From: Nemertoderma westbladi
Taxonomy: Eukaryota > Animalia > Xenacoelomorpha
Direction: 5' to 3'
Length of the DNA stretch: 64,000 bases
NCBI GenBank assembly: GCA_032718475.1
Contig: JAUCBJ010007488.1
Coordinates: 62,001 to 126,000, forward strand
Shown here piece by piece: positions 1 through 64,000 of the stretch (its first letter is position 1; the number at the start of each line of letters is the position of its first letter). The notes under the pieces were generated by a model. The model was not told the origin of the DNA, did no database searches, and worked only from the letters and a program-made list of their open reading frames with translations. The position numbers and the translations under genes were made by a program.

Positions 1-184
1 TAAGTTTTTTTTTACGTAGATACTAAATATACATTGTAATACTGTATTACTTCAATTTTCAATTTTCTTATTACTAAGAAAAAACGTTAAAAATTCGGGT
101 CTGTTTCTAGGCATTTTAACAGATATTTTCTTAAGTAATTCCCGAATTTTGGATTTTATACAATTTTTCGCGTCTTGTAAAGCC

Positions 185-1415
185 CTACTACTAGGATCGG
201 CATGCTGCATTGCAGCTGCATTTTTAAGAATGCTGTGCTGGCTTATCGACAAAATTGCACCGCCACAACTCCCTATCACCCATGACATCCGCGATCCCAA
301 GATCATCCGCATCTTCAAGGCCAGTGTCCTTTAAGATGCGTCTCAAGAAAGTCATGCCTGTCCACCATGCTTATTCAATCCATGAGGCTGCCAAAACACA
401 AGATTATGCACTGGCTGGTCCTCACAGCGAAAGCAATGTCCTGCAAAGCGGAGGCGATTTTGTTCTAGTCTCAAGCTTGGGGGAACCAATAAGACACCTC
501 CAATGTTATATAGTGTCTGGTTGGAGATGTGTGCATTATACTTGACACAATGAACCCGGCGTAGCATTCTTGTGAATGTGCCGTCCAGAGATTTGGTGTC
601 CTCAGCAGTTAGAGCCCAGCATGGACTCCCGTAGAGGAGTACTGGAACTACTGCTGCTCTAAATAATCGGACCTTAAGTTTCCGATTAATTCTCGTTGAC
701 TTCTAAATCCTGGAAAGCCTATTCAAGGCTGCCCATGCCTTTCCCTTACGAATTCGAAGGTCCTCACCTGACTTCCGGATCCATGATCCCAGGTAACAGA
801 AGTCATCCACATGCTCAAGCATACCATCTTTTGAGCTTATGCTCATCCGATCAGAGACTTGCTGAGGACTTTCAAAGTTAACTGTCAAAATTGTGGTATT
901 TCTGGAGTTAATAAAAAGACCAACACTAGAAACAGCATGTTCTAATGAGCTGAGGAGCGGTTGGGCTCCCTCTAGTGATTCTGAGAGTACTCCTAAGTCA
1001 TCAGCAAAGTCTAGATCAGTTAGGTACTTGGCAGGATTTCCTCGACTTCTGGAGCCAGTAGGTGGAGTTATCATCACCCCATCATCATTATAATGATCTA
1101 AGGACATGCGTAGAACATAGTCAACAACAATTATAAACAAGAATGGGGCAAGTGTGTCTCCCCAGAGGAAGCCCCATAACACTTCAAATGGTTCTGTGTC
1201 ACCGTCAACAGTAGACACAAATGTTGTCGAACCATCGTATACTGATCTGATTGCTGCAATAATTTCATCAGGAATCCCATATAATGAACGTAGGCTAAGC
1301 ATACGTGAGCGAGAGACTGAATCAAAGGCCTTGAAGAAGTCAACAAAGATAACAGCCAGATGCCTGTCGTTCTTTTTTGATAACTCTTCATTTATCCTTG
1401 TAAGTGCCAAACTTG
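185..1415 (-). pseudogene. 5'-truncated RTE-type non-LTR retrotransposon (RT and C-terminal region) with (TAG)n tail
   Basis: ORF 703..1467 has RT motifs FVDFFKAFDSV, GDTLAPFLFIIVVD and LDFADD. It continues in frame past a TAG at 703-705 into ORF 352..567 (RLRFAGHCFR, typical RTE C-terminus). The plus-strand ctactacta at 185-193 is the tail. The 5' boundary is approximate. Confidence 0.85.
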
Positions 1416-2515
1416 GCTCCATGGTCGCACGACCATGATCCCACGGTCCCACGACTCTACATATCATGGTACGTCATTATGAACCTATGGGATTGATCAC
1501 ACCCTTTGTTACTCCTTTATGTATTGAAGGTTGTGACTGATAAGCTTTCAGATAAATTGGAAAAGCTCTTAAGGAAAAGCCATGGTCTAACTGGAGTGTA
1601 AAAGCTTTTGCGGACATAACAAGTCATTTTTACGCAATGCGCTGAATACTCTAAAAAGCCCTAAAATTGTTCAACTACGCGTCGGTTAGAAATTAGAACC
1701 AAGATCGACGAAATCTGTCAGCTGATTCTTTGTGTATGTGGAGATTCCTTTGTTTGAGCCTATTCAGCCAATCAGAGCAATCTTCCGAGTTATGCCAATA
1801 GAGACCTACCTGTGGAAATTGGCGCATGCGCAGTTATAGTTTTTCTGAGAATCAGATTCCTCTCAGGATTCTGTGCTAAGTACGGACGTTTCAGACTTTG
1901 GCCCAAGAACATCTGATGGACAGAGTTATAAGAACATAAATCTATTAACCTGTTTTATGTTGCATACAAATCAAATCATACTAAACTTCATGAACACATA
2001 CTGACTGTTCACCGCACTGTTTTAATGCGATGGAATAATGCATTATGGAATGAATTTAAATTCTAGAATTATATCGAGAATTTTTTGCCGAGAATTTTTT
2101 TACTAGCTAGTAATAGATAGGATAGGAAAATAACTTTGAATGTCACTAGTGGTAAATAAAATTAAATTTATTGCGAGATTATAACAGTATTATAATATAT
2201 TTTTTTTATCTATATCTTTTTATCTTATCTTTTTATCTTATTATCTTTTTTATATTTTATATTTGGTTTATCAGGTCTCACATACAGACATACCGGACCG
2301 GTATCAGTTCATCACCCCGAATCTTGTGTTGCGTTTTATTCACACAACTTTTATGCTAAGCCTACCAACAGACCAACCATTTCGTTCAAACGGGGTGTAT
2401 GTGCGGGGAATAAACAAAATAATATACCCACAATACATTGGCCAGAATTGGCCAAATACTGTAATACTACCATTTATCCTACAAACTAACTGAACTTATA
2501 CTGTCTGACTGTTAT

Positions 2516-3637
2516 ATGATATTCGAGAAATTCCGCAACGATAAACACAACGCTGCAACGGATGCAACCTACAATCTGACAATGACGCCCCCTAACAATA
2601 AAGTAAAGGCGAAAAAAAATATGGCGTCATCGCGAAGATCTGAGATACCGGTACCGGACATGTCAAAGATGATTAGTTGCGACATATGTTCGGGTTTCTT
2701 TCTGGATGAAGCAACATACGAAAGCCACAATACTCACTGTCAGGGCTCAATCTTCGTAGAACCTCCCAGCGCCTGCAGCCACTGCAACAAATCTGTATCC
2801 GGCAACAATTGTTTAGGCTGCGAAATTTGTGGATCGTGGATCCATGCTGCTTGCCTCAAACTATCAAATGCTGAAATACAAATCCTAGCCAAATGCAAGA
2901 ACTGTAAAATCGTCTGTTCTCCCTGCGAGTCTAAAGGAAAACTATCGATAGAGGACGGCACCAGCCCCGGTCCTAAACAACTAGAGTCCATGATATCTAA
3001 CCTGAAATCTTCTCTAAAAGACGACTTCGATTTACTTAACAGTGAATTGATATCTCTTCGAAACAACAACAGTAGTTCCAACCATTGGACGACAGTCGAC
3101 GGAAAGAAAAAGAACAGCAATAACAGAGTCAACCAGCAGCATCAACCTCTGACGCTTGATGATGTCTCCCGAGAGGTGGGCGAACAGAAAAAGCGGCAGA
3201 ACAACTTAGTTATTCGGGGGTTTGCTCTACCCGAAGAATCTTCTGAGGATGTTCAATGCTTGACAACGTTCCTTCAGGATAACTTCGTAGTGGCTGCACC
3301 ACTGAAAAAAGTACTCTACAGACGCCCAGCAAGAACGGTCGATGGTGTCGACAAATGTTCCACTGTAATTGTGGAGCTCTCCTCTCTCGAGATCAAGTCC
3401 ACAATTCTCCGGAAAAAGTCAACACTGAAAGACTTGGCTTCTGGCATATATATCTCTCAGGACCTCACCCCCCTTCAATCAGAGCAAGCCTATCTACGGC
3501 GCAAATCGATCCGTGAGAATAGGAGACAAAGTACTTCAACCGAACCCCGGCGTTCTACCACCCGCCCAGCACAGAATGACACTGACACAGCTTCTGCTTC
3601 TGGTACTAATTCTGTACCGGTGCAGGGAAACCAGTAA
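2516..3637 (+). CDS. LINE ORF1 protein with C2HC finger, PHD finger, coiled coil and RRM/CTD-like region
   Basis: CDIC..H...C finger, PHD pattern CSHC-x8-CLGCEICGSWIHAAC...CSPC, and NNLVIRG / IYISQDLT motifs typical of CR1/L2-group ORF1. Confidence 0.85.
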   Translation: MIFEKFRNDKHNAATDATYNLTMTPPNNKVKAKKNMASSRRSEIPVPDMSKMISCDICSGFFLDEATYESHNTHCQGSIFVEPPSACSHCNKSVSGNNCLGCEICGSWIHAACLKLSNAEIQILAKCKNCKIVCSPCESKGKLSIEDGTSPGPKQLESMISNLKSSLKDDFDLLNSELISLRNNNSSSNHWTTVDGKKKNSNNRVNQQHQPLTLDDVSREVGEQKKRQNNLVIRGFALPEESSEDVQCLTTFLQDNFVVAAPLKKVLYRRPARTVDGVDKCSTVIVELSSLEIKSTILRKKSTLKDLASGIYISQDLTPLQSEQAYLRRKSIRENRRQSTSTEPRRSTTRPAQNDTDTASASGTNSVPVQGNQ

Positions 3638-3681
3638 AGGGAGGTCATCGCCAACCAGCTAACATAACACATGATCAATAT

Positions 3682-6474
3682 TTGAACTGCTGTTGCTTAA
3701 ATGCCCAGTCTACTAAGAATAAACTGCCTGATCTCGACGAATTCCTTAGTTCGCGCAGTATCGACGTCCTCGCGGTTACGGAAACCTGGTTAACTGATGC
3801 CGTAAACGACTCTGAGATTCAGAGTGATCCAAAGTATAAGGTAATCAGAAACGATCGTTCCTCTAAAATCGGCGGCGGTGTTCTTCTGTTGATTAGCGAC
3901 AAACTGAAATACGCGCGTGTCGAACTCCTGGATCCCGAATCAGAAATAGAATTTGTTGCTGTTGACATCCTCGGTGTCAACAAATCCCGGTTTATCTGTG
4001 CATATCGACCGCCATCACGACAACACAATTCTGCGTATGAAAGTAAACTTTGCGACACCCTTCAAACCCTTTGTGACGTCCCCTACCCATGCATTGTCAC
4101 TGGAGACTTCAATCTCCCGAGTTGGAACTGGAAAGACCTCAGTCACCCAGATTCAGATCTCTACAATGGATTCGAGAATTTCATCCTTGAAGCGAGTTTA
4201 AACCAGGTCCAGTTTGAACCAACCAGAGGTGCAAATGTTCTCGACTTGGTGTTTACATCCGATGAAGAGTTTGTATCAAATGTCACAGTAGATTTACCCT
4301 TCTCTACCAGCGATCATTCCATCGTTCTTTTCAATATCATTGACCCAAATTGTAGTTCTGGAAACATGGATGAGCCACCGGGATTCTACGACTTTAGCAA
4401 TGGCGACTACATAGGTTTTAATGATTATCTAAGGGAAATAGATTGGAGAGCTATTTATGGTCCATGCATTTCGGTCAACGATTTTTATAATTGTTTTAGC
4501 AAACAGCTAAAGGATGGCATCGATCGGTTTATTCCTTTCAAGGTTTTTACTCGCAAAAGAAAGAAAACGTATCCAAGTTATGTCAGAAAGCTCCAGAAAA
4601 CAAAACTGCTACTTTGGCGGCGGCGCAGTACTCCCGGTGGCCTGGAAGCCTACAGACGATCGGCGAAACAGGCGTCTCAGTCAGTGTACCGGGCAACGTG
4701 CGAGAAAGAATCGAAACTCTTAAACTCCGGCGACTCGAACGCGATCTTCAAATATATTAACTCTAAACGGAAGAAAGCCTCTGGGATCGGCCCTTTGAAG
4801 TATCAAGGAGATACGATAGTCGATAATGAAAAAAAAGCCGAGATTTTCGCCAAAGTTCTTTCGGAAAACTTCTCGGAAGACAACGGCACAATCCCGACGT
4901 TCCTTCGCAAAGTTCCAGACAACATCGGACTGTCATCGGTCGATCTGAGCCCCATTAGGGTTCTAACTATATTACGCCAGCTGCAGTCGAAGAAAAGTAG
5001 ATCACCGGATGGTCTGCCGTCCATTATCTTTGTTAAATTGGCGTGCGCCCTCGCCTCGCCTCTGTCTGTGATATTTAACGTCTCTCTTTCAACCCACACC
5101 CTACCGGACATCTGGTTGACCGCAGACATTATTCCACTGTTCAAGAAGGGGAACCCTGCAGACCCGTACAATTATAGACCCATCAGTCTCACCTGTATAT
5201 CTTGTAAAATTATGGAACGGTGCATAAAAAATGCTATTATTAATTATTTGTCAAGCCATGGAATTATTTCCAAGGCACAGCATGGTTTCCTTCAGCGTAA
5301 ATCAACCTGTACTCAGTTATTGGACTGCATTACAGATTGGTACAAATTAGTTGACCGTAAATATAATATTGATATTATTTATATTGATTACGCCAAAGCG
5401 TTCGATTCGGTAGTCACTTCGAAATTGTTTGCTAAATTAGAAAGTTACGGCTTTACAGGTGATTTATTGTTATGGCTTAAAGCGTTTTTAACAAATAGAA
5501 AGCATCGTATTTTAATCGGTAACACTTTTTCAGATTATTGTGCTGTTTTATCAGGTACAGTCCAGGGGAGTGTTTTAGGTCCTGTTCTTTTTTTACTATT
5601 TATTAACGACTTACCTGAATTGCTTTCACCTATTGATGTTAAACTTTTTGCTGATGATGTTAAACTCTACGCACCCACCACCGAATGTGACTCTTTAGCC
5701 AACGCCCTCAAATTGTTAGAGACATGGGCAAATGAGTGGCAGCTAGACGTTGCAGCTCATAAATGCACTGTTATACATGTTGGCGCATCAAACAGTAATT
5801 TTAATTATATTTTAAACGGTAATGTAATTAAGTGCGAAGATTTCTGCAAAGACCTTGGTATTATTGTTAGTGCTGATTTGAAGTTTAATAATTATTGTAA
5901 GAAGCAAGTTGCTAAAGCTTATAGGATAATAAATATGATATTTCGTAACATTAAATCGTGTAATAAATCGGCACTTTTAACGGCCTACAAGTCTATTGTT
6001 AGACCGGTTTTAGAGTACTGTACCCCTGTTTGGTCGCCCTTCACTAAGTATGGTATAAATTTAGTCGAACGAGTTCAACACTATTTTACACGCAGATTGT
6101 ATCGTCGGTGCAAATTAACTTATGTTTCATATTGTGACCGTCTAACCTGCCTGTCTCTACAACCCTTGGAGGTTAGGAGAATTATTTTCGACTTGAAAAT
6201 GGTGTACCGTATTTTTCACGGCCTTGTTGACCTTACGTTTAGTAACTACTTTTCACGTGCGCCAGTAAAAGGGCTACGTGGACACAGCTATAAACTTCAT
6301 ATTCCGTATTGCAGACTACAACTTTGTAAGAACTCTTTTAACTACCGCACTGTTCCATTCTGGAATTCTTTATCGCAAGATATTGTTGATGCTAAAAACC
6401 TACAAATTTTTTCTCGTAAATTATTAACGTTCGATTTCAAGTCACACTGTTCGGTCGACCATTGGTGCAAATAG
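3682..6474 (+). CDS. LINE ORF2: APE endonuclease plus reverse transcriptase
   Basis: APE motifs LNAQS, VTETWL, GDFNLP, LDLVF, SDH. RT motifs NYRPISLT, QHGF, DYAKAFDSV, QGSVLGP, FADDVK, KDLG. CR1-like tail LRGHSYKL...FNYRTVPFWNSL. 930 aa with no stop; no ATG near the start. Confidence 0.95.
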   Translation: MNCCCLNAQSTKNKLPDLDEFLSSRSIDVLAVTETWLTDAVNDSEIQSDPKYKVIRNDRSSKIGGGVLLLISDKLKYARVELLDPESEIEFVAVDILGVNKSRFICAYRPPSRQHNSAYESKLCDTLQTLCDVPYPCIVTGDFNLPSWNWKDLSHPDSDLYNGFENFILEASLNQVQFEPTRGANVLDLVFTSDEEFVSNVTVDLPFSTSDHSIVLFNIIDPNCSSGNMDEPPGFYDFSNGDYIGFNDYLREIDWRAIYGPCISVNDFYNCFSKQLKDGIDRFIPFKVFTRKRKKTYPSYVRKLQKTKLLLWRRRSTPGGLEAYRRSAKQASQSVYRATCEKESKLLNSGDSNAIFKYINSKRKKASGIGPLKYQGDTIVDNEKKAEIFAKVLSENFSEDNGTIPTFLRKVPDNIGLSSVDLSPIRVLTILRQLQSKKSRSPDGLPSIIFVKLACALASPLSVIFNVSLSTHTLPDIWLTADIIPLFKKGNPADPYNYRPISLTCISCKIMERCIKNAIINYLSSHGIISKAQHGFLQRKSTCTQLLDCITDWYKLVDRKYNIDIIYIDYAKAFDSVVTSKLFAKLESYGFTGDLLLWLKAFLTNRKHRILIGNTFSDYCAVLSGTVQGSVLGPVLFLLFINDLPELLSPIDVKLFADDVKLYAPTTECDSLANALKLLETWANEWQLDVAAHKCTVIHVGASNSNFNYILNGNVIKCEDFCKDLGIIVSADLKFNNYCKKQVAKAYRIINMIFRNIKSCNKSALLTAYKSIVRPVLEYCTPVWSPFTKYGINLVERVQHYFTRRLYRRCKLTYVSYCDRLTCLSLQPLEVRRIIFDLKMVYRIFHGLVDLTFSNYFSRAPVKGLRGHSYKLHIPYCRLQLCKNSFNYRTVPFWNSLSQDIVDAKNLQIFSRKLLTFDFKSHCSVDHWCK

Positions 6475-7197
6475 CCGTTTAACTTTTTACTTATTTATAT
6501 TATTTTTTAAACTATTTTTTTTAAGGTTTTGTATCCGTTGTGTGATTGTGTTTGTTATTTTTATTTCATTCCTACCTATTTTATTAAGTAATAACTTGAA
6601 ACTATTTTTATTACAATATTTATCACTATACTATACTGTATGTACACATATATTTACACTTAATTTCTCTTCTTTTAAAACATTTAAATCGCCCCTTTAA
6701 GTGCCTCGAGCCTGGGCGGCGATCTCCCTCGAAAAATTGTCGATTGCTTATATTTAGTATTTCTTAATTCTACTGTATTGGTTATACTATATATATTTTA
6801 ATGTATGTTATCGTGTATTAAATAAATAAATAAATAAATAAATAAATTTCGTACCGACTGGCGGTGCTTCATCAGATATAGGTAGGTTAACTAATACTAA
6901 TGATAAGGGTATAATATAATATAAAGGGAAACATATAAGTATGATTAATGACATTCAGATGTAAATACAGTAATTGTAATATTAATATAGCGATACTTAG
7001 GCATTCTGAATTCTGACTACGAGCACAGTGTAGGTCTATAGCAGCAATGACACGGTAACTGTAGAACTGTATGATAAATCTAATATGATTAGGTCTGTTA
7101 TAATTATATTGTATGTACAGTATAAAGTTGATGAGGAGTTATACATTGTAAACATTTGTAAACATTTTAGACCTCAACTTCTTCGAAAATTTGTAAC

Positions 7198-9680
7198 GTG
7201 CTGAACACGATCGATGATAACTCTCCAGCCAACCAGGGGAGGCTTCTCAATAGATGGCGTTCTATTACAGCCCAACCATTTAAGAATCTAATGCTCGTCA
7301 AGCCCACCAGGCCATGGCCGACGGTCAGTACCGTAATGCAGCACAGGCCCTTGTTTCTGAGGGACTTGCACAGGCCTCCGAAGAAACATACCAGGACATG
7401 CTCGGGAAGCACCTCCAAGGGCCCCCCCCCCCCCCCCCCTCTTCTTCCGACTGGCCCAGTACCCCCACCAGCCTCCTTCCGCCCAGAGGACATTGCCAAG
7501 GCTATCAAGTTTTTTTCCCCTGGCCCTTCAGAACTCCGCCCCAACCATCTGAAAGAAGCGATATCATCCCCATTGCCAGCCAAGGCCAACGAGGCCCTTT
7601 CTGCTATTTGTGCCATTACAAACCGCATGTCCTCAGGTCAGGTCCCGTCCTCGGTCCTCCCATACCTCTGTGGCGCCTCCCTATTCCCTGCAAAGAAGAA
7701 AGGTGGTGGTCTCCGTCCCATCGCCGTGGGGGAAACCTTGAGGAGGCTAACCTCCAAATGTCATGCAGCCACTGTTAACCAGAATGCTTCCAACATCCTC
7801 ACCCCCCTCCAGGTTGGTATCAGTACCCCCATTGGCTGCGAGGCCATAGTCCGAGCCGTCTCTTCTACCCTCAAAGACCACTCCATCCCAGCAGACAGCA
7901 AGTGGGTTCTTCTTGTCGACTTCAGCAACGCTTTTAATTCCCTCTACCACTCACAAATGTTTGCTGAAGTCAGGGAACACTTGCCCTCTCTTTCCGCATG
8001 GGTGGAGGCATGTTACGGTATCCAGGCTGTACTCTGGCTTGGTGACCAACAAATCTTCAGCTGCTCTGGCATCCAACAAGGTGATCCATTGGGCCCCCTC
8101 CTTTTCACCATAACTTTGCACCCAGTGGCCAAGACTATTTGGGCCAACGTCCCTTCTCTTATAATTAATGCAAGGTATTTGGACGATGGTTCACTGGTTG
8201 GTTCCCCAGACGACTTGTCAAAAGCCTTAGCCATATTAGAACAGGAAGGCCCCTTGAGACACCTTAAACTCAACAATGCCAAATCCCAAGTCTTTATCCC
8301 CGCTGGCTCCTCAGTTCAATCGAATCCACTACCACCCTCCATTCCCATCCTCTCCAATGGTCTAACCCTACTTGGTTCCCCGATTGGTTCCTCTCAACAC
8401 TGCAAGGAGACCATTATGCTAAGAGTAGCCAAAGTCCGCTCCATCACTGAACGCCTTCCTGACCTTCAGGATTCCCAGATGGAATCTACCCTCCTTCGAT
8501 CATGCCTTTCTTTACCCAAAGTAGTCTTTGCCCTCCGCTGCTGTCCCCCCTCCATGATTCCGGAATCCTCACTACAGTTCGATCTTGTCATGCGGGATAC
8601 CATCTCTGATCTGGTTGGGGGCTCCCTAAGTGATTGGTTGTACAACAAAGCTTGCCTTCCTGCCTCGATGGTTGGTCTGGGCCTTAGAAAAGCCATAAAC
8701 CATTCCCCGGCCGCATACATTGCTTCTGTCTCCTAGTCAGAAACCCTGGTCACTAGAATCCTAGGCAACTCGCCAGGTAACCGCCACCTCCCCTCTGCAC
8801 TAGCCTCCTTATCCAAGAACGCCGATAAACCAGATTGGACCTCATTGGAAGACCTTCCAACACCCATCACCCAACACAATCTATCCCACTCAGTTGACAT
8901 CTCCTCCCACGAACGGCTCCTGTCCTCTGCACCCGACAACAGATCCCAAGCCCTTGTACAATCCACTTCTCTTGGCCATGCTGGTGACTGGTTACATGCC
9001 ATTCCTTCTGAGTCCCTTGGTCTACATTTCCTGGACGCTGAGCACAGACTCTCCTTGTGTTACTGGTTAGGCGTCCGACCTCTAGCTCGGCTTCCTGTGC
9101 CTCTTGCTCCCTCCCTGCTGACCCATTTGGGGACCATCACGTTGGCTGTGGTGGGGACTCAGACAGGATTGCTCGCCACGACTCCCTCCGGGATGCCATT
9201 TTCTAAGCTTCACAATCTGCTGCTCAGGCGCCCCGGAAAGAAGTCCCTGGGTTGATTCCTGGCTCCCGTAGCAGACCGGCCGATATCTTCCTCCCCAACT
9301 GGAGACGGGGACAGCCCATGGCCCTGGACGTAACGGTGATCTCACCGCTTCAATTAACCATTAACTGCGCTGCGTCCACCCCAGGCTATGCCCTTACCGT
9401 TGCACGTGAACATAAGCTAGCCGCCCACCTCGATGAGTGCCGATCCTCAGGCGTGGGCTTCACCCCCTTGGCTCTTAAGGCTCTTGGGGGCTGGGACTCC
9501 CACTCCACCTCAATCATCTCCGAGATTGGGCGTCTGCAGAGTCTCCGTCGCAGTATCCCTGCCAAAGAAGCCGTCAGGCATCTACTCCAGCACCTGCCAG
9601 TGTGTCTCTGGCGAGGAAACGCCGCAATGTGGCTCCGTAGAAGCTCAAGCCTCCCTCCCTGGGTAGATGGCATCATGTAA
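7198..9680 (+). pseudogene. 5'-truncated CRE-like (restriction-like endonuclease) non-LTR retrotransposon
   Basis: RT motifs GGLRPIAVGETLRRL, VDFSNAFN, GIQQGDPLGPLLF, YLDDG. After a TAG (8734) and a frameshift come the knuckle CASC-x8-HHVGC, RHD, a TAA (~9204) and RLE motifs RPADIFLP...ALDVTV. Confidence 0.88.
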
Positions 9681-10014
9681 TCGTTTTCTTCCCCCAGTAT
9701 TTATATTGGGTTACCTTGAGAAACACCACCAGTATCGCTTCGCATCTTCCACACCTGATCTCCGACAAACATCATCATATAATCAACCGATCCGCTATAA
9801 ACATTGGTAGGCGCTTGGGATACTGCGTCTGGGGGGAAGGACGGTTGGTGACAATCCCACCCCAAAGTCGCAGCTGCGTGGAGAACTATCACAAATCAAA
9901 TAACTCGCAACATGATATTTAATTAATATTATTGATATTTATAATTTATGTTCATATTAAAACTTTGATAATGATTTAATATCCTATAATATTCGAATAT
10001 AGTTAAATAACTCT

Positions 10015-10555
10015 GATTTTAATGCTGTTTTATATTGTGTTAATTGCTGTTTATATTAATGGATGTTATATTTTGAGAATACCGATAAATAATCGTAAAC
10101 CCCTCAACTCTCTTAATTACTGAGGTAAGCAGAAGGGTCTACCTGTAGCAACTGTGACTCAAATTATAGTGGTTTTTGTGTGAATTAAATGCTATTTCAT
10201 AATCCCTACGTGTGTCAGTTGCAATCCTCCTTATATATGATAAAAATCAGTGACAGTCGGCAAATTTTTGTGAATTAGTATAAATTAGTGTGAAGTAGTG
10301 TGAAGTCGTATGAAGGTTAATAAAGCATCTCCTAAAGAATGCGCTATTTACGATACTCCGTAGCCATCTAGTTAGGATTAGTGGTAAGTCATAACTTTGC
10401 TTTATACTTAAAGTAGTGCCACGTCCCGAAGGAACTGTTAATATTTCTCCCCGAAAGTAAATATAGTTGTCAGAGATTATATAGTAGCGATCAATCGAAT
10501 AATACAAAGTAGTCTACACCGCAATACTTCCCAAGGAACCCGAATCCAGTCTCCC
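10015..10555 (+). mobile_element. Diverged partial LTR of the family at 32751 and 41639, in the opposite orientation
   Basis: Its reverse complement shares blocks such as tgtattattcgattgatc, aaatattaacagttc, ggacgtggc, gcgcattctttagga, ttttatcatatataa and aatagcatt with 32900-33430. Confidence 0.75.
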
Positions 10556-10579
10556 ACACCGTGGGTCATACTGTGTGTT

Positions 10580-12436
10580 AGTGTTGAAAAATATAGAGTG
10601 TTGAAAAATATCGAGTGTTGAAAAATATCGAGTGTTGAAAAATATCGAGTGTTGAAAAATATCGAGAGTAAAAATATCGAGTGTTGAAAAATATAGAATG
10701 TTGAAAAATATCGAGAGTAAAAATATCGATAGTAACAATTTTTTTAAATAAGGGTTGTATGATAATTTTTTTATTAAAAATGTTCTAGAACAACAATATT
10801 TATCAACATTTGGTAGCTTATAAGGTACGTGTTCTAATATAATATTTAACAATATTTATAATATTTATCAAAATTTATAGCTAGCTCTTCTTTTATAATA
10901 TTTATTAAAAAAAATAGCAAAAACTAGCTAGTATAATAAATCTGGTAAATGGGTAGCCAAGGTGTATTACATAATGCCATTCACTTGCACTGTTGTAACC
11001 CATGCACTGCAATATTGTTCCATAATTCTAAATAAAATGCTCAAGTAAAATGCAATATTTTTACTCTCGATATTTTTCAACACTCGATATTTTTCAACAC
11101 TCGATATTTTTCAACACTCGATATTTTTTAAACATTGGATATTTTTACTCTCTATATTTTTACTCTCGATATTTTTCAACACTCGATATCTTTACTCTCG
11201 ATATTTTTACTCTCGATATTTTTCAACACTCGATATTTTTCAACACTCGATATTTTTACTCTCGATATTTTTACTCTCGATATTTTTCAACACTCGATAT
11301 TTTTCAACACTCGATATTTTTCAACACTCGATATTTTTACTCTCGATATTTTTCAACACTCGATATTTTTACTCTCAATATTTTTCAACACTCGATATTT
11401 TTCAACACTCGTTATTTTCGATATTTTTCAACACTCGATATCTTTACTCTCGATATTTTTACTCTCGATATTTTTCAACACTCGATATTTTTCAACACTC
11501 GATATTTTTACTCTCGATATTTTTCAACACTCGATATTTTTCATCACTCGATATTTTTACTCTCGATATTTTTCAACACTCGATATTTTTACTCTCAATA
11601 TTTTTCAACACTCGATATTTTTCAACACTCGATATTTTTCAACACTCGATATTTTTACTCTCGATATTTTTCAACACTCGATATTTTTACTCTCAATATT
11701 TTTCAACACTCGATATTTTTCAACACTCGTTATTTTCGATATTTTTCATCTCGCGTTATTTTTACTCTCGATATTTTTCAACACTCGTTATTTTCGATAT
11801 TTTTCATCTCGCGTTATTTTTACTCTCGATATTTTTTAATCACATTAATTTTCAACACTTGTTATTTTTACTCTCGATATTTTTACTCTCGTTATTTTTC
11901 AACACTCGATATTTTTACTCTCAATATTTTTCAACACTCGATATTTTTCAACACTCGTTATTTTCGATATTTTTCATCTCGCGTTATTTTTACTCTCGAT
12001 ATTTTTTAATCACATTAATTTTCAACACTCGTTATTTTTACTCTCGATATTTTTACTCTCGTTATTTTTCAACACTCGATATTTTTACTCTCAATATTTT
12101 TCAACACTCGATATTTTTCAACACTCGTTATTTTCGATATTTTTCATCACTCGATATTTTTACTCTCGATATTTTTCAACACTCGATATTTTTACTCTTG
12201 ATATTTTTCAACACTCGATATTTTTACTCTCAATATTTTTCAACACTCGATATTTTTCAACACTCGTTATTTTCGATATTTTTCATCTCGCGTTATTTTT
12301 ACTCTCGATATTTTTTAATCACATTAATTTTCAACACTCGTTATTTTTACTCTCGTTATTTTTACTCTCGATATTTTTACTCTCGTTATTTTTACTCTCG
12401 ATATTATTCAAGTCTCGATATTTTTCACCATTACCG
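10580..12436. repeat. Inverted (foldback-like) array of 15/17-bp units
   Basis: The left arm (10580-10732) has gagtgttgaaaaatatc / gagagtaaaaatatc. The right arm (11053-12430) has the reverse complements gatatttttcaacactc / gatatttttactctc. An AT-rich spacer of ~320 bp separates them. Confidence 0.9.
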
Positions 12437-13109
12437 TGCTGGGGTAGTGTATATCCATCCGCACTCATTATTCTGATAATATGAGTTATATCTGAGTTAT
12501 TTCTGATAATCTCTGTATCCTTTGTTATTTATATCAACGGCTAAAATCGCAACCCAATCTCAACCATCAATTCCAATTCTGGTGTTGCTCGGCTTACTCA
12601 TAACTTCGCAACTAATTGACTTCACACATACATCAATTAAGACTATTCTCATGCGTAACAATAATAATAAATCATTATCATAAGTCATTTTTTGTATAAA
12701 TGTGATGCCCTAGATAGGAGTCTCTTCCCACAAGATTTTTATGATGTTGAGAATAGCCAGAAGTTGAAATTTTTAATGTGCAATGACCAAGTAAATAGTG
12801 CACGGCTGTTGAGGGGTTTGTACTATTGTAGGTGCGAAATAATAAATGTAAGAATTTAATTTGATTTGTATCTAATTTGTGATGTAAATTGGTTAATTGT
12901 GTATTATTTGGTAGTTAATTTGTATAAAATTCGATGTCTTATAAGCCATTGTTGTTGGTTGGGGGCCGCTGTGCCCAAGACATTATAAATGATCTATTCA
13001 TTCATTCATTCATTCAATAAAAATAATAATGAATTAATCAATATAAAACTGCACCAAATTCCCACCACCTATCAGAACAATACAATTAAAAATATAAAAA
13101 CAATACAAT

Positions 13110-13470
13110 TAAATATGGTGCACTGGGGATTAATATCGGTCTGCGAGGTCATTGCCCCGCAGACCCGCACCATCCCCAAAGCCATATTGGATGTCATATG
13201 GTTGAATTCAGTCATTCCAAGCAATAAGCAATTTGTAAGGCATCGAGTTATTAAAATAAAAATAATTGGAAACAAATTTAATATGATAATAAAATATGTG
13301 CCAGGAACTATAAACCCAGCTGATGCCCCAAAAGGGGAATGTCTGCAAAACAGCTAATAGAAGGGGAATGTCTGCAAAACAGCTAATAGAATATAATCAA
13401 TGGTTAAATGGTCAAGATTTTTTGTGCAAATCAGAGGATTACTGGACTTCGAGTCCTCCCAATATTCCAC
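13110..13470 (+). pseudogene. Degenerate BEL/Pao pol fragment (end of RNase H region)
   Basis: KQFVRHRV...YVPGTINPADA.../RGMSAKQL...WLNGQDFL...EDYW parallels VFVTNRV...HCPGTINPADIASRG...WLGGPDFL...EDEW in the pol at 47579..52189. A ~29-bp tandem duplication (~13332-13390) breaks the frame. Confidence 0.8.
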
Positions 13471-13929
13471 TGAATAAACCCATCATGAGTGATGTTCCCT
13501 TGTTGGAAAGTAATCAACCACTTGCAACTTTACTATCAACCTTAGTATCATTGTAGGATACTAAATTGGACCATTTTATTTTCGGCAGTGATTTTTTATG
13601 TCCTTTTATTTGACTTTTTTTGTCATTTTTTTTTTACGAATTATGCATAATGACTTTTGTTGTCCTTTTAATGACTTTTATTTTCCTTTTAATGACTTTT
13701 TATGTATGTATTTCTTCAAACTGTCAGACTGCTGATTTCTGGACTGTCAGACAGTTGATTTCACTATGCCTGTGCTAAAACATTCCATGATTCCATGATT
13801 TATAGACTATGAGATAGATTTCCATATGCGCCTGTGGTAAAAAGACTCTATATTTAATAGTTTGTGGTTGTTGTCGATAATCGATTACCACATGACGTAG
13901 CAAAACACTCATTTTATAGCCAAAAACAA

Positions 13930-16005
13930 TTACCAATTGATGGAAAGGAGCAGGTTAAGGCCGAGTTTTCTAACCAAAACAATAAACAGTCACTTTACCA
14001 AATCAGGGAAAGGAGCAGGTTACAGAGACGGGATTTTCTAACCAAAACAATAAACGATCACTTAACTAATTGAGGGAAAGGAGCAGGTTCCAGAGGCGGG
14101 ATTTTCTAACCAAAACAATAAACGATCACTTAACTTATTGAGGGAAAGGAGCAGGTTACAGAGGCGGGATTTTCTAACCAAAACAATAAACGATCATTTA
14201 ACTAATTGAGGGAAAGTGACAGGTTACAGAGGCGGAATTTTCTAACCAAAACAATAAACGATCATTTAACTAATTGAGGGAAAGGGGCAGGTTACAGAGG
14301 CGGGATTTTCTAACCAAAACAATAAACGATCATTTAACTAATTGAGGGAAAGGAGCAGGTTACAGAGACGGGATTTTCTAACCAAAACAATAAACGATAA
14401 CATTACCAATTGAGGGAAAGGAGCAGGTTACAGAGGCGGGATTTTCTAACCAAAACAATAAACGATCACTTAACTTATTGAGGGAAAGGGACAGGTTACA
14501 GAGGCGGAATTTTCTAACCAAAACAATAAACGATCATTTAACTAATTGAGGGAAAGGGGCAGGTTACAAAGGCGGGATTTTCTAACCAAAACAATAAACG
14601 ATCATTTAACTAATTGAGGGAAAGGAGCAGGTTACAGAGACGGTATTTTCTAACCAAAACAATAAACGATAACATTACCAATTGAGGGAAAGGAGCAGGT
14701 TACAGAGGCGGGATTTTCTAACCAAAACAATAAACGATAACATTACCAATTGAGGGAAAGGAGCAGGTTACAGAGGCGGGATTATCTAACCAAAACAATA
14801 AACGATCACTTAACTTATTGAGGGAAAGGGACAGGTTACAGAGGCGGAATTTTCTAACCAAAACAATAAACGATCATTTAACTAATTGAGGGAAAGGGGC
14901 AGGTTACAAAGGCGGGATTTTCTAACCAAAACAATAAACGATCATTTAACTAATTGAGGGAAAGGAGCAGGTTACAGAGACGGGATTTTCTAACCAAAAC
15001 AATAAACGATAACATTACCAATTGAGGGAAAGGAGCAGGTTACAGAGGCGGGATTTTCTAACCAAAACAATAAACGATCACTTAACTTATTGAGGGAAAG
15101 GGACAGGTTACAGAGGCGGAATTTTCTAACCAAAACAATAAACGATCATTTAACTAATTGAGGGAAAGGGGCAGGTTACAAAGGCGGGATTTTCTAACCA
15201 AAACAATAAACGATCATTTAACTAATTGAGGGAAAGGAGCAGGTTACAGAGACGGTATTTTCTAACCAAAACAATAAACGATAACATTACCAATTGAGGG
15301 AAAGGAGCAGGTTACAGAGGCGGGATTTTCTAACCAAAACAATAAACGATAACATTACCAATTGAGGGAAAGGAGCAGGTTACAGAGGCGGGATTATCTA
15401 ACCAAAACAATAAACGATCACTTAACTTATTGAGGGAAAGGGACAGGTTACAGAGGCGGAATTTTCTAACCAAAACAATAAACGATCATTTAACTAATTG
15501 AGGGAAAGGGGCAGGTTACAAAGGCGGGATTTTCTAACCAAAACAATAAACGATCATTTAACTAATTGAGGGAAAGGAGCAGGTTACAGAGACGGGATTT
15601 TCTAACCAAAACAATAAACGATAACATTACCAATTGAGGGAAAGGAGCAGGTTACAGAGGCGGGATTTTCTAACCAAAACAATAAACGATCACTTAACTT
15701 ATTGAGGGAAAGGGACAGGTTACAGAGGCGGAATTTTCTAACCAAAACAATAAACGATCATTTAACTAATTGAGGGAAAGGGGCAGGTTACAAAGGCGGG
15801 ATTTTCTAACCAAAACAATAAACGATCATTTAACTAATTGAGGGAAAGGAGCAGGTTACAGAGACGGTATTTTCTAACCAAAACAATAAACGATAACATT
15901 ACCAATTGAGGGAAAGGAGCAGGTTACAGAGGCGGGATTATCTAACCAAAACAATAAACGATCATTTAACTAATTGAGGGAAAGGGGCAGGTTACAGAGG
16001 CGGGC
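13930..16005. repeat. 68-bp satellite, ~30 copies, with higher-order structure
   Basis: Unit gagggaaaggagcaggttacagaggcgggattttctaaccaaaacaataaacgatcatttaactaatt. Confidence 0.95.
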
Positions 16006-16914
16006 CTTCTGTGCTGTTGAAAGTAGTGGTGCCGCTATCCGTACCACTACTCAGACAGTAGTCATGATCCATTATTGATTATAAAACTAATACAGTAAGG
16101 CCTAATTATGTGAAAGGTATATCCACATTTTCCACAATCCTGCAATCCAGTTTGGCCTATCAATTATTTAAAATTTATTAGCACAACCGGTAGGCCTACC
16201 ATTACCGTATTTAAATGGTAGGCTACACAGTAGGCCTATAGCAGTACCGGTGCCGGTACTAAAATACAGAAATATCTGCTTTATACCTACATCTGTACAT
16301 ACAATACAGCAAAATAGTGCTATATATACTAATACCGGTACTGATAGCCTGAGAGAACAGCAGTAGAGAAACCGGTAGCATGGAACCTAACATTAGACTT
16401 TTGGAGGACATAAAAAATAAAAAAAAAAGGACAAAAAAAGGATTTAAACGGACAATAAAAATTATTGCGTTTATTTTCAGTAACATATTTCAATATAATT
16501 TATATAAATATACAGTACAGTACAGATGCGTAATGAACAATTAGTATATATCTGATTGAAGGTCTTTGCATTGGCTTGTCGGTACTTTTGTTGTTCTGTT
16601 AACTATTTTATTATGTTATCGTTATTGTTCATATTTTAATTGATTAAATTTTAGCTGATAGCTAACAAGTAGTGCGATTTGAATAAACATAATTATTTAG
16701 ATCCGTAACGTTTCGTATATAATTATATACATCTTCAGCCAAAAATACAACTACTACTAGGTCGAGCGAACTCGGACAAAACAACTAGGTACAAATTAAT
16801 TATTATAATTATTACAGAAAATAACCTAAATTAAAATAAAGACAAATGTAAATAAAATGCGTAAAGAAACGTTCCGAATCGAAATAATTATGTTTTTTCA
16901 AATCGCACGATGTT

Positions 16915-17662
16915 AGGACAATTACGACACGGACAATTACAACCTGGACAATTGCGACCCGGAAAATTGCGACCTGGACAATTGCGACCCGGACAATTGC
17001 GACCTGGACAATTACGACCCGGACAATTACGACCTGGACAATTGCGACACGGACAATTGCGACCTGGACAATTGCGACCCGGACAATTGCGACCTGAACA
17101 ATTGCGACCCGGACAATTGCGACCTGGACAATTGCGACCTGGACAATTGCGACCCGGACAATTGCGACCTGGACAAATACGACCCGGACAATTACGACCT
17201 GGACAATTGCGACCCGTACAATTGCGACCTGGACAACTGCGACCCGGACAATTGCGACCTGGACAATTGCGACCCGGACAATTGCGACCCGGACAATTGC
17301 GACCTGGACAATTGCGACCCGGACAATTGCGACCTGGAAAATTGCGACCTGGACAATTGCGACCTGGACAATTGCGACCCATGATTTCAGAAAAAATTTA
17401 TGGGTCGCAATTGTCCAGGTCGCAATTGTCCGGGTCGCAATTGTCCAGGTCGCAATTGTCCGGGTCGTAATTGTCCAGGTCGCAATTGTCCGGGTCGCAA
17501 TTGTCCAGGTCGCAATTGTCCGGGTCGCAATTGTCCGGGTCGCAATTGTCCGGGTCGCAATTGTCCAGGTCGCAATTGTCCAGGTCGCAATTGTCCGTGT
17601 CGCAATTGTCCAGGTCGCAATTGTCCAGGTCGCAATTGTCCAGGTCGCAATTGTCCGGATCC
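16915..17662. repeat. Inverted (foldback-like) array of a 15-bp unit
   Basis: (ggacaattgcgaccy)n at 16915-17380, a ~21-bp spacer, then the reverse complement (rggtcgcaattgtcc)n at 17402-17656, ending ggatcc. Confidence 0.95.
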
Positions 17663-18984
17663 AGATAAAAAGATGTAATGTATATAATTGATCCCAATAA
17701 TTATATTAATTTACTTCCATAGGTAAATGCCATAAAACTTCCATAAATTATAAAGTAAAACCTTTTTTATGTAATCCAAATTCGAGACTATAAGTCTCAA
17801 GGGGTGAGTGTAATAGATTGGGTATGGGTAATCTACTGTATATGGGTCAATTCTATTTGTCATAATACAGTGCCATCTACCGGTGTTTACAATTATTATA
17901 TTCTTGTTTGTTTACCGGTTATACTGGTGAGCAGTTTAGGTCAGTAGTACTGTAGTACGAATCATTCAGTCAGTCCAGCAGTCGGACCTGACCTAGATAG
18001 GTCATTATAATCTGATAATTATATCCATATATATATATATTATTATTTACTACTGAGAAGTTTACCGGGTGAAGGTTGGTTTTAATTGTTTACAATGGAA
18101 GAATGACTTGATTATAGAATATAAAAAGTGAGAGAGATTTATTTCTATTTATTCATTATTGATCTGTTGATTTGATATTGATACCCCAATTCAATGACAG
18201 ACGTCACTTTTGAAGCTGTCAGGGTGGGTCGATATTACGGTTTCCATTAAGGGTTATTCACTATCGGGCCTACCCTCTAACGTGTAGATATCTCAACTTC
18301 GTCTGAATTATGTGCATCATAAGAAGATGTGAGTTCATGTAATGTATTATTGTTAATTTAATTCTCTAATGGATTAATGCCAAATTCCCTCATTTTCAGA
18401 ACTTATAAGCATATTTTATATTACTAAGCAAAATGCCCAATGAGGCTGGGTATCTGTCGGATTACTCTTGATGACAAGCTAATTTACCTCCCAAACAACT
18501 AAATAGGTCCAAATCCTTTCTGGATCAATCCAATCACTGTCGGTCGTGTTATTTATTATCACTCAGTATCATCAATAATGGTGATGCTAAATAAATATGT
18601 ATGACATATAATATACATGTATAATATATATGTATGTAAATGACATTGTCGGTTGTTATCAATGGTTTCCATACCAAATAGTAAACGAATTAATTGGTTA
18701 CTAACCCACTGTAATTGATGTCTGATAAACTGTCTGCGTTATCAAAAATTAAGACCATTATTGCAGCAATAAATAGTATTACACGAACCATCTCCATTTT
18801 GTGTTCACGTATAAATAATATTTTATATCATAAATATGTGGGAGTTTTTAATGATTGTTGTTTTTTACTAAAACTTTAATTGATATGTATGTCAAAAAAA
18901 TTTAAAAAAAGTTTAAAAATAATAAACAAACAAAATAATATCCCTTGAGGTTAGCGGATGCTGGAGGGGGAGACAGGAACTCAT

Positions 18985-21900
18985 AGATGCCATCGGAAAG
19001 GGTGGGATCCATGGTACCCAGGATGAATGCCATCGGAGAGGGCAGGGTCCATGGTACCCAGGCCATCAGAGAGGGCTGGGTCCATGGTACCCAGGCGTTC
19101 GGAGAGGGGGGATCCATGGTACCCAGGATGAATGCCATCAGAGAGGGCTGGGTCCATGGTACCCAGGCATTCGGAGAGGGGGGATCCATGGTACCCAGGA
19201 TGAAGGCCATTAGAGAGGGCTGGGTCCATGGTACCCAGGCCATCAGAGAGGGCTGGGTCCATGGTACCCAGGCATTCGGAGAGGGGGGGATCCATGGTAT
19301 CCAGGATGGAGGCCATCAGATTGGGCGGGCTCAACAGTACCCAGGATGGAGGGTGGGGTCCATGGTACCCGGGATGGAGGCCATCGGAGAGGGCGGGGTC
19401 CATGGTACCCAGGATGAATGCCATCGGAGAGGGCAGGGTCCATGGTACCCAGGCCATCAGAGAGGGCTGGGTCCATGGTACTCAGGCATTCGGAAAGGGG
19501 GTGATCCATGGTATCCAGGATGGAGGCCGTCAGATTGGGCGGGGTCAACAGTACCCAGGATGGAGGGTGGGGTCCATGGTACCCTGGATGAAGGCCGTCG
19601 GAGAGGGCGGGGTCCATGATACCCAGGATGGAGGCCGTCAGATTGGGCGGGGTTAACAGTACCCAGGATGGAGGGTGGAGTCCATGGTACCCGGGATGGA
19701 GGCCGTCGGAGAGGGCGGGGTCCATGGTACCCAGGATGAATGCCATCGGAGAGGGCAGGGTCCATGGTACCCAGGCCATCAGAGAGGGCTGGGTCCATGG
19801 TACCCAGGCATTCGGAGAGGGGGGATCCATGGTATCCAGGATGGAGGCCGTCAGATTGGGCGGGGTCAACAGTACCCAGGATGGAGGGTGGGGTCCATGG
19901 TACCCGGGATGGAGGGTGGGGTTCATGGTACCCAGGATGGAGGCCATCGGAGAGGGCAGGGTCCATGGTACCCAGGATGGAGGCCGTCAGATTGGGCGGG
20001 GTCAACAGTACCCAGGATGGAGGGTGGGGTCCGTGGTACCCGGGATGGAGGCTGTCGGAGAGGGCAGGGTCCGTGATACCCAGGATGGAGGCCGTCAGAT
20101 TTGGCGGGGTCAACAGTTCCCAGGATGGAGGGTGGAGTCCATTGTACCCGGGATGGAGGCCGTCGGAGAGGGCGGGGTCTATGATACCCGGGATGGAGGC
20201 CATCGGAGAGGGCGGGGTCAACAGTACCCATGATGGAGGCCGTCGGAGAGGGCAGTGTCCATGGTACCCAGGATGGAGGCCGTCGTAGAGGGCGGAATCA
20301 ATGGTACCCAGGAAGGAGGCCGTCGGAGAGGGCGGAATCAATGGTACCCAGAATGGAGGCCGTCTGAGAGGTGGGGCCCAGAGTACCCGGGATGGAGGCC
20401 ATCGGAGAGGGCGGTGTCCATGGTACCCAGGATGGAGGCCATCGGAGAGGGCGGGATCCATGGTACCCAGGATGGAGGCCATCGGAGAGGGTGGAATCAA
20501 TGGTACCCAGGATGGAGGCCGTCGGACAGGGCGGAATCAATGGTACCCAGGATAGAGGCCGTCTGAGAGGTGGGGTCCAGAGTACCCGGGATGGAGGCCA
20601 TCTTAGAGGGCGGTGTCCATGGTACCCAGGATGGAGGCCATCGGAGAGGGCGGGATCCATGGTACCCAGGATGGAGGCCATCGGAGAGGGTGGAATCAAT
20701 GGTACCCAGGATGGAGGCCGTCGGACAGGGCGGAATCAATGGTACCCAGGATGGAGGACGTCTGAGAGGTGGTGTCCAGAGTACCCAAGATGGAGGCCAT
20801 CGGAGAGGGCGGAGTCCATGGTACCCAGGATGCAGGCCATCGGAGAGGGCGGAATCCATGGTACCCAGGATGAAGGACGTCTGAGAGGTGGGGTCCATGA
20901 GTGCCCAGGATGGAGGCCATCGGAGAGGGCGGAATCCATGGTACCCAGGATGAAGGACGTCTGAGAGGTGGGGTCCATGAGTACCCAGGATGGAGGCCAT
21001 TGGAGAGGGCGGAATCCATGGTGCCCAGGATGCAGGCCATCGGAGAGGGCGGAGTCCATGGTGCCCAGGATGGAGGCCATCGGAGAGGGCGGGATCCATG
21101 GTACCCAGGATGGAGGCCATCGGAGAGGGCGGGGTCCATGGTGCCCAGGATGGAGGACGTCGGAGAGGGCACGGTCCATGGTGCCCAGGATGGAGGCCGT
21201 CGGAGAGGGCGGGGTCCATGGTGCCCAGGATGGAGGCCGTCGGAGAGGGCGGATCCATGGTACCCAGGATGGAGGCCATCGGAGAGGGCGGGGTCCATGG
21301 TGCCCAGGATGGAGGACGTCGGAGAGGTGGGCTCCATGGTGCCCAGGATGGAGGCCGTCGGAGAGGGCGGGGTCCATGGTACCCAGGATGGAGGACGTCG
21401 GAGAGGGCAGGGTCCATGGTACCCAGGATGGAGGACGTCGGAGAGGGCGGGGTCCATGGTGCCCAGGATGGAGGCCATCGAGAGGGTGGGGTCCATGGTG
21501 CCCAGGTGGAGGCCGTCGAGAGGGCGGGGTCCATGGTGCCCAGGATCGAGGCTGTCGGAGAGTGTGGGGTCCATGGTGCCCAGGATGGAGGCCGTCGGAG
21601 AGGGCGGGGTCCATGGTGCCCAGGATGGAGGCCATCGGAGAGGGCGGGGTCCATGGTATCCAGGTGGAGGCTGTCGAGAGGGCGGGGTCCATGGTGCCCA
21701 GGATGGAGGCCGTCGGAGAGGGCGGGTCCATGGTGCCCAGGATGGAGGCCGTCGAGAGGGTGGGGTCCATGGTACCCATGTGGAGGCTGTCGAGAGGGCG
21801 GGGTCCATGGTGCCCAGGATCGAGGCCGTCGGAGAGGGTGGGGTCCATGGTGCCCAGGATGGAGGCCGTCGGAGAGGGCGGGGTCCATGGTGCCCAGGAT

Positions 21901-23560
21901 GGAGGCCGTCGGAGAGGGTGGGGTCCATGGTGCCCAGGATGGAGGCCATCGGAGAGGGTGGGGTCCATGGTGCCCAGGATGGAGGCCGTCGGAGAGGGTG
22001 GGGTCCATGGTGCCCAGGATGGAGGCCGTCGGAGAGGGGGGTCCATGGTGCCCAGGATGGAGGCCGTCGGAGAGGGTGGGGTCCATGGTGCCCAGGATGG
22101 AGGCCGTCGGAGAGGGTGGGGTCCATGGTGCCCAGATGGAGGCCGTCGAGAGGGTGGGGTCCATGGTGCCCAATGTGAGGCCGTCGGAGAGGGCGGGGTC
22201 CATGGTACCCAGGATGGAGGCCGTCGGAGAGGGTGGGGTCCATGGTACCCAGATGGAGGCCGTCGGAGAGGGGGGTCCATGGTGCCCAGAATGGAGGCCG
22301 TCGAGAGGGTGGGGTCCATGGTGCCCATGGTGGAGGCTGTCAGAGAGGGCGGGGTCCATGGTGCCCAGGATGGAGGCCGTCGGAGAGGGTGGGGTCCATG
22401 GTGCCCAGGATGGAGGCCGTCGGAGAGGGTGGGGTCCATGGTGCCCAGATGGAGGCCGTCGGAGAGGGCGGGGTCCATGGTGCCCAGGATGGAGGCCGTC
22501 GGAGAGGGTGGGGTCCATGGTGCCCAGGATGGAGGCCGTCGGAGAGGGTGGGGTCCATGGTGCCCAGGATGGAGGCCGTCGGAGAGGGTGGGGTCCATGG
22601 TGCCCAGGATGAAGGCCGTCGGAGAGGGTGGGGTCCATGGTGCCCAGGATGGAGGCCGTCGGAGAGGGTGGGGTCCATGGTGCCCAGGGTGGAGGCCGTC
22701 GGAGAGGGGGGGTCCATGGTGCCCAGAATGAGGCCGTCGGAGAGGGTGGGGTCCATGGTGCCCAGTGAGGCGTCGGAGGGTGGGGTCCATGGTGCCCAGA
22801 TGAAGGCCGTCGGAGAGGGTGGGGTCCATGGTGCCCAGGATGGAGGCCGTCGGAGAGGGTGGGGTCCATGGTGCCCAGGATGGAGGCCGTCGGAGAGGGT
22901 GGGGTCCATGGTGCCCAGGATGGAGGCCGTCGGAGAGGGTGGGGTCCATGGTGCCCAGATGGAGGCCGTCGGAGAGGGTGGGGTCCATGGTGCCCAGGAT
23001 GGAGGCCGTCGGAGAGGGTGGGGTCCATGGTGCCCAGGATGGAGGCCGTCGGAGAGGGTGGGGTCCATGGTGCCCGTGGAGGCCGTCGGAGAGGGCGGGG
23101 TCCATGGTGCCCAGAATGAAGGCCGTCGGAGAGGGTGGGGTCCATGGTGCCCAGGATGGAGGCCGTCGGAGAGGGTGGGGTCCATGGTACCCAGATGAAG
23201 GCCGTCGGAGAGGGTGGGGTCCATGGTGCCCAGGATGGAGGCCGTCGGAGAGGGTGGGGTCCATGGTGCCCGAGATGGAGGCCGTCGGAGAGGGTGGGGT
23301 CCATGGTGCCCAGGATGGAGGCCGTCGGAGAGGGTGGGGTCCATGGTGCCCAGATGAAGGCCGTCGGAGAGGGTGGGGTCCATGGTGCCCAGAATGGAGG
23401 CCGTCGGAGAGGGTGGGGTCCATGGTGCCCAGGATGGAGGCCGTCGGAGAGGGTGGGGTCCATGGTACCCGAGATGGAGGCCGTCGGAGAGGGCGGGGTC
23501 CATGGTGCCCAGAATGGAGGCCGTCGGAGAGGGTGGGGTCCATGGTACCCGGGATAGAGG
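18985..23560. repeat. GC-rich ~40-bp minisatellite
   Basis: Unit ggagagggtggggtccatggtgcccaggatggaggccgtc. All the long overlapping ORFs in this span are translations of the repeat. Confidence 0.95.
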
Positions 23561-23942
23561 CCCTGTTGCCGATCAGAATTGCAATGAAGAGGCCTTGGTG
23601 GAGAAACATATTATTTATAAGTTATTTAACTTATTTGTTTTAAATTAATTGAAAAGATTAAGACTAAATTGAAAAGCAGCAGTCCTACATTTGAATTAAA
23701 ATTATATAACAATTTTATTATAAATTGCATTATAAATTAGAATTTAAATCAAAGTTTAATGATATGATAATCAATGTTAAGAATAATCAATAATGTTTTT
23801 TTTTACATATTTTTCGATGACCTCAGATGACCTCAGATGACCTCGATCTCGATGACCCCAGAAAAAGAAGTCAAAATAACATTTGTTTATTCGCAACATT
23901 ATTTTATCATGTATTTAAAGAACATTATAGGTAAGGTGGGGA

Positions 23943-24086
23943 TTCAAGGTTCTCACCCACCGACAAGTAACAAAAAGAAAGGGTATTATTACAGCGAGCC
24001 TTCCTCAGGCTTTCTGAGAAAACAGAAAGGCTCGCTGTAATAATACCCTTTCTTTTTGTTACTTGTCGGTGGGTGTAGACCTTGAA
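23943..24086. repeat. Long near-perfect inverted repeat (60-bp arms, ~24-nt loop)
   Basis: ttcaaggttctcacccaccgacaag...cagcgagcctt pairs with aaggctcgctg...cttgtcggtgggtgtagaccttgaa. Confidence 0.9.
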
Positions 24087-24241
24087 CTACATTTGTTATA
24101 TTAATTAAATTATTTTTCATCAAACTGAATTAAATTCTGATAGTTATACTAGAATGCTACGCCGGCCGGGTACCATGCGCACATCTCCAATCTTTACTTT
24201 TAGTACACTCTACTATTATTATTTAAATTTAATTTATTTAA

Positions 24242-24970
24242 GGGGGGGGGGGGGGGTACACCATTTTGGTCAAAAATATGTCGAATTTTTTTTATGATCT
24301 ATTATAATGCACCATTGAATGGTGTTTCCAAATCTGAAAACCGCTATTTAATAGCTCTTTTAGTTTTTAAGTTATAACAATTTCCATTTAGGGATTCCTA
24401 TTGAAATTACTATTACTATGTATAATGAAAGGTCGATTATCTCAAAATATTTTTTTTATGAAATTGTCAACTTCAAAACCCTACTACTTCTACAATTTTT
24501 GAGCAATTAGTCTGAAACTTTCTGTGGGTGTCTACATAGCCACCCTGCATAAAAGTATCAGACAACTTTTCGAAATTATTTGTTAATAAAATTTAATACT
24601 ATTTATAACAAACCTAAAAATTAGGCATAAATTTGCAGCGCCACCTAGCGGTGCAGAATTATTTTCACAAAATTTCGCCTGATAGTTATGTTGCCCCATC
24701 TTTGATCTATCATATAAAAAAACTTTCATGTGATTAGATTCAAAACTGTAAAAGCCTTAGGGTTTTAAGCGCAACCAAGTTTTTTTTGTTGTTAACTAGT
24801 ATTAACTAATATTAAATAGCGAAAAATAAAAATTTTCTAACCTGTCATGTAGAATAGCATCTTAGGCACTTATATTCCAAATTATAGCCAAAACCAAACA
24901 ATTTTGAAACGCTGAGAGTGATAAATCGAAGAGTTGTCCGAAAATGGTGTACCCCCCCCCCCCCCCCCCC
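24242..24970. mobile_element. Non-autonomous TIR element (MITE) with TTAA TSD and G-run termini, Kolobok-like
   Basis: ttaa|(g)n tacaccatttt ... aaaatggtgta (c)n|ttaa. A TTAA target with 5'-RR termini fits the Kolobok superfamily. No ORF. Confidence 0.8.
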
Positions 24971-25142
24971 TTAATTTATTTATTTATTTGGGTTATCGGG
25001 CCGAGACCCATTGTACATACTGATATATCATATCACTGAGATTTTAATCCAGGCATATTGCCTATATTGCCTGCCGTACAAATACTTAAGACAAATAAAA
25101 TCAAATAATAGTGAATTAACGATTATTCAATTAACGATTATT

Positions 25143-26415
25143 GAAACGATTATTACACCCTGAAACGATTATTACACCCTGAAACGATTATTACACCCTG
25201 AAACGATTATTACACCCTGAAACGATTATTACACCCTGAAACGATTATTACACCCTGAAACGATTATTACACCCTGAAACGATTATTACACCCTGAAACG
25301 ATTATTACACCCTGAAACGATTATTACACCCTGAAACGATTATTACACCCTGAAACGATTATTACACCCTGAAACGATTATTACACCCTGAAACGATTAT
25401 TACACCCTGAAACGATTATTACACCCTGAAACGATTATTACACCCTGAAACGATTATTACACCCTGAAACGATTATTACACCCTGAAACGATTATTACAC
25501 CCTGAAACGATTATTACACCCTGAAACGATTATTACACCCTGAAACGATTATTACACCCTGAAACGATTATTACACCCTGAAACGATTATTACACCCTGA
25601 AACGATTATTACACCCTGAAACGATTATTACACCCTGAAACGATTATTACACCCTGAAACGATTATTACACCCTGAAACGATTATTACACCCTGAAACGA
25701 TTATTACACCCTGAAACGATTATTACACCCTGAAACGATTATTACACCCTGAAACAATTATTACACCCTGAAACAATTATTACACCCTGAAACGATTATT
25801 ACACCCTGAAACGATTATTACACCCTGAAACGATTATTACACCCTGAAACGATTATTACACCCTGAAACGATTATTACACCCTGAAACGATTATTACACC
25901 CTGAAACGATTATTACACCCTGAAACGATTATTACACCCTAAACGATTATTACACCCTGAAACAATTATTACACCCTGAAACGATTATTACACCCTGAAA
26001 CGATTATTACACCCTGAAACGATTATTACACCCTAAACGATTATTACACCCTGAAACGATTATTACACCCTGAAACGATTATTACACCCTGAAACAATTA
26101 TTACACCCTGAAACAATTATTACACCCTGAAACGATTATTACACCCTGAAACGATTATTACACCCTGAAACGATTATTACACCCTGAAACGATTATTACA
26201 CCTTGAAACAATTATTACACCCTGAAACGATTATTACACCCTGAAACGATTATTACACCCTGAAACGATTATTACACCCTGAAACGATTATTACACCCTG
26301 AAACGATTATTACACCCTGAAACGATTATTACACCCTGAAACGATTATTACACCCTGAAACGATTATTACACCCTAAACGATTATTACACCCTGAAACGA
26401 TTATTACACCCTGAA
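25143..26415. repeat. 19-bp minisatellite, ~67 copies
   Basis: (gaaacgattattacaccct)n, highly homogeneous. Confidence 0.97.
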
Positions 26416-27181
26416 CACGAGGAGAAATCTAAAACACAAGAAAATGTTAAGAATTAACCGACTAAGATTCTACTTATATGCCTACAATTATAAATGATTA
26501 ATTATAAATTATAATCATTAAATTCTTGGAATTTATAATACGCAATTTAAGATTAATATGTAATGTATAATATTGTACATAAATATATATAATGATACTA
26601 ATATTGAACAACATCCTGATAGCATTTTTGTAGGCTACCATTAGATCACATTACACTGACACTACCCTATTCATGAATACATTAAACACATTAAAGTACA
26701 TAATATATACAGTATAAAAACACATTAAACATTTAAAAACACCTCAAAAAATTGGTCCCTGTCTCCCCCCCCCCCCCCCCCCCCCTTTAGTATTGATCAT
26801 CGCACTACAAAAAGTTTAAATATAAATATAATATTCAAATGCAACAATAAAAATGTTAACAGCTAGATTTATAATTAAAAATGAATTTGATACCGACGTG
26901 TTCAGTTTTAACAGATTTATTACAGTAGGAATTGCCTAGGGTTAGAACCAAGCCACATATATTCAATGTGATACATCATATTTATGACAGGAAACTAATT
27001 GAATTGTAATAAAACGCATAAATCAAGCGCCTTTCATTATTCAGACTCTAAATACCCCAGGCAATTAATTCCATTTCATTTACATAAATTAGGCTAATTG
27101 TATGCCGGAATAAAAAACAACAAATCATTTAATTTTTAATTTAAACAAATCTACATACCGTAGCAGATCTGAGTCGGCAAT

Positions 27182-27254
27182 GACGTCCAGGTGGGATCAA
27201 ACTGGTGACCTCCGGGTTGGAAGTCTGACGCTCTAACCATTCAGCTAGCGGCTC
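27182..27254 (-). other. tRNA-derived SINE head or tRNA pseudogene
   Basis: Minus strand reads gagccgctagctgaatggttagagcgtcagacttccaacccggaggtcaccagtttgatcccacctggacgtc. It has an A-box-like TAGCTGAATGG and a B-box-like GTTTGATCC, but the stems pair imperfectly. Confidence 0.55.
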
Positions 27255-27419
27255 AGGTAAAATATAGACCTGGAAATACTATCTGATACATTGTATGACT
27301 CAATTTACCTCCTCATGGCCTCCCATCTGTCAATACCATCATATGCTGCCACTGTGCTCAACCCTTCTGTTGGCCGTCTTTAAGTTGCTTTAGGTCTCAG
27401 TTGAACCTATTGTATGAGA

Positions 27420-27716
27420 CCGCGCACTGCGCACTCTACTGTATTGGACCGAGCACCGAGCGCCGTGCACCGCGCACCGCGCACCGCGCACCGCGCACAG
27501 CGCACCGCGCACCGCGCACCGCGCACCGCGCACAGCGCACCACACACCGCGCACCGCGCACCGAGCACCGCGCACCGCGCACCGCGCACCGCGCACCGCG
27601 CACCGCGCACCGCGCACCGCGCACCGCGCACCGCGCACCGCGCACAGCGCACCACACACCGCGCACCGCGCACCGAGCACCGCGCACCGCGCACCACACA
27701 CCGCGCACCGCGCACT
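27420..27716. repeat. GC-rich 7-bp microsatellite (ccgcgca)n
   Basis: Direct tandem repeat with minor variants. Confidence 0.95.
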
Positions 27717-27821
27717 CGCCAATGGTTATCAAGTTATCAGGCGATACCCTGTCATTATTGAGGAGCTTTTCAAAGTGGGCCTTCCAACCATTGAGGCGAT
27801 CGGCTGGTGATTCAGCCTTAA

Positions 27822-29613
27822 CCCTATTAAACCCGGGGGGGGGGGGGGGGGTCAATATGACCCCCCCCCGTGGTTTTTTTTATTATAATTCTGAAACGAC
27901 CGCAGTTGGGAATCTGAAATTTTATGACTTTTCCTAAAAATCTATTGTCTTCCTTGTAGTGAAAACCGTTTTAAAAAATATTGGGTAGTTTTCGAGTTAT
28001 AGCACCATTTTTTAACCCTACTTTTGGCACTTTTTTTGAGACGTTTTTTGAAAATTACATTTCATTAAATATTAATTGTAACATCTCTATTTTTGATTTA
28101 CACCGGTTTTTTTGTGTTCGCAATTGCATGGAATTCATATAAATTGATTTAAAAATTTCAAACTTGTTTTTTTCGGCGGGTGCCAAATTTTGGTGCCAGC
28201 ACCAAATTTTGAAATATGTCAATTTTGTAAATTGATTGTTTGAAACTTGTTTTTTACGCAATTGGGGTTCTTTTAGGGTTCTGGATTCGATAAAATATAT
28301 ACGAGTTGCACCAAGCGTATCAAACTTGTATTTTTCGGTGCTTTGTGCAAATTTTGGTGCTAGCACTACTACTACTATGATCGGCATGCTGCATTGCAGC
28401 TGCATTTTTAAGAATGCTGTGCCGGCTTGTCAACAAAATTGCACCGCCACAACTCCCTATCACCCATGACATTTGCTAGATCATCCGCATCTTTAAGGCC
28501 AGTGTCCTTTAAGATGCGTCTCAAGAAAGTCATGGGCTGTCCACCATGCTTATTCACTCCATGAGGCTGCCAAAGTACAAGATTATGCACTGGCTGGTCC
28601 TCACGGCGAAAGCAATGTCCTGCACGAAATAGCTAGCACGAAATTTTGAAAATCCATTATTCAATATATAAAATTGCTTGTGACAATTTATTTCTTGCGT
28701 TTTAGAGGTTTATGGCTGTTCTGAATTCAGTGGAATATATAATTATCGAACTAGACATCTCAAACTTGTACTTTTCGGAAGTGGGTGAAAATGTTGTGCT
28801 AGCACCAAATTTGAAAACCATCAAATATATCAATTGATTGTGTCCCCTAGTTTCTTGCGGTATACGGGTTTGTTAGGGTTCTGAATTCAATGGAATCAGT
28901 AAAAATTTCATAAGAGTTTTCAAACTTGTATTTTTCGCCGGTGGGTGAAAATTGTTGTGCCAGCACCACATTTTGGAAAATGAGTAAATTGATCAGTAGA
29001 TAGTATGACCTTGTTTCTTGCGTTATACGGGTTTATGAGGGTCCTGAATCCGATGGAATCAATAAAAACAGCACTGGACATCGCAAACTTGTATTTTTTG
29101 GTGATGGGTACGAAATTTGGTACTAGCACCAAAATTTGCCAAATTACGCCGAAAAATACAAGTAGCAATGATCTGGCATATTAGAAATGTATTCCATTAG
29201 AATCAACGCCCTAGAAAACCTGAAAATGTGAATTTATAGCATCGTACAGTATAAGTGGATTAAAAATGTTGTGTTCTAACTGAAAAGTGCTGGTTACTTG
29301 TTTTTTTTTCAATTTTTTGCTACGCCGAGACGACTAAACAGCCAGTTATGGTAATTATATCATTTTTAAATATTTTGCAATGTATTTTGCGCCCCAGAAA
29401 ACCTGTATTAAAAAACAATTAGCCGAAAAAATTCTAAATCAAATTTTGTGAAAATTGTGCACTACTTGTAATTTTGGTGCTGCAATATAACCACCCCAGT
29501 ACATTTTTTCGAAAACTTTTTTTTCGGTCCAATCCAGACTAGTGATACCTACGTACAAACAATTCGTTAATTTTGTTAATATTTGTAGATTTTAGAGGTG
29601 AGGGTCAATTTGA

Positions 29614-29645
<32 letters not shown>

Positions 29646-29678
29646 TGTACAGCATTTTATAGCCCGGTACTAATAGGG
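27822..29678. mobile_element. Non-autonomous piggyBac-like element (TTAA TSD, CCCT termini)
   Basis: ttaa|ccctattaaacccggg ... cccggtactaataggg|ttaa. Subterminal gggtcaa(t/a)tgaccc palindromes lie at both ends, with internal ~162-bp repeats and no transposase. Confidence 0.88.
28367..28631 (-). mobile_element. Short 5'-truncated RTE insertion (same family as 185-1415) with 8-bp TSD
   Basis: Closely similar to 185-445, with a (cta)n tail. Flanked by gctagcac at 28359-28366 and 28632-28639. Confidence 0.9.
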
Positions 29679-30940
29679 TTAACCTTGATGGTTGGTTGGC
29701 TTTTCCGCCCAGTAACCAAGTTGGTCGATTTCCATGCCTGGGATGATTGCCCGCTGTTGTCAGCATCATTGATGGTATCAACCTGTTGGTTTATTAGCTC
29801 CTGTATCACTATGGTAGCAGCAGTAATCCTGATTTCTGTTTGCCTCCCCTCTATATTATAGTGCAGATAATATTAGTGATAACAAGATAAACGAATTAGC
29901 AAATAAGATTACACAAGGCAATGAGAACACTCCTAGGGGTAGGAAACTGCATTTCTAACAGTGAGACAATAACCCAACACAAATGTAGTAATTACATTAT
30001 ACATTTGTATTACAAAGCAATTACATGCAAAGTATTACAAATAATTGTAACAATTATTAAACAAGATAGACGCCGCCAACAAACGACAAGACCAACATGA
30101 TAACCAGCTGATAATAACCGAAAAAAAACATTAAAATTATACATGGGGAAAAAAGAAGAGAAAACAATATCGCTCAGGGTGGACATAGGATTTTAGCACT
30201 GCCGCTACGAAGTTACATAAGATAACAGGCAATGATGAAAATTAACTTTTATATAGTTACATAAGATAACACGTTCGTGGGGCCTTCGCGCAGCACGAGG
30301 CCCAGTTATGAGATATAAATTAAAATTGAGCGACTGTATCACAAAATCAGGTTTTGAGAAATTTACCGACACCACCAATCAAAGAAAGGGGGACAGTACG
30401 TGTTTACCCCTTTTAATCCCCCCACCCCCCCCCCCCCACCCTTCTCAACCACCAATACATAACCGCGACATCTACCACCCACGGAAGGGTAGAACGAACT
30501 TATTTCCAATCGCACGTTCAATATGCAAAGCCAGGTGGTTTATAGGAATATAATAAACGCAGTACTCGTCTTAATTATTATAAGCGTCGTTCAATCGTTG
30601 CGCTCGTCCAGAGTAAGTCGTCCCCCCCCCCCCCCCCCCTATCAGAAAGATTTACTCAACAAAAAATAGTGTAAATAAATAAACAACTACAAGGATAAGA
30701 GGACATGTGTAGGAAAGCGTGTCTGGGTGGGTTTGTTAGTATTAGGGTGCACAATATCGACGCACGCGCAGGAATGTGTGATGTTTAATAGCACCGCATT
30801 ACCGCGTTAGAAAGAATCCCCAATTGGAAAAAATAAATAAATTAAACGCGTTTCGTTATGTTCCTCGACTTATATTATTCTCTCCACGGACGCTTAGCTG
30901 CTAGACAGGTAGATCTAGTCCCCCACAACAACGGTCATAC

Positions 30941-31262
<322 letters not shown>

Positions 31263-32750
31263 TTATATACAATCGTATATTAGTTTTATTTATAAATTGA
31301 AATATCACGAATAAATAGGCATATTAGCTGATTAGTGAACTATCATATGTGTTGGACCATATATATATTATTATATATTGGACCTTATCAAAATAGCGGT
31401 TGTACTGGGGCGGTATTTGTTGTTCTCTAACCCACTGCAAGCGCATTTGAGGGGCCGGTATGTTTTAATAACTTCTGGTACAACGGGATGCAGTATTACA
31501 GCGCCAAGTAGATTTAATCTGTTCAGAATATTCCGGACGCTAAGTTCATGTCATTCCCGATAAGTCGGAACTTTACAAAACTCGTGGATAAAACCGCGTG
31601 TAGCAGAGAACAGATAAATTGGGTTGAATTGCAAAACAGAATAATATGGAACTGTAAGTGGAACTGCGGCGATTTGGGTTTTTTTTTATGGTGAATAGTC
31701 AGCCTGTCCGCGATATGTTCAGCTGCCCTTTTTAATGGGTTGCAGGTACAAATAAAATACACATTGCAGTTACTAAAATAAAAGTGGCGCATATTATTGT
31801 ACATTATTACAACAACAATTATATAAATGCAATATGCCTGATCCCTATTAATGTACTTTGTACCGCCAATTCTGTAATTCAATAACGCAAAGCCGCGTTT
31901 ACTGTACAGCAGCACGTAATATATTTGATACTTATTAATATACTAACTAGACTAACAAAGCGCAAGGCCTATACTTACCGAAATAAATTAACTTTCAGTT
32001 AAATACAATATACTTGTTTGCTCTGTAAAAATTTTAATTAAAAACAATCCTGCCATTTAATATACCTAATTAGCATGGTTGCGTAAGCAGTATGAATTGG
32101 AATGAAATTGTGAAATAATTTATTTAAACTATTATGTACATTTAGATTAAATAATAATACAGTAAGTTGGCCTACAGAAATAAACATTGATATTCGGAAC
32201 AGTAAAACAATAATTTATTTCATTCATTCAACTAACCAGAGAGACTCATAGCTGCAGTGAATATTAACATCCCGACGTTACTTTAGTAATAATATTAATG
32301 TCATTGAAAACGATACCTAAATACACCTCCACTCTCCAGCCAGCCAGTTGAATGGAGAGTGAGTGAATGGATGGGGAATTAATGCTATCCTACCAGCAGC
32401 AGCAGCAGTCTGCCTCTTACAAGCAAGGCTGAGTGAATACCTCAAGTGTTGCTGGGAAACAAGCCAACTTGGTTGTTAACCAATAAATGAGCAGTATTTA
32501 ATGAGAATCAATTTTTTAAGCCGTTTTAATTACTTTAGATCAATTAAAGACACAATTATTAAAGCAAATCACTTGAACTAATTAAAAACTATAATAGAAT
32601 GGAGTATGTGGATTACATCTGTATAATTTTTAAGTATAATTATTGAAGTCTTATACTGTAAAACAATTAATTTCCTTTAAAAGGCAGGTTGAAAATGGTG
32701 TTTTTACCGTAATCAACTTAATTAACTAATTAACTGCTATTATCATAGCT

Positions 32751-33700
32751 TGTACGCGCTTTTGAAGACCTTTAGCAGTTTAACCTGCCAAAATTTATAT
32801 GTCTTTTGGTTTATAAATATACTTTAGAAGTTGACAAATATTTAATACCAATAAACACAACATTAGCAGAAGCCAGCCTAGTGCGCGTCCATTCACCCGC
32901 TGGATATACCCGGGGGGCTGGATTCTGAGGGCTTAGATTATTATTGCAGTGTAAGCTTACTGTATTATTCGATTGATCGTTAATAAATAATTTCTGACTA
33001 ATATTATTCACTTTCGGGAAATATTAACAGTTCATTTAGGACGTGGCGCTCTATCTAGATAAACAGAGATATGACTTATACTAATCACAACGGTAAGTCG
33101 GTAAGGCTTATAATTCACGTATGAGGCGCATTCTTTAGGAAATGCTTAGTTATCAGTCACAATCATGCACACTACCGGTAACACACAATACTGCCGACCG
33201 TCAATGAATTTTATCATATATAAAGAGAACAGCAACGGATTCATGTAGTGCTTATCAAATAGCATTAAATTCACTACAAACCACAATAATATAAGTCGCA
33301 ATTGCTATATATATAACCCGTCTCTCTAACCTGTAGTGTATCAAGAAAATTGGGAAATTTGGGTTCTTTATAAATGTTCTCCAAATAATAATATTCAACC
33401 AAAACACAACAGTAAATAGCATTAAGACGGTAGGTTAAGATGGTAACACTGTTTGACTGGACCGATATGTGATATGATATGTTAAGAACTGATTGCACTG
33501 ATAACAGTTATACGCTCTATAATTTAAGCCTACTAATGTTTCTTCTAAAGTATGAAAACGAGTTGACTCTAGAGCCGGTGTTTCTGGCCTAGATACAAAC
33601 AACACAACAGTATCAAGAAAAACAGTAAGACTGAACACTCCCAGTATGATCGGCAGAAAAGCTCCACATCGACAGAAAAAATCGCTCTGATTGGCTTAAG
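32751..33700 (-). mobile_element. Truncated LTR related to the BEL 3' LTR at 41639
   Basis: Starts tgtacgcgcttttgaagacctttagcag versus tgttcgcgcttttgaagacctttagcag at 41639. Similarity is collinear for more than 600 bp, and the copy ends at the 69-bp array. Confidence 0.8.
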
Positions 33701-33708
33701 CTAAACAA

Positions 33709-36700
33709 AGATGTTTATATTCCTCGTCCATCTCCTTACAGACTCGTGGCCACCATTAAGTATAACTGTGAGCGTGTAGATGTTTAGATTCCTCGTCCAT
33801 CTCCTTACAGACTCGTGGCCACCATCAAGTATAACTGTGAGCGTGGAGATGTTTATATTCCTCGTCCATCTCCTTACAGACTCGTGGCCACCATCAAGTA
33901 TAACTGTGAGCGTGGAGATGTTTATATTCCTCATCCATTGTCTTACAGACTCGTGGCCACCATTAAGTATAACTGTGAGCGTGTAGAAGTTTATATTCCT
34001 CGTCCATTGTCTTACAGACTCGTGGCCACCATTAAGTATAACTGTGAGCGTGGAGATGTTTATATTTCTCGTCCATCTCCTTACAGACTCGTGGCCACCA
34101 TTAAGTATAACTGTGAGCGTGTAGGTGTTTATATTACTCGTCCATCTCCTTACAGACTCGTGGCCACCATTAAATATAACTGTGAGCGTGGAGATGTTTA
34201 TATTCCTCGTCCATCTCCTTACAGACTCGCGGCCACCATTGAGTATAACTGTGAGCGTGTAGATGTTTATATTCCTCGTCCATTGTCTTACAGACTCGTG
34301 GCCACCATTAAGTATAACTGTGAGCGTGTAGAAGTTTATATTCCTCGTCCATCTCCTTACAGACTCGTGGCCACCATTAAGTATAACTGTGAGCGTGTAG
34401 AAGTTTATATTCCTCGTCCATTGTCTTACAGACTCGTGGCCACCATTATGTATAACTGTGAGCGTGTAGATGATTATATTCCTCGTCCATTGTCTTACAG
34501 ACTCGTGGCCACCATTAAGTATAACTGTGAGCGTGTAGATGTTTATATTCCTCGTCCATCTCCTTACAGACTCGTGGCCACCATTAAGTATAACTGTGAG
34601 CGTGTAGATGTTTATATTCCTCGTCCATTGTCTTACAGACTCGTGGCCACCATTAAATATAACTGTGAGCGTGTAGATGTTTATATTCCTCGTCCATCTC
34701 CTTACAGACTCGTGGCCACCATTAAGTATAACTGTGAGCGTGTAGAAGTTTATATTCCTCGTCCATCTCCTTACAGACTCGTGGCCACCATTAAGTATAA
34801 CTGTGAGCGTGTAGAAGTTTATATTCCTCGTCCATCTCCTTACAGACTCGTGGCCACCATTAAGTATAACTGTGAGCGTGTAGATGTTTATATTCCTCGT
34901 CCATTGTCTTACAGACTCGTGGCCACCATTAAATATAACTGTGAGCGTGTAGATGTTTATATTCCTCGTCCATCTCCTTACAGACTCGTGGCCACCATTA
35001 AGTATAACTGTGAGCGTGTAGAAGTTTATATTCCTCGTCCATCTCCTTACAGACTCGTGGCCACCATTAAATATAACTGTGAGCGTGTAGATGTTTATAT
35101 TCCTCGTCCATTGTCTTACAGACTCGTGGCCACCATTAAATATAACTGTGAGCGTGTAGATGTTTATATTCCTCGTCCATCTCCTTACAGACTCGTGGCC
35201 ACCATTAAGTATAACTGTGAGCGTGTAGAAGTTTATATTCCTCGTCCATCTCCTTACAGACTCGTGGTCACCATTAAGTATAACTGTGAGCGTTGAGATG
35301 TTTATATTCCTCGTCCATTGTCTTACAGACTCGTGGCCACCATTAAGTATAACTGTGAGCGTGTAGAAGTTTATATTCCTCGTCCATTGTCTTACAGACT
35401 CGTGGTCACCATTAAGTATAACTGTGAGCGTGTAGAAGTTTATATTCCTCGTCCATCTCCTTACAGACTCGTGGTCACCATTAAGTATAACTGTGAGCGT
35501 TGAGATGTTTATATTCCTCGTCCATTGTCTTACAGACTCGTGGCCACCATTAAGTATAACTGTGAGCGTGTAGATGTTTATATTCCTCGTCCATCTCCTT
35601 ACAGACTCGTGGCCACCATTAAGTATAACTGTGGTGTAGATGTTTATATTCCCCGTCCATCTCCTTACAGACTCGTGGCCACCATTAAGTATAACTGTGA
35701 GCGTGGAGATGTTTATATTCCTCGTCCATCTCCTTACAGACTCGTGGCCACCATTAAGTATAACTGTGGTGTAGATGTTTATATTCCCCGTCCATCTCCT
35801 TACAGACTCGTGGCCACCATTAAGTATAACTGTGAGCGTGGAGATGTTTATATTCCTCGTCCATCTCCTTACAGACTCGTGGCCACCATTAAGTATAACT
35901 GTGAGCGTGTAGATGTTTAGATTCCTCGTCCATCTCCTTACAGACTCGTGGCCACCATTAAGTATAACTGTGAGCGTGGAGATGTTTATATTCCTCGTCC
36001 ATCTCCTTACAGACTCGTGGCCACCATTAAGTATAACTGTGAGTGTGTAGATGTTTATATTCCTCGTCCATCTCCTTACAGACTCGTGGCCACCATTAAG
36101 TATAACTGTGAGTGTGTAGATGTTTATATTCCTCGTCCATTGTCTTACAGACTCGTGGCCACCATTATGTATAACTGTGAGCGTGGAGATGTTTATATTC
36201 CTCGTCCATTGTCTTACAGACTCGTGGCCACCATTAAGTATAACTGTGAGCGTGGAGATGTTTATATTCCTCGTCCATTGTCTTACAGACTCGTGGCCAC
36301 CATTAAGTATAACTGTGAGCGTGGAGATGTTTATATTCCTCGTCCATCTCCTTACAGACTCGTGGCCACCATTAAGTATAACTGTGAGCGTGGAGATGTT
36401 TATATTCCTCGTCCATTGTCTTACAGACTCGTGGCCACCATTAAATATAACTGTGAGCGTGGAGATGTTTATATTCCTCGTCCATCTCCTTACAGACTCG
36501 TGGCCACCATTAAATATAACTGTGAGCGTGTAGATGTTTATATTCCTCGTCCATTGTCTTACAGACTCGTGGCCACCATTAAGTATAACTGTGAGCGTGG
36601 AGATGTTTATATTCCTCGTCCATTGTCTTACAGACTCGTGGCCACCATTAAATATAACTGTGAGCGTGTAGATGTTTAGATTCCTCGTCCATCTCCTTAC

Positions 36701-39700
36701 AGACTCGTGGCCACCATTAAATATAACTGTGAGCGTGGAGATGTTTATATTCCTCGTCCATCTCCTTACAGACTCGTGGCCACCATTAAATATAACTGTG
36801 AGCGTGTAGATGTTTATATTCCTCGTCCATTGTCTTACAGACTCGTGGCCACCATTAAGTATAACTGTGAGCGTGGAGATGTTTATATTCCTCGTCCATT
36901 GTCTTACAGACTCGTGGCCACCATTAAATATAACTGTGAGCGTGTAGATGTTTAGATTCCTCGTCCATCTCCTTACAGACTCGTGGCCACCATTAAATAT
37001 AACTGTGAGCGTGGAGATGTTTATATTCCTCGTCCATCTCCTTACAGACTCGTGGCCACCATTAAATATAACTGTGAGCGTGTAGATGTTTATATTCCTC
37101 GTCCATTGTCTTACAGACTCGTGGCCACCATTAAGTATAACTGTGAGCGTGTAGATGTTTATATTACTCGTCCATTGTCTTACAGACTCGTGGCCACCAT
37201 TAAGTATAACTGTGAGCGTGGAGATGTTTATATTCCTCGTCCATTGTCTTACAGACTCGTGGCCACCATTAAATATAACTGTGAGCGTGTAGATGTTTAG
37301 ATTCCTCGTCCATCTCCTTACAGACTCGTGGCCACCATTAAATATAACTGTGAGCGTGGAGATGTTTATATTCCTCGTCCATCTCCTTACAGACTCGTGG
37401 CCACCATTAAATATAACTGTGAGCGTGTAGATGTTTATATTCCTCGTCCATTGTCTTACAGACTCGTGGCCACCATTAAATATAACTGTGAGCGTGTAGA
37501 TGTTTAGATTCCTCGTCCATCTCCTTACAGACTCGTGGCCACCATTAAATATAACTGTGAGCGTGTAGATGTTTATATTCCTCGTCCATTGTCTTACAGA
37601 CTCGTGGCCACCATTAAATATAACTGTGAGCGTGTAGATGTTTAGATTCCTCGTCCATCTCCTTACAGACTCGAGGCCACCATTAAATATAACTGTGAGC
37701 GTGGAGATGTTTATATTCCTCGTCCATTGTCTTACAGACTCGTGGCCACCATTAAATATAACTGTGAGCGTGTAGATGTTTAGATTCCTCGTCCATCTCC
37801 TTACAGACTCGTGGCCACCATTAAATATAACTGTGAGCGTGGAGATGTTTATATTCCTCGTCCATTGTCTTACAGACTCGTGGCCACCATTAAATATAAC
37901 TGTGAGCGTGTAGATGTTTAGATTCCTCGTCCATCTCCTTACAGACTCGTGGCCACCATTAAATATAACTGTAAGCGTGGAGATGTTTATATTCCTCGTC
38001 CATTGTCTTACAGACTCGTGGCCACCATTAAATATAACTGTAAGCGTGTAGATGTTTATATTCCTCGTCCATCTCCTTACAGACTCGTGGCCACCATTAA
38101 GTATAACTGTGAGCGTGGAGATGTTTATATTCCTCGTCCATTGTCTTACAGACTCGTGGCCACCATTAAGTATAACTGTGAGCGTGGAGATGTTTATATT
38201 CCTCGTCCATTGTCTTACAGACTCGTGGCCACCATTAAATATAACTGTGAGCGTGTAGATGTTTAGATTCCTCGTCCATCTCCTTACAGACTCGTGGCCA
38301 CCATTAAGTATAACTGTGAGCGTGGAGATGTTTATATTCCTCGTCCATTGTCTTACAGACTCGTGGCCACCATTAAATATAACTGTGAGCGTGGAGATGT
38401 TTATATTCCTCGTCCATCTCCTTACAGACTCGTGGCCACCATTGAGTATAACTGTGAGCGTGGAGATGTTTATATTCCTCGTCCATTGTCTTACAGACTC
38501 GTGGCCACCATTAAATATAACTGTGAGCGTGGAGATGTTTATATTCCTCGTCCATCTCCTTACAGACTCGTGGCCACCATTGAGTATAACTGTGAGCGTG
38601 GAGATGTTTATATTCCTCGTCCATCTCCTTACAGACTCGTGGCCACCATTGAGTATAACTGTGAGCGTGTAGATGTTTATATTCCTCGTCCATTGTCTTA
38701 CAGACTCGTGGCCACCATTAAATATAACTGTGAGCGTGGAGATGTTTATATTCCTCGTCCATCTCCTTACAGACTCGTGGCCACCATTGAGTATAACTGT
38801 GAGCGTGGAGATGTTTATATTCCTCGTCCATCTCCTTACAGACTCGTGGCCACCATTAAGTATAACTGTGAGCGTGTAGATGTTTATATTCCTCGTCCAT
38901 CTCCTTACAGACTCGTGGCCACCATTAAATATAACTGTGAGCGTGTAGATGTTTAGATTCCTCGTCTATCTCCTTACAGACTCGTGGCCACCATTAAATG
39001 TAACTGTGAGCGTGGAGATGTTTATATTCCTCGTCCATCTCCTTACAGACTCGTGGCCACCATTAAATATAACTGTGAGCGTGTAGATGGTTAGATTCCT
39101 CGTCTATCTCCTTACAGACTCGTGGCCACCATTAAGTATAACTGTGAGCGTGGAGATGTTTATATTCCTCGTCCATTGTCTTACAGACTCGTGGCCACCA
39201 TTAAATATAACTGTGAGCGTGTAGATGTTTAGATTCCTCGTCCATCTCCTTACAGACTCGTGGCCACCATTAAATATAACTGTGAGCGTGGAGATGTTTA
39301 TATTCCTCGTCCATCTCCTTACAGACTCGTGGCCACCATTAAATATAACTGTGAGCGTGTAGATGGTTAGATTCCTCGTCTATCTCCTTACAGACTCGTG
39401 GCCACCATTAAGTATAACTGTGAGCGTGGAGATGTTTATATTCCTCGTCCATCTCCTTACAGACTCGTGGCCACCATTAAATATAACTGTGAGCGTGTAG
39501 ATGTTTAGATTCCTCGTCTATCTCCTTACAGACTCGTGGCCACCATTAAGTATAACTGTGAGCGTGTAGAAGTTTATATTCCTCGTCCATTGTCTTACAG
39601 ACTCGTGGCCACCATTAAGTATAACTGTGAGCGTGGAGATGTTTATATTCCTCGTCCATTGTCTTACAGACTCGTGGCCACCATTAAATATAACTGTGAG

Positions 39701-41540
39701 CGTGTAGATGTTTAGATTCCTCGTCCATCTCCTTACAGACTCGTGGCCACCATTAAATATAACTGTGAGCGTGGAGATGTTTATATTCCTCGTCCATTGT
39801 CTTACAGACTCGTGGCCACCATTAAGTATAACTGTGAGCGTGTAGATGTTTAGATTCCTCGTCCATCTCCTTACAGACTCGTGGCCACCATTAAGTATAA
39901 CTGTGAGCGTGGAGATGTTTATATTCCTCGTCCATTGTCTTACAGACTCGTGGCCACCATTAAATATAACTGTGAGCGTGTAGATGTTTAGATTCCTCGT
40001 CTATCTCCTTACAGACTCGTGGCCACCATTAAGTATAACTGTGAGCGTGGAGATGTTTATATTCCTCGTCCATCTCCTTACAGACTCGTGGCCACCATTA
40101 AGTATAACTGTGAGCGTGGAGATGTTTATATTCCTCGTCCATTGTCTTACAGACTCGTGGCCACCATTAAATTTAACTGTGAGCGTGTAGATGTTTAGAT
40201 TCCTCGTCCATCTCCTTACAGACTCGTGGCCACCATTAAGTATAACTGTGAGCGTGGAGATGTTTATATTCCTCGTCCATCTCCTTACAGACTCGTGGCC
40301 ACCATTAAGTATAACTGTGAGCGTGTAGATGTTTATATTCCTCGTCTATCTCCTTACAGACTCGTGGCCACCATTAAGTATAACTGTGAGCGTGGAGATG
40401 TTTATATTCCTCGTCCATCTCCTTACAGACTCGTGGCCACCATTAAGTATAACTGTGAGCGTGTAGATGTTTATATTCCTCGTCCATTGTCTTACAGACT
40501 CGTGGCCACCATTAAGTATAACTGTGAGCGTGTAGATGTTTAGATTCCTCGTCTATCTCCTTACAGACTCGTGGCCACCATTAAGTATAACTGTGAGCGT
40601 GGAGATGTTTATATTCCTCGTCCATTGTCTTACAGACTCGTGGCCACCATTAAGTATAACTGTGAGCGTGGAGATGTTTATATTCCTCGTCCATTGTCTT
40701 ACAGACTCGTGGCCACCATTAAATATAACTGTGAGCGTGTAGATGTTTAGATTCCTCGTCTATCTCCTTACAGACTCGTGGCCACCATTAAGTATAACTG
40801 TGAGCGTGGAGATGTTTATATTCCTCGTCCATCTCCTTACAGACTCGTGGCCACCATTAAGTATAACTGTGAGCGTGGAGATGTTTATATTCCTCGTCCA
40901 TTGTCTTACAGACTCGTGGCCACCATTAAATTTAACTGTGAGCGTGTAGATGTTTAGATTCCTCGTCCATCTCCTTACAGACTCGTGGCCACCATTAAGT
41001 ATAACTGTGAGCGTGGAGATGTTTATATTCCTCGTCCATCTCCTTACAGACTCGTGGCCACCATTAAGTATAACTGTGAGCGTGTAGATGTTTATATTCC
41101 TCGTCTATCTCCTTACAGACTCGTGGCCACCATTAAGTATAACTGTGAGCGTGGAGATGTTTATATTCCTCGTCCATCTCCTTACAGACTCGTGGCCACC
41201 ATTAAGTATAACTGTGAGCGTGTAGATGTTTATATTCCTCGTCTATCTCCTTACAGACTCGTGGCCACCATTAAGTATAACTGTGAGCGTGGAGATGTTT
41301 AGATTCCTCGTCCATCTCCTTACAGACTCGTGGCCACCATTAAATATAACTGTGAGCGTGGAGATGTTTATATTCCTCGTCCATTGTCTTACAGACTCGT
41401 GGCCACCATTAAGTATAACTGTGAGCGTTGAGATGTTTATATTCCTCGTCCATCTCCTTACAGACTCGTGGCCACCATTAAGTATAACTGTGAGCGTGTA
41501 GATGTTTAGATTCCTCGTCTATCTCCTTACAAGTATAACT
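33709..41540. repeat. 69-bp satellite, ~113 copies
   Basis: Unit gatgtttatattcctcgtccatctccttacagactcgtggccaccattaagtataactgtgagcgtgta with a few recurrent variant sites. Confidence 0.97.
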
Positions 41541-41638
41541 TAAATGAAAGTTGCTAAATCGATTGTATTATGGCGGAGTTTATTTGTAAGTAAAATGATT
41601 CGTATTACGGAATTAGTTGTAAGTAAAACTACTCCTAT

Positions 41639-42848
41639 TGTTCGCGCTTTTGAAGACCTTTAGCAGTTTAACCTGCCAAAATTTATATGTCTTTTAGTTA
41701 ATTAACACACCTTTAGCATACGACAATATTTTATGCTAATAAACAAAACATTAGCCGAAGCCAGCCCATGCGCGATCATTCACCCGATGGATACACCCGG
41801 GAGGCTGAATTCGGATGCTTAAATTTTATTATTGCAGTGTAAGATTGCAGTGTAAACCTACTGTATTATTCGATTGATCACTAATATATAATTTCTGACA
41901 GATATTATTCACTTTCGGGAAATATTAACAGTTCCTTTAGGACGTGGCGCTCTATCTATTTAAACAGAGCTAGGACTTATACTAAACGCAACGATAAAGC
42001 TTATGATTAAAGTATAAGGCGCATTCTTTAGGAAATGCTTTGTTACCAGTCACAAACATACACACTATTCTGCCGACCGTCAGTAAATTTGATCACACAT
42101 AAAAAGAACAGCAATTGACTCAGGTAGTGTCTACTAAATAACATTAGATTCAATACACACCACATTGATATAAATCGCAATTGTTATATATAGCCTGTCT
42201 CTCTAACCTGTAGTGTATCAAGAAAATTGGGCAATTTGGGTGATTTATCAATATTCTCCAAATGACAATATTTCATCAACAAATCGATACAATTAATAAC
42301 TGACGGTACATAGCAGTACAAACAATATGATTAGTAAGTAAAGTCCGGCCAGCAAGCCAAGACAAGACAAGTTGTGACGAGTTAAGTTAAGTTAGTGAAG
42401 GTCCGTGCCGTGTGCCGATTAAACTAGTGACTAGTGACTAGTGACTAGGTAACAGTTATACTTTCTATAATTTAAGCAGTTTTACTAGAGTTCCTCCCAA
42501 AAGCTGGTGTTCTGGCGAAAAAGGGGAGCACAACAACAGAATCATATGACTACTGCTCTATACGAGGATACCAACTACCCTTATTCCACGAAGCTCCCGT
42601 CCAACACAGAGGATGAGCATACAGATAGGAAATTCAGTTCAGTAGCTCTGGGATAGGTCAAAATCAACGCCAACTCAAATTCTATTGGCCGATCGAACAG
42701 AGCCCAGATCCCTTCGCATAGCAAATCAGCCAATCAGCCGGTAGCTTACACTATTCTAGCTAGGTATCCCTTTTTAGAGTATTCCAGCGACTGGGGGGGA
42801 ACTGGTTGGCAAGGCAAACGAATCAGTTATCCCACAAAAGCTTTTACA
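41639..42848 (-). repeat. Putative 3' LTR of the BEL/Pao element (~1.2 kb)
   Basis: TG...CA ends. The inner end is inferred from a purine tract on the minus strand, GGGAGCGG, directly before TGTAAAAG. Homologous to 32751 and 10015. The inner boundary cannot be confirmed without the 5' LTR. Confidence 0.65.
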
Positions 42849-42925
42849 CCGCTCCCAGAAAATGGGATTTAAGTCTATAAAATATACCAAATCACAGTTT
42901 CTAAAATATAAATTACTCTAAACAG

Positions 42926-44206
42926 TTAGTCTTTCTTGCGCGGACGGCGTTTACGCAGTTTTTTAAAGCTAGCAAGAGTCCTTTTCTCTTTGGGGCGAGC
43001 CACTTTACAAGGAGGGCTATAACTCCTGGGTGAAGGGTGCAATATGATTGCATCAGAAGGTATGGGATTACGATCGGTATATCCGCCGGTCGAAGTGCCG
43101 GGTTGGGTGACTTCAACTTCGGTGGAGAGGGGTCTAACGACCTTTAGAGCGCGTTTTAAGACGGCCGCTCTTACGGGTCCTTTAAGAGTGGTCTGAACGA
43201 GAGCCGTGGGTGGACCATAGGCAGTCAGAAACTTCCTTGGTTTAATGGTTCTTTCCAACTCGCGTTCGCGGGCTTGGTACTCGTAAGGCCGTCGATATAC
43301 TTCCTGTAACTCGGGGTGCGAGTTGACAAATAAGTCTCCATAATCAGGGTCTTGACGGATAAAGTTTATTAAGTTGTAAGAATGGATGTCACTAGGATTA
43401 ATGCTCCTGAGAAATTTGCGTACATATTTGGTTGAAATACATTCTCCGACGCGCTTCAGTAGTTCGTAACTTAATATACGTGATTTCTGCTCGACGGAGG
43501 CAAATAAATAAGGATGGAACGCATAAACTCCTTCGTAGGCGCGTCCAGGATAATAGCGATGGCGTGAATCACAATGTAAATCAGCGTTCGCTTCCCAAGC
43601 TCTGATGTAACGTAGTACAATCATTTCATCTACGCTCTCTAAATCATGATTAAAGGGACAATCAAAGCTGGCGTGTCCTTTTAATTGACAATGATGGCAT
43701 TGAGTCATAAATTGGGGGCAGACAGCAAAAATGTGCAAATTATTAAGCCGGCAATATGCACAATAGATTTCCATCGACGGTTGCTCGTGGAAATAGGAAC
43801 AGAGATCGTTTGTGTCCATAGACGTAATATGGTCTCTCGACGCGCACAGCCGACAACGTTGTCGAGAAACATAATTGGCATGGCGATAATCATACGCAGT
43901 GAGACACTGTGGACCTTGATACCATTCCAAAATGTAATCGCTGTCGCTACTCCGAGGCGTGGGAGGCTGAATCTCTTCGGATTCTAAGCATATGGGTTCG
44001 TCTTCTCCTTGTATAGTTGAGGTAGGCATGGCTGTCTCTTCAAGTGGACCTACCGTCTGAATTTCCACGACAGAATAACCTGTGGGGATTCGAGGTCTTT
44101 GGATAACAGAGGAGTGCAGGTTTGTTATACAAATGTCTTTGAAAATAGCAAATCCAGCGCTATCTAACTTCTCCGCAGCTGAGTCTCTTAAGCTGAGCTT
44201 GGTCAA
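42926..44206 (-). CDS. Accessory Cys/His-rich (zinc-knuckle) protein of the BEL element, function unknown
   Basis: 426 aa open frame with CRLCASRDH, CAYC-x5-H-x4-C, CHHC-x3-GH-x4-C and a basic C-terminus (KKLRKRRPRKK). The frame stays open upstream to 44299. Confidence 0.7.
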   Translation of the reverse strand: MTKLSLRDSAAEKLDSAGFAIFKDICITNLHSSVIQRPRIPTGYSVVEIQTVGPLEETAMPTSTIQGEDEPICLESEEIQPPTPRSSDSDYILEWYQGPQCLTAYDYRHANYVSRQRCRLCASRDHITSMDTNDLCSYFHEQPSMEIYCAYCRLNNLHIFAVCPQFMTQCHHCQLKGHASFDCPFNHDLESVDEMIVLRYIRAWEANADLHCDSRHRYYPGRAYEGVYAFHPYLFASVEQKSRILSYELLKRVGECISTKYVRKFLRSINPSDIHSYNLINFIRQDPDYGDLFVNSHPELQEVYRRPYEYQARERELERTIKPRKFLTAYGPPTALVQTTLKGPVRAAVLKRALKVVRPLSTEVEVTQPGTSTGGYTDRNPIPSDAIILHPSPRSYSPPCKVARPKEKRTLASFKKLRKRRPRKKD

Positions 44207-47200
44207 AGCGCGGTCTTTGAATTGGCTATCTATGTTGCGAAACGGGGTTAAGAATCGCCGGAAACATTCAAAGCGGATGAATTTATTATGTTCATCTGCT
44301 TAGCGAGTTTGTTCCCAAGGATTAATGGATGGGCGCGTATAGTACGACTGCACACATCGGCTAGCCAACCGGAAAGTGCGGTGTTTTCAAAGATCGTGTA
44401 GATAGCTAAGGAGGGGCGGAGTGGAACACTCATGAAACTATACACGGCGCCAGGTGCGGTCAACGGTCCGTCAAAGTATAATCGAGAATAATGGTCTCCG
44501 TATACTTGTTGATAGTTGATTGGATTTCCGACCTTGGAATTCCATCCGTATTCTTGAAAAGCAAGATGTCCGATGGAAGTTCGTTGCACCTTTGTAATGT
44601 TGCTAGACGCATTGGCATACATGGTGCAAAAGAAACCTCGGCCTTCGGCTCAGGGAGCAATCAGCTGAGTATCAACGAAAGGGTATGGAATGTTCTCCAT
44701 ATTCCCGTCATATGCCTAATATGTCTTCCATTGATGGTAGTGGTAGAGAGCAGGGGAAGACCTATGTCGTATTCAGAAATATTCATAAATACGATCTCAG
44801 TAGGAGGATTCAATCGTTCGAAGACTATCTCCAAATGAATTTATCCCTAATGCGAGGAGGTAAACACCAGTTCAAAGATATGTTTGTCTCAGTTGTTCTA
44901 CATAAGATTTATATCTCCAATCATTGAGGGAGGTGAACAACCAGATTTATGACACATAATGGTACCAGTTGTTCACAAACTATCTGCGTGTCCTTTCAGT
45001 CCTTGTATCACGGTTGTGGACTTAAGGAAATTATTGATGGTTGATTTTCTAATCAACAACGAGAGGGTGGAAGTTGATATCATAAATATCAACAGAATGT
45101 GACATGGACAAGAGGTGCGGACACCAATATGAGCATCCAGATTAACAGTAAGGGATGGGAGGTTTAGTAAGAGGCGGTATGATCAATACCACGATACGGC
45201 AATGATTGGTCGATCGTCTCCCGAAGCTCCGAGCGCGTTGGGAAGAGAAGGTGGGACGAAGTATGTTGTATTTTCAATAGCGATGTATAGAGGGATAAAG
45301 GGAGTAAAGAGGAGGAAGGATATATGGTAGTATCCATAAGATACCACAATGGACATGTTTCCGTCACATCATCATTCATTCTTGCCCTTTAATTGTGACA
45401 CTGATCACAATAATTACAGGAAAACGATGAAGGAAGAGAAAATTACAGCCTCCCGAAGGAGACCGCCCGCGAGCACCCGTGCCCCGGGGAAAACTATTCA
45501 CATCATGGACTCTGGACATTAACCCATGTCTCTTCTCCAGTGTTCTCCTCTATTTGTCTTTACAAGCTTTCTACCAAGTTCTATCTTTCGAGTTGTTTTC
45601 GAATACAAATCTCGTGTTCCATTCTCGGTTCATCATGCCGACTCCGCTGGGTATGATATTTAAATAGAACCATTTCCCTCTCTGTATCTACATCGTCCGT
45701 ATCATGTAAATCGATAGGATGGCCGGTAGTTAAGAAGTCCATATACGTACCATTACGATTCGTATAGCGAGTGGTGAATTTTCGATAGTCCAATTCACGC
45801 GCAAGTTGCTCTTGGGACATCGGCGGTTCGATATAACGACCATCGTCCTCCGTAATGGTTGGATCGGCTTCACCGCGTATTAAGCTATCCACAAATGCTT
45901 GTAAAGGTAGAGTATATCGCTCCCTAATACCAAGATCATCTTCTATCAACTCCATCATATCTGCTATCTGAGTTTATTAATATCAAATAAGTTTATATTT
46001 AGGCGAGCGGGCGTCGCTGCCTACTTCTCTTTGCCCCCGGACAGTGGGATTCTCAGCGCCGATGTACCGTCGTCGCGGTGTTTACGCCAACATGTAGCAA
46101 CAGCACGACAACGATAACCGGCACAAGTCACTCCACTGTCCGTCCCAAAGGCTTGGATCCACTTAGGTTCTTTCTATAGGAGAGTTGGGCTATTTTTTAC
46201 GATTGCGACTAGCTACTGTAAACATACTTTAGCCGTAACATTCACCTATAAACGCACAAATTCCACACAACTATCACTAACAGCACACATACAGGCCATT
46301 TGTCCGTTAGTCAGTGCCTTCCAGAATGTCACGTTATTACTGTGTATCCTTGGATACTAACAGTGTGCTATATATTCTCTATGCTATGCAATGGGACAAG
46401 CTTTCTATTGTTCTTTTAACTTGCTTCTAATTCTAGCGTGGGTGTTGCTATGGTGACATTATGGAATGCTAGCGGTAGAATTAGGGTAATTCTCATGCAT
46501 ACAGATCTGGGATGCTATTTAATAATAATTCTTTAATTGTCAATATCCTCTTTATGCATGATTTTATTAATTTTATCGGCTATTGACTATATGTTGGAGA
46601 TTCTCGCACTCTAATACACTCAATAGGATGAATCTCCGCTCCCATGATCTATTAATTAATGGAATTTTGGGAATGTTATAAATTGCACAAAATGACAATT
46701 TATGAAATTCATTTAAAATATGAATTTAAATTTATTCCCGTGAATTTTATTATTTGATGTTAAGATTGACACAATTTGATTCCAGAGCAGGTCTGGGGAC
46801 ATAGGATCCTTAATTCTATGAAATTTGTCTTTTAAGAGTATCGGTAAGGGCTACGATATCTTAATCGACTAGAATTGTTAATGGATCTGAATTTTACAGA
46901 TTTTAATAAATATTAAATTAATATTTAAGATGGGCACCGATTTATTCCAGAACTTGTCTGGGGACGTTAACCACTGATTCTAGAATTTGTCTTTCAAGTA
47001 TATCGGTGGGTGCCGCGATATCTTAATCGACTAGAATTACAGATGGTCAAAAGGTTTAACAGATTTATTTGCATTTTACGCTACTGTTAGAGGGACATCA
47101 CGCTACTATATGTATTATTTAATATAAGGTAGAAGAGCAATATCGCACGAAGCAATGTCAGTGTGAAGAGGCAAGTCGTTTCCAAGGTCTACCCAGAGCT

Positions 47201-47578
47201 TGGTTTAGCCGAGACACGAGGATCTGAACTTTGCATTCCTAATACTCTGCCTACCAATAATACTTAAATATAGTAGTGGCTTTATTGTACTTTAATAAGT
47301 ACGGACATTTCATCTTACTGTAGTCACGTATTTATAATATGATACGGACAGTAAGGAAAGAGAAAAATTATTTCTCGCCGTCACACTAAATATACATTAT
47401 ATATGTAATTACGTAATAAACACTAATATATTGCACTAATCTACCAAATAATCTAAAAATAACATTCTACTAAATAAAATTAAATAAAAACGATTATAAT
47501 AAAGTACATAATAATGTTCACATATAAAATATAATAAAATAGATAAAATAATATAGTCATACACCCACTCCAGACGTA

Positions 47579-50500
47579 TCACGTTAGGGAGTCCCTAGAT
47601 GTTTGAGGAATTAGGGAGGTGGTTGTGGGAAGAGTGTCTTGCCTTCCATAGTTTCCGGAGAGTTCTCTGTCTCTTTCCAGTAAACATAAACGACCAACTG
47701 GGCGATTGAGTTGTTGAGTCTCGAAGATTATGCCTGGCTTCTTGAAGTTACGCCGCATGACGACAAGTTCTACTGAGCGCACTAAACCATCGTCCGAGAG
47801 GTGAGTCTCGATGATACGACCTGTCTGCCACCGTTTACGTGGGAGGTCTGGATCTACAATAAGCACCATATCTCCGGCGCTGACGTTTTCTTGCTGCGCA
47901 AACCACTTAGTTCGAAATTGTAGCGTGGGCAGATAATGTTTCTCGAAATGGTCAGCGAAACGACGGGATAGCAGCTGCATAAGTTGCCAAGTTCGACGGC
48001 AGTATTCGTCTCCATCGGCAATCTCCGATCGTGGGAGCATGGCTACAGGTTTCTTCAGTAGGAAGTGCGCGGGTGTTAGCGCTTCCAGGGAATCGGGACT
48101 CGATGAGACTGGCATAAGCGGTCTCTCGTTGAGATAGGCAGCGATTTCCTCCATTAATGTCCGCAAAAGTTTGTCGGTGAGATACGCGCGGCATGGCACT
48201 ATAAAGTGAAATGCGGTTTTGACACTTCGAATTAATCTCTCCCAACTTCCTCCCCACCAAGGGGCGTCGGCGGCGTTGAAGGTCCAGCTAGACGCTGTTA
48301 TCCTTAGCTGGTCGTCCACCTGTCTTTGGTTCCAGTCCTTCACGTAAGCCTGTATTTCGTTGTTGGCACCAATGAAGTTCGTTCCCTTATCCGATCTCAT
48401 GGTATTACTCGTCCCGAAGCGAGCGATCTGTCGTCGTAAACTTAAGACGAAGCTGTTGGTAGATAGATCGTTCACCATATCGAGATGGATGGCTCTACAA
48501 GTCATGCACACGAAGATGACACACCATCTCTTGACTATAGTCCTAGCACGATATACTTCAATAGGGCCAAATAAATCTACACCAGTATTAGTAAAAGGTG
48601 GTTCATAGAAGCTTACTCGTTCCCTAGGTAATTCTGCCTCTCGCTGTGTTAAAGGCCTACTGAATGCTTTCCTACAGGGTATGCAGTTCCTAAGAACTTG
48701 GTTCAGAGCTCTACGGGGTTTATCAAAATAATAGCGAGTTCGAATTTCGCTAAGAATTCGTTCTCTACCAGCATGATAAAGTTTACTGTGAACATCTACA
48801 ATCATCTTGATTTGTACTTCAAGATTTCTAATAAGTATGGGGAATTTGGTGTCAAAGGATAAGGGCGCATTGGTGAGTCTTCCTCCAACACGTATTAACC
48901 CATCTATCATTGTGCTTGAGAATCGATCCCTTAAGCGCATCTGCGGATTTCTCAACAACAGGAAATACTTTTCGGAATCCTCATAGCATTGCAGGAGTCT
49001 CAGTATCTGCTTATTGGTTTCTTCATGCTCCTGGTGACTAATTTTCTCCTTTAGAAAACGGTCAGATGTCTTATATTTGGGTAAATTTTTAATAACATGA
49101 ACTTGTGCAGATGTCAATGGAGCGTTATCGCTAGTGGTCTTCGTCCTGGAGTAGTGATGATGAAAACATCGTCTTAAATATGTGACGGCTTTACAGAGCC
49201 GATTCCAGGAACTGTAATGATGCATTGCTCTCTGCAGCATGGGTGAGATTCCTTGCGAGACGTCTGGTATTCCAGATTTCCAATCTCTATCTCTAATTTC
49301 CACAACAGACTTATTTGTGCTGAGGGATTGGGGATCCGAAGCATCATTCCCGGAAGTATGTAATACAGATAGATCGATAGTCGGTTTAAATAACTTCGAT
49401 TTACTCGCCCGGGTTTTAGGTTTGACTGTCTCCGCTCCCTTGGCTTGTCTAATCTCTGCCGTAGTAAGGTGAGGAGGCCATTCATCCTCTTCCTTGCTCA
49501 GGAAGTCGGGTCCACCCAACCAATCTGGAGTATCTATCAGTTCCTGTGGAGTTGCTCCCCTGGAGGCGATATCGGCTGGATTAATCGTACCAGGGCAATG
49601 TCTCCATTGATCTATCTTTGTGCGACTAAGAATAATAGCTACTCTGTTAGTAACAAAAACGCTGAACTGACAGACTTCATTGGTTAGATACTCCAACACG
49701 AGTAAAGCGTCGGTCCAATAAACCGTTTTCTCCAGTGGATAGTCGATTTGTTCCGTTACGTTCCGGCCGATGGCTGTAGCGTATAAAGCCGCCTTTAACT
49801 CCGCTCGAGGAACCTTTAACTTGTTGTTAATCAATGCCTTAGAGGTAACCAAGGCGACTTTGATTCCATCCGGGGTTTCGACTCGCAGATATGCTACTAT
49901 ACCTATTCCCATGTCGCTGGCGTCTCCAAACACATGGAGTTGATAAGAATACGTAGGAAGAACATGGCCAAAATATGCACGGGAAATTATAAAGTTCTCG
50001 ATGGCAGGTAGAGAATCTTCCCATTTCATCCATTTCTTTAACAATTCTCCCTTAAGCGGATCGTCCCATGAGTGGTTTTCAAGCCACATTTGTTGTACTA
50101 AACTCCGAGCAATCAATATAACTGGGCTAATAAATCCCAATGGGTCGAAATAAGTGCTCAGGATGCTTAAACAAATCCGTTTGGTCCGAACTGGATTATC
50201 TCGCTGTTTTAACTGAAAAAACAGGATGTCTCTTTCAGTGTCCCACTTCAAGCCTAGCGTCTTGGTTTCAGGAAGATCGTCCTTTATTAAGTCTAGGTCT
50301 TTCGTTCCTCGGTCTTCTACCGGTATGGCTTCCAGAAACTCACGGGAGTTGCTAGTGAATTTCGTCAGTCGAAATCCACCTCTTTTCAAACACTCTACCG
50401 TTCCTTTCGCGACAGATATGGCTTCTTCTACTGATGGAAGGGACCTTAAATTGTCGTCCATGTATATATTTCGTTTTATGTTGTCTATCACTTCTTTTGA

Positions 50501-52189
50501 GAAGGAGTCTCGGTTGTCATTCGCAGTGGTTCGCACCACGGAGCAGGCGTTGGAAGGGCTTGATATGATTCCAAAAGCCTGGATGGTCATCCAATACTCT
50601 ACCGGTTTCTGATTGAGGTCTCCTTCAGGCCACCACAGAAATCTCAGGCTGTCTCTATCTCTATCCAGCGCCTTGACTTGTAAGAACATTCCCTCTATAT
50701 CTGAGGCGAACGCGATGGAATATTGTCTTAATCTTAAAAGTATTCCCAACAAAGATTGGAGTAAGTTGGGTCCTGGTAACAACTCGGAATTGAGGGATTG
50801 GCCCATATATAGGGCGGAGCCATCGAATACGACTCGTACTTCGTGGGGTTTACCGGGTTTGGGAACGTAATGATGTGTTAAGTAATACGTTCTCTCAGTC
50901 ACTGGTGTTCCTTCCGGTACTTGCTCCACGTATCCCTTTGTTATAAATTTCCTCAGCTGTGTTTGGTACATTTCTTTCACGGAAGCATTAGCTGTAAGGC
51001 GTCGATGTAATTGAGCGATTCTTTTCTCTGCCAAGGGTCTGTTATTTATAAATCTAGGTTCTCGTTTTCGAAATGGTAGGCCGATTTCATATCTACCTTG
51101 GTCTTTTAGAAAACGTGTAGTTATTTCCTGGATTTGCTTGGCTCTTTCTTCTTCTATCGATAGAGCCTTATCATATAAATTGGGCTCTACCAGTTCCTGA
51201 GTAAAGAATCGTACGGCTAGCTCGTCCCGAGTTCTAGCGTTGTAGCGCTCTATCTCATCGTTTAGTTCGTCATTGTAAGCGATGGGTTCCGATGGGCGAA
51301 TCAGTTGACATAGGTTCACCTGATTTTTCCAAGTTTGGTTTTCTGTAAGTAGGTCGATTGTGTTCTCTTCATCGAAGAGTTGGTAGATGTCGTCATTATC
51401 TGAGGAGTATGGTGTTCCCTCAGTTAGTTCGTCCACCTCACTGCTCTCCACTTCCCAATCATTTACTTGGTGTATTTGTTCTTGTGGCATTCTCTCTTCG
51501 AGAGTCCTGCGGGAAGGGCCAGTAAAGTACCAACCTACTCTAGTTCTTACTGCATAGGTTTGCAGTGGCTGTGGTTGAGCAGGCCGTTTCTCCAATGTTT
51601 CGAGCGCCTCATGCGCGTTTTGGCCGATGAGTATTTGCACTCCAGGATAATCTGTCTGGAATCGAGGTATCTTAAGATGTTGGATGCTCTCATCCTCGTC
51701 CCAATTATAAAGGTCTGCTTGAGTAGTGGCGAAGTTCTTTATAGCCGCCATTTTTACCGACCTTATACCTTGTGCTCCTAACTTATCCTGGGGGGTGGAC
51801 AACACACCTACATAGTAATCTGCCGTTAAGGTAAATTTCCAAACCTGCATAATTCCTGACATATTCAATTTAGTCCGGAATTTGGGTTGTCCAGCAAAGA
51901 TATCTTCGGCTAATTCTTGATCGATGAATGTTCCTGTGCTGCCGGAGTCAAGGAGTGCGTTCACTATGTAACTTTTGTTAGGACCGTGAACTCTTACCTG
52001 CACTACAGGAAATTCTCTGATTCCTACGTTGGAAGTTGGAGCTTTCCAAGATGGTTGTTTGGCAAAAGTAGTTGGGGGAAACTCATTGTTGGTGTCCTTT
52101 TCATAAGTAAGTGCTCGATACACTGCGGTATTGATTAGATAACAGGATTCGTTGGCGTCGGAGAATTCGTCAGTATAGAATCCTTCCAT
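47579..52189 (-). CDS. BEL/Pao Pol: aspartic protease, RT, RNase H, integrase
   Basis: LLDSGS (PR); RVVFDGS, DIEGMFLQV, YMDD (RT); LHVFGDAS, PRAEL, YWTDA, NPADIASRG (RH); H..LYH...CIPC, GVDLFGP, SDKGTNF, GGSWERL (IN). 1536 aa uninterrupted. Confidence 0.97.
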   Translation of the reverse strand: MEGFYTDEFSDANESCYLINTAVYRALTYEKDTNNEFPPTTFAKQPSWKAPTSNVGIREFPVVQVRVHGPNKSYIVNALLDSGSTGTFIDQELAEDIFAGQPKFRTKLNMSGIMQVWKFTLTADYYVGVLSTPQDKLGAQGIRSVKMAAIKNFATTQADLYNWDEDESIQHLKIPRFQTDYPGVQILIGQNAHEALETLEKRPAQPQPLQTYAVRTRVGWYFTGPSRRTLEERMPQEQIHQVNDWEVESSEVDELTEGTPYSSDNDDIYQLFDEENTIDLLTENQTWKNQVNLCQLIRPSEPIAYNDELNDEIERYNARTRDELAVRFFTQELVEPNLYDKALSIEEERAKQIQEITTRFLKDQGRYEIGLPFRKREPRFINNRPLAEKRIAQLHRRLTANASVKEMYQTQLRKFITKGYVEQVPEGTPVTERTYYLTHHYVPKPGKPHEVRVVFDGSALYMGQSLNSELLPGPNLLQSLLGILLRLRQYSIAFASDIEGMFLQVKALDRDRDSLRFLWWPEGDLNQKPVEYWMTIQAFGIISSPSNACSVVRTTANDNRDSFSKEVIDNIKRNIYMDDNLRSLPSVEEAISVAKGTVECLKRGGFRLTKFTSNSREFLEAIPVEDRGTKDLDLIKDDLPETKTLGLKWDTERDILFFQLKQRDNPVRTKRICLSILSTYFDPLGFISPVILIARSLVQQMWLENHSWDDPLKGELLKKWMKWEDSLPAIENFIISRAYFGHVLPTYSYQLHVFGDASDMGIGIVAYLRVETPDGIKVALVTSKALINNKLKVPRAELKAALYATAIGRNVTEQIDYPLEKTVYWTDALLVLEYLTNEVCQFSVFVTNRVAIILSRTKIDQWRHCPGTINPADIASRGATPQELIDTPDWLGGPDFLSKEEDEWPPHLTTAEIRQAKGAETVKPKTRASKSKLFKPTIDLSVLHTSGNDASDPQSLSTNKSVVEIRDRDWKSGIPDVSQGISPMLQRAMHHYSSWNRLCKAVTYLRRCFHHHYSRTKTTSDNAPLTSAQVHVIKNLPKYKTSDRFLKEKISHQEHEETNKQILRLLQCYEDSEKYFLLLRNPQMRLRDRFSSTMIDGLIRVGGRLTNAPLSFDTKFPILIRNLEVQIKMIVDVHSKLYHAGRERILSEIRTRYYFDKPRRALNQVLRNCIPCRKAFSRPLTQREAELPRERVSFYEPPFTNTGVDLFGPIEVYRARTIVKRWCVIFVCMTCRAIHLDMVNDLSTNSFVLSLRRQIARFGTSNTMRSDKGTNFIGANNEIQAYVKDWNQRQVDDQLRITASSWTFNAADAPWWGGSWERLIRSVKTAFHFIVPCRAYLTDKLLRTLMEEIAAYLNERPLMPVSSSPDSLEALTPAHFLLKKPVAMLPRSEIADGDEYCRRTWQLMQLLSRRFADHFEKHYLPTLQFRTKWFAQQENVSAGDMVLIVDPDLPRKRWQTGRIIETHLSDDGLVRSVELVVMRRNFKKPGIIFETQQLNRPVGRLCLLERDRELSGNYGRQDTLPTTTSLIPQTSRDSLT

Positions 52190-52270
52190 CTCAGATTCTT
52201 GATCAGTGTCGTTTACATCACTGAATTGGACATGTAGTTCGGGCTCACTTACCTGACTCAGTTTGTCTCG

Positions 52271-52489
52271 TTAGAACTCACTGTGTAACAAGATGTGATG
52301 TTTCGCGCCACACTTTGCACACTTTATGTCGGAGTAACAGGTTCGCCGTTGGTGTCCTGGTCTGAGACAATTATAGCATAACCGCTTGTCCCACACGACT
52401 GCACGTCTGTCTACAAGGGATTTCTTTAGAAATTCAGCACACGCACTCAAATGGTGGGTCCCGTCGCACAGCGCACAGTTAGGTTTTAT
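52271..52489 (-). pseudogene. BEL gag C-terminal triple zinc knuckle, separated from the rest of gag by the nested element
   Basis: Reads CALCDGTHHLSAC...LCYNCLRPGHQRRTC...CAKCGAKHHILLH-SEF-TAA. It is in frame with gag across the TTTAT TSD and with pol beyond the TAA. Confidence 0.9.
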
Positions 52490-53028
52490 TGTGACGGGAT
52501 CCAGGAGGGATCCCGATTTATCCGATGTGGTATTTAGTCCACGCGTCCCCGCCGTGTATAAGAGTGAAATAAAGATAACTGAGTTCTGAAGTTCGGTGTA
52601 TAATAATAGGTTACAGGATATAGATATATTGTGAATTATACGGTAGGCGGGATACGGTAACTAAAGTCCCGTGATCCCCTAACTAAACTAATTGGCTTTA
52701 CCCTACGCTAGCACTGCTGCACTGAGATAACTGAATCACTGATTAATAGGTTATTGGTTATATTGCACGGTGGCCTTACTGCTACTCAATCGATGCTATT
52801 CCCCCCCTCTGATTGGTTAATACCCTTGTTGGCGCCCCGTGGAGTATTCCCGTTCACTCCACCTGTTCTCTCTGGGTTAGGGGTTTGGCCCCTGACCCTC
52901 TATTGTGTGCTTCCTTCCCACTCTTATTGGGATGGCACGAGTTGGTTAATTGCCCAATCTCGTGGCTCCCAATATTGCTTATCGGCTTACAACTTTATGG
53001 GGTGTTGGCGGGATTGAATAAGCTAACA
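52490..53028 (-). repeat. 3' LTR of the nested element
   Basis: Matches 58804-59342 except g52711 versus a59025. Preceded on the minus strand by the G-run PPT (...GGGGAG). Confidence 0.97.
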
Positions 53029-53718
53029 CTCCCCCCCATGCTATCTTCCCGGTAAGAAGATAGCATCAACCAAAAAGTGCGCTACAATCCCGCTGGATCC
53101 CGATCTAGTATCGGGTGTGGGGTGGAATTCTTTTCTCTTGGAGCCGGCTTTCCAGGCCGCCCCCTATGGGTATGATAACGCTACCCTGTGTGCCTGGCGT
53201 CTCATGTCGGGCCGATCGCGCTCGTCTCTCACACGATTTTTGTTTCCCCAACACTTTCGCCCTTGACTCTCCTTTCACTCTACTCTCGGACTTCTCTGTT
53301 CCTTACTCAGCCTCTTACTCCTTCCCCCCCACGCTTGAATTGCGCTCACACTATCTCCACACTATCTCCATACCACCTCTCGCTATCTCTCTTGCCACTC
53401 CCTAAGGCTTTAATCTCTAATGCTACCCCTGTGCTATCATACTGTCTACCTACTGCTTACTAACTCTAACTATCTAACTAACTCTGCTAACTACTAACTC
53501 TTACTACTTCTAGCTCTAACTGAGAGCCTCTAACTTTCTACTGACTCTAACTCTCTACTAAGTCTAACTAACTCCTACTAACTTTCTACTTCTACCAACT
53601 CTACTTGACTCCTCTGAGTCTACCAACTCTGCTTAACTAGCTCTACTAACTCTACTCCACTAGCTCTGCTAACTCTACTCCACTAGCTCTGCTAACTCTA
53701 CTCCACTCTTCTAACTAC

Positions 53719-54837
53719 GTGGCGCTTGCGGTGCCCACAACCACTCTACTATCTGGCACCCTATGTGCCCTTCTACTACTCAACTACCTCTCTAGCTCTA
53801 CTACCTGGCACCCTATGTGCCCCCTCTGCTCTACTCTACTACCTGGCACCCTGTGTGCCCTCTCTACTACACTACTACCTCTCTAACTTACTACCTGGCA
53901 CCCTATGTGCCCGTCTCTACTCTTCTACTCTCTGGCACCCTATGTGCCCGTCTCTACTCCTCTACATCCCCTTTACGTCTTATCGCCTACACGTGACGCT
54001 CTGAGTGCCGGCAGAGTGGGTACGTTAATTATGTGAACTACTACTGACTCTACTAACTCTACTAACTCTCTTCTAACTCTACTAACTCTTTTTTGTGCCC
54101 GCCACCTCTTGTGCCCGGCACCTTCTAACTCTACTAACTGGCACCCTATGTGCCCTCTCTACTACTCTACACTATCTCTAACTCTCTAACTCTACTACCT
54201 GGCACCCTATGTGCCTTCTCTACTACTCAACTCTATCTCTAATTCTCTAACTCTACTGCCTGGCACCCTATGTGCCCGTCTACTACTCTACTCTTTTTGT
54301 GCCCGGCACCTCTTGTGCCCGGCACCCACCCTAATTAACATACCTCGCTCTTACATCAAACACATCATCACGCCCGTGCCCCACTAAGTTCAGCGCATTC
54401 CCTACTAACTCTAACTACGTGGCGCTTACGGTGCCCACAACCCTCTACTGCTACTACTAACACCCCTAACTAGCGGTACTACGTACCCTCTTACTACTCT
54501 AGCTCTCTCTACTAGCTAGCGGTACAACGTACCCTCTTACTACTCTAGCTCTCTCTACTAGCTAGCGGTACAACGTACCCTCTTACTACTCCTACTCTCT
54601 AGCCGGTACTTACGTACCCTCTAACTCTTACTCTCTAACCGGTACTTACGTACCCCCTAACTCTAACTAACTAGCGGTACTTACGTACCTACTAACTCTT
54701 ACTAACTCTCTAACGGTACTACGTACCCCTTAACTCCTACTCTCTAACGGTAGAGAGACTCTCTAACTCTTACTCTAACACTAACTATCAGTGCTAACTG
54801 ACTAACTAACTAACTCTGACCCTAGGTACTATGTACC
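53719..54837 (-). other. Array of 16 short hairpins in low-complexity spacers (3' UTR of nested element)
   Basis: 8 copies of ggcac-cct(a/g)t-gtgcc followed by 8 copies of ggtac-(3-4 nt)-gtacc. Spacers are nearly G-free on the plus strand. Confidence 0.8.
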
Positions 54838-54898
54838 TCCTAAATAACTCCTAACTACCTAACTTCTACCTACTTTATTATTTAATTATTTTATTTAA

Positions 54899-57415
54899 TT
54901 AAATAATTATTTTATATTTCGTGCGTGGGAAGGGCGTCTCGCCCTCATTCCCACCCCCCTCAGTCCAAAACTTTGGACGACTAAAAACTCTCACGTGCCC
55001 CTTCTTCCGGTAGGCACTCTCCTGCTGCCCTCCTATACGTCCTCTAACTCTTCGCCACACTCTCTTTGGTGCTACCTTTGCTGGCCTCCCCCTTCGTATG
55101 TGCGCTGGCATTAGAGCCCTCGACGACCCCCGCTCGTCCCTCGGTATACGCGGTGTCTGCCCATGTAATGCCCCCCCGCACTGTGTCAGCCCTGCGTGTG
55201 TATGCAACACGCCTCCTTCTACTTTCCCGACTCCTTTGCTCATGGACTTCTCTAACCCTGGTTTAGTCCTTTCACATCCTTTCCCTTTCCAACACTCTCC
55301 GGATCTGTGTCCTTTTACCACACATCGATGACATAGTCCGTTTGCGTCTGTGTAGGCTACACGATCTCGTTTGGGCAACGCTTGCCAGTACTTGCAACTC
55401 CTGGTCTTATGGGTTCCGTCCCGATGTAATTGACATTGGAATCCTGGGTTATAGCGTTTCCTGTATAGTCCTTCATGTATCGCGCTTAGGTTTATATGTA
55501 CCGATTTAATGTTTTGGTTGTCTAGACTCGGCCTACTGGGTATATTGGGATTGTTTTTATTTACGGTATTATTTTCCTTCTGTCCCTGCCACGGTGTGGC
55601 CCTACTACCAGCTAACTGTGGACTGGTAGTCCCCTGTATGGCCGCGTGTGGTGGTGACTGTCCGCACGACCTGCTCTCGTCCAGGGAGTTCGATATTCTT
55701 GCTCCTATCGGGATATATTGTCGATATTGTGATGGGGGAATGTCACCCTGTCCCCCCCCAGCCGGTATGTTTGGTACTGGGGTTGATGTTAATACATTGG
55801 GGCCCATACGTCTATCTCCAATAACTCCCCCCTCCCCTGGATATATGTTATGTCCCTGTGTATTATAGTCATGCTGCTGTACCGATATAGGCCTACCTAC
55901 CTCTCGCCTACCTACCGGTATGTACTCCGCGACTTCCGGGTTTAATCCCGTCGTTCGCGCTACCCCATCGCCTACTCTATCTCTCCCAGCATGGCCTATA
56001 ATAGTATGTGCAGTAAGGCCTACAGTATGTCCTGCAGTCTGCATGTGCCCTTCCGAACCGAAGTTTATTCTTCGCGAATCTCTAATCTCCCCGCGATTAC
56101 TGCACTCTCGATCGGCAGCTATATCCCGTCGGGAAGCTTCTCTCCGATCCCCTCTCCTGTTCTCGACTCTGTATTGGTACGTCTTGTACCCCTCTCTTGG
56201 CGTGCGGTGCGTTTCTCCGGGGCGACGGCAATCTCCCGAAGTTCGACCCCACTGGCTCCCTGACTCCATCTCTACTATCGACGGTTCGTTATCCGTCTTC
56301 GCACTCCTATCATTCGTGGCGACACCTTTTCTACTATCTCCTCTTCGTCTCTTTTCAGTGCAGTATTCCGGCTCGTGAGATCTCTCGTCGACCTCCCGGT
56401 TAAACTCCACTGTTCTTCTTCTCTCTTCTGGTCGGGCTCGACGCTTCGCCTGCCCTCTCGCGACGTCAACCTGCCTCTCTCTGCTCGATCGCACGCCGCT
56501 GGGGATACTCGCAATCCCCCTATTACTCTCCGTCGCCGGGTGTTGCGGTTTACCTGATTCGGCCCGCGCATTATCCGCTGACGTCTGCGGGACACTCTCT
56601 GCCCCCCCTCTCTCTCTACTAACTTCTCGCGGTGGGGTGCCCGTAGCCCCCCCCCACCCGCCACTTCTAACTTCACTACCTCTTACTACACTTCTACACC
56701 CCTCTTGTGGGGCATTCTCTGCCCCCCCTCTCTCGCCACTAATCTTATGTGGTGGGGCGCCGGTAGCCCCCCCCCACTCGCCACATCTAACTTCAATATC
56801 TCTTACTTCGTCTCTATACCCCTCTCTAGTCGACGCGCTGTCTCTACTACGGCTGGGTCTGTTCACCCCCGCCTCTCTCTCTACTACTGCGTGGCCCACC
56901 AGGCCTACTTCGGGTTGGCTCAACCCCGCTACCTCCTGTCTACTAACTGCGTGGCCTACCAGGCCGCCGCCGGGTTGGCTCAACCCTGCCACCTCCTGCC
57001 TACTAACTACGTGGCCTACCAGGCCACCGTCTGCTGAGTTATGTACGTCCGACACGCTCACATTAATAGCACCATTCCCAATATTATTTGTTAAATCAAT
57101 TAAATTATTAGAATTTGAAACAGGATTATTATTTAAATTATTTAAATTACTTAGATCACTACTATTCTCTAGACTTAAATTATTATCCGAATTATTTTGC
57201 GGGTTTGAATTGAAATTATTATTTAGAATATTTGTATTTAAATTTAAATTACTACTACCCGGTAAAATATTATTTCCTGTAATAAAGGGATTAGGGTTAT
57301 TTACTACGGTACTATTAATATTAACTACTTCTGACGTACTACTACTACCCCCCCCCGCCCGTACGGCTACACCAGTTCTGGTTCTCTCGCCCGGTGTCTG
57401 TAAGTGGGGGCTCAC
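54899..57415 (-). CDS. Gag-derived protein, C-terminal part: Asn-rich and disordered, with BEL-type zinc knuckles
   Basis: CQLHRDGTHKTRSC-x21-CHRCVVKGHRSGEC-x5-C mirrors BEL knuckle spacing. It also has internal 20-aa and ~40-aa repeats. Confidence 0.7.
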   Translation of the reverse strand: MSPHLQTPGERTRTGVAVRAGGGSSSTSEVVNINSTVVNNPNPFITGNNILPGSSNLNLNTNILNNNFNSNPQNNSDNNLSLENSSDLSNLNNLNNNPVSNSNNLIDLTNNIGNGAINVSVSDVHNSADGGLVGHVVSRQEVAGLSQPGGGLVGHAVSRQEVAGLSQPEVGLVGHAVVEREAGVNRPSRSRDSASTREGYRDEVRDIEVRCGEWGGATGAPPHKISGERGGAENAPQEGCRSVVRGSEVRSGGWGGATGTPPREVSRERGGAESVPQTSADNARAESGKPQHPATESNRGIASIPSGVRSSRERQVDVARGQAKRRARPEERRRTVEFNREVDERSHEPEYCTEKRRRGDSRKGVATNDRSAKTDNEPSIVEMESGSQWGRTSGDCRRPGETHRTPREGYKTYQYRVENRRGDRREASRRDIAADRECSNRGEIRDSRRINFGSEGHMQTAGHTVGLTAHTIIGHAGRDRVGDGVARTTGLNPEVAEYIPVGRREVGRPISVQQHDYNTQGHNIYPGEGGVIGDRRMGPNVLTSTPVPNIPAGGGQGDIPPSQYRQYIPIGARISNSLDESRSCGQSPPHAAIQGTTSPQLAGSRATPWQGQKENNTVNKNNPNIPSRPSLDNQNIKSVHINLSAIHEGLYRKRYNPGFQCQLHRDGTHKTRSCKYWQALPKRDRVAYTDANGLCHRCVVKGHRSGECWKGKGCERTKPGLEKSMSKGVGKVEGGVLHTHAGLTQCGGALHGQTPRIPRDERGSSRALMPAHIRRGRPAKVAPKRVWRRVRGRIGGQQESAYRKKGHVRVFSRPKFWTEGGGNEGETPFPRTKYKIII

Positions 57416-58688
57416 TCTCTGATATCTCCAACCGCGCCAGTTCTAGTCGGCGCTGGCCTAGTTTGGCTTGATATTGCGCAAGCCTCCCTAGCCGGGCACG
57501 CAAATCATCCCGCTCACGCTTACCCTCTATCTTTCTCTTTCGCATATTCTGCTCGCCCGACTCAACTCTCGCAATTATCTCAGGCCACGTCGCCGGCTCG
57601 TCTCCTACTCTCATCTTCCGCTCTATACACTCCTCGACTCTCTTACACTCCTCGACTCTCTTTCTATACTCTCTTAACTCTAACTCTCTTAACACCTTTA
57701 AGACGGCGGTTTTATCCCTCAGTTGCCGCTCTAAGCTTTTCTGCTTTGCCGCCGCCCTTTCTAAATCATACGCCAGATTTATCTCCCGCACCCTTCTTTC
57801 TTTTGCGGAGGATGTAGCAGACTTATCGGTTGCGACGGACTCCCGCCCCCCCTCTGTCCTACTAACTCTCCCCCGCCTCCCGGAACTTCCTCCGACCGAC
57901 GAGACCGAATCCTCGGAGTTAACCTCGGATTCGCCCTCCTGCGGTCTCTTCCAACCCACTAATTTTACTCCCCGGGCATCGACTAAGTATGGCCCTATGT
58001 ACACTACACTAGGCTGCATACCCCTACATTCCCATAGTTCAACCAGTTCGTTGACAACTCCTCTCGCCCTCAACTCTGCTAGTTCTCTCTGTCCAGAACA
58101 CACTAGGTGATCAAAGTATCTGTTCGACTCACCTAGTCGCTTTCTCAGTCTCACCTCGTCTATCTTCGCCCCCTCCTTGGCCTCCTTTAGTAGTTCCCGG
58201 GTCGCGTTGTAGGCCCGTCGAAGTCGATCAGAAACCCCGACGTCCTCGTCGCCGACCTCTCCCCTGTCTCTTCGGGTCCGACGTCGTACCGGCGGCTCCA
58301 CCGTCGCCGTTCCGGTGGGCCGTCCGTCGCCCTCGGCCTGTAGCTGGCCGGCGACATCGGTACCAATCTCTCCTCCGTCTCTTCGCGTCCGGCGTCGCAC
58401 CGTCGGCCCCACCGGTTCGGTGGGCCGCTCGTCACCCTCGGCCGGTAGCTGGCCGGCGACATCGGCACGCCGTCCTCCGTCCCGTGTCGACTCATCTCCT
58501 TCTCCCTCCGTCTCGCTCTCTTTCTCTCTTGGCTCGACTTCGGGTTCCAGGCCCTCCTCGTTCTGTGCTTCCGGTTCGCCCGTTATCGATGGCTCCGGCG
58601 TCGTGGGCCTGTATCGTTTGGTCGCGGCCTCGCGGATCGTTAGGTCTTCGTCCGGGGTCCGTGGTGGTGTCTCGCCCGACTCACTCAT
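57345..58688 (-). CDS. Gag-derived protein, N-terminal part (acidic/Arg-rich disordered region plus coiled coil)
   Basis: 447 aa from an ATG ~115 nt after the 5' LTR. It overlaps the next ORF across a G9 run, and a 1-nt deletion there would fuse the two. Confidence 0.7.
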   Translation of the reverse strand: MSESGETPPRTPDEDLTIREAATKRYRPTTPEPSITGEPEAQNEEGLEPEVEPREKESETEGEGDESTRDGGRRADVAGQLPAEGDERPTEPVGPTVRRRTRRDGGEIGTDVAGQLQAEGDGRPTGTATVEPPVRRRTRRDRGEVGDEDVGVSDRLRRAYNATRELLKEAKEGAKIDEVRLRKRLGESNRYFDHLVCSGQRELAELRARGVVNELVELWECRGMQPSVVYIGPYLVDARGVKLVGWKRPQEGESEVNSEDSVSSVGGSSGRRGRVSRTEGGRESVATDKSATSSAKERRVREINLAYDLERAAAKQKSLERQLRDKTAVLKVLRELELREYRKRVEECKRVEECIERKMRVGDEPATWPEIIARVESGEQNMRKRKIEGKRERDDLRARLGRLAQYQAKLGQRRLELARLEISESEPPLTDTGRENQNWCSRTGGGG

Positions 58689-58803
58689 CTCGTCTGGTGG
58701 CTGATGGTTCGGCTAGCTAGGTTGCAGTTCTTAGAGTTTAACTAGGGCGGCAGCTCGGTTTAGTTACTGAGTTTAGCTGGGGAAGCAACACCGTTTTAGT
58801 TAC

Positions 58804-59342
58804 TGTGACGGGATCCAGGAGGGATCCCGATTTATCCGATGTGGTATTTAGTCCACGCGTCCCCGCCGTGTATAAGAGTGAAATAAAGATAACTGAGTTC
58901 TGAAGTTCGGTGTATAATAATAGGTTACAGGATATAGATATATTGTGAATTATACGGTAGGCGGGATACGGTAACTAAAGTCCCGTGATCCCCTAACTAA
59001 ACTAATTGGCTTTACCCTACGCTAACACTGCTGCACTGAGATAACTGAATCACTGATTAATAGGTTATTGGTTATATTGCACGGTGGCCTTACTGCTACT
59101 CAATCGATGCTATTCCCCCCCTCTGATTGGTTAATACCCTTGTTGGCGCCCCGTGGAGTATTCCCGTTCACTCCACCTGTTCTCTCTGGGTTAGGGGTTT
59201 GGCCCCTGACCCTCTATTGTGTGCTTCCTTCCCACTCTTATTGGGATGGCACGAGTTGGTTAATTGCCCAATCTCGTGGCTCCCAATATTGCTTATCGGC
59301 TTACAACTTTATGGGGTGTTGGCGGGATTGAATAAGCTAACA
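58804..59342 (-). repeat. 5' LTR of the nested element
   Basis: Direct repeat of 52490-53028. Confidence 0.97.
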
Positions 59343-62300
59343 TTTATGTTACTCACTTTACCTTGGGTAACTTGCTGCACTCTCGTTCTTTCTTCGGGTT
59401 TTCTTCGGTGCATTCTGTTAGGAGACTGAGGAGGGGTCTTGGCAACCTGTTCTCTCCTATCGTTGTTTCGAGCTTTGTATTTACTTACGTCTTTTGAGGT
59501 TTTGTCAATATAGTAAGATCGATCTGTGTCTTTCCCGCTGTCCTCTTCTTGGGAAGCTTGGCTTTCGCCGTCGTCAGTGAAACACACCGGTGTTACTCTT
59601 CTCCTAGAAGCGGGTTTCTCACTTACCTTATTTTCCGATGTTTTCTCTCTGGACTGCTTGATGAGTTGTAGTTTTACTTCACCATCTAAGAAGGACATGA
59701 GGACAGCCATGGTAGGGCTTCGTCGTTGTTGTTCATTCATGTACAACACTTTCTTGTCCCAGCGTGTACATACTCCACCCTTTGGTAAAGTAGAGACTAC
59801 GGCTCCAATAACCATGGAACTCTGATATTCATGAGACTTACCTAACCAGTCCAATTGTCTACAGATCTCCTGAATTTCATCGGAAAACTCTATAATCCCG
59901 CTACTAAGGAAGTGTCGGGGGGCTACTAATTTTGCATACAAATACTTAGCTATGTTATCCTTGTTACCATACCTGATGTTTAATGTATCCCAAACTTGTC
60001 TTAATCCTTCTGGATGTCCAATAAACTTTAACGCCATTAACTTGGGAGGTCCTTCCAAGCACTTGATGAGGAACCTAAGTTTCTCTCTGTTAGATAGCAC
60101 AGAGTTCTGTATGCTGTCTTTGTAATATTCGTTGAAAGGTAACCATTTCATCTCATCTCCATTGAATTTGACGATCTCTCCCACTTTGACCGCTTGGCGG
60201 GCTTCTGTTCTAGCCATCTGACACGTAAAGCTTTCTTGGGCCATCGTGTTATTTAATATCGAATTATCGGTATATAAATTTCTCAGATCATTATCAGGTC
60301 TATAGGGAATATCATTAACAACAGGTCTATAATCACCCTTAATAGGGTTTGCTATAGGAGTTTCTACTTCACTAGCAGTATAGATGCGTGTAGGCTCCAC
60401 ACCTTGCGCATGTAATACTTCAGACCTAACAGGTTGACACAATTTTACAGGGGGTATGGGTATACCCTTTTGTATGTTGACTAATTTGTCGCGTTCTAGC
60501 GCGATACTTTGCTGCACTTCTTGCAATTCTGCCCTACCTTCCCTTACGGTTCCCTTAAGTTGGTGGACAGTCTCCTGCATCTGTCCGAGCAGGAGATTCA
60601 TCCCCCGTCGTCCCTCCTCTACCCACTCGACCGCCGAAGCGGGAGTCGCCAACATTGTAGCGGGCTGACGCGGGACGACGGGAGACAAATCTTTGATTTC
60701 TCTCTCAGCTTCCAGGACAGGGATATTCTCTTGGACTGTTCTACCGGGCACAGGCAGTGTAGTACTGTGTAAAGGGAACTTAGAGTTAAGCTCTGGAAGT
60801 ACAGGGGTCTCTAGCACAGAAGTGACTTTGGGAACGACAGGCCTAATTATTTCAGGCTCATCAACTATTGTAGGGAGTCTTTTGACCTGAATAATTTGTT
60901 CTGTGGGTTCTGTACTACCTAAGTCTGTGCTAGCTAGTTGTCTTCTAACAGCTGGGGGCAAATCAGGCAATTTTAGACGGTGAGATGTTTTTCTACGCCT
61001 GCTTAGACGAGATCTATTTCCTCCACCTTCAGGATCGGTGGTCTCGCCTTCCTCCGAGGATGTGTATCCTTGGCGTTTGGGAGTAGATCGACTCATCATC
61101 TGCATTCGACTATCCGTTAACTGTCTGTTTATGTGGTCTTGCGTCTCTTGCAGATTTTCTAACTCCATTTGGGTGGCCTTTTCAGACGCTTTCCGTTCTG
61201 CTTCTGCCACTGCCTCCGCTGCTTTTCTTTCCGCTTCGGCCGCTGCTTCTGCCGTCTTTCTATCTGCTTCGGCCTCTGCCATTGCCGCTGCTACTGCTGT
61301 TTTTCTGTCTGCTTCAGCCATTGCTTCTGCCGCCTTTCTATCTGCTTCTGCTGTTGCCATTGCCGCTGTTACTGCTGCTTTTCTGTCTGCTTCAGCCATT
61401 GCTTCTGCCGCCTTTCTATCTGCTTCTGCTGTTGCCATTGCCGCTGTTACTGCTGCTGTCTTTCGGTCCTCTATCCGTTTTTTCTTTACTTGTTCTTCTT
61501 GGACTCTAGTGAGGCGGAGTTTTTCATCAAATTCAGCTTGGTTAGCAGCTAACATTTCAGCATCGATTGAGTCTAACACACGCTGGGTTCCTTCACTATT
61601 AGGGGAAAGTCCAGACAGCCGTCTCCTCTACTCTTCGTCTCCTAGGAATCGCTGATAGTCGGACAGATAAATGTCGATGGCGTCTCTCGTTTGTGGTCTC
61701 TCTGCGGTCTCTTCGCCTTCCACTTGAGAAAGGGTGGCATCGGTTGGTTCTTCATAGGTTAGTCTCTCAGACAGCTGGGATTTCCACTGGTCCGTTTCTT
61801 GTACTTTGAGACCTACCCGCTGGAACCAAGTTTTGACAGCAACCTGCAGCGACGTGTCCTGTCTTCTTTTGGAAGTTTCCTCAAAGGCTGATAGGATTAG
61901 TCTAATACGTAGGGTTCTTTCGCGTACTTGATATAGCAGCCCTTCCTGCTCTTGAGGTCCTTGGGGTTGTCGAAACAGTTGTTCTTCCAATCGCTCCAAG
62001 GAGCCGAAGAATCCCTGCACATATCCTGCTGCCGACCTCTTCCAAACAGCTGGATCCATTGTATCTTTAGTCACTCCCATCCTGTGTATATCTTCCCAAG
62101 TAGCTTCGGACAAATCTAACGGGAGTCCGGGTCCGGGAAAGTTCCATTGTGACTCGACAATAGACATCAATTCTTCCCTGGCGTATCCCGCATAATTATC
62201 TTGGGTCGCTCTCATACTTCTTGCCCAATCGGCTTGATGTTCTTCCACCGCAATCAATATAGTAGTTAGTACTGCGGCAGGAAGGGTGAGAAGGGGGTCC

Positions 62301-62638
62301 GAGTAGGCTGTAACCGCCATCAGCAATCCGCGTTCGGGGGTCAGCTCTACAGTATCCGAACTACTGGAGCTATCTGATTGCTGGGAACAAGTTTCTTGAC
62401 TAGGATGTTGCTGCTGTTGGACAGCTGCTTCCTGGTTCCGTTTGACTTGGGCCCGAGTGCCGATGATAGACCTACGGTGTTGGATTAGCTTAGGGTCTGA
62501 CACTACTACTGGAGGGATGACCTTTCTTTCAGTAGGAGGTGAGCTGAACTCCTTTCTTAATCGCTCCACACTCCTATCTGTGTCACAGATGGTTGTATCG
62601 ATTAGACTGTCTGACAGGTTTTGCTGGGTGTCAGACAT
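59343..62638 (-). pseudogene. BEL/Pao gag, N-terminal and capsid-like part; one in-frame TAG at 61628-61630
   Basis: ORFs 61628..62638 and 59309..61579 share a frame separated only by one TAG. Contains DUF1759-like KFNGDEMKWLPF...EKLRFL..CLEG...LNIRYG and an Ala-rich AEADRK coiled-coil repeat. Confidence 0.88.
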
Positions 62639-64000
62639 GTTTAGCTATACAGTTGAATGCTTACTGCTATAGTCACAGTTAAAGCAAGTCTAGTAATTCA
62701 GTATGACCGTTGGCCTAGTACCGGTAATTTATTGCAGTATATGAGAATACCGGTATACACTTATAGTATATATAAGTATTGTAAACTAGGTTTGTCACAG
62801 AGTACCGGTATATAATTTTAGCACAAATATATATAAATATATAATAAGCCTATCGTGAATACCGGTATGCAGCTTACACTTATAATATATATAAGTATAA
62901 TTATGAACTAGAATTAATCACAGAATACCGGTATGATTTCAGTACAAATTTATAGAAATAAATATAATAAGCCTATGGTAAATACCGGTATGTCAATTTT
63001 TTTTAGAATAATTGAATTTCTGAATATTTTAGGGTTACTTGGTTACTTTAACTTACTTTATTACCGTTATTTAAGCAGTAGTCCAACTGATATTGAGACC
63101 TAGTTGTTGTATGACAGGCCTACTGTTTATAAATCGTTTGAGTTGATTTATAATAGATATATACCCGTTTAAAATGGGTTTTGTCAATATTTGAAATAAA
63201 TGTTATTATTTCTGGGGGTTCACTACACAGAAGCTGTGCGCTCTCAGTGAAGTGCTATTTATTGGACACTAAAACAGATAATTCTAATTTACCTAAGTTA
63301 CTTAATACTACAAATTACTTACGATATGGGTGAGATTAAATCTCTAATTAAACACAACAAAAATATTACGTACGAAATTTTTAGGGTAATTTTACAGGAA
63401 GTCTACAAACCAGCCTAACAAAGGGTTAGAATTCTGGTTATTACAACGGACAGGGTACTACGGTATTTGAAAATAATAAGTAGTAGTAAATATATTGCAC
63501 TGTCCAGATAGGAAAATACCACCGCCTGACGACCTATAACCGTATCGCTATAGGTACTACGTTATGTATCACGGAGTGTTCCTACCTAGAAGTTAATTAC
63601 CGCGGACTACCAGATCCAGCGTGCCTATTAACCACTTTACAACACAAATATCTGCCTACACACTAATTACTTTCGGAAAGCACTGTACACTAAACCCTAA
63701 ATTAGGTACAAGTACTGGTACAACAAATAATCAGTAGTTAAATATACTTGAACAGTTAAAAGAACCACGGCATCTGCTGGAGTGACCGAAGCACAAAGTC
63801 ACCAGTCTTTTCCTACGCCAAGCAGCCCGTGTAGTACCGGGGTTAATTTAACTATAACGGTATGTATAACAAGCACAATTACTGTAGGAATAAACTTGGG
63901 GACATGAATGTTGCGAATAATCGCATAAACTCTGAATAATAAATATTACGCTACCCGTACAGAATACTCAAACAAATACAAACCAAAACGCTGGCAGACT

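What the first reader, a model, noticed from the sequence alone, without database searches (positions are those of the whole stretch)
53719..54837. Ordered array of 16 co-varying hairpins in the 3' UTR of a pol-less LTR element
Seen: a header motif gtggcgctt(g/a)cggtgcccac at 53719 is followed by 8 copies of GGCAC-cct(a/g)t-GTGCC (53755, 53807, 53845, 53897, 53934, 54140, 54201, 54262). The header recurs at 54419 and is followed by 8 copies of GGTAC-N3-4-GTACC (54475, 54521, 54567, 54605, 54641, 54676, 54715, 54825). The two families differ by a compensatory pair (C:G to T:A at stem position 3). Loops in the second block vary while stems hold, and spacers are variable-length, nearly G-free cta/ctct tracts. 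Inference: this is a multivalent RNA scaffold presenting AUAGG/GUA/GUAA loops on the transcribed minus strand. It could be a packaging signal that recruits a helper element's Gag/Pol, or a binding array for the element's own zinc-knuckle protein. Established background: retroviral CCHC knuckles bind exposed loop guanines.
Basis: partly seen in the sequence, partly recalled or inferred. Interest (0 to 1): 0.85.

Follow-up and report, generated by a model that had tools for sequence, protein, structure and literature searches.

The report
Hairpin-array tail in pol-less retrotransposon
A recently inserted, many-copy jumping gene of what is likely an animal lacks its own copying enzymes and carries about twenty short palindromes in its tail whose paired arms stay fixed while loops, spacers and unit number change between copies, so the tail likely folds into RNA hairpins that would help it get packed into another element's particles.

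Summary
The motifs are real, at every stated coordinate: 19 perfect stems against 0.57 expected. They lie in the 3' non-coding part of a 6,853-bp LTR element with 539-bp LTRs (one mismatch) and a 5-bp target duplication. It has no pol and no detectable capsid domain, only a predicted coiled coil and BEL/Pao-type zinc knuckles, and it sits inside a BEL/Pao gag. Across other copies in public runs, 1 of 39 listed variant sites falls in an arm (7.7 expected); loops vary as often as spacers. Three first-reader claims need trimming. 'Co-varying' rests on one pair change between two families. 'Header + 8' is not fixed, because headers repeat and units are gained and lost. There are 18 palindromes plus two headers, not 16. 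Best reading (0.4): a multivalent RNA hairpin array that helps packaging by a helper's Gag; binding, expression and the helper are untested. Rivals: DNA factor-binding array, host RNA-protein scaffold, self-amplifying minisatellite. Side finding: no tRNA-type primer site, but a 9-nt match suggesting Tf1-like self-priming. The scan noted hairpin- or repeat-filled pol-less LTR elements before in other genomes. New variant of a known kind.

The parts
58804..59342 (-). 5' LTR, 539 bp, TG...CA, four CCAAT boxes
52490..53028 (-). 3' LTR, 539 bp, one mismatch to the 5' LTR
52485..52489 (.). target-site duplication TTTAT (left copy)
59343..59347 (.). target-site duplication TTTAT (right copy)
58795..58803 (-). 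primer-site position: no TGG start; 9 nt complementary to LTR 58971-58979 (candidate self-priming, inferred)
   Evidence: chance 0.008; at least 8 of the 9 letters also adjoin the LTR in a shorter-leader variant, table 5c
58971..58979 (-). LTR 9-mer complementary to the primer-site position; candidate transcript 5' end (inferred)
57345..58712 (-). ORF1, 455 codons stop to stop (first Met 58688): acidic disordered start and two long predicted helices (coiled-coil-like); no Pfam family
54899..57442 (-). ORF2, 847 codons, overlapping ORF1 by 98 nt around a G run; low-complexity, no confident fold, no capsid family detected
55274..55435 (-). zinc knuckles of BEL/Pao type: C-x2-H-x4-H-x4-C, then C-x2-C-x4-H-x4-C; third knuckle truncated after its first Cys
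54475..54837 (-). family B: 8 x GGUAC-loop-GUACC, sense loops GUAA x3, GUA x2, GUU x2, AUA x1
54419..54438 (-). header hairpin, copy 2
54299..54325 (-). long hairpin 5 bp + G.G + 5 bp, loop AAGAG (contains a 9th A-type palindrome at 54305)
54095..54121 (-). second long hairpin, imperfect in this copy, complete in the other copies listed
53755..54276 (-). family A: 8 x GGCAC-loop-GUGCC, sense loops AUAGG x7, ACAGG x1
53719..53738 (-). header hairpin, copy 1
53440..54880 (-). whole array region with C-poor AG/UAG/UUAG spacers on the sense strand (46-58 UAG per 500 nt against 3-22 elsewhere in the element)
53038..53066 (-). 11-bp hairpin just before the polypurine tract, extended to 13 bp by two G-U pairs on the sense strand only
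53029..53037 (-). polypurine tract
59348..61627 (-). host BEL/Pao gag, part before the insertion (DUF1759)
52274..52489 (-). host BEL/Pao gag, three knuckles after the insertion
47579..52270 (-). host BEL/Pao pol (Peptidase_A17, DUF5641, integrase zinc finger)

Best explanation
The array is the 3' non-coding part of a young, multi-copy LTR element that has BEL/Pao-type zinc knuckles but no pol, and its palindromes likely fold as a row of short RNA hairpins that would serve as repeated landing sites for knuckle-type nucleocapsid domains, so that the RNA is likely packed into the particles of an autonomous helper. Shown: element anatomy, absence of pol, multi-copy state, fixed arms with variable loops, spacers and unit number. 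Predicted: each unit folds locally on the sense strand (pair probability 0.83-1.0 at 30-nt span), exposing G-rich loops and G/A/U-rich single strands. Inferred: the array works by valency, not by order, since copies differ in number and order of units; units are gained and lost by slippage or template switching during reverse transcription; the identical arms could also pair between two RNA molecules and aid dimerisation; the element's own coiled-coil-plus-knuckle protein, lacking a detectable capsid domain, cannot build a particle alone and may act as an adaptor; a helper of the BEL/Pao group supplies capsid, RT and integrase.
For: Anatomy: (no RT/protease motif in six frames, no tblastn match to the host pol). 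Knuckles align with the host BEL gag knuckles and with the single database hit P0002, a knuckle-plus-protease protein (E 9.9e-5). Non-chance; folding z -4.78 (A block) and -2.72 (B block), 0 of 100 shuffles as stable. Conservation: 1 of 39 distinct listed sites in arms against 7.7 expected, P 0.002; rates arms 0.4%, loops 3.4%, spacers 4.1%, flanks within 5 nt 10 of 204. At the one arm site the window copy is the deviant. 1 of 11 distinct listed indel places is in a loop, none in an arm. Loop length of 3, 4 or 5 nt, changing 4 to 3 between copies at 54681, suits a hairpin better than a rigid dimer site. The pre-PPT hairpin gains two G-U pairs on the sense strand only. Background: unpaired guanosines are needed for Gag packaging and cross-packaging in HIV (PMC12031250, abstract and passages).
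Against: No compensatory change within a family; one between families. Arm versus loop difference is weak alone (Fisher P 0.064). 7 of 47 substitution rows and 53 of 65 indel rows were hidden; if 4 or more of the 7 were in arms the result would not be significant. Contigs that fit two places (935 of 3847 in X1) may be laid on the wrong unit. With spans of 120-200 nt the identical arms cross-pair: 6 of 8 B hairpins fall below 0.1 on the sense strand at span 200, and sense spacers are only 53-67% unpaired in the model against 78% on the antisense strand. The header folds slightly better antisense (-8.8 against -7.5). In family A the loop and upstream flank are almost as fixed as the arms, as recent duplication would give. 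The packaging signals in the paper read lie in the 5' UTR. The neighbouring BEL element has no such array. The ORFs show no significant excess of silent changes (11 of 26, P 0.22).
Confidence: 0.4

Rival explanations
1. The palindromes are DNA binding sites for a dimeric host factor, and the array is an enhancer or insulator, as the su(Hw) array is in Drosophila gypsy (recalled, no call).
For: All arms share one consensus, GG-Y-R-C, across A, B and header, which base pairing alone does not require. Fixed arms with variable centres are also the signature of inverted half-sites. The header's deviant half-site is a mismatch-type change for a simple sense-strand stem.
Against: Centre length is 3, 4 or 5 nt and changes between copies. 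Nearly all half-sites sit in inverted pairs at hairpin distance, with only 3 lone ones by my reading of the list. The two long units are nested palindromes that fold as 10-bp hairpins.
Confidence: 0.2
2. The array is a self-amplifying minisatellite without selected function: hairpins stall reverse transcriptase, promote slippage and template switching, and are copied and homogenised, while low-complexity spacers mutate faster.
For: Tandem periods of 37-38, 61, 46 and 36 nt; many unit-scale joints among copies. Variable tandem repeats are frequent in 3' UTRs of Tat-lineage plant elements (PMC10794571 passage; PMC6317226 passage). The purine bias runs through the whole element, ORFs included.
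Against: Substitution depletion is confined to arms while flanks within 5 nt vary like spacers. 22 of 38 CpGs touch an arm, yet the five G>A places counted for X3 match five listed spacer rows, and no G>C or G>T was counted in any of the 4 runs. Three related but distinct unit types all keep perfect pairing.
Confidence: 0.2
3. The hairpins only space out or insulate single-stranded UAG-rich tracts that bind host RNA-binding proteins (hnRNP A1- or Musashi-like; motifs recalled) for nuclear export, germ-line localisation or stability of the RNA.
For: UAG 151 against 137 +/- 5, UUAG 53 against 30 +/- 4 (max 44), [GA]U1-3AG 134 against 121 +/- 5 in 300 dinucleotide shuffles; the A loop plus arm reads UAGGGU.
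Against: The full Musashi-type motif is not enriched (49 against 47), UAGGG[AU] is within the shuffle range (10, max 13) and UAGG is below expectation. Spacers are the variable part among copies.
Confidence: 0.15
4. The main role is RNA-RNA pairing: self-complementary units pair between molecules to dimerise or cluster genomes, with no protein specificity.
For: Unit homodimers are predicted more stable than two hairpins for all 7 units tried, most for 3-nt-loop B units (-17 to -19 against -10 to -13 kcal/mol); cross-pairing dominates long-span folds.
Against: Any palindrome gives this result; concentration is not modelled. No helper RNA with matching units was found in the window.
Confidence: 0.05

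Closest known systems
TR-GAG non-autonomous LTR retrotransposons of plants (Chaparro et al. 2015, PMC4350172; abstract and passages)
   Same: LTRs, target duplication, polypurine tract, Gag-derived coding sequence with a zinc knuckle, no pol.
   Different: TR-GAGs are under 4 kb, have one ORF with a recognisable Copia/Gypsy Gag domain and a PBS, and the paper found no significant structure in the TR-GAG1 leader. This element is 6.85 kb, likely animal, BEL/Pao-type, has two overlapping ORFs with no detectable capsid domain, no TGG primer site, and a 1.1-kb hairpin array.
BEL/Pao LTR retrotransposons (Belpaoviridae)
   Same: Knuckle spacing and conserved residues align with a BEL gag; 5-bp duplication; inserted in a BEL element.
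   Different: No DUF1759, protease, RT, RNase H or integrase; third knuckle truncated; the neighbouring BEL element has almost no 3' UTR and no array.
Tandem-repeat arrays in 3' UTRs of Tat/Ogre plant elements (PMC10794571 and PMC6317226, passages; Macas et al. 2009 seen only as a cited title)
   Same: Variable tandem arrays between coding region and 3' LTR.
   Different: In the passages seen these are described as satellite sources, not as short fixed-arm palindromes of several types in variable low-complexity spacers; different kingdom and superfamily.
Retroviral packaging signals (HIV-1/HIV-2 psi; PMC12031250, abstract and passages)
   Same: Several hairpins with exposed guanosines beside a CCHC knuckle protein; cross-packaging is documented.
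   Different: Psi is in the 5' UTR, is a unique fold rather than about twenty near-identical units, and is proven by mutation; nothing is proven here.
Self-priming Tf1/sushi group (PMC7175516, PMC4600332, passages)
   Same: Sequence right after the 5' LTR is complementary to a stretch inside the LTR instead of starting like a tRNA primer site.
   Different: Tf1 uses 11 nt at a mapped transcript start and is Ty3/gypsy; here 9 nt, start not mapped, knuckles BEL-like.

Membership tests
non-autonomous LTR retrotransposon | two direct LTRs with TG...CA ends and a target-site duplication | tested here: met
   539-bp LTRs, 1 mismatch, TTTAT on both sides
non-autonomous LTR retrotransposon | polypurine tract before the 3' LTR | tested here: met
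   53029-53037
non-autonomous LTR retrotransposon | no RT, RNase H or integrase | tested here: met
   no Pfam hit, no motif in six frames, no tblastn match to host pol
non-autonomous LTR retrotransposon | dispersed multi-copy family | tested here: met
   thousands of variant contigs across the whole interior in X1 and X3, 210 in X5; copy number and insertion sites not obtained
non-autonomous LTR retrotransposon | identified autonomous partner sharing LTR ends or primer site | not testable with these tools
   no genome held; no similarity to the neighbouring BEL element's DNA
TR-GAG | single ORF with a recognisable Gag (capsid) domain | tested here: not met
   two overlapping ORFs, no Pfam family at E 0.05; single-sequence models show only long helices or no confident fold (weak evidence)
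TR-GAG | length under 4 kb, canonical PBS | tested here: not met
   6,853 bp; no TGG after the 5' LTR
BEL/Pao | Gag with three knuckles in BEL spacing (pattern recalled; compared with host gag) | tested here: inconclusive
   first two knuckles and linker align (28% and 35% identity), third truncated
BEL/Pao | RT phylogeny within Belpaoviridae | not testable with these tools
   the element has no RT
retroviral-type packaging signal | stem-loops that fold on the genomic RNA | tested here: inconclusive
   predicted at 30-nt span, mostly lost at 120-200-nt span; arms conserved among copies
retroviral-type packaging signal | covariation supporting the stems | tested here: inconclusive
   one pair difference between families, none within
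retroviral-type packaging signal | specific Gag/NC binding and need for encapsidation | not testable with these tools
   needs experiments
Tf1-type self-priming element | primer site complementary to the transcript's 5' end | tested here: inconclusive
   9-nt complement in the LTR, chance 0.008, predicted pairing 0.94 if the transcript starts there; start not mapped
known Rfam RNA family | covariance-model match | tested here: not met
   0 matches at E up to 1 in 52400-59400

The most novel reading that the evidence does not exclude
A capsid-less parasite of BEL/Pao particles: it has cut Gag down to a coiled coil and two knuckles that act as an adaptor, has evolved an expandable MS2-array-like row of about twenty hairpins in its 3' UTR that outcompetes the helper's own RNA for packaging by sheer valency, and primes its own reverse transcription without tRNA, a mode described in the passages read only for gypsy and copia lineages.
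Probability: 0.2. Interest if true: 0.75.

Novelty: new variant of a known kind. Interest (0 to 1): 0.5.

Why it matters
How non-autonomous LTR elements win a place in a helper's particle is largely unknown outside retroviruses, and for BEL/Pao elements my searches found no described cis-acting RNA structure. A natural array of tiny, near-identical units with variable copy number is an unusually easy object to test: number of units, arm pairing and loop sequence can each be varied in binding and reporter assays. If it proves to be a DNA factor array, a high-copy mobile enhancer or insulator would matter for the host genome. If it is a neutral minisatellite, it is ordinary.

Tried and rejected
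No whole genome was held, so assembled copies could not be aligned and RNAalifold or R-scape-type tests across copies were not run. Rfam: 0 matches. ARAGORN: 0 genes in the window. Header scan of metagenome contigs: 13 loci, all 61-69% GC with none of the unit motifs, rejected as chance. Paired-unit scans of viral contigs: 37 and 19 loci, 0 of 56 with DNA or protein similarity to the element; the three richest that I read are coding-type Gly/Thr/Ser repeats. Protein-based locus search in viral contigs returned 0 loci. Word-indexed homologue searches: 0 of 33 and 0 of 389 candidates; the full HMMER scan gave 1 hit, a singleton without name. ESM Atlas: nothing for ORF1, only sub-0.9 zinc-knuckle clusters for the knuckle region. 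Single-sequence folds were of low confidence (mean pLDDT 56.6 and 32.4), so no fold search was run. Expression: no RNA holder listed; X6 is only guessed to be RNA, is labelled another organism and has few low-depth contigs, so it says nothing on expression. A GNRA reading of the header loop (sense GCAA, GUAA, a third variant in X1 and X3, a fourth in one X6 contig of depth 3) is possible, but the predicted fold gives a 7-nt loop instead, so it is not used as evidence. Selection on the ORFs: 11 silent, 15 replacement, 0 stops among the 26 listed ORF sites of 969 rows; not significant. The neighbouring BEL element as source of the array or LTR: no DNA similarity. Earlier-finding look-ups by relatives and by sequence found no look-alike. 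Paper searches that found no description of such an array; the library lacks most subscription journals and Repbase-type entries, and no supplements were read, so a prior description is not excluded.

Full report
Observation. In 53440-54880 there are 19 perfect 5-bp stems with at least three G/C pairs and loops of 3-5 nt, against a mean of 0.57 and a maximum of 4 in 500 dinucleotide shuffles. The inventory is larger than reported: 8 A units (sense GGCAC-AUAGG-GUGCC, one with ACAGG), 8 B units (GGUAC-loop-GUACC; GUAA x3, GUA x2, GUU x2, AUA x1), two longer nested hairpins at 54095-54121 and 54299-54325 that each contain an A-type core, and two headers that are themselves A-like palindromes with outer pairs. 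All arms fit GG-Y-R-C. Spacers are C-poor on the sense strand and built from AG, UAG and UUAG words. Tandem periods of 36-61 nt show that many units are recent duplicates, so they are not independent observations.

The element. LTRs at 52490-53028 and 58804-59342 are 539 bp with one mismatch and are flanked by TTTAT. The element reads on the minus strand and interrupts the gag of a BEL/Pao retrotransposon just before its three knuckles. It has two overlapping ORFs (455 and 847 codons) with no Pfam family at E 0.05, no RT or protease motif in six frames and no match to the host pol. ORF1 is predicted to hold long helices (mean pLDDT 56.6); ORF2 gave no confident fold. ORF2 ends in knuckles that align with the host BEL knuckles and with P0002, the only hit among 1.84 billion representatives (E 9.9e-5), itself a knuckle-plus-protease protein. 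The third knuckle is truncated. The array starts 62 nt after the ORF2 stop and ends about 680 nt before a short polypurine tract. The host is likely an animal: BEL/Pao is described as metazoan only (PMC3601003 passage), and unreviewed scan notes on this genome say the same.

Other copies. No genome was held, so I used public runs and laid contigs from 4 of the 7 listed runs, each from a different study code; X1 may be the window's own source. Thousands of variant contigs cover the whole interior in X1 and X3; depth is not a copy number. On the array, 40 of 47 substitution rows were shown, at 39 places: 35 in spacers, 3 in loops, 1 in an arm, against 7.7 expected in arms (P 0.002). At the one arm site the window copy is the deviant and the others have a complete palindrome. 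Rates are 0.4% in arms, 3.4% in loops, 4.1% in spacers and 10 of 204 in flanks within 5 nt, so nearness to a repeat unit does not by itself hide variants. Of 11 distinct listed indel places none is in an arm and one shortens a B loop from 4 to 3 nt; 53 further indel rows were hidden. Limits: if 4 or more of the 7 hidden rows lay in arms the result would lose significance; the arm-versus-loop contrast alone gives P 0.064; contigs fitting two places can be laid on the wrong unit. Joints show tandem headers and losses or gains of units, so 'header + 8' is a property of this copy. No compensatory change within a family was seen; the A/B difference may be a single event.

Folding. Blocks fold better than shuffles (z -4.78 and -2.72). 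With pairing limited to 30 nt all 16 units form on the sense strand (0.83-1.0); at 60-200 nt identical arms cross-pair and most single hairpins fade. The strand is not settled by the units themselves: the pre-PPT hairpin gains two G-U pairs on the sense strand, while the header is slightly more stable antisense and antisense spacers are less structured in the model.

Mechanism. I commit to a multivalent RNA hairpin array that helps the RNA into a helper's particle (0.4). Shown: anatomy, missing pol, multi-copy state, arm-specific conservation, variable unit number. Predicted: local hairpins. Inferred: binding by knuckle domains (by analogy with unpaired guanosines in HIV packaging; PMC12031250, abstract and passages), an adaptor role for the element's capsid-less protein, and a BEL/Pao helper. 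Rivals: a DNA factor-binding array (0.2), favoured by the shared arm consensus and disfavoured by variable centre length; a self-amplifying minisatellite (0.2), favoured by the duplications and by known variable 3' UTR repeats in Tat-lineage elements (PMC10794571, PMC6317226, passages); a host RNA-protein scaffold on UAG tracts (0.15; UUAG 53 against 30 +/- 4, but the full Musashi-type motif is not enriched); pure RNA-RNA dimerisation (0.05). The ORFs show no significant excess of silent changes among 26 listed sites.

Side finding. The 5' LTR is not followed by TGG. Its next 9 nt are complementary to a 9-mer at 58971-58979 in the LTR (chance 0.008 in 5000 resamples; predicted pairing 0.94 if the transcript starts there), and a shorter-leader variant in X1 and X3 keeps at least 8 of these letters at the LTR edge (table 5c). 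Tf1 primes itself with 11 such bases (PMC7175516, PMC4600332, passages). The transcript start is not mapped.

Comparison and novelty. It works like a TR-GAG-type non-autonomous element (PMC4350172, abstract and passages) but fails that family's size, primer-site and Gag-domain features. Passages of PMC13570524, PMC6934838, PMC5443660 and PMC13524379 showed no such array; PMC6934838 mentions single conserved hairpins in bivalve TRIMs and GalEa elements. Six searches found no description of a multi-type hairpin array in a BEL/Pao-derived element; the library lacks most subscription journals, and no supplements were read. The su(Hw), hnRNP A1, Musashi, GNRA and BEL three-knuckle patterns are recalled, not taken from a call. 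Unreviewed scan notes describe a hairpin-packed gene-less plant LTR element and repeat-filled pol-less elements in other genomes, which suggests the theme recurs; I did not test them. Verdict: a real and selected-looking feature, a new variant of a known kind, with function unproven; interest 0.5.

Noticed in passing
window 58795-58803 and 58971-58979 (minus): No tRNA-type primer site; 9 nt after the 5' LTR are complementary to a 9-mer inside the LTR (chance 0.008). A variant with a 35-nt shorter leader, seen in X1 and X3, keeps at least 8 of the 9 letters at the LTR edge. Possible Tf1-like self-priming in an element with BEL-type knuckles.
   Followed up: partly
window 57345-57442: ORF1 and ORF2 overlap around a G homopolymer; programmed frameshift, copy-specific lesion or assembly error were not told apart.
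   Followed up: no
window 52271-52273: In-frame stop between the host BEL gag knuckles and pol in this copy; the host gag is also split by a stop near 61628 and by the insertion.
   Followed up: partly
window 56586-56825, 56872-57025, 58257-58468: Tandem duplications (120, 60 and about 105 nt) inside the element's ORFs, several with their own small palindromes; one B-like palindrome with a 5-nt centre at 56176.
   Followed up: no
window 42926-44299 (minus): 457-codon ORF with Cys/His knuckle-like motifs and no Pfam family; weak match to the element's knuckles (E 0.01). Possibly another gag-derived element.
   Followed up: no
window 33709-41531, 18989-23562, 13935-16004, 25142-26420, 11055-12427: Large satellites of 69, 40, 68, 19 and 17 bp; several long ORFs there are artefacts of the repeats.
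   Followed up: no
window 16916-17656: 15-bp satellite that switches orientation at about 17390, forming a large inverted repeat; a similar inversion relates 10580-10739 to 11055-12430.
   Followed up: no
window 2465-6474 and 7171-8736 (plus): LINE with PHD-finger ORF1 and endonuclease-RT ORF2, and a second RT fragment.
   Followed up: no
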